The notes beneath the pieces were generated by a model. The model made no database searches, was not told where the DNA came from, and worked only from the letters and a program-made list of their open reading frames with translations. The position numbers were made by a program, and so were the translations under genes. This document shows, piece by piece, positions 1-64,000 of a DNA stretch of 64,000 nucleotides; positions within the stretch are counted from its first letter, which is position 1, and each line of letters opens with the position of its first letter. Source of the DNA: Tubiluchus corallicola (taxonomy: Eukaryota; Animalia; Priapulida); contig JAQGDQ010000324.1 of the NCBI GenBank assembly GCA_030141605.1, forward strand, positions 62,001 through 126,000, written 5' to 3'.

Positions 1-405
1 TTTTGTGTAGTTTCTGAGCAGCTGCTACACTCAGAAGATGATGTGGACTCTAAACAGATAAGATAAAGTGGTCACTGCAGCTGGCTTTGAGTTGAATAAG
101 GAACACCTTCACTAGAAACCACCAATGTGTGGCACCACTCAACATGAATAATTGGCTGCTCTTGTGAACGCACATTGACTTTTGCATATTTGACAATAAC
201 TTCTTGTGGTGTGTTACTGAAAGAGGATCTTATAAATAAACAAATAGTTATTTGTTACTGAGTAGTGAAAGGGTTAACATATGCTTCATATGGTGTATTA
301 CAGAATGTTTGTGGCACCGGTGTCTCCATCTACAGAATTACTCTGAAACTGAAACGAGTTACTGAAACTAATCGTGGATCATTTTGTGAGTGGACTTTAC
401 CATAC

Positions 406-546
406 CTGAATTTCATCAATCGTATGAACAATAAACATGTCGTTCAAATCCTCTTTCGTTCCATCCATCCAATTATTAAACGGTGCAGCGCGTTTTGCAA
501 ACTCGAGATGCAGCTGATCGATGCTTTCAAGAATCTTCTCTTGTTC
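406..546 (-). CDS. ACTN: Alpha-actinin coding exon 15 (141 nt)
   Basis: tatag|[47 protein letters not shown]|gtatg. Confidence 0.95.
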
Positions 547-3500
547 CTATAAAGTCAAACTACATTCTAAATGCAAAGTAACACACAACTACTTCATAAC
601 TACTTTGCTTACTACCGTTGATTTATCGTATTAGGCATAACTTTATGCTCAAGATGACTTAAGGAACAAGTTTGCCATCCCTTTTTCACAAATTCGGCAA
701 ACACAAGTGACCACCTGAAAATTTCCGTTTAATGTCGGTTCGGGTGTGGTTTCTTGTTCTCATAGTCAAATGAGCAAACGGGTTAACATCTCAACGATCT
801 AATGAAAGGTGACCATATTTGGTAATGACACCAAAATGTGTAGAAAAGTAATTGCATGACCAGGATGTTACCGGAAATTAAATTTACAAACCAAAACGGA
901 AATTTATAAATAATAGGCTATCGGTGCTGAAACGAAAACAAAGCAAAACAGTTTTGCAAAACCAACTATTATTAAAACTAAAAAGAAAATTCTTAAATAA
1001 GTAAAATATTTTGTTTGTCTGTTTTCATTTTTCTGTGATGCAAAATTATTGATAAAATTATTGATATTTTACAGTATAAAACATCAAGTTTGATGGAGTG
1101 GTTTGCATTAGAAAAATTAATAAGTTGCCTTTGTTTCATAAATTATAACGTTAAACGTGATTTTGCTGGAATGAATTCAAACATGGTATGATATTTCGGT
1201 TAATTCGGCCCGGAGACAATAAAACTTTACAGTGGTCAGCAATGAAGATATGCCGCATTGCCGGTAAAAGCACGTCACAAACTCTGATGTAAACGAAATT
1301 GTTGCTTTATTTGAGCTAATTTAGCCAAGATTTTTCAGCGGTTTTTGACATCTAGGAGAAAAGAAAAGGTAGATTGGATAAACACTAGTAAACCTCTGAA
1401 AAAAGCTACAGAAAATTATCAGAAATTTCATCTATGCAACTCAGTAAATTTCGCCAAAACCAAAAATTTCGTTTCGGTAGCATCCCTACGTGCTGTGTGA
1501 GTAAGAAAAATTGAAAACTTTACCTCAATTGCCAATCTTCGTTGATGTATTTTGGACCTCAAATCATCCCAGCCATCACAGATCTCCTAAAACGAAAAAC
1601 GAAAAAGTTGCGCAAAGCAAATTACCTTGAGTGCAAAGCAACATTAGCTAAATTTAACCTAAATTGCTCTCAAAGAAGCAAACAATCACTAATAAGCTCG
1701 GCTCACAGCATAATTACAGTCACACCAAGGCCGGCCACAAAAAATTTGTTTCTGTCTTACCTCATGAGCTCAGGTGATGTCAGAAGGGAAGGAAGAAAAA
1801 ATGCTTCTTTGTTTTTTTTCAAAAAAAATTTTCCCTCCCTTCATGAGTATTTAAAATTGTATAATTATTAATTATTGTATAGTCTCTTTTTTGCATCATG
1901 AATATATGCTGCTTATTATGCTATAAGTGGCAACACTACTCAGCCGGTAATTTGGCAGAAAATTCGATACTTTTTAGTCTCCAATACAATGAGCACCATA
2001 CAAGACGGCAATCCTGGCCGAGAGTTAGCCGTGAAAAAATGTGGCCGCGTCCTACGTTCCCCGAAAGAACGATGTTATAATAATGATTGTGTTTTACATT
2101 TTAAATTAAAAAAAATGTTTTATATGACTGTGTCAAGTAAGCATACGAATGTACAAAAAAATTATAAAATTCGCGGCCGGGTGTGCGATGAAAAAATATT
2201 ACTTGGACGATTAGATGGAAACAAATTTTTACTGTCGGTCTAAACGGAAAAATTAACATGAAACAAACAACCAGAAATGACTAAAATAACTTGGCCACAT
2301 AAAATATTGTAAGCATGTATGAAGCCAAACCTTGCAACGTGCATTGATTGCGGGAGAATCGTGGTAGCCAAGCGAACTGCAAATAAAAACACATATTCAA
2401 GTGAAACTGCAACTTATGCAAGAAGCAACGTAATTCCTGTGGCTGAAAAGCATAAAAACAAGTAAAAACGTTCTCAGTTAGGTGTTCGCTCTAATATGTG
2501 ACCTAACATGGTACGGTCAATAGGTTATGTACACTTATATATCGGTTTGCCTCAAAACTCAAAAGTGTTTAGTACTGGTCGCTTCTATGCAAAAGTATAT
2601 AAAAGCTGTTGGCACTTGACTAAAATAATTCCGCATAATTGACTCTAGATACATTTTTTCTGCACATGCTTAAATAACATACGTTTGTGTGACCAATGAG
2701 CTTCATTATCTTTATATAATCTTAATTCGCTTTTGTAGGCCATAATATACGTAGAAACAATCATGTTAAGTACAGTCATTACACGCTGCTTGGTTACACT
2801 CATGTAGCCAACCAGCGGGCAGCTCGCAAAACAACAGACTGCGTCCGAAGCACGCGGGACTTTGTGGATTTTGTCTGATTTTTCTGATATCCATAAAAGC
2901 AAGGTCAGACAAACCGAGATATGAGTGTACCGTGATTTAAGTTGGTAAATTTTCAAAATTTTTGTATCCTGGCACAAAATTTCATGTAAAACATGATTAT
3001 GTTGCTAAAAATTGTTCAGTTTGTAACAGAAATATTATTTTGTACTATACTGAAATCCTGCTTTGAAATCACCAAATTTTTAAAAAGCAAACCAGAAAAG
3101 GGCACAAGAATAATAGCCTAAAGTATGAAAAATGCAGCCAGTTGACTTATTTTGAGGAAAAGTATGTTGCAATGTCAACAAATGCCATTATGGATTTATT
3201 CAACATTGTGCCCTTATGTTTTTTCTGTTGATAGTTTTCTCTATGACAGCAAACTTGCTAGTGTGAACTGCTCTGCGAGTTACTATCGACAAAAAATTGA
3301 AAACTCTCTTGACAATTGCTGAGAGTTGATTTACTGTCTCGAGTACATGCCTCACACTCTGGTGTGATCACGTGAGTTACATGGCTAGTTAACTGGCTAG
3401 TCTGAACGCTCATTACTGTCAGCAACATTCCCACAGAATTTTAAAATAAATTTCCCTGACTTTTCCCTTACCAAATATTGATTTTCCATGACCAAGGTAA

Positions 3501-6500
3501 GCAGAAATTGCATCACCAGTATACATATTCAAACATTTTTGTGTATGGACATTCATACATATACTGATGTATAACGTGTTGGCAAATCATTATTTTTGAA
3601 ACAGAAATCTACACTGGGAGCCTGCCATAGCAAAATTTTATTTGAAGACAATCTCTGAAAAATATTTTTTGGAAAAATATTGGTTCACGGTGATTATTTT
3701 TGCAACCCTTTCCGATTTCCCAGACTTTTTACCATATTATCTTTTTCTCTGACTTTGTAGGATACCCTGTATTTTGCAGGACTTTCCCTGACCGTAAAAA
3801 CCTTGGTTAATCCTGAGGTAAAAGGACACATTTAGGCAAGCGCAGGTAAAAACTTACTTGAGTTCATTAGCGATTGCTGTAATTTGTTCAACACGTTCTT
3901 GATGCGCCGCTACTTCGCTTTCGTAAGCTTCGTGCTTCTTTTTGTGCGACTAGGTAGATAAAAAACAAATATATTTCAAGTTACTAAACTCGCTCTTACA
4001 AAATACTAAAACCGTACTTACAAACCATAAAAAACACATATAACGGGTGGCACAAAAAATGTACCGACGTTCATACTGCACTAACATTAGAAACAGGTAC
4101 CCTACAGTTGAAATATCACAGCAGGACATGACAGTACACTAACTTTTAGCAGCGAAAGTTAAACATTTATAGTTTTAGATGTTTATAATAAAAATTTAAA
4201 TGCCGGAACAATGTCAGTTAATCATCAATTGTGTGCTTGCAAACCAAAATCGTCCACAAGTCGGCATATTTAAAACTACATTATGATGCTTGAAAGTAGA
4301 ATGCACCAATAATTTGGTCAAATGTCAATTTTTTTATAAAAACAAATGCTAAATATATTGCACTTTTATATTCTAGCATCAAATTATCAAGAAAGTGTTA
4401 AAAAAACACTAAAATTTAATTTTATAACCCTCTACGCACTTTTCTAGCTAGAAACTAGTAATGCAATTGTAAAAAACTCGTATTTTCAAACTCTGATAGT
4501 AGCTCGTGGAAGGAGTCATTTTCCTTAGGTTTTTTCTGTTGTCAAGCCCAGATCTTCGTCTGGAAGAGCCATCTATTAGATTTAAACAAAACTTCAATGT
4601 GCTCTTGCTAAGTCCATAGCAACCACACTTTCGTACGGTAGTTAACTGTTTTGTAGAAATGCGACGAAAAACAATGGCTAACTTTAACAGCAATTTTCTC
4701 AAGATTACGTTTTTCAGTGCATAGTAAGCACCTCAACTTCAATGTTGATTATCTCAGCTTAGAAATAACATAGAGCAATGAGCTTGGTATGAAAATGATC
4801 CTCATGAAATGGAGATCCGAAATCAGAAAGTTTCAGCACATTTTATTGTGTAGGGATGTCACGAAATTACAGAATCCGAATCTACACCGAATCTCACTGT
4901 CAAAATAATTTTCGAATCCGGATCGAAGCCGAACCTCAGTTTAAAATACTTTTCTCGAATTTGAATCTCAATGTTCAGATTGTTCTTTCAACAGAATTCC
5001 GTTTCGAATCTATGCAGTTTTGAACCAAATTATAGCAGATTGGTAAGACAGAAGTGTTTTTCATGAAGATTACAGATGACCTGTCTGAGCAGCATGTTTG
5101 ACTGTTATTCTGCAGTACTAAAGACTATACACGATCTAATCATTTTGTGACAGATTTTTTATGACTAACAATATAATGAGATCTGTTAGTCAAAAAAATC
5201 CTTGGAGTGCCTTTACCTACGCTCCATAAGTCCGAGTAATGTGAATGACAAAAAAACAAGGCAGTTTAAACCACAGCATGTGTTGTTAGCGAAAGAAAGT
5301 TCTGTCAAAGTAATACAAGAAATCTTAACATTTTTGTTGAAAAAGAAGTTAAAATCGTAATGTGATGCGTGTTTTCGCATAGGATTTGATGAAGTTGGAC
5401 ATATGCCGAAACTGAATATGTTAATGTGGGGCAAAATTATCAAAAAAAAGGCAGCAATTTCAGGATTTTTCAGGTAAATGAGCATATAATGCATTTATAA
5501 TAAAGCGCTACCGAATCGCCTCTGTTGCCAAAGCTTAACCAGATTTTTTTTCAAAAGTCTCTGCTCAATCGGGCTGGATCTAAAGCAACTTAGAACGTCA
5601 GCGAATTGAACAGGATCAAAGCTCTGATTCGGATTCGAAGCTCCGGTTCTGTCGAAGCACCGTGACATCCCTAGCCCCCGATATAATGCCTGTTCAGAAA
5701 ACCTGGTTTTTAATTTTAGAGTTTGTGGCAGTTTGGTTCACAAAAACTATGAGAATTTGGCAAAAGATACATTTACTGAAACAAAAATAAAAACCTTCAG
5801 ATCTAAAAGTTTGCTCTTGCGATAATCTTCATTCTCTAGGTAACTGAGTTTGTTCATCGTCCAATCGTCGTGACTGTTTGCTTTCTGTCTGAACTTCTTT
5901 GCAAGATGATCTAGTCGCTCCAGTCTAGGAAAAAATAGTAATCGGAGTCACATATTTTAGTTTATTTTAGTTGGCAACCCAAAAATGTCAGTGGTGTGGG
6001 AGGAAAATGTTTCTAGAGCCTTGCAAACGTTTAAAACGGATATATTTAAAGCACAAGAAAATGCTCCACTTACATAAAGCTTAAAAAATTCGTATTGAAA
6101 GTTTATGCCACTTACATACTGGCTTTTTGCATACAAAACTTACATACCAGCGTTGGCAGTAACGCTGTATAAAACATGTGAATTTTAACTCCCGCAATGA
6201 CCATTAGAAGCGGCCATCTTGACAACAGGTCATTCAAAACAAGTTTAGGTAACACCAGGTAATGTTTGAAAAAATAATCAGAATGATTCGTAGCTCACAC
6301 GTCACTAAGATTTTAAATTACTGTATCTTGTCAGTAAGATTAAAAACATGTTTTTTGGTTAGTGAGTGGTGCACCCTGGAGGTGAGTCAATGACATTTTA
6401 CCAATTGGTGAAAACATTTTAAATTACTAAGAGTTTTCTTTTCCAATTACACAAGTTCTTTCACGCATGGAAAGTTTTTGGTACATAGTTTAACATTTCC

Positions 6501-9500
6501 TTTTCTTCCCTTTATTCGCATTCTGCATGTATGACATCGTGTAAAGGAGCCGTCGGAACAGTATTGCTGGAGATTTAAAATGGAAACAAACAAAAAATCC
6601 TTTCAACACGAGTACGATATATGCATAAATTCGCTATAAAGTAATACAATTTTTTAAGGCCATTTTTCTGAAACCTACTTCAGGTAACCGTTTTCTTGTC
6701 CTTTAAGTTTATTTCCAAAAATATCAACACTTGTAATAATTGCGATTTTACTAGTTCATAAGGCCGGTGAACTTTATTAGAGATTTTCAAATTACAGCGT
6801 TTTGACAGCTATTAAAACTTACTCCATCACTTTTGCATAACAGAACCAGAGGTTTTTAAAAGCAAGGATGCAGTATAGTGGTCGTATTATTCAGTAAATT
6901 AATCGTGTAAATATTTTTACTCAGTAATTACAAACATGGGGTAATGATTTTCAAAAATATTTAACATAAAGCGAAGGCTGAGAAGCCGAGTGAAAAATTA
7001 ACACAGTTTGATATCACACCTCATCAATTCAGAAAGAAGCCACTCCTCAAAACCTTGCTCAGATTTCTCTAAATCCTTCCAACGATTGTTAATATCCTGC
7101 AAAGATGTTCACACATTTATGTTGCACATTCTCAAAAGTACAGCAAGTCCTCGCTTAATGACTCGCCGCTTAGCGACCGTTCGTTTTAACAATGCTAATC
7201 CAGTGGTTCTTAACCTTGTTGGAGGTAGCGAACCCCACCAGTTTCATATGCGCATTCACCGAACCCCTCTTTAGTGAAAAATAAATGTGATTTTTTTCAA
7301 ATTCAAGACATAGATGTGTTTTTTACTGGTACACAAAATGAGCCATGCATGAACATCACCTTGTTCTCAGGATTTTCTCAGGAATGAGCTTAGGATTTTT
7401 GAAGCAATCTGCATGACAGTGTTGGTGCTCTTGCAAAAGCAGGGTCATCACGAATTTACACGATAATTCAAGTGTGTCCGGACCTCCGCGGCGGAGGCTC
7501 TGCCGAACCCCTGAGATCGACTCACCGAACCCCTAGGGTTCGATCGAACCCAGGTTAAGAACCACTGTGCTAATCAATTAACACCTTTTTCGCATAACGT
7601 CGCATGTTTCGCGCTTTAACGATGATTTTTTTGCCTTACTTTAAACACTAATCTTATTTACAGCGCTTCTACTCTATCAAGAAGCCCGCCACTTGACCCA
7701 GATCACAATAGCATAACTAAATGGACAGCAGACAATCAGCTACAGCTATAGGCAGGCCATGATTCATTGCTTTCTCACATTTAAATAAAATTCTTTTCGA
7801 CAAAACGCAAAAGTTTCAGCTGATAAAACTATCTCTTGTTACAGTGTTAAGTGCCAAGCACTACTGACTTTGCTCCTGGAACGCAACTGAATGCTTTTGC
7901 ATTTTTCTTACGGAAAACAATGTTTCGTTTAGTGACGCTTCGCTCAACGTCGCATTTAGATGGTAGCCATTAGCGTCGTTAAGCGAGGACTTATTGTAAA
8001 TGCAAAATTGTGCATTTCGTCAAATACAGCATATACTAGAAACTTTAGCAGATATACTATAAGCATGTAATGCAGAAAATAGGCAGAGACTTATAAATCA
8101 GAATTTACTACAGCCAATAAATCATGTGATTGCAAATAGTGCAATTACAAGTTTCATTGTTGTGCTTGGCTAACTTGCTGGCCATTGAGAAATTCCAATT
8201 CTTACACATTTTGTTACAATGAGTTTTTGCAGGTAAAAACAGCCAATGGATCTATTAAGAGGGGTTCTTAAGTTTTATGATTATCACAAGATCATTTTTG
8301 CATTTTCCACATTTTTGGTAAATTTATTAAGTGTTTTAGGTTGTTTTGCATAGTAAATGAAGCATTTTTCATGGGGCACCAGTGGATTTTTTCTTGTGGT
8401 TACACTATTTGTATACTTAAAGAAAAACAGTCAGCATTTTCAAATAGCTAATGAAATATCCAACCGGAATATGTTATTTATGCAAATGCAGGACAAACTT
8501 TTGTGCGCTAATGATATTTGTAAAAAAATTGTGTAAAATTTCATGTGGCAGTAGGCCACAGCTTAGCTAGAACAATAGGAGTCCACGGTGTTTGTGACAC
8601 GCAGCTGCTATGTTCATTGTCCTGCTGTAGCTTATAACATCACCCTGCCAGCATGGGCATTGCTATGGTGACTGAGCAATTTTTTGACTGCCATCTAGGG
8701 GCGATTTAAAAAAATAACAATGCAAGTATGTAATTGCACCACTTGCAGTCGTATGTATACGTACAACTATATTTTTTCATAAATCCAACAAATTCTTTCT
8801 TAAACAAATCGTCAAAGGATTTCAGCCGTTTGTCAGGCTGTGCGCACCATGTGAAGTTGCAGTTAACAAGAAAACAATTTTCAGGTAAAAAATTCCACAG
8901 ACAAGCAGCCAAAGGGCAAAACTGGATTTAGTTTTTCTGATAAAACATTTATGGAATAAAAAACAACGCAAAAAGAAAGGTAACAGCAAACTTACACTTA
9001 AAAGTTTCCCCTCGCTCGGCATGAACAACGGCCGGTTGCTCAACCTCAGTTTCGTCTGTATGTTGTTAAACATCGTCTCCAGTCCGGCTTTCTCCTGTAG
9101 CTTTGGCGGCTTGTGCTCACGACGGTAGTCACGGAACTCCGCCTGCTTCTGCTGCAAGGCAGCCATGGTGTTGTCCGAGGTGCGGTCTTCCAGCCACGGT
9201 ATCGTCTCGTCGATCCACTTCAGCAACTAAACAGTAAGTGATTTGCTAATAACGTGTTTGTTTATGATTTTAATCGGTTCCGTAAGCAAGCTTTAATAAT
9301 TGCACAGCTTAGAGTTTTTGCTGCATATCAGATATTTCGACTCGATGCACTGCTACTACAATACCTACTGTTGCCCCCTATACCTATAATTTCATGTATT
9401 GTTAACCGTATAAGTGTAATTACACTCATACCTTGGCCTACCAGACCTCACTTTCACAGATATCGGAAAACTCAGACGAAATATGGTCCACTAAAAAGTC

Positions 9501-12500
9501 CCGCATACTACGGAGTGTGTCCGTTGTTTCGCGAGCTGACGGCTAGATGGCGGGCCATCACTTCGTTTACATCCCAGCAGCGTGTAACAACACGTGTAGC
9601 TTGTATGTCGGCGTGTTTCATGATTTAGAGTCAATTATGCGGAGTTATTTGAGTGAAATGCTGGCCGTTTTTTGTACTTTTGCATAGAAGCGGCCCGTAC
9701 TAGACGTTTCCGAGACAATTAGGTGATATAGCGCCCACTATATTAGCTTAGTATCGGAAAATACGGACAATCGGCAAATTCCGGCCAATGTCTCCCTGCT
9801 TTCATTCGGCAAACCGACAAACATTGAATTCAATTCGCTAATAATGGGTAATAATTTCATTATTAATAGTTAGTAATAATGGGTAGTAATAATTTAATTC
9901 ACTTATGAGTAAGCAATCTTTTGTGCACGCTTTTTTACACTGCATTACACGTTCATTAATAAACATTTCAGAGTTTCAGCAATTCATGATGACCGTGAAA
10001 AGTCAAAAGTTATTTGTGCCTTGTAACACGGGTTTGTGTGAAAGGACAACGCCATGCTTTTGTTGTTGTTGTGGATGAAGAGACGTTTATTTACACCTGC
10101 CGACTGCTACAGCATTTAGTTATGCTACTCAAATAAGAGTATCAACTCAGATTTAATTAACATTAGTCAAAAAATCCAATTTAGCTGTGAGATTATCTGA
10201 TACCGACATTTGCTAAATTGTGACAGAAAAGTTGTGTTTTGTGTTATACTGTAGAAATCTCAGTAGGGTTTCCAAGAGTAAGGTCAGGTGATTACAGTCA
10301 CGTGAGAGTACCAAGGTTCCCAGGTTATGGGCAGGGATGTTACCGAAACTGAAATATTTTTGCAAAATCAACTATTATTAAAACTGAAAGAAGAAAATTC
10401 AAAAATAAATAGGAATAAAACATTTTGTTTTTTGTTTGTCTGGTGTTACTTGTTGTGATGTAAAATTATTGATAAAAAAACACAAGGATATTTTATAGTA
10501 TAAAACCTCCAGTTTGATGGAGTGGCTTACAATAGAAAAATTAATGAGTTACAATGTTTTTGAATTTAAGTATTCCTACTGATTAACGTTTAAAGATCAT
10601 AATACTTCATAAAAAATAAACAAATTTTGTAGATCTTTTGTTGCCTATATTTCATAAATTATAAAATTCAACATGAATGTGTTCAAATAAATCCAAACGT
10701 GCTTTGATATTTCGGTTGATTATACCTGGAGATCCTAAAACTTCACAGTGGATATGCCGCAGTACTGAAGATATGCCACCTTGCTGTGAAAGGCACGGCA
10801 CAACTATTATTGTTTTTGTTTTATCGAACTATTTTAGCCAAGACTTTTCAACAGTTTTTGACATCTAGGAGAAAATTTTGTTTTGGTAACATCCCTGGTT
10901 ATGGGTGCAAATAAGCCTTGACCTACTGCAACTGCACGTGCAGGTAGTAAAACACTGGATCTAAAATGGTTTCTTATACTTGCATCACTGCTGTTGTTAC
11001 TCGTCATAAAGGAAGAAAAGCCAGCAGTTTGAAATTCATTACACAGTTCCAAGTTTGAGAAAAAATTTTCATTCCAACCTGACGAGGATTTGAACTCAAA
11101 ACCTCTTACATGAGTTAAGGTCAGCTAAGCTTCGCTATACAGGAGTATAATAGCATGCCAGACACATATGATGTAATCCTTAAACTAAAGCCGAAATTAA
11201 TTGCTTACGTCACTCGTCAGACTCTCGTATTCTTGCATACGTTGCTCGTTGCCCTGATTCACTGCCAGCACACGACAAATACGATTTGCCGCCGTCTCAG
11301 CCTGAAAGAAAAACCGCCATTAGCGAAAATAATGATAATAAACAATCAATAAATAAACCAATTTTGGCATTTATTAAAATTTTATATGAGCTTGTTGAAT
11401 AAATGAAATGGAGATGTCATATCTTCCATTTCAGATGCGTTCAGTTGTGACGTAGTGCACATGTTCGTGGAGCTCATGGATACGCACAGTGGTAAACTTG
11501 AATTTAATTTTCAACTTAAAATTTGACGAGCTTTTGTGTATCACACTGTACTTCAATTTTCGCTTTCACAAAAACATGCAACACTCGTGGAATGTTTGCG
11601 CTGTTCAAAATTATGTTCAGTCTCGATATCATCACTAAATGGTTTCGCCCATCGTTAATAGTTTTTAACCTATCATTTAATTACCAGAAACGTTTTGGAA
11701 TTATTATAGGTGTTAAAATGTATACTTTTTACCGTACTTCAAGATGGGATAGGATGTGAAAAATCATCCTGTTTTCCTTTAAGGTTAAAATATTGCTGTA
11801 CATGATACCTTCTGAGCACCAGCAAACGCATGGTAGTAGCAAGAGACGTAGGTCATCACGGCTCTCTCGTCCGGCTTAACTGTATTCAGCATATCTACGC
11901 ACATACAAATGAAGAACAATAATTATTGTTTGTATAGTTCTACATTTAAACTAAAATGTTTAAGAGTCTAATCTAGTCTAATTTTACAACTTGGTTGGTT
12001 CAAATTTATTAAATCAATACTCAAGACATCAGATGCTTCGCAATTTATGCAATAGGTAGTTTAGTGATGGGCAATTCTGAAATTTTGGATTGTTATTATC
12101 TTGCTCTTGTAATTTGATATCACGATTAATCCTTTGTGGCAATTTTTAGTGCTTTAGTCATATTTTTCAATGATTGCAGTGAAATATAATCTACAACATC
12201 TTCACAGCTTCCTCATTGCCTGCCGCTTTCGTACACAGAAACTATTTCTATAGGCACATACCTGCTTTTTCGTCAACTACTCTAGACCACGTCACTACAC
12301 GCGTCACATGTCAACGAATTTGGAGACCACAGTTGGCAACACTGCGGTTCACAATTGTGTGCATCGCGGAATATGAGAAAAAAGAAGAAAAAATGCAACG
12401 ATTCGGTTTATTTGTGCCAACATACTTCCTTTTAGACAGTGTGTGTATATTTTGCTCTTGATTAATAGAGTTTCTGTTCAATCATCAAATAAATTGATTT

Positions 12501-15500
12501 GTACAAGGTTGTAATCGCAATTAATTTGATTATCTATTAATCGCCCATCACTAAAATAGTTTATAAAAACGCAGCCACCAGTACAGCTCAGATTTACGTG
12601 CAAACACATATAAACACAGCAAGAACACATTTTAATCGCAAATATGCACAAGCGTACTAAGCAAGCAACTTTATGTGCAAAACAAAACACAATCTCCATT
12701 TTTTATTGTCGTGGTTAAGCGGGCTCGACAAAATTTGAATGTTTAAAAGACCGACTTGCCAGTGAAAAATGGGAAACTTTTACGAGAAACGTATCATATT
12801 TCGAAACAATTGATCATAAAAATTAACATGTAATAAAAAAGATATGTAAATTTTATGATATTGAAAGAGAATACCAAAATGCTACAGCATAGGCCTAATT
12901 TTGGATACATCAAGTATAATATCGGGCTAGAGCATAGACCTAATTTTGGATACACCAAGTATAATATCGGGTGGCGCAGAAAAAATGCACCAAAGTTCAG
13001 AATACCATAATATTAGAAAAACAAGTGCTGCTCTATAAAGTTGAAAATTTCAGTTTTGCATTACAATACATAGGCTTTTGGCTGCAGATGTTTTAATGGT
13101 TTAGTGGTTATAATTTATGGGTGAAAAGCTTTTGCAAACTGAAAACTTAAATACTGGAACAATGTCACCTAATCATCAATTGAAAAAGAAACAGCCACGT
13201 TGATATGCAGAGCACTTAACAGGTAGCAGCAAAACAATAAAGAAGTCAACCTGTTTACATCATAGTTTTCATCGCAGAAAATGAAATGGTAATAAAAATG
13301 TGTTGTCAAGAAAAAACAGGACTAGATCGGCTGGGTGCAATGTTGGATAAGATGCCATTTCTAAACTTACTTTCATCTTGCACTTTTACACTTTGATTTT
13401 AAAATTTAAAATGAAATAAAACTTCCAAAGGGGTACGAGAAACAAATTAATAAAGTTCGACCAAAGTAAGAATTGAACTCAAATATGCATTTGCCGCTTC
13501 ACTGTTAGTATACCTTCAGCGTCCAACATCTTCGGGATATCAAGATGCTTCTCTGCTACCTCAAAAGCTAAGTTCAGGTTATCGCCTGGTTGATCCTGGT
13601 AGAAAAAGCAGACTCCACAGTTAGTGTGATCACGATGCATACAACATCTCACTGTACTTGCAATTAATAGAGATTATAAATCAATCTCTCTCTCTCTAGC
13701 ACACACGACAAGCTAGTTGACGGGACACGTCAATTTGTAACGTGCGTCAATCATGCAAGAACTTGATTATAAAACTGTAGGACGACATGATAAAATTACG
13801 ATTTTGAAATCCACATGACAAATGAAATAAAAGATGCAGAAATCGATTTGCATCACAATTACAAACTCAAGCAGGTTCATCATACAGCATGCTGTAGAAA
13901 AATTCTCATTGTTTTACAATAAAAATCCCAGCAGAAACTGTTTTGTTTTTTGCAATCATTTGTAATAACTTTAACGATTAGAAATAAAACCTTCAGCTAT
14001 TTCACTATCTTGTATCTTGAGTCGGCAAATCCTGTACAATATGCGAATGAATTTTTTTTTGCAAAACCAACTACACATTAATGGTTCTTACATTAGATCA
14101 ATATGAACTGATGATGTTTAATATGAAAGAACCAAAATCTGTACCACAGAATTTGCTAATAAACGTCTGTTTTTCAGTAAATCAGGCCATTTGTACCTTT
14201 GCTTACACAAAGTCATTCGTACAATGTAAATATACATATAATACCAAAATTGTCATCATTACTTATTAACGATTCTAGTTCAAGATTATCAATTAATTAT
14301 GGAATGAGGCAGAGCCCTCAATCAAGTTTTTTGAAACCAAATTACACCGAAGAGAGAAATGTGCAAAAGTCAGTAATGGGCGTGGATTCGAACCAGTGAC
14401 TCCCGGATAACACAGAACCCTATGTGATCAATGGAGGCCTTAATTAAGTCCTAACAGCTCACTTATGAGGTTATATTACATTAAAAGATATAATTGCTTA
14501 ATTAGAAATACTGTAACGTGTATAAACGATAGTGCAGTCATGAATAATCAATTTTTTCGAAAGTCGATCGATTGTGGCATTTGACTAAGTGATCGACCAT
14601 AAATTACATGATCCATGATTGGTTGACAGAGTAAGAGCAGATTTTGAACACTTCACTACTCATTTCTGCTATTTAATTTCAGTAAGGCAAAAAATATGTG
14701 CAGCGTCAATAAGAGATAGGATAACATAAGAGATAAAATCACAGTCAAAAGCTTAACCTTCTGATTTCGTGCTGACGCACTACTGTCAGATATTATGATC
14801 GATCAATAGTATACGATCGATCAGTAGTAGATCAACGATCATTTTTAAATGTGGATGATTGATCATAGAAATGAAACAGTTTCCCAACACTAATAAACAA
14901 ACACTTGAACATGCTGGATCAGTTCATGTCATTATCATTAAATTTAAGAATTGTCTTGATGAAAAAGGGTCGTGTGGTGTTTGTGGTTATGGCAATTGAC
15001 TTGCAATCGGAAGGCACCTGGTTCAAATCCAGGTCCAATCCAAACTTTTTTCACGCTTCCTCACTTCTGACCCATCCTGGCAAACTGGTTTCAAAAATCT
15101 TATAAAAGAGGGTTTGTCCCATCTGTAATTTAATCTATTAAACATATTTGCTAAACTTAATGAATTTTACGTTAAAAAGAACACGCAGAAATTAAGATGA
15201 CAAGCAATCCCATGCGTTATTGAACATTTAAGCAGAAGTGGTTTTATTTGCAAATTAGTCGACAAGCACAAAGTCGTAAAAACTGCAAAACATATTACAT
15301 GCCATTAAAAGTCTGTAAAATGCAACAGAAAAACCAGACTTTGCAGCCAGAATAGCAAGAATGTCATCCAAGAAACAGACGACAAGTCAGATCTTTGCAG
15401 ACAGACAGCTGTTGTTGCGCATGTTAACGACAATAACATTCATAATGAAGGAAGGAACATTTTTTTACGAAAATAACTATAGCTCAGCAGCAAATAATCA

Positions 15501-18500
15501 CACAAATAACACCGTCATCTTTAAATACTAAAAAGCAGGGCTGGAAATAAAGTAGAAAAATTCCATCTACAATGTTCTGTTGAAGATTTCCCATAGTACT
15601 AAAAAGTATGGTTGGAAATAAAGTAGAAAAATTCCATCTACAATGATCTGTTGAAGATTTCCCATAGTACTAAAAAGTATGGTTGGAAATAAAGTAGAAA
15701 ATCTAAATTGATTTGTTGAACATTTAGTGTTCGTTAGACGTAAAAAATTGAAAGAAAAGGGAAATTTATAAGCTCCAAAATAACACAGAGTAAACAATTT
15801 GCAAAAGTTACGTCAGACGATGAAAACTGACTGGCACAATTATTGATTTTTCTACAGGTTTTCTATAGAAAGAGAAAGGCAAGGTTGTTGATTGTCGCTA
15901 CACAACAGGAAGCTATTATGACTGCATAGTTTGGTCACGCATTTAACACGAGAACGAAACCGTCTTAAACCAACCCGCGAGAGTGAGTAATAGTCGATGA
16001 GCTCCGGCCGATGCCTGTGTATGAGCGCACACAGCCCCAGACCGTTTTTCCAGCTGAAAGATACAGTGAAAGAGATAAAACAACAGTTGGTGCATGCAAG
16101 AATACAACAAGGACCACAGTGTGAAGAGCGACAATACGAGATGCACGTGAAATGGGTTTCTGTCAAGCGTTTTGGAAGACATTTTTGATTTAAATGGCTG
16201 GATTCTAAATAAAACACTGAAAAAATCTCTGATAAATGCATTCATATCTTGGTTTGCCGGACCCCGCTTTCACGGGTATCGGAAAATTCGGACAAAACCT
16301 CTGTTAAAAGTCCCGCATGTCCGTTGTTTCGCGAACTGACCTATAGTTGGCGGGCCGTGACTTTGTTTACATCACGTACATCAGTGTAGCTGCGTGTATA
16401 TCTCTACATATAAAAATATAGAATCAATTATGCGTAGTCATTTGAGTCAATTGCCGACAGTTTTTATACACTTTTCCATAGGCACATTCCATACTAGATA
16501 TTTTTGAGACAATTAGGCGATTAATTCTGCATTACCTTGAGTCTGATACATGACAATCTACTGTATTAGTTTACTATCGGAAAATGCGGACAATCGGCAA
16601 ATTCGGACCAACGTCTCCCCGCTTTTGTCCGGCAAACCGAGATATGAGTGTAGTTAAACACGATACCTAACTGCCTGACTAACTAGGTAACATGCTGTCC
16701 AAGTCGACCCCAAGGAAGAACTATTACGGTTTTACGTTTAAGAAATCAAAAGGAGAACTAACATTGAAAATCTATTATCGAATATTTTCAATTCTTTGAG
16801 TTTGATCTGCCTCAAAACTCGATACTTCAAAATTACTGAGAATCACAGCAGCACAATATGGATATCAAAAATATCCCGATAGATTTTAATAACCTTGCCT
16901 CTTAAACCATCTACTTTACTGTGATTATAGATAAAACGAATGCATATTGCAAATATCAGCATACGGATTTTCAAATCGGATTTAACTAAATTCAAAAATG
17001 TTGACTCAACAGTTCTAATTCAGAATATGTTCATTTGTAATTCGAAAAGTGCTACAATGTCTTTCCCGGCACAAACACCCATTTCACGTGCAATTAAAAT
17101 TAAATGCATTAAAAGTTCATGACAACAAAAGGCTGAAAACTGTGAAAGTTTTTAAGAAGCTGAAAGAACGAATGCATGTGAAGGACGATGTACCTTCCGC
17201 AGGTCATCATAATCAATAAGTTCGGGACGGTGGCGATGTATGAGGGCGCAAAATGCCAGCCCATCCTTGAAACTAAAATAAAACATCTTTTCATTTTTAC
17301 CACCGGCATTTGCATTACTGAAAAGGTAATCTCACACGCCCCAATATTATTGTTACTACATTTTCATCATTGATAAAATATGCCACAAGCGCTTAGAAGC
17401 CCCAGGTATCATAGTTTAATGGTAGAAATATTACACACGTGTCTTAAATATGATGTCAGTTTTTGGATTTCGACATGATAATCAAGGTTGTGGAGTTGGT
17501 ACATTAAACTCCTGACTCTGGCTCCGACTCCTAAAATTTTAGAAGCCCCAACTCCCGACCCCAACTCCGAGTTCTGCTTTAAATAATAGTTTGTAGTACT
17601 CTCAATATTTAGCTACAGTGGCACTCTATCACCACTCGAAAAACAGTCTAGCTGCATAGACACCAATACAAAGTGTCCCAAAATCGGAAATTGTGTATAA
17701 AAGTAAAAGTTCAAGGTAACTACTGCAGACTCCAACTCCACATCCCCTAATGATAACCATAAATTTCTTTATGTTTTTAGCTTACTGAGAACGGTTACCA
17801 CTTTAAATGAAATGGTGAGAAGTCTTGAAAGTTGATCTTCTCACAAACTTATGACAAATTATGTTGAATGAACTATTGGTCACACTTTTTGGGAATAGTA
17901 AAGTTTGGCACAGTGTGTACTAAGCAATAGAAATCACGCAATGATAGACCTAGCTAATAAATGGAAGAGCGACCAACAGGACAATCACTTCCGCGTTCTT
18001 TTATCTGTCATACTACGTCTGGCTACGTGTTCTGCTAAAAGTGCTTACATTCAGAGATTGCTAAGACAACTGTGGGACTTCAATATCTCATGTTATACGA
18101 TTACTGTTATCATTATCTGTAATAAAGAGAAAGGTGCCAGTCCTTCTACAACTATAAACATAACAAGTAGGTCTCGCTGTTGAGGGATGCATACTGGCTT
18201 GGCGCACCAAAACAGAACATCAAGGAACACAAAACAAAAACGCCAGGCCCAGCATTTAGCTGTTCGATATAAAACAAACTTGCTTACAAAAATGATATTT
18301 CTAATTATTGTTTCTAGTGCACAAAAACGAAGTAGTGATGACATAAAAGTAGTAAAAGCTCTTTGATCACAAGCAAGTGTTTTATCCACGTGAAGCAAAA
18401 ATAACGAGCCAATTACGCGAAGTTATTTCAGTGAATTACTGAAAGTTTTTATACACATTAAAATAGGAGCAGCCCTCCTATTTTGTTTCTGAGCGAATTA

Positions 18501-21500
18501 GGCGACTTATTCTTTTAACAGTGAGTCTAATAAATGGTGCCCACTGCATTAGCTAGTGGGTCCTTTGCATTTTAGCATTAACTGCTGGCAAAATGCCAAG
18601 ATAACGTTGCATCAATATGGCAGAAGTCAGAAACAAATAATGATTTCATCTCGTACCTCATGTGAAAGTTCTGTATGTTTACATTCTTGTAAGGAGCAGT
18701 CTTTCGTTGACACCATAACAGCAAGCCTTCTTTTGCTGTTGATTCTAGACAAATGAAAACAGAAATGATATCATCAGAAAAACCAGCATGTAAAACAACT
18801 ATATCATGAGCTATAAAACAGTTCAAGTCTGTCGCATACAAGTTGCAGTATTAGTAAGCACAGTTATACCTCTCTACCTGACTAGAAAATTTTCTGAGGC
18901 AAGAAATTTTAAGCTCTACAACATTTACTACGAGTTGATTTACAGTCTAGTGTGAACGCTTCAACCAGTTACTTTCGACACTTCTCGCGGTGACAGTGTC
19001 ACCTTGCACTTACTGTCGAGAGAGTAACTTTCGGCAAGTTTTGCTTTCTAGTCTGAACAGGCTAGCGAGTTTCTCAGTGAAAAAACTCAAGTATAAGTAT
19101 AAGTTTATTTACGATTATTACAACAAAAAATTTTAATTACAGTACATCACAAAATTGCAATATAAAAAGAATAAGCAAGGTAGAACATACAGCAATAAGC
19201 ACTATTACATCGTTACAAGATACATAAACAAAGTAAATTAAAATTAAATGAGTCAAAACTGAAGTTTGGAAATTAAATTAACCACAATGAGATAAAACTG
19301 TTCTTGCATTTCTCTGTTCCGCGTCTAGGTAAGGGGAGTTTCAAACTGTGGCGAGTACAGTATCTGGGCATCTGAACTCGCTAGTTTGAACCGCCTTAAC
19401 GACGACAATTAGGCATTCATTTAAAACATTCAAATCTTAAATTTTTCAGTTTGGCTTGAATACACTAAGACATTGCGAAGTTACTAAAAATAGTAGCCGA
19501 CAGATCGAAATTTCATGTAAGCATATAACATTTCTTTAGAAAGAAAATAACAGTACCAAGTTTCACTAGACAGATAAATGAGAAAGAATGTAGTTGTAAA
19601 TACTGACTTTAAACAATAGGAGCAATTTGGTGCAATTAAAGTTTTTATGATAAACAAGCATGGGTCACAAGTCATTTATTTCACATAATGATACCTTCAA
19701 TGCTGATGTCTTGTATAGTAAACCTGAGAATAATGGTCCAAATCAACCCAAGTGTCATTTTTACGTTCCCGTCAACAATTTCTGCAAAAGAGAAGGTTTT
19801 TGTTTGGTTAGGATTAATGGAGAAAAAAACCACAAATTTTGAACTTAACAATAATCAGGCATATGTTGTTGGAATGTAATAAAACTAAGGCTAATAACGG
19901 CAAGTGAACTTTGGCATTCGAAATTTGTAAGTAAATAATGAATAAGGAATTGCATTACAGCAATAATTACAACCTAATTCACAAAAGAATTCTCTTTAAT
20001 CTGTTTATAAACATGATTCCTTAGTGAATTAAGTACTAATACCTGGTAATCAATGTCTGATTAATTATCATTATTTTTCACTTTGGAATAGAGTTGAAAT
20101 CCAGTATTTAATGGCACAACCTACTCAACGCGATGTTTGAGATGAGCTACCCTCTGAGATGAGCCACTGAACTGGCAGCTGTGCCTCGGCCACATTTGAA
20201 TACATAATTACCGAGCAGTCCTCGCTCAACGAGCTCAGAGCAAGCATTGAACCTACATGGGCACTATCCACCGACCAGTCTCGGTGTGGCTTAACTTCAG
20301 TCGAGAAGCACGCACATGCGCATGACCACTCATGTATGAACAGCGTGTGCCCACATTCACTCATCAGGCTTAACTCTATTTTTGTGAAAGATAGGTATTG
20401 GCCATTCTTCACTACATTTTCTGACAGTAGCAACAGAGCGACTCGCATGTTAAAATGTTAAAGTGGCTCAGACAGCATTAGCAGACAGATGGCTAGAGAG
20501 CAAGAAATATGTGCTTTAACTATTAGGAAACCGATTACAGCACGTTCCAGCATTTCTACATATAAAGACAGATTAATTCCTTGGTCCCATTACAAGATTG
20601 TCTTATTAAATTGTTGTGTTTCAATGACAATTCTAAACGATTTGATGATAATTTTAAACGATTCGACATCCATCATTGACACAAAAAAATCACAGACGGA
20701 TTCATTGAAGGTAAAGTTTTATGTTTTCTTTATGGGTTTTACCATCAGTGCATCAATGACAAATACCTGTTTGTTGTTTGAATTTCTTACAAATCATAAA
20801 CATGACAACCCACCGTGTCTGTTTTATAAATACAAATTCATATCATCTTGAGTACTAAACAAAACATTTGTTAAACCAGTGCTATAAAACACCTATGCAC
20901 AACTAACTTGATTAGTTCATCGGGTAACTTACCTTCAGCACCAATAGAAACTAGGTACACGCCCTTGCTGGCGATGAAGTCCAGAGCTTTGTTGACGTTG
21001 GCTATTTTGTGGAAGCGCATTTTACCCTTCTCCGGCTTCGGCAGCTGTTCCCCGGATATGACTTCCAGGAGGAGCATGAGTTTGAGCCCGTTACAGAAGT
21101 CCTGCCCGATGTCCTCGATCTGGGTGCCCGCCTTGCGTAGATGTGAGTTGCACCATGCTGTGAATGTCTGAAGAAAAAACAGATTTTTGATTATCTGGAC
21201 CGAGTACTGGTCACATCAACTGCTGTTTTGTACTTATTATAACTTATTTTGAGTCTCGCATGATTAGCATACAGCAAACTGTTACTCCTTCAGGAAAACT
21301 CCAAATCAACCAGTATGGAATTGGATTTTGGATTTTACAGAATTGAACTGGAACTAGTTACTATTTATTAGATTAATTTTTGTGGGTTTACAGGTAGTGA
21401 CGACTGACCACATATGCATTACTGCTAAGCATTACCAAATCGTTAACGCAGGTTGGCATGTGTCGCTAGATAATTCAGTAATGGAATGCATGAGTGAAAT

Positions 21501-24500
21501 ACTCGATTGTTTCCACAGTCCACATGCTGACAAGCAGACTTAAATGCAACTAGAAAACATGAGAAATGAATCAGACATTAAACCGTATAACGATATTTTA
21601 TCAAACCCACGGCAACGATCGAGCAATGCTTGTCAAATTGCTAATATATGGGGCACGATCTAGCGACACATTGCTAATACATGGGGCACGATCTAGCGAC
21701 ACTTGTCAACATACGGGTAATGATCTACTGATGCTTAGCAGCACATGGTCACCACTAGTAAAGCCACAAAACTTTAATGACTATATGTAACTAGTTCAGG
21801 TTCAACTTTGTTGACTTGGAGATCTCAATCCTCAGAGGTTGACTTACAGTTCTTAGATAAGTTTCATAATTAATATAAACCTTTTCAGTGAAAGATAAGT
21901 TCATATAAAAAAACCATCACTTCTAAGTCCATAACAACTGATCAACTTGTGTTCACACTGTTGAACAAAAACAACAAAACAAGTACGTTCAGGCGTCCTT
22001 TGCTACATAAAAACATTGAAACCATAAAGCAAGCTAATGCATCTCCTTAATGCCATAGAGATGTGTTTTTGACGGCAATTGACTGGAATTTGAAACTGGC
22101 TCACAGGTGCAAACGAGCAAATATCTTAAAGGACAAGAAAAGGGGTACCTGAAATAAGTTTCAGAAAAATCGCCTTACAAATTATATTACTTTATAGCAA
22201 TTTTATGCGTATATCGTACTCGCTTTGAAAGGAATTTTTGTTTGTTTTCCTTTTAAATCTCCCACAATACTCTTCCGACTATGCCGTTGCATGACGTCAT
22301 ATATACACAATGTAAATCAGGAGAAGAAAAGGAAATGTTAAACTATGTCCCAAAAAACTTTCCATGCAAAGTTATATTACTTAGCATTTCGCTTACATGT
22401 GTGAAAGACTTATGTAACTAGAAAAGAAAATTATTAATTATCTAAATGCTTTCACCAATTGGCAAAATGTTGCTGACTCACCCTCAAGGGTGCACCAGTA
22501 ACCAAAAAACCTATTTTTAATCTTATTGACAAAACACAGTAATTTTAAATTTTATTTAGTTAGTGACGTGTGCGGTACGAATGCTTTGATTATTTTTTCG
22601 AACTTTACACAATGTTATCTAAACTTGCTTCAAATGTTTCAAAATGGCCGCGTCTAGTTTGAGTTTAAATTTACATCGCGGGAGTTTAAATTTACATGTT
22701 TTATACAGCGTTACTGCCAACGCAAGTCCTGCATGCAAAAGGGCAGAACGAATGGGTATAAAATCTCAAGACAATTTTTTGAGCTTTATATAAGTGGAGG
22801 GTTTTCTTGTGCTTTACCATCTTACTTCAAACTCATACTTCAGGTTTGCTTTTGCCTTTGCCTTGAGAAATAACAGTTCACACTGTCAGATGTATTTGCT
22901 TTACCACCTGATTCTAATAAGTGGCAGCCTTGCTAGCAATATTCTCCAGTATCATGCAAATATTTGACATAGCAATGTTACATACATTTATGTATCTTAT
23001 ATACATATCAACTCACTGTATTATACCAATTAACAAATATTGAAAACATTAACAAGCATTTAAATAAATATTAATGAATATTGTGTTTCAGCAAAACTAT
23101 ATTAAAAGACAAAATTTGCACAAAAGCAATTCCAAATTATTAATAACACACAAAACTTTCTTATTATAGAAAAAAATTAATATATATTCGTATAACAATT
23201 AGCTATCTTATTGCAGTAAAAGCTAGGTAAAATCTAGTTAAATAAGAATTATGCTGACTTAACTGCTGAAATACGGTTACTCCAACCACATACATGTGTT
23301 TTATGTAGGTTGTCACATATTGTATTACAGAAAAAGAAAAATACACAAGGGATGGGTGCAAAAGTACAAATATGAATGGAAAAACTCCTCAAGGCCAGTA
23401 AGCGTGGCTTACAAATCAGCCAGTACAATTTTTCTTTCATGCAAAACTGAAGCTGGGGCATCAGTTGAACAATTGCACCATGTAATATTCAGATATTTAA
23501 AAGACTCACATGAATAATCACACTATGTAATATTCAGCTATTTAAAATACTCACTTGAATAATCACACTATGTAATATTCAGCTATTTAGCTATTTAAAA
23601 GTCACTTGAATAATCACATCATGTAATATTCAGCTGTTTAAAAAACTTACTTGAACAATTGCACCATGTAATATTAAGATATTGAAAAGACTCACTTGAA
23701 TAATCACACTATGTAATATTCAGCTATTTAAAATACTCATTTGAATAATCACACTATGTAATATTCAGCTATTTAAAAGATTCACTTGAATAATCACACC
23801 ATGTAGTATTCAGCTATTTAAAAGATTCACTTGAATAATCACACCATGTAGTATTCAGCTATTTAAAAGATTCACTTGAATAATCACATCATGTAACAGT
23901 CAGCTATTTAAAATACTCACTTGAATAATCACGCTATGTAATATTCACCTATTTAAGACTCACTTGAATAATCAAACCATGTAATATTCAGTGAGTTGTG
24001 TTACTATGTGCATAAACTATGAACACGTGAAGGTAGAACGACAGTGATGAATGTATAATCTTAGCCTACCCACAAAAAAACTATAATCACCAGATGCCCC
24101 TATTATAAATTTTTACAAGCATTTATTAGTAGTCAAGACGTTGAACTCGTATCTCAGAGATCGGGGTTCTAACGCAGGTTCAAATAGTATTTTCTCACAT
24201 TAAATTTTCTTTCTGTTAACTAAATGTGCGGCCCGGATAGCAGAAGGCCTGGGTTCGAGTCCCAAAACTTTTTTAGATTTTCTAATTCAGTAATTCAAAT
24301 AAAATAAAATAAAATAAAATCAAAAACTTATTATTTTTCCCAACACATAACGTTAGTTAAAATTTAGTAACGTATATAGCCTCACGTGGCAAGAGCCCGT
24401 CAAATGGGAAGGGGTGACGAAGAAGATACATTATCGAATCAGCCACCCCAACTCAGTTCTGTTTTTCGCATGGAGTGCCGACGATCACTAATCAAAAATA

Positions 24501-27500
24501 ATAATTAATATTAATATTATTACGTATTAATACGTAAATGAATTACGTACTTGTTTTCACCTATATAACATTAAGCATATAATATATAATTCAGTACTGA
24601 ATAAATAATTTCAAGCAAGTTACACCAGGAAAACTGTGTGTATGTTATTTTTCTCCGCAAACACCTCATATGCTTTTACTGTGATGAATACACTAGAGAA
24701 GAAATCACCTAAACAAAACTGGGTTAAACTAGCAAATCATTTTTAAATATCTTACTCGGCAGAAAAGGTAAAAAATCTAGACTCTAAATGCGTGGTCAGG
24801 CATTGAACAATCTATGCCTAAGAATTGTGAGAATAAGGAAAGGAAATACAGTCAGCAAGTCTGCAGCTGAAACAACAATAATTCCAGGATACAGAGGAAC
24901 GTACTTTGAATTGTGGACATACAGCATTGCACGATCAATTTTCCTGTGACCAAGCCTGGCAAAACCACGAATATTAGCTCCATTAGAGAAAGCTTAACAC
25001 CCGTATGCATAATCATTAATCAGACCAATCTGATTTAATTCACCCATTCAGGGGGAGGAAAATTAACAGTTTGGGGTGACAGTAATTTGAGGAAGCGACG
25101 CGGATAAACCTTTGATCACGAAGTTTACGTGTTAATGACATAGGTGACACAGTGTTTATATAATTTGCAGGTAAGAGGCATGCATGTGGGTCAACGCTCT
25201 TTAAACTTCACAACACTGGCTTTACTATGTTCATCTGCTGATAATGTGCAGCACAACAGAGCCTCAGAACCCCGGGGGGCAAAGCCGGCGGATTTGTTTA
25301 ACGTTGTTCTTTAAGAAACGGTAATGGTTTGGGTTTGACTGATCTCTGGCAACCATTAAGTGCAGCAAGGGCAGTGGCCACTGATAAATTACAACGTTAT
25401 TTTGCTGTATGTCGAGACACCAACGATCTCAAGCAGACTACACAATTATTGATTTTCTGAAACCAAACTGCACCGAAGAGAAGAAAATACGAAAAGCGCC
25501 GGATTTGAATCAGCGACCTTTAGATCATAAATCCAAAAACATGACAACTGGACCACACAGCACCTTGTGATTGTGACGAATCTAAATTCGATCCTAATCG
25601 GTCAAAACTAATGTAACTGTTAGTTTACTAACACAATCTTGAGTAATTACTGACTAATTAGATTAAGTTTTGCAATTAATTTAGTGTCTAGAATAACTGA
25701 AAGATAATTAATTAATTATTTTGTCCTAATCACAAAACCTTATGTGGCCTAGAGGTTATGACATTGGACTTGTAATTTAAAGAAACATGGTTCAAATCTT
25801 GGCTTTTCACATTTCCTTTTGGAAAAGTTTGGAAACGTAAGGACAAAAAACTCAGAATTAAAATGGTTGAAATTTCTTTGAATAAAATTACTGATATTTA
25901 TAAAAGGATGTAAAATCAGTTTTAAAATTCATACAATTTACAGCATCTAGTTATTGAAAAAAATGATATGCAGGTCTATGTCAAAAGTGTAAAAAATTCA
26001 CACATTAATTCAGCAATTTCGAAAATGATTTTGTCAAAATTGTAATATAACCTGTTTACCCTTTCTATTCTTACACACAAACACTAAAAAATTCTGCCGC
26101 CAATCTATAATAAACATTTCGTCCATTGGCTTAGCATAATAAAATGTGTCACCGTATGCGTGATGCAATGTTAAAACTTCAACAAATTCTGTTTACAAAT
26201 TCTGCACATGTAAAGAAATAAATAAAGGTGTGATGTGTGACAAATGGGCCATTTTGTGACATACTTATTGCTAATAATGACGCAAATTCATAAAGCAAAG
26301 GTAATGGGTAATAAATTTTATTTAACAATGGCAATTCGGTGGTGAACTTTGCACACATTCTCTGCACTTAAAAGCCATAATAGGTACGTTTTACTTTTGA
26401 ACCAAATTACACAATAATAAATGCCTTAAAATGTGTTTGCCAATGATCTCAAACTAATATGCAGTAAGACGAGTGCAGAAGATGAATAAAAAATCATAAA
26501 TCATAAATGTGCCCAAAAAAAATTTAAATCATATTTTGCACAGAAAAAGAAAGACGAGCCTAATTCTACAGAGAAAGATTGTATAGAGATACATCAAATG
26601 CACATTAAGTGACTGAATGTATCAATGCTGAACACGGTGGTATTATGAGTATGAGTCACAACAAAGGCATACAAACATTGAGCAACCTTTGTGCCGGAGT
26701 TTGTTTAATCAAAGCACACTTACATCTAACCGGTAGCGCTTCAGTGGTGCAGATGGCGGAGACCAAACTCCCAGCCAGATACTCATTACATCACTATATC
26801 TATGACAAATGCTGACATATTAATCCAACTGATTGATTTCCATGCATGTTCCACTGGACTGTTCCAATAACATGTTCCATTATTATCCACTGGATTGACA
26901 GACAATACTAAGCACATTCCGAAACTTTGAAAAAAGCTCTAGGTCTGCTAAGGCTCATAACATCGAAAAAAAGATGGCTTTAATTTCCGTAACGGAATTT
27001 CTGGGAAGCTCACCATTCGGTAGTTTGCCTCTCACAAAAGAAAATGCAATATCTATCAAAGAGAAGGTTGCTAAAGAGAACCAAGAGCACGCAGACAACA
27101 AGAAAAAGATGAAGAAACATTCAAAAGCTCGCAAAAACTAAAAGAGAGATGAACAAAGGTCCACGATTCCACAGGATGATTCCAATTCCACCCAGTCACC
27201 AAGAACTAGCAAATCTCTTTCCCAAGTGCTCATCAAAAACCAGCAAACAGATAACACAATGCCTGACGTCCTCATTTTTCTGACTAGACCCGGCACATTG
27301 CCACCTCTGACTAGATGAATTCAGGACTCTTGAAAAAAGCGAAGCGACACAAGGAAATTGCAAATCTAAAATAGACTAAATCTAGGACGGTCACATGAAC
27401 GTTAGACAAGCAAAAGGCTTCGCTAATAATATTACAAAAATAAAGGCAAGTCATAGATAACGGTTCACACGTGCACTCACTCATGCTTCAAACCTAGCCG

Positions 27501-30500
27501 ACGAGTTCTTTTCCTAAAAGAAAATATTGTTGCTAATCTGAAAAACTCAAACTGTAAAAATACATTTGAATCGTTGTGGCACCATCCTATTTTTGGAAAG
27601 GCAAAAATGTAGAAGAAACAAATTAATAACTGGCCAAGAAATCAAATCATTAACACGAGTTATAATGACATTTTAAAATTCTTATTAGAATTTATTTATT
27701 ATTATGACCTTGCATCGATGGAAGACAGCACACACACGTAAGCAGGTTCCTCAATTTATTAACTTCAAGCACATCACCAGATTGCAAAACCTACTGCCAA
27801 TCTAATCTAGTTGACTATATCATCGAAGGTCAGCTACAACATCAAGTCTCTTAGAGGAGGTACCCCCATTACTACGTCTCCTCTTCGGCTTCGATGTTGC
27901 GTCTTACATTTTTCTTTGGAAATTCTTAATTTTTTTCCTTTGGGTCTCTCTTAACTTTGCATGCTTCATGAAAATGTTGCTTTCCTGTCAACTTCCAGAA
28001 GAATAGTAACAGATACTTTTTCCCACCAGCAAAGTGTGAGGTAGTTATAATTCAATCTTTAAAGAGCGGTATTCAAATTTTCACTTTGAAACTGCAACCC
28101 ATTACTTTGAGGGCTGTTCTCCTTACTTGGTAGAATCTATCACACAAGTTTGGGGTGATTTTGTATGTAATAACTGATTTCCGCAGCAAATTTTCCGATT
28201 TCAGAAATACTCGTTTTACTATATGTCATTGTTATCAATCTTACTGAAGTTAAGCCTGGTTAGTGGTTTTTTGTAGATTATTCTTAAACTACTTATAGCT
28301 CTTACACAAGCTATCCATTTGACATCAGTTATTTCATTTATTACAATGCTTTTTTTGTAAAAGTAGATGGCACTTTAGGGATGGCAGACTAGATGACCGT
28401 TTTGGTGTTTTGCCATCCCGGCATTCTTTAAATATTGTTGAACGTGCTATTATAGTTTTTTGTGTTTATTTGCAAGGCAAACAAATGAATCATTCTTATC
28501 ATTAGTAGGAAATGTTCTTTTTATAACTGTAAGTGTATCTCGTTGTCTTTGTAGCGGATGCAAATGGATATTAATTTTTTAACAGTTATACAGAAGAATC
28601 TTGAGCTTGAGTTAAGCAGCTTCCTGCTGTATTGACAATACTGCAAATCTAAATAAATATGTTTATATGAAAATTTTTTTCAATCTTTACATCATGCAGT
28701 TGAAAAATGAACACCAAATGAAATTTTTTACACTAGAAATGAAAACTGCAAATTATTTCATCTAAAATACTTCACTAATGCCAGTTATTATAAGAAGTCT
28801 CTTATAAAATATTTCAGAATGCGATTTCTAATAAAATGCTTGCTAGAGTCAACGACATTGAGACGTTCTCGTAGAGAAATACAGCCCAGACTTCAAAACA
28901 GCTTCCTTAACCAGCCGCAAACATGTAAATTTGTTTATCCAGGGCAAACACAGGCTTTATTCAGGCTACGTCTGCATGCAAAATTACACAAATTAGTTTC
29001 ATTTGGGGGGCCTGACTCCAAAAAGGTGTCATTACATCTGTTTCCGGAAGTAGACGAATGGCTGCAAAAACCACCGATTAACTTTCCGCGCTCGAACCGT
29101 CCAAGTTCACATTTACAAATTAAACTACTTTTCACAAAAATGCTCACGATGACAGGTATCTGGCACAGACCACAATATTTAAATTCCAACAAAGAGTAGA
29201 ACAAAATTAATCATTTTAGCAGGTAAAATTATATGTGTTAATTAATCAACATAGAACTTCCATAATTAGAGTGCCCAATTTATCTATATTCGGTAAAGGA
29301 TAGCAGACTAGGTGACTTTATAGTCCTTTCGCTATCCTTTCTAGACCTATCTATTCATTTTAACCATTCTTCAAAACTTATTAGCGATTCTTTTATTAAT
29401 CTTGTTTTATCGTTGTATTATAGAGATAAATAAATTGAAATTGAATTGAGTCGAATTGTCTTTTCGCTATCCTTTCTCTAGTTCTAGATCTATCTATTCA
29501 TTTTAACCATTCTTCAAAACTTAGTAGAGATTCTTTTATTAATCATGTTTTATCGTAGTATTATAAAGAGATAAATAAATTAAAATAGAATTGAGAAAAA
29601 ATTGAAATAATTATGCTTTTTACACACTACCATATTTTGAAAAAATTTTACTTATAATAACTAAAATGACAAATGGCATCTTGTAAGTCGCACAAATGGC
29701 TGCAATAGCAAATATGTAATATTCTGCACAGCAGGTATTAACTTTAATGAGATCAGTGATCTAGGTCCATCCTTTTCCAACGTTTACTTAAAATTAAATA
29801 ATAAATGAATAAAATTAAAATTTAAAAAAAAACTTAATCCCTTATTTAAAATAATCTAACTATTGTGATTTGCAGGTTGGTTTTAAAGTGTTACTTAAAT
29901 TTTTTTTAGAGATTAAATGCAACATTATTATTTGCTTCTGCACATTGAGAACGAGATCAGCTTGGAAATGATTGCCTTTGCTGGATGACCATTTTGAACC
30001 TCATACCATGTCAACTGACCCCCTCTTCTCTTCCTTCTTCGTCTAGAGTATCAACTCAGTACATGTATGTAGTAGATATACACATTTTTGCAACCTAATG
30101 TTCAATAAACATATCAAATAATTCAGCACTGTCGTCTTGCACATCATGACAGGAACCTTCCTAGCTCAATTTGCACCTATTTTTTCTATTTAATGATTAC
30201 ATTTTATTTTATTTGTTGGGTTCTTTTCTGCATAAGGAAAAATTTACAAACGCTGATCCACAAGTCTGTCTTATAGGATGTAGGTAACAGGTTGAACCTC
30301 TCGAAGGCTAAGTAATTATACTGTACTTTGCTCTCTGTGGACATTTTTTATAAAGGATCATAAATGCTGCTTTGTTTAAGTCAAAGCACTCACAGCTAGG
30401 AGTGAGCATTCTCTATGAAAAATTTCCATCGAATTTCTCACTTTCGAACTCTAATCAAGCCGAATTCCAAGATTTCGAATTCAATTTTAAAGAGTTTCGA

Positions 30501-33149
30501 ATCATTAACAAAAAATTGCAGAGATCATGATTATCGGTACATTTTGTTCTCCAGTACAAACACCAACAATTTATTTAAAGATTGTACACAGAAATCGCAT
30601 TTAGAACATGCCGATTGAGTGCTGTTTCAAACATTATAATGATAAAAAATGACCTAGATGAAGTAGCGGATTATTTGATACATAGTTTTAGGTTCGAATA
30701 GAATTCGAATTAAAAAACTCATTCGAGTCGAATTCGAACATTAATAATTTATTTAAAGATTTGCACAGAAATCGTACCTAAAACATGCTGATTGCATGCT
30801 GTTTCAAACGTTGTAATGATAAAAAAATTATGATGATGAAGAGATGAATTATTCGAATCCATAGTTACGGATTAAAAACTCATTTGAATCGAATTCAAAC
30901 GTTCTATCCTCAGCCCTACCCTCACACCTGTCACTGATAATAATGACGCTATTAAGAAAGAGTAACTAAAAGTCACTTATGCTGTGTACTCAGTGCAGTT
31001 TTGTTCTTAGCTTCAACAACCAGATATAAATCACTTTATCTGTAACTGTCAACAAGGCAATGCCCCCAAAGAAATATCACCAAACAAACAACCGAAATGA
31101 TAACCAACTGCTGAACATTTTCACAGTGCAAACTACATGTCAGCTACTCATTGCTACATGAACAAAGGCTACATCGTCATCCAAGTGAGTCACTACAGAT
31201 TTAATCCAAGGCGTACTACTTACTCATCAGCAGTAACATTCAGGTAATAACAAAACAGCCAAACTATAAAAAAAAATTAAAATACAAGAAATTGATTACC
31301 AGAGCACATTAATTACAGAGACTCAGTCAGATAATTGGCAGTTAATAGAAAAACAGGTGTACACTCCTTGGAGCTGCAGATAAAAATTTTGGGCTCTTTG
31401 GAAGGTCTATTTTCCATTGACTAAAATGATTTAATATCATTGGGCAACTAAACCTGTCAAATGATGGTGCCTTCATCTAACGAGTGCTTTTGTTTCCAAG
31501 AAGCAGAAATGGACTGGTTACTAAAGAAATATTAATTACGAGTTTTAAGGTTGCTAACATAATCTACTTGATCAACTGTTGATTTTCACTGAAGACAAAA
31601 GCTAACTGTGTTTTTAGCAAATTGGCTAGGCATAAGACTTTATCAGTCGAAGTTATCAACAAAATAAATACAAACGAGTATTACAGATAACAGGTGAACA
31701 TAGTTTTACTAAGCCTGGGACAAAGTTTGAACTTTCCAAGCCAAATCTGGAGGGAATCATTAACATACAGGATGTCTCAAAAGTCACCATATACCTTGAT
31801 TTCTAATTTTCTCTTAATTCCTCTAGACAAGCCCTTACGTGAATCAAAAGGGGTCTTTGGCAAATGTTTTTATTTTTTGACTTGAACACCATTGCTATGG
31901 CGATGACAGTAACATTAGAAATGAGGTCAAAAATCAGCCTGGCCCGAGGTCCTTTGACCATCAACTATAATTCAGTATAAGGACAACAGTATGCTTTCAT
32001 TATTAACAATGTAGTTTTTTGACAAGATGCAGAAGTACCTCATGAGCTGTGAGGTACTTTCTCAATGCAAGATAACATTTATCATTATTTTTTTTGATAT
32101 AGTAACTGCATCTAATGTAATTGCACGATTCAGACAGCTACCGAAACATCAATCTCAAAATTCATGAATTGCATCTTTTTGGGAAAAAACACCAAGCTGC
32201 TATGCCCTCTTAGGATAGGTCTACATCATAATAAGTTTTTTAACAACTTTAAGTTTCATACAAGCTATCGCGAATATTTTGCATGGCATGAAATGCAAAT
32301 TACCTATATAGCATAAATTACAATGGTGTGGCTAGCTATTAAATCAATTTGGCAAAACTATATATAAGGCCCTGGAAATAACTGTTCTTACATATAATTT
32401 AACTGAGTGTTATTGTCTTATTGATATGTAGATACAATCATACAAATAGAAAATGTGTCCAAGTGATACTATTGCAACTAAGTTTAATAACAGATGTCAG
32501 ATATCTTAAAAAGCTATGTAACCTTACCTGCTGTGGATAAAATTTGACTAGAGTATCGAAAACTAAACAACTTCACACGTTTGGTTTTCTGAGGTGGGCT
32601 TAAAAAAACTCGAGTTGCAAAGGTTCTGAATTTGGCTTGTTTGCAGTTAAATAATTGAAGATACAAGACCTTAGAATTTGCAAATTTCCAACACTTACTG
32701 TAATTTACAGTATTCTGTAAAATATGGTATGGATGTTACCGGGCAAACGTATCTTAGATCTTCATCATCATCATGCATACCCCAAAATTTTCATACAGCA
32801 GAAGCAGTATGTGTCAGCAAATTAGAATTTGGCAGCCCTAAAAGTGACGTCCTAATAGTAATAACTGCACAACCGGCATCCAAAAAAAAGCCTAATCACA
32901 ACTTGACACAAAATCACATGTAACATTGACACAATATAAAATGAAAAGAATCGAGAAAAATTTAATGAGATTATCAATTCATATCCATAATGTATGAATC
33001 GGAAACATATTATTACTCATCGATGTCGTTAACATAATGATTCACACCTTTCTTTGCTGTTTTTCCCAGGCAGGGTCGAGTAACAGGTCCCTCTCCCATT
33101 CGTCCTCCTGTTTCATGTAGGCCTCATCGTCGTTGTTGTTGGTAGTCAT
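406..33149 (-). CDS. ACTN: Alpha-actinin gene span (5' part: CH1, CH2, neck, spectrin repeats 1-2 and start of 3); continues beyond left edge
   Basis: 15 exons (using one of two 79-nt alternatives) with GT-AG boundaries join in frame to 1632 nt = 544 codons, starting [46 protein letters not shown]. Confidence 0.97.
861..1487. mobile_element. hAT-like MITE copy (same family as 10332-10897)
   Basis: Ends CAGGATGTTACCG...CGGTAGCATCCCT; internal similarity to 10332-10897. Confidence 0.7.
1524..1586 (-). CDS. ACTN: Alpha-actinin coding exon 14 (63 nt)
   Basis: tttag|[21 protein letters not shown]|gtaaa. Confidence 0.92.
2331..2376 (-). CDS. ACTN: Alpha-actinin coding exon 13 (46 nt)
   Basis: tgcag|(N)[15 protein letters not shown]|gtttg; phases fit both neighbours. 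Confidence 0.9.
3858..3949 (-). CDS. ACTN: Alpha-actinin coding exon 12 (92 nt)
   Basis: cctag|[30 protein letters not shown](N)|gtaag. Confidence 0.94.
4851..5673. mobile_element. hAT-like MITE with TAGGGATGTCACG TIRs, apparently inside the end of an older Tc1/mariner-like remnant starting near 4044
   Basis: Exact 13-bp inverted termini and subterminal GAATC/CGAAT repeats; no clear TSD. Confidence 0.7.
5795..5924 (-). CDS. ACTN: Alpha-actinin coding exon 11 (130 nt)
   Basis: cctag|(R)[43 protein letters not shown]|gtttt. Confidence 0.93.
6050..6702. mobile_element. Kolobok-like MITE (TTAA target), family K1
   Basis: TTAA|AGCACAAGAAAA...TTTTCTTGTCCT|TTAA; other copies at 22130-22813 (inverted) and 57430-58096. 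Confidence 0.8.
7020..7096 (-). CDS. ACTN: Alpha-actinin coding exon 10 (77 nt)
   Basis: tgcag|[25 protein letters not shown](R)|gtgtg. Confidence 0.94.
7141..7996. mobile_element. Tc1/mariner-pogo-type MITE with TA TSD, containing a nested hAT MITE
   Basis: TA|CAGCAAGTCCTCGCTTAATGAC...GTCGTTAAGCGAGGACTTATTG|TA. Confidence 0.8.
7201..7567. mobile_element. hAT MITE, young, nested
   Basis: TIR CAGTGGTTCTTAACCT; perfect 8-bp TSD TGCTAATC at 7193-7200 and 7568-7575. Confidence 0.92.
8996..9226 (-). CDS. ACTN: Alpha-actinin coding exon 9 (231 nt, spectrin repeat 1)
   Basis: tttag|[15 protein letters not shown]...[21 protein letters not shown]|gtaag. Confidence 0.97.
10332..10897. mobile_element. 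hAT MITE
   Basis: TIR CAGGGATGTTACC; perfect 8-bp TSD GTTATGGG. Confidence 0.9.
11209..11301 (-). CDS. ACTN: Alpha-actinin coding exon 8 (93 nt, neck)
   Basis: ttcag|[31 protein letters not shown]|gtaag. Confidence 0.96.
11809..11894 (-). CDS. ACTN: Alpha-actinin coding exon 7 (86 nt)
   Basis: cgtag|(D)[28 protein letters not shown]|gtatc. Confidence 0.96.
12062..12553. mobile_element. hAT-like MITE
   Basis: TIR TAGTGATGGGC; degenerate 8-bp TSD (AGGTAGTT/AAATAGTT). Confidence 0.7.
13514..13595 (-). CDS. ACTN: Alpha-actinin coding exon 6 (82 nt)
   Basis: accag|[27 protein letters not shown]|gtata. Confidence 0.95.
14326..15097. mobile_element. Foldback-like element with tRNA-like arms, interrupted by an hAT-like MITE (about 14530-14892)
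   Basis: Inverted termini TTTTTGAAACCA/TGGTTTCAAAAA; B-box GGTTCGAATCC on the minus strand near 14385 and GGTTCAAATCC on the plus strand near 15020; related copy at about 25453-25820. Confidence 0.55.
15542..15700. repeat. About 71-bp tandem duplication (about 2.3 copies)
   Basis: GGAAATAAAGTAGAAAAATTCCATCTACAATG...CATAGTACTAAAAAGTATGGTT repeated. Confidence 0.85.
15975..16053 (-). CDS. ACTN: Alpha-actinin alternative exon 5b (79 nt)
   Basis: ttcag|(S)[26 protein letters not shown]|gttgg; same length and phases as 5a. Confidence 0.92.
16239..16650. mobile_element. Tc1/mariner-type MITE between the duplicated actinin exons
   Basis: TIR about CACTCATATCTCGGTTTGCCGGAC with TA at the right flank; relatives at about 9422-9820 and 2645-2929 (inverted). 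Confidence 0.78.
17194..17272 (-). CDS. ACTN: Alpha-actinin alternative exon 5a (79 nt)
   Basis: tttag|(S)[26 protein letters not shown]|gtaca. Confidence 0.93.
17483..17748. mobile_element. Degenerate MITE with ACTCC subterminal repeats
   Basis: Begins CAAGGTTGTGGAGTTGG, ends ACTCCAACTCCACATCCCC; repeated (G)ACTCC units. Confidence 0.5.
18657..18744 (-). CDS. ACTN: Alpha-actinin coding exon 4 (88 nt, start of CH2)
   Basis: tctag|(E)[28 protein letters not shown](S)|gtacg. Confidence 0.96.
19695..19781 (-). CDS. ACTN: Alpha-actinin coding exon 3 (87 nt)
   Basis: tgcag|(E)[28 protein letters not shown]|gtatc. Confidence 0.96.
20933..21167 (-). CDS. ACTN: Alpha-actinin coding exon 2 (235 nt, CH1)
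   Basis: ttcag|[78 protein letters not shown]|gtaag. Confidence 0.97.
22130..22813. mobile_element. Kolobok-like MITE family K1 (inverted copy)
   Basis: TTAA|AGGACAAGAAAA...TTTTCTTGTGCT; reverse-complement similarity to 6050-6702. Confidence 0.78.
23465..23991. repeat. 45-bp minisatellite, about 11-12 copies, in actinin intron 1
   Basis: Unit TTGAATAATCACACTATGTAATATTCAGCTATTTAAAATACTCAC repeated head-to-tail without spacers. Confidence 0.93.
30397..30918. mobile_element. hAT-like MITE rich in TCGAAT (same family as 63600-63964)
   Basis: Degenerate TAGGAGTGAG...CTCAGCCCTA termini, an internal duplication, and shared internal sequence with 63600-63964. Confidence 0.6.
33048..33149 (-). CDS. 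ACTN: Alpha-actinin coding exon 1 (102 nt)
   Basis: [34 protein letters not shown], then donor GTGTGA. Confidence 0.95.
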
Positions 33150-33269
33150 GCTTTTTAAATGTGACGCGTAGATGCGTCAAATTTTCTTACAACACCTAAT
33201 GCTGAGGTAAATAAACTTTGCAAATTCAAAACAAAACAGAATTCAACCAACACGTAAAACACCAACTAA

Positions 33270-33360
33270 CGTGAAGGCCGTGAACGGCACTGCAGGGGAA
33301 GTCATGTGGCGCGGTTTTTAACCAATCAGCGTGCGTTTCCGGAGTGATGCAATTATATGA
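33270..33360 (-). promoter_or_regulatory. Probable alpha-actinin proximal promoter
   Basis: Local GC/CpG rise about 120-210 bp upstream of the ATG, with a CCAAT box (33322-33326) and an ETS-like TTCCGG (33337-33342). Confidence 0.45.
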
Positions 33361-35928
33361 AAACCTAAAAGAGCTATTTCAATGCCTGTGAAGTTTGAAT
33401 CTGAGGCCCTGAACTATTAAAGCCACAGTATCTGTGGAAAACTTTTGATGCAGTTAACAGCAATAACAGATACCAAACTTCAAATCGAGGGATTGGTCAG
33501 CTCTTACAAATTTGAATCGAGTGTACGTATAAAACCTAAGTTTAATTGTTTTTAAAGAGACTGATTCCAGATTCACACATTAACCACACAAAATAACAAA
33601 TTATTGATTAAGTATGCGTGTAAATTAAAACTACAGAAATTTGGCTTAAGTCGCACATTAACGGACATTCTACTGAACATAAAATTATTTAATTCGGTTA
33701 ATGAAATAAAATGCGTGGAAAATTTCTTTAAATGTTTCTTTGCTAAGTACTATATTCTTGATTGATTAGTTTGCAAACTATTTTGCAGTCCGCCCAATAA
33801 ATCGACAAGCCGCTAATCAATTGCTTATCGATAACGCTGCAGTAAGTTCTGAAAACATTTTTCCATAAGTATGTATTATCATAAATTCTTTTTTTGTTTT
33901 TGTCTCCGATAGGTGGCAGAATGGTGCAGTACAACTTGTACAACTAACACGAGCAAGAATCATTAAAACGAACCTGGAGCGAACTAGAGTGAACTATTGA
34001 GTTGATCTCTGTATACAACATGACTTCTAGTATGTAAGGACTCTAAAATAATTTAGTCGGTGGCCACCGGACTGCACAAACCACAAAATTCCTATACATT
34101 ATAGATCAAGATGTTGTATACATGTTATACAGCTTACACTAATTACATGCATATACAGATAGGTTGATTTATTATCCACCTGATTGCTACATTCCATACG
34201 TTCAATGTTAGTTCACTAAGCAATCCTATATTTACGTTAATGACTTAGTAATAGTACATATTTCGTAGGTAAATTCCTTCACACTAGATTATAAAAGTTT
34301 TCTTTTGACAACTGCGCACATGATTATTCATTAATGGCAACATTACTGAAAGTGTAGTTGACTTTGATAACTTTTAGTTCTTCGTATGCATACACTACCT
34401 TCCTACATACCTACCTACCTGCATACATACGTACGCAGACGTCGCAGAAATTAATTCAGTAAACCTCTTTTAGGAAAGCTTCATTTCTGTAAGAAGTTTA
34501 TGTCATAGATTTTTCTGCTGCTTGGATTTGCCTCAAGTCACCTATCATTTTGACGATATTCAGGGTAAACGTGGATAAAAAAACTCTGAATAGCACATCG
34601 GGGGAATGCAGACCTATGTGTTTTCCTTGCACAGATTTCGGCTATTATAATTGTTACAGTATTCCCATTGAAATGCGTAGAAACCATTGATTAAAATGGT
34701 AAAAAGTGGGGGAATAAGTCTGAACGCTTGCCAACTTGCATTCTAAAAAAATAATGGCAAAGAAGAAGAAAAACTCATAAAAACCATGTTAAATGAGTTG
34801 TATGAAGTTTGGAAATGGATGCGCTTTATTTGCTTTAAATGAGTTATACTTTGAAAATGTTTTCTAGTCGTTCTTTCAGCATACTAGAATTTATGCTGAA
34901 ATTAACGTTACCATTAATACAAAGCGTTTAGCTCTAAACAAACAAAAAATATTAGTCCTTGTTCAAGTGCTGAAATACTGAAAGACCTTCATAAATCTGC
35001 CAAAAACAGGGAGGATGTTTAAGTACTAGACATTGATTGCAGTATATTGATGGTTGAAATACTCAATCCCTCAAGTATCATCAGTACAGAAATTGTCTGA
35101 ATGGAATTGAATGTGAGGCTTTAATTGATCTATTATTTTCACCTGTCACTCAGACTTCCAGGGAAGATAAAACCGACGCAGGTAGATATGATCAGCAGGT
35201 GGATGCGGCAAGCGCACAGTATAATCAGCGACAGGTAAATACAGGTGCGATGAAGCCGGCTTAGTGTTGTGATTGTGCAGCAACCTATACATCAGCTCAT
35301 GCCTACATCATAAACCAGCGGAGTGACTACATGATTGTGTAGCTACGCTTTTTATAATTTTCTGTTGAAATAAAACACTTAAGTTACTCTCAGTAATTCA
35401 TGTGCAGTTTTTTCACCACTTGGTTGCAGTTAACCTTGAAAAAACCCGAAATCTGATGATTTTTTCAAACATACCGCTTCGCTTTCCGTGGTGGACACGA
35501 AAACAGTTATAACACTCTAAATTAAACGTGTCTATGAAAATTGGTGTTGAAAATGCAAACATTTTTTTAATAGGCACGAACGGAAACAACGAAAATGCTG
35601 TTTAATAATTAATAATAATATAATTATTATTTGGCTTGATCACGTAATATGCGATTGTAGTTAGTGTGTGACTTGAAGTGGCAGATGTAGTTCTGGAGAA
35701 CAATTATTACCATTAACAAATACGTGAAATAACAAACATCTTTATTCCTAAATAGCGAAGACATTAGCTTTGTTGGGAAACTATAGGTGGACGACATCCA
35801 TTTTCATCTGAAGTTCTAGAATGTGACGTTCGAGGAAGTGTTTTTACCACAGTACACATTTAGTGTTTAATTTTCGTTAGTAACTGAAATAGAAATTGAG
35901 AAAAAGCTTGTTCTTTCCTGGATATATC

Positions 35929-37440
35929 ATGGAAGACATATACAATGAAACTAGTGGCCATTTTAACCCGGAAGAAATCATTTTTCATTTCTTCAGCAAT
36001 GAACCAGCGAAGTTTGAATTTTCGCTGGCCGGGCGTCGTTCGGTGGCTACTTATCTGATGTTGGTGACTGTACTCAGCGTACTTTTTAACTCGGCGGTGC
36101 TCTTCGCAATAGCTCAAGTGCGACAACGCAAAGAACGCTTTTATCCAAACTTGTTTATTATAGAAATCGTCTCCATTTCGGACATGGCCACTGCTTTGCT
36201 AACCATACCGTTTTTGGTGGTGACGACAGTCAAAGACGCGTGGATATTTGGGGAGGTCTTCTGTAATTTGTCTGCTGGTTTGAATACGCTGCTTCTCTCT
36301 GGTTCTGTCTATAGCGTTTTGGTTTTGAGTGCTGAAAGGTACGTGTCAATAGTCAAACCTCATTTGTATAATAGTTTAATAACGCAGAAAAACTGTTACC
36401 TGGGGATGGGAGCCGGATGGACGCTGGCGGCCATTTTAACTCTTGTACAAATTTTAATGGAGAACTACTTTTTCTACCGCGGTAAATCAGGCTGCTTTAT
36501 GAACTGGTACTCTGGAAGTAGTAATTTGGTATTTAACTACCTACACGTGTGTGTTTACATCGTAACACCAATGGCGCTCATACTTGTACTGGATCTTTTA
36601 ATAGTCCGCGCTGCCAGACACCACCACTCAAACCCCAATCGGTTCTCAAACAGGAGTAACTCCATCGTACCGGTAGATGAGCAACACATGAACATATTAA
36701 AACGAGCTTCGAAATCAATCAGTTTAGAAGCCGATCACAAAGCCAATCAAATATCCTTGTATCAACTGAAAGCTGCCAGAGTTCTCCTAACCGTGGTTTT
36801 GTTTTTTCTCATTTGTTACACGCCATTTTGGACGGTGAATGTTCTCGCGTCGCTGGGGTACTTTGCCGGCGCGGTGATTCCAGCGAGGCTCGACAGGGTT
36901 GTGACTGTGCTCATCTACACGCACTGCTTTCTGAATGCAATGTTCTACGGATTCTCCAACCGTAACATCAAGAAGAGCTTGGAACGAAGCTGGCAGAACT
37001 TCAAGACTCAGTTAGCGTCACCTACCGCTTCCGTGACGGTAGGAGTGAGTACAGGTAACGAAGCGACGACACCTTCCCCGTCTCTGCCGCGGGGTGGTAC
37101 ACCCCTCTATTCCTCTTCAAGTGCTGTATCGACCATGGACATTCATGATCTATTTCGCAAGCTAGAGCAATTGCAAGGTAACCGACAACAACTGAAGGTG
37201 CAGCAAGGATCGACTGCATCTGTGCCAGCTGACATCCGCCAGGAAGACTCCCATTCAAAAGGAAACAATTCCATTGAACCCATACTGGATGTATACGCTG
37301 TGGCAAGAAACTGTATCACGCCTGATTTCAATTCAAGAAATCGCTTACAGCTGCCTCTACATGTGGTGACTGCAAAAAGTGAAATTCTAAACAAAAGTTT
37401 TGCAAACGACGAACAACAGGAACAAGGGGACCTTGACTGA
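35929..37440 (+). CDS. Intronless class A (rhodopsin-like) orphan GPCR, GPR161-like, 503 aa from first ATG
   Basis: Seven hydrophobic segments; WIFGEVFC (ECL1/C3.25), ERY, CYTPF in TM6, NAMFY in TM7, N-terminal NET sequon. The track ORF starts at a TTG; the first ATG is at 35929. GPCR call is secure, the GPR161 resemblance is tentative. Confidence 0.92.
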   Translation: MEDIYNETSGHFNPEEIIFHFFSNEPAKFEFSLAGRRSVATYLMLVTVLSVLFNSAVLFAIAQVRQRKERFYPNLFIIEIVSISDMATALLTIPFLVVTTVKDAWIFGEVFCNLSAGLNTLLLSGSVYSVLVLSAERYVSIVKPHLYNSLITQKNCYLGMGAGWTLAAILTLVQILMENYFFYRGKSGCFMNWYSGSSNLVFNYLHVCVYIVTPMALILVLDLLIVRAARHHHSNPNRFSNRSNSIVPVDEQHMNILKRASKSISLEADHKANQISLYQLKAARVLLTVVLFFLICYTPFWTVNVLASLGYFAGAVIPARLDRVVTVLIYTHCFLNAMFYGFSNRNIKKSLERSWQNFKTQLASPTASVTVGVSTGNEATTPSPSLPRGGTPLYSSSSAVSTMDIHDLFRKLEQLQGNRQQLKVQQGSTASVPADIRQEDSHSKGNNSIEPILDVYAVARNCITPDFNSRNRLQLPLHVVTAKSEILNKSFANDEQQEQGDLD

Positions 37441-37499
37441 AGGCTGCAAACAACATCAGATAATGATGGATAATAGCCAGTTGCTGGTGGATAACCTAG

Positions 37500-37877
37500 T
37501 TATAAGCATGGTCCCGTTTGAACTAATAACTCCAACAAAGCAGTTAACATAGAATTTAAAAATCTATTCTTTACATTTCGGCTATCCTAGCAGCCATCTT
37601 CAACAAATCGTAACCTACAAACAAAAGCAGAATGGATTTACTTTGGAAACTGAAATTGTAACCGCAAGAACAAACGCATTGCTTGTTATTAGTATCCAAA
37701 CTACTGTGCATTTCCTGGCTTATAATTTCAGTTTCTAAAGTAGATCCATTCTGTTTTCGTTTGTGGGTTTTGATCTGCTAAGGATGGTTGCTAAGGCAGC
37801 GGAGACGCCCAGAACCAATTTCTTGGCGATGATAACTTCTTACTTGTTGTTACTATTTCAAATGGGCATTCTTATAA
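37500..37877. repeat. Long imperfect palindrome (probable foldback MITE) about 60 bp after the GPCR stop codon
   Basis: Outer arms TTATAAGCATGGTCCCGTTTGAA / TTCAAATGGGCATTCTTATAA; inner arms of about 75 bp around CAGAATGGATTTACTTTGGAAACTGAAATT. Confidence 0.85.
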
Positions 37878-40119
37878 ACAGTCAAATAAGACAGCTGAAT
37901 GAATGTAGAGGGAGGGTTTTATTTTTATTTTGTTGCTAGCTCTCATTTACTGCTAAAACAAGATGTTATACTGTAAATGCAAGTGTAAAATGGATGGGCT
38001 GATTCCATAAGCTTTTGTCCACCTTTCCAGGTTGAATGTTGATTGCATTTATACAAAATTTCAGACGTTTTTATGCCAGGGATAACAGTCTCTACATATG
38101 TCATATAATTTTGATTCAAAGCTTCTAGATCACTTTCAAATCACCAAACTGCTGTTATAAGTGCCAATGAATATCTGGAAAGATTTTAAAGGGAGGGTCA
38201 CTAATGTTTTGTTGATTTCATATCTAAATGTATTAATAAATACAGTATAAAATATATGATATAATATTAAATATATTAAATAAGTTGTTGGAGGACTAAA
38301 ATATGGTCATGGCATTGAGAATTAAAAATGGAATGTTATTTTTTTAATACCACACCTCTTTTTACAGTTATTAAATGTATACTTTGAAGTCAATAAATTT
38401 TAATTAATGTATCTTAAAAACTAATATTTAAATGATATTTAATGTTATTTAATGACTTCAAGACATTTCAGCATAGTGCTTATGCAGGGTGGAAATGGGA
38501 TGCCAGTCACTGTCCGTTGGTGTGTTGGTTGTTGTGTTGAGGATTAATAAGTTATTCGATTGTCGTCCATTTACGCCTCTGGCCAGTGCCTGGCACCTCA
38601 GCTTATACTTTTACTTATACTTGTTTCTCATATAAGTTAACTTGGTTGGTAGGTTGTTAAGTGAAAGCAAAACTGGATCCAATCTTAAACTGTAGGTCAA
38701 AACAATCTGCTCTTTAAAATATTGAAAGGAAACATACTATTTTTTTCAAAAATGACTTATGTGAAAGAATTGTTACCACGCAAACACAATTTCAAGTTCG
38801 CGCCACTAGTTCTTCGCTATTACATGCATTTCACATTCGCTAGTTATACGCGCACTTGCGCCATCATTTCGGAAACTCATTGCACAAAAAACAGGTGCTG
38901 TACCTCTCAGTTCAGACGTGTTAGTTTGTGACGAACTACACACGTTAGATAGCTCGTGCATGAGCACAGCGGTAAATTTGAATTTTTATCTTAAGACTTG
39001 CCTAGTTTTTGTACAACACACTGAATCTCTTACAGTAGCACTGTACTTCAATTTTTGCTTTCGCAGACACGTGCAAGACGTTCGTGGAATATTTTCGCTG
39101 TTGGAAATTATGTTAGTTTGTGATGTCATCAATAGTTGGGCTCGCCCGCCGTTAATTAAGTTTCTAATCTATTATTTAATTATCAGAACCGCTTTTGCAG
39201 TATTAGTTCTGTTAAAATGTATACTTTTTATTGGATTTGAAAATGAGGTCGTATATGAAAAATCGTTCGGTCTTCCTTTAAGTTAAGTAGACGAGTACTA
39301 GAATAGCTACGTGAATAATATAGTAAGCGGGCAGGTAGAGAGTCCAATCCATAGGGGTGAATAGGTAGGCAGACAGGTATTCAACGCTTATTTATTCTAC
39401 AACACATTATGCAGGTGCTTCAGTAATGATACACTTGTCATTATTATTACGTATATATTAAATTTGTTAGACCACTTCCCGTGGGTAAAAATCAAAGGAC
39501 AAAAACAACATTTGTTTACCGTAGCTTATTTAACATACAACGTTGGCACTAATGGCTATTCGGCGATTTACAACAATACGGGTAAGGACGCAATACACAA
39601 ATAACGAATAACATGCAGAATTTAATTGTAATTTAAACCACACGGCCACCCAACCCAGGACGACGGTACTTAAAATCAAAGCTTGAGCAAAACTGATATG
39701 GATTGTAACGCACGCACGCACATGCACACATACACACACCAGCTTCGGTTACTGCCATAGTAATGTGTCAAATAATTGCCAAAGAGCTGATCCGGGAATT
39801 AAGGACCACCAAAATCGCTAACACAATTGCACACTTTGTGAGAAGCTCACATCAGACGAAATCCTTCCAATACCGCCTCTCATACCAACTCGGCGAACAC
39901 ACGTCTCTATTTACGATTTGCCTGAATATTAAACGATACGTTAGAACTGACAGCGGCTGCTTGAAGACAGTATTCTTGGCACAGAATGTGCAGATAAGTA
40001 AGTGGGTACTGAGTAAGATAGGCAGATGAGTAGACACGTGTAGTTAGCTGGGTGGCTTTGCAAATTGGTAGGTAGGTGTAAACGTACTAGACAAATAGCA
40101 AAGTAAATAGGTCGGTAAA

Positions 40120-40257
40120 TCGGTAGGTAGGTGAATAAGTAGGTGGGTAGTAGTTTTGTTGATAGGTAGCCAAAAAGGTAGGTATGTAGGTAGGTAGGTA
40201 GGTAGGTAGATACCTAGGAAGATGTATATGTATGTATGTATGTATGTATGGTATGTA

Positions 40258-40298
<41 letters not shown>

Positions 40299-40510
40299 AT
40301 GCGTGCGTGCATGTGTGTGTATGTATGTAGATAGGTAGGTAGGTAGTTAAGTAGGCAGGTAGGTAGGTAGGTAGGTAGGTAGGTAGGTAGGTAGGTAGGT
40401 AAGTTAGTAGATAGGTAGATGGTGGCAGGCAGGCAGGTAGATAGGTAGGTAGCTAGAAAGTACTAAGTAGTTAGGTAGGTAGGTTGCTGTAGGCAGGCAG
40501 AGCTAGGTAA
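40120..40510. repeat. Compound microsatellite (GGTA)n/(GTAT)n/(GT)n
   Basis: Seen directly. Confidence 0.93.
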
Positions 40511-41059
40511 TTAAACCATTCGCAGACAGTGAGAGCATGATTTTTGCACCACAGACACATGCTTTGTGTAGAGTCATAAACTATTCTTGTTCCCACTAAA
40601 TTCTTTCTGATAACATCCTTTTCAGGACGACCGAATCAGTTAGTAGCAGAATCTAGCGATTATCGCATTAACTCGGCTCAGTTTATTTAAGGGTGACGCC
40701 TAGACGCTACGTCCTGTTGACGGATTCACTTTTAACCTGGCTTCCTTTTGGCTTCACTTCATTATCGGCACATTTACCGATAGTAGAGTGGCAAATGGGT
40801 GTCCATGCATAAAGCAGCAATTGATAACAATAATGGCAGATCCACGGATGGGAGATAGCAGAAATTAAGTGATGGATATACATTTGTTACTTACCCTTTT
40901 ACGAGTGTCTTCGTCGCAGGCTTGGGGAATCAAATAAAGCTTGATTTAAAAAACGAACTTTGAATTTGAATTATTCTCAGCAAATGTTTTACGTTAAAAA
41001 AACTTTGAAAGGTTTTATTTGTGACACAAAATGATGTAGTAAATGAGGGGTCTTGAAGT

Positions 41060-41826
<767 letters not shown>

Positions 41827-42573
41827 CTAAAAAACTGACGGCTGGGCACTGTTCGCAATTACACCACCTAATACTTATCAGTCTGGGCAGCTCAAGACGT
41901 TTAGCTTGTTTTCAATAATTTGTAGAAATTGCAAAATTGCAGTTAATTATTAACAATTACATGTAATATTACTTTCAAAATATGTAGGACGAAACCAAAC
42001 AAAATTAAACGAATTAAATGTATTTATTATTGGCACATTCTTGAATAGATTAATACACTGTGTATAGACGATTATAGATACTTTATATATTTTTTATAAT
42101 TTACGTTCATACTGGAATTAATATAGTTAAATAATATACATTCATCATCTAGAACTATATCTTTAGAATTCTATCATATAGTACATATATTTGTAGAATA
42201 AATACTTCAATAGATTGCAAAGATTTAATAACTATAATACATAGATCTTTTCTAAAAATAGTAACGCCATTTTAGATTTCGTTGAGATTTAGATGAAAGC
42301 AGAGTGCGTCGTTTTTTATGTGTAACCATAAACAGTTGGTGCACATTTTTAGACATATGATCGTAATGCAGACTCAGTTGGATAACTGCATATAAAATAT
42401 GTAATTAAGATAAATTACTTACCATGTTTATTGAAAGACAGGCAGTTTTTTTTACATGAGAACGATCTATTGAAAATACGTTAGAAATTTTATGGGGCTA
42501 CTATTTTTTGGGACTGAGTATAGGTGCTACTATCCGACAAACCCTACCACCAATCTGATATAAGAGAACGTTG

Positions 42574-43210
42574 TTAAGGTTCATTATATCACAGAAGGCT
42601 CGTCAGATTACAACAGAACATTAAGAAACAAAAATATATCATTATGTAACAGTAACAGATCACAAAATTCGTCATTATGTAAAAGGTTTTATATCATTAT
42701 GTTACAGACAAAAAATAATCCATTACATATAACAGTCGAACGTACGGTTGGTCCCGGTCTGTGGTCGGTATCTTTTTATCAAGATTTGGGTTTGGTTGTG
42801 ACTATGTCTTGTCAAGTCTGGTTTAGTATCAAAGAGACCAGTTCCCAGTGACTCCTATATCAGAAAAACTATAATCACAGCCTCAGCCAGATCCACAAAT
42901 AGAACAGGAGAACAAAAACTAATCTGAGCAAATCCAACCGTATGGCAATAGTATGGCAAGATGCAACTGCAGATCACGACCATTCTTACATTAGCTCATT
43001 ACATAATGCAACATTTTTGTTACATAATGATTATATATATATATATACACACATTTCCTGATGCAAAAATTGTCATACAGTGTTTGTCACATTATGGCAT
43101 AAAATTTGCTATGCAACGATGAATTTTGTGATCTGTTACATAATACAGCATTTTTGTTACACAATGTTATATTGTTGCATAATGACCATTTTGTCACATA
43201 GTGAACTTTA
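42574..43210. mobile_element. Foldback element with CATTATGTAAC subterminal repeats, TTAA-flanked, in the probable Gremlin 3' UTR
   Basis: Left arm has repeated CATTATGT(A/T)A, right arm repeated TTACATAATG; AACAGATCACAAAATTC is matched by GAATTTTGTGATCTGTT. Confidence 0.65.
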
Positions 43211-43379
43211 ATAAAATAACGTCCTTCTGCTATTTGAGTTTTAATAAAAGCCAGAAAGTTAAAGGGAAAGTCTTCTGCTGCACATAGCCAGTTAGTCAGT
43301 AGTTGGTGAAACGTAGAACGATTGAAGTTTTGGTTCAGTTTTGAAGTCGATGATTTCAGTGGGACAATAAATTTCTGCT

Positions 43380-44006
43380 TTAAGAATTGAAAATTTTGGA
43401 GACGTTTTGGCATCTACATTTCTTGATGATTTTTATCCGCTGGGTAAAAGCAGCCGGCGTTTGATCCGGGCATTTGAGCTGCACGTGGCGCCACCTAAAC
43501 TTGCTCGGCTTGCAGAAGGAACAAGACTTGAACGCTTGAGTGTCCTTGACGAAATGACCACGCTTCGGTATGAAAAACGAATTGCATTGACCATAGCAGA
43601 ACCGGTTCACGATGCTGACCGATTCACAGCCTTTGCGTCGAACTTTTTGGCGGAGTGGTTGCGTTTTACACCAGTCCCGTTTCAGGTATTTCTTCTGAGT
43701 AACGATCAGTGCTCGCCGACTGGATCTGAGAATCTGATTTCCAGGTGTTCTGACGAAGACATTTTTCGTCCGTGACGACACGCTCATGTCCGGTTGATGA
43801 CCTTTCAACACGAAGTCCGGCTCGCCGAGAATTCTGATGAGACTGGTACTGTTGAGAAACACAGGGCCATTGTCATCAAGAAATGAATTCTCTTCTGGTA
43901 TTGTGGCCACTCTTTTGTCCAGGTTCTGATCTTTACCATTTATAGTCGGGCTCAAGAACAAAAATGATGATGCGTAGATGATAAATGTTACTTCTTTGCT
44001 TGATAT
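43380..44006 (-). CDS. GREM: Gremlin (DAN-family BMP antagonist), main coding exon
   Basis: KYLKRDWCKTQPL...NRFCYGQCNSFFIP...FKSCSFCKP...CRC cystine-knot signature; acceptor tttttcag at 44007 gives an in-frame signal-peptide-like ISSKEVTFIIYASSFLFLSPTING. Confidence 0.95.
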   Translation of the reverse strand: MSSKEVTFIIYASSFLFLSPTINGKDQNLDKRVATIPEENSFLDDNGPVFLNSTSLIRILGEPDFVLKGHQPDMSVSSRTKNVFVRTPGNQILRSSRRALIVTQKKYLKRDWCKTQPLRQKVRRKGCESVSIVNRFCYGQCNSFFIPKRGHFVKDTQAFKSCSFCKPSKFRWRHVQLKCPDQTPAAFTQRIKIIKKCRCQNVSKIFNS

Positions 44007-44199
44007 CTGAAAAATACGTTAATTGTTAGCAAATGATTAGCAAGCCACTGGCTCACCAGTTGGTTAGTTAACTGCTAAGTTGACTAGAAGATCCAACTAG
44101 ACGCGATTAGTGAATCCTCAAAGCAAGGTGCCCGCATTCATTTGGCCTGCGAAACAAAACAGGATTGCGTCTGTCAGTCCACTGGTCATTCTGTTTGTC

Positions 44200-44475
44200 A
44201 GAATCAGTCAGACAGTCAGTTGAGCAAGTGGCCGGTCACTTGGTTAGTCAATTAGTTGGTTAGTTAGTTAGACAGTCAATAAGTCGGTCAGCCAGCGATT
44301 GAGGAGTCAAAGTGAGTGAGTGAATGAGTCAGTCAGTCTGTGCGTCCGTCCGTCCGTCAGTCAGTCGGTCGGTCGGTCAGTCAGGCAGTCAGTCAGTCAG
44401 TTAGTCAGTCAGTTAGTGAGAGACACAGCCAGTGAGCTGACCAACCATCCAGCTAGTCAGTCAGTCATTCAGCGG
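44200..44475. repeat. Degenerate (TCAG)n/(TTAG)n in the Gremlin intron
   Basis: Seen directly. Confidence 0.8.
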
Positions 44476-45319
44476 CTAGGCAGACAGATATACCCTCAGT
44501 CAGCTAGATACGTGCCATCCATGTGGTCAGTGAACCAATTACGTCCATAGAAACTTTTGAGACTTCCCAACGACAGCATTGGCTTCCCTAAGTTGCATGC
44601 TTGAGCTAAATTGTTTAATGACATATTCAGGTACATTACCTGCTGAAGCTCAGTGGTCAGGTTATCATCACGAGTCTATCTCATTATCACTTGTACGGCT
44701 ACCGTGGGTGGCGCATTCAACATAGGCATAAATTTTTTCGTGGACGTGCGAATGATTGCATTAGTTACGGCTGTTATGAATACAAATAATGATTGCATCA
44801 AATGAAACTGATGTTGGTAATCATAAATACGACGACGACGACGACGACGACAAAAGCAGTAGTGACGTCGACGATAGAAATGATGACAACATCGATATTG
44901 ATATTTTAAGTATTAATTCTGATTAAAAGTGGTGTGTATAACGGCTTTAGTTAAGCGGATCTTACGCATACAGCTATGCATGATCACGTATACGCACGCA
45001 CGCACACACACACACACGCACGCACGCGTTTAATATTTAAGACAAGCATCACTCTTCAGTACGATTAACGTAGCAGCTAAATAATTGAAGAAGGAAGGCA
45101 TAAAAAATTATGAGCCAAAAGGATTCGAACCCAGAACCTTGCGATCACGGATTGCATGCACTAATTATGCAGGTATGGGTCTGATATTTCATCCTAGTAC
45201 CAAATGAATGAGAAATATGTTAAATTTCAATTAAAAAATTAGGAAAAATTGCGAAAACTGGTAGCTCAATTCAATAAATGAATACTTTAGGTTACGTTTT
45301 TATTACTTTTATTACTCAC

Positions 45320-45322
45320 CAT
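45320..45322 (-). CDS. GREM: Gremlin first coding exon contributing only the ATG
   Basis: Minus strand ccagaATG|gtgagtaa; a phase-0 join to 44006 gives a 209-aa protein; in-frame TAA lies upstream of this ATG. Confidence 0.7.
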
Positions 45323-45599
45323 TCTGGAGGTCACGTATACAAGACAGCACTTTTATGAAGCCTGCGGTTAAGTATTAAATCAGAAGTAGAATTATTATTG
45401 TTGCCTAACATTTTCTTGACGTTCAGTTCAAAATAAGCACCTCAGATTTTTGTGATTTTGTTGTTGTTGTTGTTTGCTTTTTCTTGCGCAATGTTTACAG
45501 TCATCACCGAGCTCTGTTAAGCGTTAGTTCCAAAGAAGCCAGCACGTTTCATCAAACTGCATCCTCTCATCAAATTAAAGCTCGATAGAATCTAAGAAA

Positions 45600-45870
45600 C
45601 ACATCAGTCAGCGCCTGCAGCATCATTCTAACTCTGCCTCTGGCGGGACAACTGGTTGTTCATGACTCCCAGACCCGCGCCGAATGTCCAGCAGCGAAGC
45701 CATGGGCGGGGAGCCCTGGGCCTCGTGCCGCCAAAAGTTCCACTTAGCTTCCAGAGAAGACGTGGGATAAGGTGCTGTGAGTGACAGTTAACTGTTCCCG
45801 TCTCGCCACCAAGGCATCGTGAGACCGGCGGCTGACAAAGCGAGCGCCGGATTTGACAAAGTTTATAGCC
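45600..45870 (-). promoter_or_regulatory. GC/CpG-rich island upstream of Gremlin, probable promoter or enhancer
   Basis: Marked GC and CpG enrichment (GGGCGGGG, CCGCGCC, GCCGCC, GAGCGCC) in an AT-rich background, about 300-550 bp upstream of the ATG. Confidence 0.5.
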
Positions 45871-46075
45871 TGTTGTTAACATCTTCTTGCATTATTCATG
45901 GACGATTCCAGATAACTGGCTTCAAGTTTATTGACCTGTAAAATTAGCGACAGCTTGATGATCAACATTTTGAGACGCAGACGTCTGAAATGATTATATT
46001 GAGTAGCTCCTTTTTGCAGTTATAATTATAAATTAGGCTAAAAAATTCTGAAACAAAAGGTTTGAAATTAAAGAT

Positions 46076-46113
46076 GACAACAACAGCAAAGTAACAATAA
46101 CCACCAACACCAC

Positions 46114-46206
<93 letters not shown>

Positions 46207-46286
46207 CAACAACAACAACAGTAACAGCAGCAACAAAACAGCAACAGGAGTAGCAACAACAACAACAACGGCAGCAGCAGCAGCAA

Positions 46287-46317
<31 letters not shown>

Positions 46318-46490
46318 AGGAGCAGCAGTAACAACACAACAGCAACAAAACAATAGCAACATCATCATCAACAACAACAACAACAACAACAACATCAACA
46401 GCATCATTAACAACACAACAGCGACAAAACAACAGCAGCAGCAACAACAACAACAACAAAGCAACAGCAACAACAACAACTTCACAAAGC
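46076..46490. repeat. (CAA/CAG)n microsatellite
   Basis: Seen directly. Confidence 0.95.
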
Positions 46491-46989
46491 AAAACAAGAC
46501 TTAACAAAATACCTCGGTTTCATGACTGAAAGCACAATAGCAGAATGCGTTTGACATTTTTAGACAAAATTGCGGCGCTTTGCCATTAATTTGAGAAAAT
46601 CGTGCAAAAAGTGCACAAAAACAGAGTAATGATGTTCCTGTACCTGTAAATAAACTTTTGACGCTTCGCCGTGTAGTTCTAAAATGTTACTCGTAATTTT
46701 TCCAGGAAAGGCCAAAGCAATTAATGAACACTAGGTGAAATTGCAGTATAAAAATCAAAAGGGTAAAACGTGTTTTCTGACGTAACAGGACAAGAAACCC
46801 TACGCCATTAATTAATGGTTGTCTACGGAGAAAGACAAACCAGTTTCGGTTACTTACTTTATGTTTTCTCTTGTTTAAACTGTGATTCCGTGTAATCAGA
46901 TTTACGATCGTGTGCATTAAAGTTTTTGAAGACAGGTAATTACTGACTTCTTGTAAATGTACGGTAATTTCAGCAAAAGAAAAGATAAG

Positions 46990-47935
46990 TTAAGGTAAGG
47001 TAAGGTAAGGTATGGTAGGTTAAGGTAAGGTAAGGTAAGAAAAGGTTAGGTAAGGTAAGGTAAGGTAAGGTAAGGTAAGGTAAGGTAAGGTAAGGTAAGG
47101 TAAGGTAAGGTAAGGTAAGGAAAGATAAGATAAGATAAGATAAGGTAAGGTAAGGTAAAGTAATGTAAGGTAAGGTAAGTAAGGTAAGGTAAGGTAAGGT
47201 AAGGTAAGGTAAGGTAAGGTAAGGTAAGGTAAGGTAAGGTAAGGTAAGGTAAGGAAAGATAAGATAAGGTAAGGTAAGGTAAAGTAAAGTAAGGTAAGGT
47301 AAGGTAAGATAAGGTAAGGTAAGGTAAGGTAAGGTAAGGTAAGGTAAGGTAAGGTAAGGTAAGGTAAGGTAAGGTAAGGAAAGATAAGATAAGATAAGAT
47401 AAGATAAGATAAGATAAGATAAGATAAGATAAGATAAGATAAGATAAGGTAAGGTAAGGTAAGGTAAGGTAAGGTAAGGTAAGGTAAGGTAAGGTAAGGT
47501 AAGATAAGGTAAGGTAAGGTAAGGTAAGGTAAGGTAAGGTAAGGTAAGGTAAGGTAAGGTAAGGTAAGGTAAGGTAAGGTAAGGTAAGGTAAGGTAAGGT
47601 AAGGTAAGGTAAGGTAAGGTAAGGTAAGGTAAGGTAAGGTAAGGTAAGGTAAGGAAAGATAAGGTAAGGTAAGGTAAGGAAAGATAAGGTAAGGTAAGGT
47701 AAGATAAGGAAAGATAAGGTAAGGTAAGACAAGGTAAGGTAAGGTAAGGTAAGGTAAGGTAAGGTAAGGTAAGGTAAGGTAAGGTAAGGTAAGGTAAGGT
47801 AAGGTAAGGTAAGGTAAGGTAAGGTAAGGTAAGGTAAGGTAAGGTAAGGTAAGGTAAGGTAAGGTAAGGTAAGGTATGGTAAGATAAGGAGGTAAGGAAA
47901 GGAAAGCAAAGGTAAGATAAGATAAGGTAAGGTAA
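46990..47935. repeat. About 950-bp (GGTAA)n pentamer array with (GATAA)n blocks
   Basis: Seen directly. Confidence 0.97.
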
Positions 47936-48364
47936 TGTAAGTTTTTTTAAATATGTTATTTGTCCAATTAAATTGTTAAAGATATGAAATTTGTCCAATT
48001 TATTGAAGAAAAAGGCGCGGCATTTGTGTCTACGTGTTTTAACTCGGATAAGATATTTTTGCTTAGTTTTGCAAATGTTTTACGTAAAATATCTTTCACA
48101 CTTAGAGTGCCCCACTGATACTTCATTTCGACGAACTGTTCATCACTGCTGCGCGCCGTTTAAATCTACTGACTGACGATTATAGTCTAGCTGAAGCGTC
48201 AGCATTGAAATTATTTACTCTGCTATAACGCAAGTGATGAAATTAATCGTTTCTGGGTAAGTAATCCTCTTTTAGCGTGTTCAAGTCGCGTAATCGCGCA
48301 ATTAGGCGAAACTTGATGATTGATTTCTTTGAAAAATTATTAATCCTTTCTCATACGCGTTAAT

Positions 48365-48870
<506 letters not shown>

Positions 48871-50357
48871 GTTGTGCTTTTTATTGTACTTCAACATGCA
48901 ATAGGATATGAAAAATCATCCTGTTTTCCTTTAACAGAACTGACTGGCATACCACATTAGCAGAGATAACAATTACAATTATGAAATAAGGGCATTTATC
49001 CAGAGCCAGACGGAAATTGCACGGATAATAGATTGGCGTTACATGTTACACCGACACACATGTCAAAACACAGTCTGTACAGTCATGTATGTAAAAGTGA
49101 CATGCGAGTCAACAATTTGATCGAATAAATCCTAATTACATTTTACCAGGTCAGACACGGAACGAAACGATCAGTAATTAAAGGGAAAATATGGTATTTT
49201 AAAGTATAGGCCTATCCCAAAGCACTTTCCATACAAAGTTATATTAGCATTCCTGTTTGAAAGACTTACGTAATTGGAAAAGGAAATTCTTAATAAATCG
49301 AGATATTTGCGCCATCTGGTAAAACGGCACTGAATCGCTATCCCAGTGTGCACCACTGATTCACGAAAACACATTATTGATCTGACTAACACTATAAATA
49401 ATTCAAGCTTTTCCCTAGTCAGCGAAGAGTGTCATACAAGTGCTCTGATTATTTGTTCGAACTTTATACAATGTTACCTGAACTTATTTCAAACGACTTT
49501 TCAACATAATCAACAAATACCTTAATTACTTCTAAATCATTACTTCCCATCAAAAATAAAAATTTATCTGCATCACTCATAAGGAAAAATTCTGGTTTAA
49601 TTGCACTGATGTGATTATATAATCTTCCTCTAAGAAGCGTCATGAATATTTAAGAATATGATCATTTATAACAAAGTGTAATTCGTCTTTGATTTCATAG
49701 CTTAAACAGTGTGTGCATATACGATTCTCAGCCGGGATTTTTCCAGGTTTAACGTGCCTCTCCCTTTGAATGCACAAAGCATGAGAGCTGATTCTCAGTT
49801 TTGTAAATTTCGTTATAGCATATTTGGAATAACCAGAAAGTAAATAGTTTTCTAGTTGACATTGTTTTTTGAAGGTTCGATGCGTACGCAGTTTGTTTTG
49901 TCAAACCGGAGATTTCTTACACAGAAGAAATAACTGGGCACTTTTCAATGTTCTCAGTTTTCTTCATGCGTTAGCACCAGTGACCAATGACCATCGATTC
50001 AGGTCAGCGGTCTTAGTTAGGGTTCGTTGCAAACTATTAAACCAACTGGCGTAAGCGAGTTTCCTACCCCTCAAAGGCTGTTGTAAAGGACGTTGCCCTG
50101 TTTGTAAATTGTTCCAGCTAGTTGGCTGGTCATGCTTAAGTTAGCACATAACTAAGATTGCTGTTCTGTGTTAATCTGTGTTTGTGGGTAATATGAAACG
50201 TAAGTGTTCGTGATTATGTGTGACAAATGGTTACAGAACAATGAATCATCACACATGGTGGTCGCTAGTTTTGTGTCCCGTGGAAATAAACATCTAACTG
50301 TAATGAATTCGAAGCTAAAACTACCCAGGAGCACAGCTTCGAATGTGATTTTATAAG

Positions 50358-51422
50358 ATGCATGATAGCTGCACAGAAAAGTTGCAGCTTGTTCATTTAT
50401 ACTGGAAGCAAGTTATACGATTGATCAGCAAACACAAGAAAGTGATCATACTGTCATGCTGCGTAATGCAAGTGATGTGGTGCTTAATGTTAACGAACAG
50501 TATCAAAGCGCCACCATTTCATCTAGAAGTTGCCGTTCTCGCCTATGACAGACCATACTCTCTTGCTCGCTTGCTGAAGTCTCTGCAAGAAGCCACTTAT
50601 GATGGCGATAACGTCACGTTGAAAATCTGCATCGACAGACCAAGAAACGATGAAGATCTTTATAAAGAGAACATCAGAATAGCCGAGGAGTTGAACTGGC
50701 CCTTTGGTGCCAAAATAGTCAAAGCGCACCCAAAAAATGTTGGCGCGTACATACAGTGGTACGAGTGCTGGCAGCCAGATGACTCTGATGATATGTTTGG
50801 TTTGATACTAGAAGACGATTTGCGTCTATCACCTTATTATTACCGATGGCTCAAAGCAGCTTTATTGGAGTATAAGGATGATGCTAGTGTCGGTGGGATC
50901 ACCTTGCAAAGAGGAACTTTGATTGCTCGGAATGGAAAGCACCGGAATCCTCTGTGTATAGGCTGTCAGGACCCCGTGTTCTTTTATCGCCTTTTGGGCA
51001 CATGGGGCTTTGCTCCGATGCCCAAAGTCTGGAAGCAGTTTCGACATTGGGTGTTCGCGGCCAAGTTGGATCCAGAATTTATTCCATACGTGCGCGGCGA
51101 AAAGTTGATGACCAATGCTTGGCTAATGAAGCGACACCTGGTGATGAAGACCATGCCAGAATCGTATACCATCTATTTCCTGGGCAGCAATCATCTATTT
51201 ACCGTTTATGCCAACCTCCCAGACAATCGGACTTTAGCCTGCAATCACAGAGAGCCGGGCATGAACTATAAGGGCGGTAGGACCGACATACCTATCGGAG
51301 AATGTGATTTTGAACCGCTCATGAGTTGGAGTGACAAGTTTGTTAAGTTTCCTGTGACTCCCGTGAAACTGGATTGGGATGCATTGCCAGAATTGCCGAC
51401 AACAACAGCAGAGAATTTATAG
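50358..51422 (+). CDS. Intronless GT-A fold (GT2-like) glycosyltransferase, predicted type II membrane protein, 354 aa
   Basis: N-terminal hydrophobic anchor; VAVLAYDRPYSLARLLKSL strand-helix motif, ICID, WPFG.K, GLILEDD (DxD-like), LGTWG. Confidence 0.85.
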   Translation: MHDSCTEKLQLVHLYWKQVIRLISKHKKVIILSCCVMQVMWCLMLTNSIKAPPFHLEVAVLAYDRPYSLARLLKSLQEATYDGDNVTLKICIDRPRNDEDLYKENIRIAEELNWPFGAKIVKAHPKNVGAYIQWYECWQPDDSDDMFGLILEDDLRLSPYYYRWLKAALLEYKDDASVGGITLQRGTLIARNGKHRNPLCIGCQDPVFFYRLLGTWGFAPMPKVWKQFRHWVFAAKLDPEFIPYVRGEKLMTNAWLMKRHLVMKTMPESYTIYFLGSNHLFTVYANLPDNRTLACNHREPGMNYKGGRTDIPIGECDFEPLMSWSDKFVKFPVTPVKLDWDALPELPTTTAENL

Positions 51423-51428
51423 TACATA

Positions 51429-51883
51429 CCGTATTTTCCCATGTATAAGAGACCCTTTTTTGCTCAGAATTTTCACTTTAAAAATAGGGGGTCTCTTATA
51501 CATGGGAGTAAGTCTTTTCAATAAGATGCATAAATTGTGACACTAATGATTTTAAAGAAATAAGTGCTCTACAACTGTTTTGCGTGTCGCGTTCGACTAT
51601 GAAGCGGTTGTAAGCAATACAAGCATCGTGACACAGGCATTATCTCCTCGTTTTCTCTTTTCCTGTTACAGGTTTGCAGGTACGCACTTTAATATATACC
51701 AGTACTCTTTTTCTACAACACATTAACTGGTTTTATTTTGTTTTCAGTACCGCACTGAGTTGAAAAAAGTTGTACTTTACCCTCTAAAAATGTCCGTCTG
51801 AAAAAACTTTTTTCCAGAATTTTTGCCTAAAAATTGAAGGGGTCTCTTATACACAAGGGTCTCTTATACACGGGAAAATACGG
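51429..51883. mobile_element. Tc1/mariner-pogo-type MITE just after the glycosyltransferase stop codon
   Basis: TA|CCGTATTTTCCCATGTATAAGAGACCC...GGGTCTCTTATACACGGGAAAATACGG|TA. Confidence 0.9.
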
Positions 51884-52439
51884 TAGTTATTGACACTTAA
51901 TGACTTTGAACACGTGCTAATGGAAATTTGAGTCCCTTACCTCACAATGTTTCTCCGCAGGGCTAAGAGCGCGTTCACACTAGCAAGTTTTCTGTCTGAC
52001 AGCAAGTGTGAACTGCTTTGCGAGTTACTATCGGCAAGTCATTGCAAACATTAATTGAACACGCTTCCGAATTGCTTGGCGAGAAAACTCCATAGCCTGA
52101 ATCCGTCTCCACAGTCAGTAACTAGTAACTATCTCGTTAATTTCTTCCAAGCACAAAAAACTCCTTTACTTACACTAAGAATAACACTGAAAATAACCAA
52201 ATAAATAAAAAATAACTAAAAATAACACCAGAAATATTCCTATTGAAATTTTGTATCGCCTACTTACCGCTTTATTGTGCCCAAACCTTGTATTAGCAGC
52301 AACGTTGTATAAAATTTGAATTCCCACAATGACCGTTAGGCGCAGTCATTTTGACAGTATAGGACGTTATAATATAAGTTTAAATAATATTGCGAAAAGT
52401 TTGAAAAAATAAGCAGAATTTTCGTAGCACACTGTTCAC

Positions 52440-53140
52440 TAATTAAGCAAAAGTATTCAGAAATCACTTAAAAATAATGTGTTTTATGGTGAGACAGTGG
52501 TGCACACTGGGAAGGTGAGTCAGTGATATGTTACCAGTTGGCGCGAACATTTAAATTACAAAGAATTCACTTTTCTAGTTACGTAGGTCTTTCAATCAGG
52601 TAAGCGTAATGCTAAGTAATATAACTTTGTGTGGAAAGTTTTTTGGGATCCTTTAAAGTATACCTTAAAATTACCTTTTCTTCCACTTTAACACTTCTGG
52701 ATTACATCTGACGGAAGAACTAACAGATAACAGGTACTTCTGTTACAGATACGGTAGTTGAGCACTACGGTTATCTGGCAAAATTGTTACGCCAGAATAA
52801 GTGGTGCTTTGCTGTTTTCAACAGCAGTTATAGTGTTACTAATAAGACAACTCTTCTGTTTAAATCCACATCCAGAAGCATTAAAGTGTGACAATTATTT
52901 TGCATATTATACGTTCACAAATGACTGTGTATAAAGAAACTTTCCAAGCGAAGTTACATTTCTTAGCATTACGCTTACCTGCTTGAAAGACTTACGTAAC
53001 TAGAAAAGTAAATTCTTGGTAATTTAAATGTTCGCGCCAACTGGTAACATATCACTGACTCACCTTCCCAGTGTGCAGCACTGACTTACCATGAAACACA
53101 TCATTCTTAAGAAATTTATAAATGATTTTGCTTAATTAGT
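52440..53140. repeat. Inverted pair of about 200-bp K1-MITE internal fragments
   Basis: About 52440-52645 is the reverse complement of about 52935-53140, including a long exact run CACACTGGGAAGGTGAGTCAGTGATATGTTACCAGTTGGCGCGAACATTTAAATTAC. Confidence 0.85.
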
Positions 53141-53258
53141 TAACACTGTACATATTGTAAAAAAGATTGCACAATATGTTAATATTAAATGAAATCGTGA
53201 AGTATCTATGGAGTTGACATCATTTTTAGCCTCATTCTAGTCCGAATAAACCTATTAA

Positions 53259-53788
53259 AGGAAAACCGGATGATTGTGTAAACACTGGTTCAGACTAAAG
53301 AATGCTCTAAAATATTGAAAACTGCAATAGGTTATTTTAAATGAAAGCTTCGATTAAATAATAATTACCTCGGATACTCAAATTTTGTTAAACTTTCAAA
53401 GCTAGGCGCGTCTCAGTGAATCTTCTAAGATTGGCAACGTGCGCGTGGCCGTCAAATAGAAGGCGGTACCGTGATAGCCATGATCGTGAACTGCTGTGTT
53501 AGCTTCATGACGTCATATGATGTAAAGCTCATTTTTCGTGACATCATGCGTTTGAGCAGTAACATCTATGCAAATCTGCATGAAGCGCAAAGGAAGACGC
53601 CTGCCATTGCACAAACTGTGGTTAGTTTCTGACGTAAGCAATAGCTGTGTTCGGTTGCCGTTAATTAACTTTCTAAGCTAATTATTCAAATATAAGGCAC
53701 AAATTGTTAACTTTCATAGGCAGGAAAATGTATGTTTTGGACAGTAAATTAAAATGAGATTGAGTCTAAACAATCGTCCGGTCTTCCT
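53259..53788. mobile_element. Kolobok-like MITE family K2
   Basis: TTAA|AGGAAAACCGGATGATTG...CAATCGTCCGGTCTTCCT|TTAA; matching right ends near 11782, 39281 and 48933. Confidence 0.8.
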
Positions 53789-55784
53789 TTAAGCATGGCT
53801 ATCTATCTAGCGTTAACTTATTAATTTAATTCATACAATACAAAGACGACTCAGTTTAATTCACATTAACTCAACTCTACTCACAATTTCACTATTCAAC
53901 ACAACTCATTTCTACTCAAAACTCAACAAAGCAAAAGCTATTAAATTACTTTATCTTGTCAATAATATCAATAATGTGCTTTTGGAGAATCAGTGGTGCA
54001 CACTGGGATGGTGCCGTTTTACCAGGTGGCGCGAATTATTAAGAATTTTCTCTTCCAATTACACAAATCTTTGAAATAGGTAAGTATAATGTTAAGTAAC
54101 ATAACTTTACATGTAAAGTCTTTTGGGATATACGTTAAAATTCCCTTAAGCTTAATCCAGCTTATCCTGTCACGACTCGAGTTTCAATTTAACAGCCTCA
54201 TTTTAACTTCGAATTCAGTTTTTGAATGTTAACATTGGTTAGGTCTGGCTGCTCAAAGTAGGTTATCGTTGGCGTACTTTAGACATCGGATTTCTCTGCT
54301 TCTACTGAAACACCAAAACATGCTCTGTCACAAAAACTTGACCCTGCCACATTTGGCACACACAGGCACTAAACTAACACAGCAGTCACTCAACAAAAAA
54401 GTGGTAACTACTTAGAGTGACATCACTTTAAACAGTTAAAGAGCAGAACACTGCCTAGTAGTTGGTGAAGGTGACATTTACGCAAGGTCAAAGGTGAAGG
54501 TCAAAGTAGCCTAATTCGTTGCTTTTACACAAACAAAGCTAATCAATTCACATCGGGTTACAAAACATGAAAAATTGTTCAATGTTATTACGCCAATCCT
54601 TAGAGTAGTTTGAGAAGATGTTTGAAATTTTTCATTTTTTAAATTTTTGACGCTGTGACATTTTCTGTCCACGGGGAGGATGACATGGGGGGGGGGGGCA
54701 GAGATATGGTGGCCCCCATCAGAATGTAAAAGGAAAGGTATTTATATAACAATTAACGGACAGCGTATATAGTACAGATGGTTGTTTTCAAAGTTATAAA
54801 ACTGACCTTATTTTACTTACTGGAAGTTGTTCGCTTATCACGATATTCGTGTAAATAGTTGTTAACACAATGTGCGGTACGTGCTCCTGCGAACATGCAC
54901 AATCTAAGTTATTGTTTGAAATGTTTTTATATCGTCCGTCTTTTTGCTTTATAAAATTAAATTGCGAATTCTTGCCATAGATTTGCAACTTTCTTTCTAT
55001 TAAGATCAAAATTAATATTCTGTTTTCGGAAAGTCAACCAGTTACATTTTTGTAGAATTAATTAAAAACGATTGTGGCTGTAACAAGTTTTGTTTTCATT
55101 GTTATAACAAGTACGTACTGAAAATGATAACAACAATGATACTAATTACAATGATGACTGGTTTAATTTATTATAGCAGCAGTACAAAATGTTATTTAAG
55201 GGAGGCTGTTAACTACCAATTGTTTAGTGAAAGATATCATTTTCCAAACGCATTAACGAACATACTGTGTACTAAAAAATCTTGAATAATGAGGTGACGT
55301 CTACATAATATTACTTGAGTTGCAGTACTTTGTACTCACATGCACATTGTATGCATTATTACAAAAATGCTGTTTCGATTGTTAATGGAAAGTCATTATT
55401 ACAACTGAATTACAACAGCATGATAATTACATGGCAAAACTATAGTTAATTTTTATACATAATGTTTGGTGCAGTTATTATTATGCCTGATGTAAATGAA
55501 AAATTTTCATAATCTATTCTCATTATCCTAACATATGTTATTGTAAACCTATAATTTTAATTTGTAATTTACTTATTGAAAGCTATCCTTTTTAACTTTG
55601 CGAACTGCATGGAACACTATGGAAACATTGTTCACATGCAGTTTTATTCATGTAGAAAAATCTACCTATCTATCTACAATTGCTGTAGATAAACAAGAGC
55701 CGAAAAATATGGAACGGTTGAAATATTTAAATACAGACAATCGAGCAAGGAGAAAACTATTGCAGAAAATATGGAGATTTTAGA

Positions 55785-56303
55785 TCACTTATTCAGGAAT
55801 TCAATAGGAATGGCTGTCGACTGTCCACTCGCCTCCAACGCAGGTGCTTTCAACGGTGCACGAATGGAAAGCACCCCTCCAGAAAGAGATGACTTCATTT
55901 CCTCCATGTCGACCTTATCGGGCAATGTAAATGCTCTGTGAAACTCCTTGTACATCTTCCCGTTTTCCCACTCTGCGTCGTGCTTGGCATCAACTCGCAG
56001 AGTTCTCCCGTCAGCTGTGATCCGAATCTCTTCCGGTTTGTACTGCCTCACGTCAAAACACATGTCCAGTGTCTTTCTACCCTGTTCGTCCGTGCCCTCC
56101 TTTGTAACCATGCCTTCTCTAAATCCTGAGCCGAAATATTCGTCCATTCCGCCAGCTCGAGCTCCTCTCAGACGAGTCATGGCGTCCATTTCGCCCAGAA
56201 CGTCTCTCTCAAAACGTCGCATGTCACGTTGAAATCTGTCCAAGGCATTGTTCATAGCAGTACTCCCGAACACATCAAAATCATAAAATGGAAAAAGAGA
56301 CAT
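55785..56303 (-). CDS. Small heat shock protein (HSP20/alpha-crystallin), 172 aa from first ATG
   Basis: FDVRQYKPEEI...VDAKH...KEFHRAFTLP...SSLSGGVLSIRAP and a C-terminal IPI motif. The track ORF starts at a TTG; the ATG is at 56303. Confidence 0.95.
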   Translation of the reverse strand: MSLFPFYDFDVFGSTAMNNALDRFQRDMRRFERDVLGEMDAMTRLRGARAGGMDEYFGSGFREGMVTKEGTDEQGRKTLDMCFDVRQYKPEEIRITADGRTLRVDAKHDAEWENGKMYKEFHRAFTLPDKVDMEEMKSSLSGGVLSIRAPLKAPALEASGQSTAIPIEFLNK

Positions 56304-56432
56304 AATGGTGATGTTGCTAACAGCCAAAATTGATCAAATCAAACTCATTAATTTCGCACTTTAACACTTTATTCGCCCCTAACAACTCAAAACTGTGACT
56401 GTCTGACTGCAAGAAACGCGAAGATGGCACAC

Positions 56433-56532
56433 TTTTTTATTCCATGGGAACATTCCAGAAAAATCTCGCACAACGTTTCATTCGTACGTGCTCTACGTGC
56501 AACATCCTGTGATATACGTTCTAGACGATTCT
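56433..56532 (-). promoter_or_regulatory. Heat-shock promoter of sHSP1
   Basis: Perfect HSE gGAAcaTTCcaGAAa (56447-56461), a second TTCtaGACgaTTC (56519-56531), TATA-like AATAAAAAA on the minus strand (56433-56441), two TACGTG (56485-56499). Confidence 0.8.
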
Positions 56533-56583
56533 CCATAGCGCATCCTACTCTAAGTTAGGAGACGACGTTCACCTTCCCGTATG

Positions 56584-56770
56584 TTCTATTCTATTCTATT
56601 CTATTCTATTCTATTCTATTCTATTCTATTCTATTCTATTCTATTCTATTCTATTCTATTCTATTCTATTCTATTGTATTCTATTCTATTCTATTCTATT
56701 CTATTCTATTCTCCACTCCGCTCCACTCCATTCCACTCCACTCCACTTCACTCCGTTCCACTCTATTTTA
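56584..56770. repeat. (TTCTA)n microsatellite grading into (CTCCA/TTCCA)n
   Basis: Seen directly, just upstream of the sHSP1 HSEs. Confidence 0.95.
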
Positions 56771-57429
56771 TTCTATTATATTTCGAAATGGGTTTTGGCT
56801 GCAGGAATTAACTCCAGGTGAACGTCAATGAAAGATATTGCAAAAAAGCTTCGAAAATAGATATCTTTTTTTATTATATTTTCAGTTTACACCTAAAGTT
56901 AACTAAAATATTAATTTCATTTGCAATGTCTACAGTAAGTTAATGAAAGGTAGTCACCAGGTGGTATCTATCAAGTATTGCCGACTACAGGAGGATCAAT
57001 AGCAGCATTCGAGTAAATTCTCGAACTGGAGTTTAACAATCCGTCGCTTCAACTGTATTAGTATTCCTTTCGAAGTCATTTACCTGAAACAAGCTATTAG
57101 GCACTAAAAATTTCAAAATTAGTAGGTGTGATAGTTTTATGCATAATGTGAGCGAATTTTTGCATGCATTTAGTTCCCGTTCGACAGATCAAGACTGAAT
57201 CACCTTCTAGTGGTTACAGGATATATTCCAGTAGTGCAATTTTACGAACAGCCGTTGTCCTGGAGACCTATGCTTTTACTACATGCTAAATTAATGCATG
57301 TTGGTGGCTTGTCAGTACATCTAATTAGTAGTTATCTGACATTAAATTGCTGCTGATACATGCGTATAAAACATACCTTTGTAGCACATTAGTTTGCATT
57401 TTGTTTTGTTGCCTTTTAAGCTGCTTTAA

Positions 57430-58096
57430 AGCACAAGAAAACCCTCCACTTACATAAAGCTGAAAAAATTCGTCTCGAAATTTTATACCACTTACATGCT
57501 ACCTTTTCGTATGCACGGCTTGCATCGGCCGTAAGGCTGTATAAAACGTGGAAATTTAAACTCCCGCGGTGACCGTTAGGCGCAGCCATTTTGAAGGTAG
57601 GTCGTTTGAAACAAGTTTTGATAATATTAAGTAAAGTTTGAAAAAATAATCAGAGCATTCGTAGTATACATGTTGCTAATCAAGTATAATTTTAAATTAC
57701 TGTATTTTGTCGATAAGATTAAAAATACGTTTTTGGCTAGTGAGTGGCACACCCTGGACGGTGAGTCAGTGACATTTTACCAATTGGCACAAACATTTTA
57801 AATCATTAGTCTAGTTACATAGGTCTTTCCAGCAGGTAAGTGGAATTCTAAATAAAATAAATTTGCACAGATAATTTAACATTGCCTTTTCCCTGATTTA
57901 CGTGGCGTAGTGACGTCATGTAATGGCGCTGTCGGAACAGTATTGCAGGAGATTTAAAATGTGAAAATGAATGAAAATTCCTTTCAACGCGAATACGATA
58001 TGTGCATAAAATTGCTGTAAAGTAGTATAATTTGTAGGTATTAATTACTTAAGGTGATTTTTCTGACACCTACTTCAGGTGCCCTTTTCTTGTCCT
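57430..58096. mobile_element. Kolobok-like MITE family K1
   Basis: TTAA|AGCACAAGAAAA...TTTTCTTGTCCT|TTAA. Confidence 0.85.
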
Positions 58097-59252
58097 TTAA
58101 TGTATTGTTGATTTGTCTTTCTACGCCTTATTATATTGCTTGTTGCTTCACCGAATTAGTAAATTTTATAATAATATGAAGCTTGTTGTTTAAGTAAGTT
58201 AAACTAGTGAAATTTTAATCGAAAAATAGTAACAAAGTTGTTTTTTTGTAAAAAAGAAACATTGATCTTGATTTTTGCTCAATATTGAATTTATTTAACA
58301 AGATTTGAAAAGTTACAACATTCATATATTAAACAGTGAATTGGAGAAAGACTTGGTAAGGTAAAAATGGTGACATAAATGCATGTAATGCTATGATCTG
58401 ATCTTTTGTTGTATTGTACAATAGGATCATCGTTTAGGTATCCCAAAAATATAGATATATGAGATACTAATAAAAAGTAACACGTTATTAAAGTCAAAAA
58501 TATGTCGATTTTTAATTACTAACATGATTTTATTATATAATATGATAACTCTAAAACATTAGTCTCTCGCAAGTTGCTAACAGCACTACTAAGTTAACTA
58601 AATTCAACAGTAATGTTTTATTAATAGGTGTGGCCGCTCTGGTGATCATTATGGTCTTTCGCCACCCCGTCTCAATGCAATTATAATGAACCGTAAGGAA
58701 TTAAAATTCATCTTCATGACATAAATAAACTAAACAGCAGTTTTACAAAATTATAACACAGCGGCATAACGAGGAATTACAAACGTAAATATTTGATTTT
58801 ACATTTTAGTTTACTATACAATTGTATAATTTCATAAATTATACACGTACATACACATTCTGTTACTGCATAAAGATAAACACAATAAAAATCTTATAGT
58901 ATAAAACCATCTCTTATACAATAGGCAATGGCAAATTGCAGGTATAGATATGTGCAAAAATCGATAAAGACGAATATTTCTAAGTTCGACTTAAATCACA
59001 TATTTGTGACTGAATCCATTTCCAAAACGTAACTGGGGCCTATATACTATCATAGACCTGAATACAATAAACGAATAATTACTTAAATTAAGATTAATTA
59101 AAAGCAAAATAAATAAATTTAACATAAAGTCCTAGTACGTAAATTAGTCGTGTTAGCATATACTGCTAAGCACATCAGATACTAAGTGTACTTATAGTGA
59201 ATCTTTCAACTTGAATAAATCATTACAAAATGCGGATAAACCGCATTAATTT

Positions 59253-60374
59253 TTAATTCTCCTGAGAATCTTGTAAGTGAACTCTTGGTCCAATTATCTT
59301 CAAAATTCCGTCTTCGTAGAGACGAGAAGAAATTCGGTCTACATTTACACTTTCTGGAATTGTGAATCTCCTATTCACTTCTGTGAAAAAGCTTCCGTGT
59401 TCGTCTTCCTGCTCTTTTCTGGCGTGTACCAATACGACGTTATCAGCAACCTTCACGCTCACGTCTTCAGGTTTGAATTCAGGCAACTTCACGGTGATGA
59501 TCCAGTCAGCATCCGACTGCTGCAAAATCGTCTCTTTCTCCTTTCCTGCTGCCTTTTCATCATCTTTAGATTCGACAGCAGCCTTGAGAAACTGTTGACA
59601 AACCTCGCTGTCCTCCTTACATGGAGTAACTAGCAGAGGAGACACGGGATCTTCTGGCAAAGTAGAAGTTTCTCTCTTGCTCGTGGAAGCCTCATTGGCA
59701 ACATCCTTCTCAGTAATATCAACTGGAGTCATTCTTTCAGGCTTGTTGATCTCCATTGAGATGTCAACGATTGGTATTTCCCGAGTATCATCCACATTGC
59801 TTTCTGTGTTCTCCATGGTACTTGCAGTTCCTTGATTTCTGTTGACTTTTCGCTCCAATGCTTTTGGTGCTTCTATGGTAAGCACGCCATCAGCCAAAGA
59901 CGACTTTAATGACTTTTCATCCACGCCATCTGGTATCTGAAGTTTTTGACTAATTTCTTTGACGAAATATCCCCTATGATTCCTGCATTCCTTTCGGGCA
60001 TGAACCTTGACCGCTCCTTTTTCTAGTCGAACTTTTATGTCATCAGGATGAACGTCTCCTACAGGCACGTGCACGGCAAATTTTGTAGAGGCATCAGTAA
60101 TAGTCTCTGCCGTATCCTTTAGCTGTTCTTTTTGTTGCTGATTTTCTTTCTTCTGCTTCTTGCCGTAGCTGACGCACGTACATGGCTTTCTCCGTTTTTC
60201 GTTGCCGTTGTCGTTTGGAAATCCAGCAGCTGGGCAACTTGGAAATCTGAGCATGTCCATGACGTTGTACTCCCGCCTTGGAGTTCGCCTCGGAACAAGG
60301 AAGTTCCATGCCATGTCTTCATCTAATGGAAGGATATCACGCTCAAAAACAGCTACTGGTACTTCAACTCGCAT
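59253..60374 (-). CDS. Small heat shock protein with two alpha-crystallin domains, 373 aa, intronless
   Basis: ACD1 KFAVHVPV...SSLADGVLTIEAPK and ACD2 DWIITVKLPEFKPEDVSVK...EVNRRFTIP...DGILKIIGPR, separated by an acidic linker containing EIPI. Confidence 0.93.
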   Translation of the reverse strand: MRVEVPVAVFERDILPLDEDMAWNFLVPRRTPRREYNVMDMLRFPSCPAAGFPNDNGNEKRRKPCTCVSYGKKQKKENQQQKEQLKDTAETITDASTKFAVHVPVGDVHPDDIKVRLEKGAVKVHARKECRNHRGYFVKEISQKLQIPDGVDEKSLKSSLADGVLTIEAPKALERKVNRNQGTASTMENTESNVDDTREIPIVDISMEINKPERMTPVDITEKDVANEASTSKRETSTLPEDPVSPLLVTPCKEDSEVCQQFLKAAVESKDDEKAAGKEKETILQQSDADWIITVKLPEFKPEDVSVKVADNVVLVHARKEQEDEHGSFFTEVNRRFTIPESVNVDRISSRLYEDGILKIIGPRVHLQDSQEN

Positions 60375-60611
60375 CTTGGAAACTGCCCAACTATGTTGAT
60401 CGAATAAATACTCGCAAAACTTCAGTAATTATCAAACTGTATAATAATTAACAATGTCACAGTAAATCAGACCTTTTAACTTTATAAAATCACTTTGTTT
60501 TCTAATAAAATACGAAGCTATATAAATACACTATAAGTAATGTTTGCTATACACCTCGTGAACACTCGTTTTCTCAGTGGCTATGTCTGGCATGCCCTGT
60601 TCCAGTAAACG

Positions 60612-60754
60612 CTTATATACAAGCAGCGTCGAATCTGCGGCATTCTCGAACATTCGATAATCTTCTGGATTGAGCCGGTACTGTCTGCTCAGATCTCGGC
60701 TACCCGAAGAGTGTAGCTGGGAACGGGGTAGACAATTCTAGAACGTTCCAGAAG
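60612..60754 (-). promoter_or_regulatory. Heat-shock promoter of two-domain sHSP
   Basis: TATATAAG on the minus strand (60612-60619); HSE TTCtcGAAcaTTCgaTAAtcTTC (60643-60665); HSE TTCtaGAAcgTTCcaGAA (60736-60753). Confidence 0.85.
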
Positions 60755-63112
60755 TGCTCAATCGAGCAAAGGTAGTGATTTGCGCAAGACGGGCGAAGAG
60801 TCACGTGCCAAACATCGCCTTCACCGCGTTATAAACTCCAGCATAATTTATTCGCAATTTTGACTCTGATTGGCTGAATCCTCGTCGCTCATCTTGCATG
60901 GATTAATTCGAAATCCTGCCGACGCGCCTTTGTGAATACTCTGCCCACTCATAATATTAGTAAAAATGAAACAGAACTCAAATTTTTTAAGAGCAAATCA
61001 GAAATTGTCGTTGTACATGTCGTTCTTGCAATAATTTTTACTAATTAAGTTATACATTCGTGATTTGTCCTATGATGTAGATTTTTGCTCATATTTTTAA
61101 AGTAGAAGTTATTTTATAATTTTATTAAGTCATTCTCACTGTACTGTACTTAATTAGTTTTTAACTGCAGCTGAATAGTTTTGACATAAGCTCTAAGACT
61201 TGCAGTTTGTAGTTGTGTTTTTAAAATCTTATACTGATTTATGCTGCACGATTTTCCGCACGCTAAACTGATGAAATCTAAACCTTTAATTCGTTTTTCA
61301 AATAGGCCATGACATAATTTATGTTAATTGGTACCAGAATTCCGACTTGCCATTTATAATGAAGAACTAATTATTGTTGTTTTCACAGCTGAAATACAAA
61401 CACACTTTTCGTCTTTTAAAGCAAGAAACACATCAGTTGGTACATAGAAGGATCTCACAAAAAGAATTTTTCTGCTTTTTTACTGATACAAATACATCTT
61501 TCCTCATCTTGAAAAATAATCGCTGACAACATGGCTGATAAAACGCCAATAAGCAGTTTTTCTGTTAGTAACCCATGAGTTTAATAGCTAGGCACAGTGC
61601 TGCTTAACTTTCGTTGTTAAGTACACATGGTGGTGGATTTCAGTCAGCTATTCTCCTTGTTCAAAACTGTTATTGCAGTTCAGTTATATATTTTTTAGTC
61701 TTTGCTTCTATGAGCTAAATTCTAAGTTATACACAGTATGGCAGACGAAGCTACTCAGAAACAATTTTCTTGGCCACCCATCCTTTTACTTACTAACCAG
61801 ACCTGACGCTGCTTTACCTGCAAATTCTTAGGTATTTTATTGCACCCAAATGACCAGCCGTTTATCGAAAGAAACAGATCGATCGCAAAAGGTAAAAATA
61901 ATTGACCAAATATCAATAATAATCTATTAAATTTTGAATAATATCAACACCACAACCAACAAGACCGAATTATTCAGATAAAAAATAAAAAAAACTTGGA
62001 ACTCTATATTCGTTAACAGATAATATAATTTATTAGTGTAAACATCACTTGCAGGAATGAGCTCATATAGAATAAATAAATAAATTCATAAATTTTGCTA
62101 CACATGTTACTCACGCAACAGCTGTTACAGTAATTTACACGTAATTTAAGTTACTATAAATACAAAATATCACTAATTTTGACAAAGAAAAGGTCACATT
62201 TGTTTCAGTATTAAAATGAATCACCTTACATGTATGAAATACTGAGTGGGCCACACTGTACGTTGGTTATATACAAAGTGTTAAGTCTTCGACATCCCTA
62301 CATAGTTTTTCGTTAACGTCGAGGTGTCGACATTCAAGCACATAAGCATTTGGGTTATACGTTCAAATCAGAGACATGGGAAGATTACTTTTTCCACGTC
62401 TCTGGTTCAAATAAACAGCAATTAATAGATAGTATTTACAAACTTTGATACATTACACTCAAACAATCATGGCAAAGATGTACTTTCATACAGGCAAAAT
62501 TTTCATTAACATTCAAAATGGCATACAAAGTGTCACTGTTGAAAATTTTACAGTTTAGAACTGCAGTACATATAATTTAATGAGTATTTTGTGCAAACTC
62601 TGAATGTTTCCATATTTTTATTATTATTATTTATTTTTTTACAAAAGATGATTATAAAATAACAAAAAACCATCACTTCTTGAACACGGTAGCAAACAAG
62701 TTTGATGTTACACCTAACGTGCATGCCCGAGCCATGGTAGCAAACAACTTCATTCTCGCATTAACAGATGGAGCTACATGCTTGGGAATATATACCAAAC
62801 CAAATTGCTTAAAGTACCCGTGTCACCATCTATTGAAATTGTCATCAAATTACTAGCAGTTAATGCAATTTTAATCTTATAATTTCAAGATAGCTGATTA
62901 GTAATTGAAAGAACTTACAATTAAAGAATTTTTTATGAATTCAGTATTTGTGAGTACGCTCCTTCATCAATAATAAACACAGGTATTCCTTTGAAAGACA
63001 TTTTTAGGTTGCATAATGTATATATTCAAAACCAAAGCTGCTGAATACAGAAAATCCACGAGAAAAACTGAAATATCACGCGAAAAATATTACTTAAAGG
63101 AAAAGTCAAGCC

Positions 63113-63425
63113 TTCTGGGAATATTCGCGAAAAGTACTAGAGGGATTTAGTAAGTGCGGTAAGTGTCTCATGTAATTAGTAAAATCACTTTAAAGTCGCA
63201 ATCATTTCACAGTTGGGCGCTGCCGCTTTTGAACGTCCATTCTTCTACCAATGACTCATTCGTGGACTGAAGGAAAGCAGCGCTCTGTAAACTTGTTTCA
63301 AACGTATAAGAAACGTTCACAAAAAATTAGACAGAATGCTACAAGTGACGTGCAGAAGTTTGACGAAAAGTCACGAAGCCACCAGTTATATCGTAATTTT
63401 CCTGTAAATGGCAACAGCCAATGAG
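63113..63425 (+). promoter_or_regulatory. Probable promoter with HSE, CCAAT boxes and AP-1/CRE-like sites
   Basis: gGAAtaTTCgcGAAa (63118-63132), CCAAT near 63248 and 63418, TGACTCA near 63252, TGACGTG near 63346; CpG-enriched. Confidence 0.6.
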
Positions 63426-63542
63426 CCTGTAAATCTCTGCGCAGCACTAGTATGAATAAACTTTGCTTTATAGAGAATTTTTTTGCAACTTTCTTCGCGT
63501 CAATTTTCTAAGTTTAAGTGATAACAGTAAAATAATCCCAAC

Positions 63543-63545
63543 ATG
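63543..63545 (+). CDS. Probable ATG-only first coding exon of an unidentified gene continuing beyond the right edge
   Basis: cccaacATG|gtaagt: good Kozak context followed directly by a perfect donor, downstream of a promoter-like region. Confidence 0.5.
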
Positions 63546-63599
63546 GTAAGTGACTTGCCCTTTCCTTTAACCTTAGATACTAGTAGTCTGGGTTACTAT

Positions 63600-63964
63600 T
63601 AGGGGTGACCATTCTCAACCAGAAAACTAATTCGAATCGAACCGAATTTCAATATTTCGAATCTGAATCGAATTCCAATTGAGTTTGAAAGATGTTCGAA
63701 CAAGTTTTCGAATCACTAGTAAAAAGTGGTCTTACAAAGATCATGCATATTACTTTATTTTGTTCTGCAGTAAAACCACTATTAGCTTGTTAAAAACTTT
63801 GCAGAGAAACTGTAGCTAAGTTCTGTAAATTGCATGCTATTTCAAACATTTTAATGGTCAAGAATATACGTGGCCAAAGTGCCGAATTATTCAAATCTAT
63901 AATTTTAGGTTCGAATTCGAAGTAAAAAAACTCGTTCGAATTGAACGTTCGATGCTCACCTCTA
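63600..63964. mobile_element. hAT-like MITE
   Basis: TAGGGGTGACCAT...ATGCTCACCTCTA termini; near-perfect TSD GTTACTAT/GCTACTAT. Confidence 0.75.
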
Positions 63965-64000
63965 GCTACTATTAGACAAAAATATCATAGAATCCAATTC

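What the first reader, a model, noticed from the sequence alone, without database searches (positions are those of the whole stretch)
15975..17272. Duplicated, mutually exclusive CH2 exon in alpha-actinin with muscle-like and non-muscle-like versions
Seen: two intact 79-nt exons with identical phases encode [26 protein letters not shown] and [26 protein letters not shown] (18/26 identical, many synonymous differences, so both appear to be under selection). Including both would frameshift. Known, from memory: this exon corresponds to human exon 6, whereas the described mutually exclusive actinin exons are 8a/8b and 19a/19b; [15 protein letters not shown] resembles muscle ACTN2, and GLAF resembles ACTN4 and Drosophila Actn. 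This CH2 region includes the reported PIP2-binding segment. Inference: a single-gene invertebrate may make muscle and non-muscle actin-binding domains by an exon switch at a site I do not recall being described.
Basis: partly seen in the sequence, partly recalled or inferred. Interest (0 to 1): 0.8.

Follow-up and report, generated by a model that had tools for sequence, protein, structure and literature searches.

The report
Either-or exon pair in invertebrate actinin
An actin-crosslinking (alpha-actinin) gene of a likely priapulid worm has two intact copies of one small exon, both seen spliced in RNA and predicted to work only one at a time; a matching pair occurs in another priapulid, molluscs and bryozoans, so it is probably an old, likely tissue-regulated splice switch, but the idea that it makes 'muscle' and 'non-muscle' copies like those of vertebrates is not supported.

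Summary
Observation confirmed. Two 79-nt AG/GT exons (6A 17272-17194, 6B 16053-15975; 18/26 aa identical) each give an open 544-codon frame; using both or neither stops in exon 7. Contigs of one RNA run join exon 5 to each copy. The gene is the orthologue of one of two Priapulus caudatus actinins, whose RefSeq isoforms X1/X2 differ only here. Ten spiralian cases (molluscs, bryozoan, four genomic contigs) carry a matching F..K / W..R pair, in the opposite order where order is visible. An RBFOX-type GCATG lies just upstream of the second copy in 5 of 5 pairs, against 1 of 61 other acceptors. The muscle/non-muscle reading rests on one residue, the PIP2 arginines are unchanged, and 'single-gene' fails for Priapulus. 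No tissue data exist here. The pair is already in automatic database models; I found no paper on it, but Lek et al. 2010 was unreadable. The scan earlier noted an exon-6 duplicate in shark ACTN2 and an exon-5 pair in urchins (not checked by me).

The parts
17194..17272 (-). Exon 6A, upstream copy, F..K type; 79 nt; CH2 helix plus following loop (ACTN2 residues 180-205)
   Evidence: AG/GT, open frame; joined to exon 5 and, by loose ends, to exon 7 in X2; 22/26 to Priapulus isoform X1; Pfam CH
15975..16053 (-). Exon 6B, downstream copy, W..R type; 79 nt
   Evidence: AG/GT, open frame; joined to exon 5 in X2; 23/26 to Priapulus isoform X2
16093..16098 (-). TGCATG, RBFOX-type element 45 nt upstream of the 6B acceptor (binding inferred)
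   Evidence: Only TGCATG between exon 5 and 6B; same position class in 4 of 4 other 79-nt pairs
16054..16159 (-). 104-nt AG-free, pyrimidine-rich zone before 6B (6A has a 12-nt zone and a weak tract)
17077..17092 (-). 5' arm of a perfect 16-bp inverted repeat in the 6A-6B intron
   Evidence: Unique in the window; 1 of 200 shuffles reaches 16 bp; role unknown
16142..16157 (-). 3' arm of the same inverted repeat, 104-89 nt before 6B
18657..18744 (-). Exon 5 (88 nt), single copy; holds most of the mapped PIP2 segment
13514..13595 (-). Exon 7 (82 nt); site of the premature stop if both or neither copy is used
11809..11894 (-). Exon 8 (86 nt), single copy: the known 8a/8b switch is absent from this gene
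406..33149 (-). Alpha-actinin gene, exons 1-16 (exons 2 and 3 fused); runs off the window
   Evidence: 82% identical to Priapulus caudatus XP_014664565.1 outside exons 6 and 8

Best explanation
This is a pair of duplicated exons in the CH2 domain of an alpha-actinin, each seen spliced to exon 5 and predicted to be usable only alone, which likely arose in an early protostome ancestor and is likely switched by an RBFOX-family splicing factor. Shown: either copy gives an open frame, and both or neither gives a stop in exon 7. Inferred: such transcripts are removed by nonsense-mediated decay. Inferred: RBFOX bound just upstream of the second copy represses it, so cells rich in RBFOX and its partners (muscle or neurons) would use the first copy, here 6A, and other cells 6B. 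Inferred: the swap leaves the mapped actin and PIP2 contact residues alone and fine-tunes CH2 through one aromatic residue (Phe or Trp at 180) and the charge of the loop behind the helix, with the W copy at net +2 in all 12 pairs.
For: Splicing and frame. Conservation of each copy across species: window A/Priapulus X1 22/26 and B/X2 23/26, against 18 and 16 crosswise; six differences are shared. Spread: 10 spiralian pairs, namely 4 RefSeq isoform pairs, 2 gene models that read through both copies and 4 genomic contigs with tandem AG-79 nt-GT exons. With copies labelled by residue 1, residue 26 is Arg in 12 of 12 W copies and Lys in 11 of 12 F copies, and Lys in 16 of 16 reference proteins seen with one form. 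All 12 W copies form one clade in the exon tree (bootstrap 86). GCATG within 50 nt upstream: 5 of 5 second copies, 0 of 5 first copies, 0 of 13 other acceptors of this gene, 1 of 43 single-copy exon-6 loci; background 4-7% of 50-nt windows. RBFOX represses an exon from an upstream UGCAUG in C. elegans egl-15 (PMC3585155, passages). RBFOX2 and RBM24 control human ACTN2 exon 6 (bioRxiv 10.1101/2025.10.28.685214, passages). Charge: W copy more positive in 10 of 12 pairs. Mapped actin-binding sites lie outside 180-205 (PMC13055992, passages).
Against: Order is F then W here but W then F in 6 of 6 spiralian cases where it is visible, so sequence type and position (with its GCATG) cannot both be inherited unchanged. 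The exon has 26 residues: a priapulid-only duplication is not rejected (p-AU 0.127) and bootstrap 86 is weak. Actinin exons 5, 6 and 8 duplicate repeatedly, and convergent duplication is common (PMC9741552, passages). The GCATG pattern was found after the fact among five motifs looked at, in loci that are not fully independent; one of the five is GCATG without the leading T; the two 82-nt W/W pairs lack it. PMC3585155 says the motif alone does not set tissue specificity. There are no tissue, binding or biochemical data. In 12 of 26 loci mapped, a single exon 6 lies between exons 5 and 7, so one origin needs several losses.
Confidence: 0.58

Rival explanations
1. Priapulids and spiralians duplicated exon 6 independently and converged on the same F..K / W..R contrast and on an RBFOX site before the second copy.
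For: Opposite order. A priapulid-only clade is not rejected. Both states of residue 1 occur in single-form actinins, W in 9 and F in 7 of 16. Neighbouring exons duplicate repeatedly; a different 82-nt W/W pair exists in L016 and L032.
Against: Arg26 goes with Trp1 in 12 of 12 pairs and is absent from 16 of 16 single-form references. The tree holding all W copies together has the best likelihood found, 7.9 units or more above the priapulid-only tree. Same exon borders and same motif position in both groups.
Confidence: 0.3
2. One reading: 6B is the muscle exon (ACTN2-like) and 6A the non-muscle exon, so that splicing does what gene duplication did in vertebrates.
For: Both priapulid-type W copies have Leu7, as most ACTN2/ACTN3 do and no ACTN1/ACTN4 retrieved does. 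RefSeq names both Priapulus isoforms 'sarcomeric-like' (an automatic name). Human ACTN2 exon 6 is under muscle splicing control.
Against: One residue only; Phe7 in 11 teleost actn2b proteins and all 10 spiralian W copies; Leu7 also in intronless hits L003, L020, L047, L071 and L097. 6B is no closer to ACTN2 than to a starfish actinin. The RBFOX site sits in a repressive position before 6B. Priapulus has a second actinin gene.
Confidence: 0.22
3. The second copy is a near-neutral or decaying duplicate, a minor noise isoform or an assembly artefact.
For: Only one RNA library was available, with 30-letter overhangs and no displayed 6B-to-7 joint.
Against: 14 synonymous against 8 non-synonymous codon differences with no stop; both copies conserved in Priapulus; both in DNA run X1 or RNA run X2; 6B differs from X2 at only 1 of 80 bases (p 0.03).
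Confidence: 0.03

Closest known systems
Alpha-actinin exon 8a/8b mutually exclusive homologous exons (ACTN2, ACTN4, fly Actn, worm atn-1; PMC4494069 passages)
   Same: Tandem duplicated exon in the actin-binding domain, one copy per mRNA, old and conserved
   Different: A different exon (79-nt exon 6, first half of CH2, not exon 8); this gene has one exon 8
RefSeq isoform models of Priapulus caudatus XP_014664565.1 / XP_014664566.1, and of Mytilus, Littorina, Babylonia and Watersipora actinins
   Same: The same exon swapped, with the same F..K / W..R contrast; the Priapulus gene is the orthologue
   Different: Automatic models with no study of function; spiralian order is W then F; spiralian copies differ at 3-7 residues, priapulid-type copies at 8-10
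Human ACTN2 exon 6 inclusion controlled by RBFOX2 and RBM24 (bioRxiv 10.1101/2025.10.28.685214, passages)
   Same: Probably the same exon (numbering recalled); skipping shifts the frame and destabilises the mRNA; RBFOX involved
   Different: Described as a single skipped exon with RBFOX2 binding downstream and activating, not as a duplicated pair
ACTN1/ACTN4 exon 19a/19b (PMC4550062 passages)
   Same: Either-or exons making tissue forms of actinin
   Different: EF-hand, calcium sensitivity, chordate only; no such clear functional switch is evident at exon 6
C. elegans egl-15 5A/5B and unc-32 7a/7b (PMC3585155 passages)
   Same: Mutually exclusive exons set by RBFOX on UGCAUG with a tissue partner
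   Different: Other genes; binding shown there, only inferred here

Membership tests
Tandem duplicated, mutually exclusive homologous exons | Two adjacent homologous exons of equal length and phase with intact splice sites | tested here: met
Tandem duplicated, mutually exclusive homologous exons | Each copy is spliced into mRNA | tested here: met
   5-6A and 5-6B joints in X2 (one library, 30-letter overhangs); Priapulus RefSeq X1/X2
Tandem duplicated, mutually exclusive homologous exons | Copies are not used together | tested here: inconclusive
   Joint use gives a premature stop and no 6A-6B joint is listed, but contigs drop rare forms
Tandem duplicated, mutually exclusive homologous exons | Both copies under purifying selection | tested here: met
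   Synonymous excess; 22/26 and 23/26 to Priapulus copies
Actinin exon 8a/8b or 19a/19b switch | Duplicated exon is exon 8 or exon 19 | tested here: not met
   Maps to ACTN2 180-205; exon 8 single; exon 19 is outside the window
Muscle versus non-muscle actinin isoform switch | Tissue-biased use of the copies | not testable with these tools
   One RNA run, contigs only, tissue not on record
Muscle versus non-muscle actinin isoform switch | One copy carries residues diagnostic of ACTN2/3 | tested here: inconclusive
   Only Leu7, which is not universal in muscle paralogues
PIP2-site switch | PIP2-binding residues differ between copies | tested here: not met
   R163 and R169 positions are in exon 5; R192 and K181 are the same in both copies
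RBFOX-regulated exon | Conserved (U)GCAUG close to the exon | tested here: met
   5 of 5 second copies against 1 of 61 other acceptors; found after the fact
RBFOX-regulated exon | RBFOX binding and dependence shown | not testable with these tools
   Needs CLIP, knockdown or a minigene

The most novel reading that the evidence does not exclude
The exon-6 pair is a third ancestral bilaterian actinin switch, run by RBFOX from the intron between the copies. The RBFOX2/RBM24 dependence of human ACTN2 exon 6 is its relic after loss of the second copy. In priapulids the two protein versions have traded places relative to the regulatory element, so the same splicing signal selects the opposite CH2 version from that in molluscs and bryozoans.
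Probability: 0.2. Interest if true: 0.75.

Novelty: new variant of a known kind. Interest (0 to 1): 0.5.

Why it matters
The papers I could read list two either-or exon pairs in actinins (8 and 19). A third, shared by an ecdysozoan and many spiralians, would add an old layer of tuning to the CH2 domain that gates actin binding. It gives a direct test: molluscs have many tissue RNA sets, and a position-linked RBFOX site predicts which copy muscle or nerve uses. The reversed order in this gene is a natural experiment on whether regulation follows an exon's position or its sequence. If the vertebrate ACTN2 duplicate noted earlier by the scan is homologous, it would explain why an essential frame-shifting exon of human ACTN2 needs muscle splicing factors.

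Tried and rejected
No whole genome is held, so a second actinin gene in this species could not be sought. The run search listed no RNA holder on record; X2 came by species label. Lek et al. 2010 (Mol Biol Evol 27:773) could not be read; I recall that its abstract mentions frequent exon duplication in the actin-binding domain, so it may already cover exon 6. Paper searches that showed no description of this pair, at listing level. Supplements of PMC8373072, PMC9741552 and PMC4494069 were not read and may list fly, worm or vertebrate events. A search with exon 6B plus intron flanks gave 4 hits among 20 candidates, all vertebrate. No second exon-6 form appeared among the vertebrate cluster members listed (15 of 704 in the largest cluster), so the earlier shark ACTN2 note is neither confirmed nor contradicted. 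A recalled ACTN1 disease variant at exon position 25 was not found in two reviews and is dropped. Steric exclusion was rejected: the intron is 1140 nt, and about 190 nt even if the 16-bp stem forms; no such stem lies near the intron ends in the 4 other pairs. The AlphaFold model of Priapulus X2 was poor in the actin-binding domain (pLDDT about 40-70, pTM 0.34) and shows only a helix at 173-186 followed by a loop. My first gene models had exons 15 and 16 off by one base; one search is the corrected one. An early note miscounted codons; one search gives 14, 8 and 4.

Full report
Observation. The minus strand holds exon 5 (18744-18657), two 79-nt exons (6A 17272-17194, 6B 16053-15975) and exon 7 (13595-13514) of an alpha-actinin. 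Both copies have AG/GT ends and phases 2 and 0. They share 18 of 26 residues and 46 of 79 bases; 14 codons differ synonymously, 8 non-synonymously and 4 not at all. Both match Pfam CH. Profile searches of 9227-33200 find two copies of exon 6 and one each of exons 4, 5 and 8. A model of exons 1-16 is open for 544 codons with either copy. Both copies together, or neither, give a stop in exon 7, 65 or 60 nt before the next junction, a position expected to trigger nonsense-mediated decay (rule recalled).

RNA. The run search listed two runs and no RNA holder on record. Run X2, guessed to be RNA, has contigs that skip six introns at canonical ends. Two of them join exon 5 to 6A (depth 106) and to 6B (depth 49), and loose ends match 6A joined to exon 7. 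None of the 4 joints listed is 6A-6B or 5-7. The overhang on exon 5 is 30 letters, one short of the tool's bar for a bridge, and the 6B contig has 28 further letters whose place is not displayed. X2 differs from the window at 36 of 543 bases in other exons, so it is a different population or a close species. Depth of contigs cannot rank isoforms and the tissue is unknown.

Which gene. The best hit of exon 10 is Priapulus caudatus XP_014664565.1 (75%; 300 hits among 339 candidates, 120 listed). Outside exons 6 and 8 the window protein is 394/479 identical to it, 314/425 to a second Priapulus actinin (XP_014667400.1) and at most 74.9% to the other 18 references I chose. A quick tree groups the window with the first Priapulus gene (SH-aLRT 100) and both with the second (95). 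The animal is therefore probably a priapulid or close relative, and its lineage probably has two actinin genes (inference; no genome held). Priapulus RefSeq isoforms X1 and X2 differ at 10 residues, all in this exon: 6A matches X1 (22/26) and 6B matches X2 (23/26).

Spread. A search with the Priapulus X2 exon region (1146 hits, 120 listed) and cluster look-ups show isoform pairs that swap this exon in Mytilus, Littorina, Babylonia and the bryozoan Watersipora, and gene models of Nucella and Tegillarca that read through two tandem copies. Isoforms listed for insects, Acanthaster, Gordionus and cestodes show one form. A pattern scan of metagenome contigs (22 of 64 parts scanned; 120 loci stored) gave six distinct contigs with two copies: four with AG-79 nt-GT pairs (L019, L038, L043, L045) and two with a different 82-nt W/W pair (L016, L032). 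L019 is closest to Watersipora; L038 and L045 look spiralian; L043 holds only the two exons and is counted with them by exon sequence. Of 26 loci mapped, 12 show a single exon 6 between exons 5 and 7. Labelling copies by residue 1, residue 26 is Arg in all 12 W copies and Lys in 11 of 12 F copies, but Lys in all 16 reference proteins I saw with one form. The W copies form a clade at bootstrap 86; holding them together gives the best tree found, but a priapulid-only duplication is not rejected (p-AU 0.127). Order is W then F in all 6 spiralian cases where it is visible and F then W in the window; the Priapulus order was not seen.

Regulation. GCATG lies 11-45 nt upstream of the second copy in all five 79-nt pairs with DNA (window, L019, L038, L043, L045). 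It is absent from that zone in the five first copies and the 13 other acceptors of the window gene, and present in 1 of 43 single-copy loci (37 distinct; many with only 300-nt flanks); background is 4-7%. Fisher's p is 7e-7, but the pattern was noticed after the fact among five motifs, the loci are related, and the two 82-nt pairs lack it. RBFOX proteins repress egl-15 exon 5B from an upstream UGCAUG, though the motif alone does not fix tissue specificity (PMC3585155, passages). Human ACTN2 exon 6 needs RBFOX2, bound downstream, and RBM24, and skipping it destabilises the mRNA (bioRxiv 10.1101/2025.10.28.685214, passages); that this is the same exon rests on recalled numbering. If the motif represses, RBFOX-rich cells take the first copy: W in spiralians, 6A (F) here. 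The motif follows position, while the tree follows sequence type, and this conflict is unexplained. A unique 16-bp inverted repeat joins the two ends of the 6A-6B intron; it is not seen in the other pairs and may be an old insertion's ends.

Protein effect. Alignment to 4D1E places the exon at ACTN2 180-205 (the offset is confirmed by R163, R169 and R192 falling on arginines). The mapped PIP2 segment is 165-181 and the platform is R163, R169 and R192 (PMC4259493, passages); R192 and K181 are the same in 6A and 6B. Mapped actin-binding sites lie outside the exon, and CH2 acts by steric and charge control of CH1 (PMC13055992, passages). W copies have net charge +2 in 12 of 12 pairs and are more positive than their partner in 10. 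A modest tuning of CH2 packing and surface charge is the likely effect (inference). The structure prediction was too poor in this domain to add to this.

Muscle likeness. 6B is 21/26 identical to a caecilian ACTN2, 20/26 to a frog ACTN1 and 21/26 to a starfish actinin; 6A is 22/26 to ACTN1 and ACTN4 and 20/26 to ACTN2. Trp1 is shared by all vertebrate paralogues and Gly6 by ACTN1; Priapulus 6B has Ala6. Leu7 alone tracks ACTN2/3, yet 11 teleost actn2b proteins have Phe7, as do all 10 spiralian W copies. Since vertebrate paralogues arose by later gene duplication (PMC4550062, passages), Leu7 is at most a convergence.

What is known. Passages of PMC4494069, PMC8373072, PMC9741552 and PMC4550062 name only the exon 8 and exon 19 pairs. 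Eight searches showed no paper on an exon-6 pair at listing level. The key survey, Lek et al. 2010, was seen only as a reference and may cover it. The pair is in automatic RefSeq models. Earlier notes of this scan report an exon-6 duplicate in elephant shark ACTN2 and an exon-5 pair in urchins; I could not confirm the first, and saw exon-5 variation in Acanthaster, Watersipora and L019.

Verdict. A real and probably old mutually exclusive exon pair, a new variant of a known kind. The broad spread, reversed order and position-linked RBFOX site are the interesting parts; the muscle/non-muscle, PIP2 and single-gene claims are not supported. Interest 0.5.

Noticed in passing
window 17092-17077 and 16157-16142: Unique perfect 16-bp inverted repeat near the two ends of the 6A-6B intron; longest among the ends of 15 introns; could loop out about 935 nt or be the ends of an old insertion.
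   Followed up: partly
L019:6506-6405 and 5994-5911 (minus strand): A bryozoan-like actinin with two copies of exon 5 as well as of exon 6; Watersipora X1/X3 and Acanthaster X1/X2 also differ at the end of exon 5.
   Followed up: partly
L016:4537-4940; L032:1407-1324 and neighbour: A different exon-6 pair, 82 nt with one extra codon, both copies W type, no GCATG; L032 also has two exon-8 copies. Animal group not determined.
   Followed up: no
window 11894-11809 and 21167-20933: This gene has a single exon 8, so it lacks the known 8a/8b switch, and exons 2 and 3 are fused.
   Followed up: yes
window 55788-56333 (minus) and a second similar reading frame further upstream on the same strand: Small heat-shock (HSP20) reading frame; a second HSP20-like fragment appears in the translation.
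   Followed up: no
window 43383-44018 (minus): Single-exon DAN-domain (gremlin-like) reading frame.
   Followed up: no
window about 16651-16240: High-copy inverted-repeat element inside the 6A-6B intron, with relatives near 9860-9430 and 2930-2790 (depth over 6000 in X1).
   Followed up: no
proteins P0149 and P0267: RefSeq models of the nemertean Tubulanus repeat the whole actin-binding domain twice with identical sequence, perhaps an assembly or annotation artefact.
   Followed up: no
L038 and L045, 6 nt after the second copy: [quoted passage not shown]
   Followed up: no
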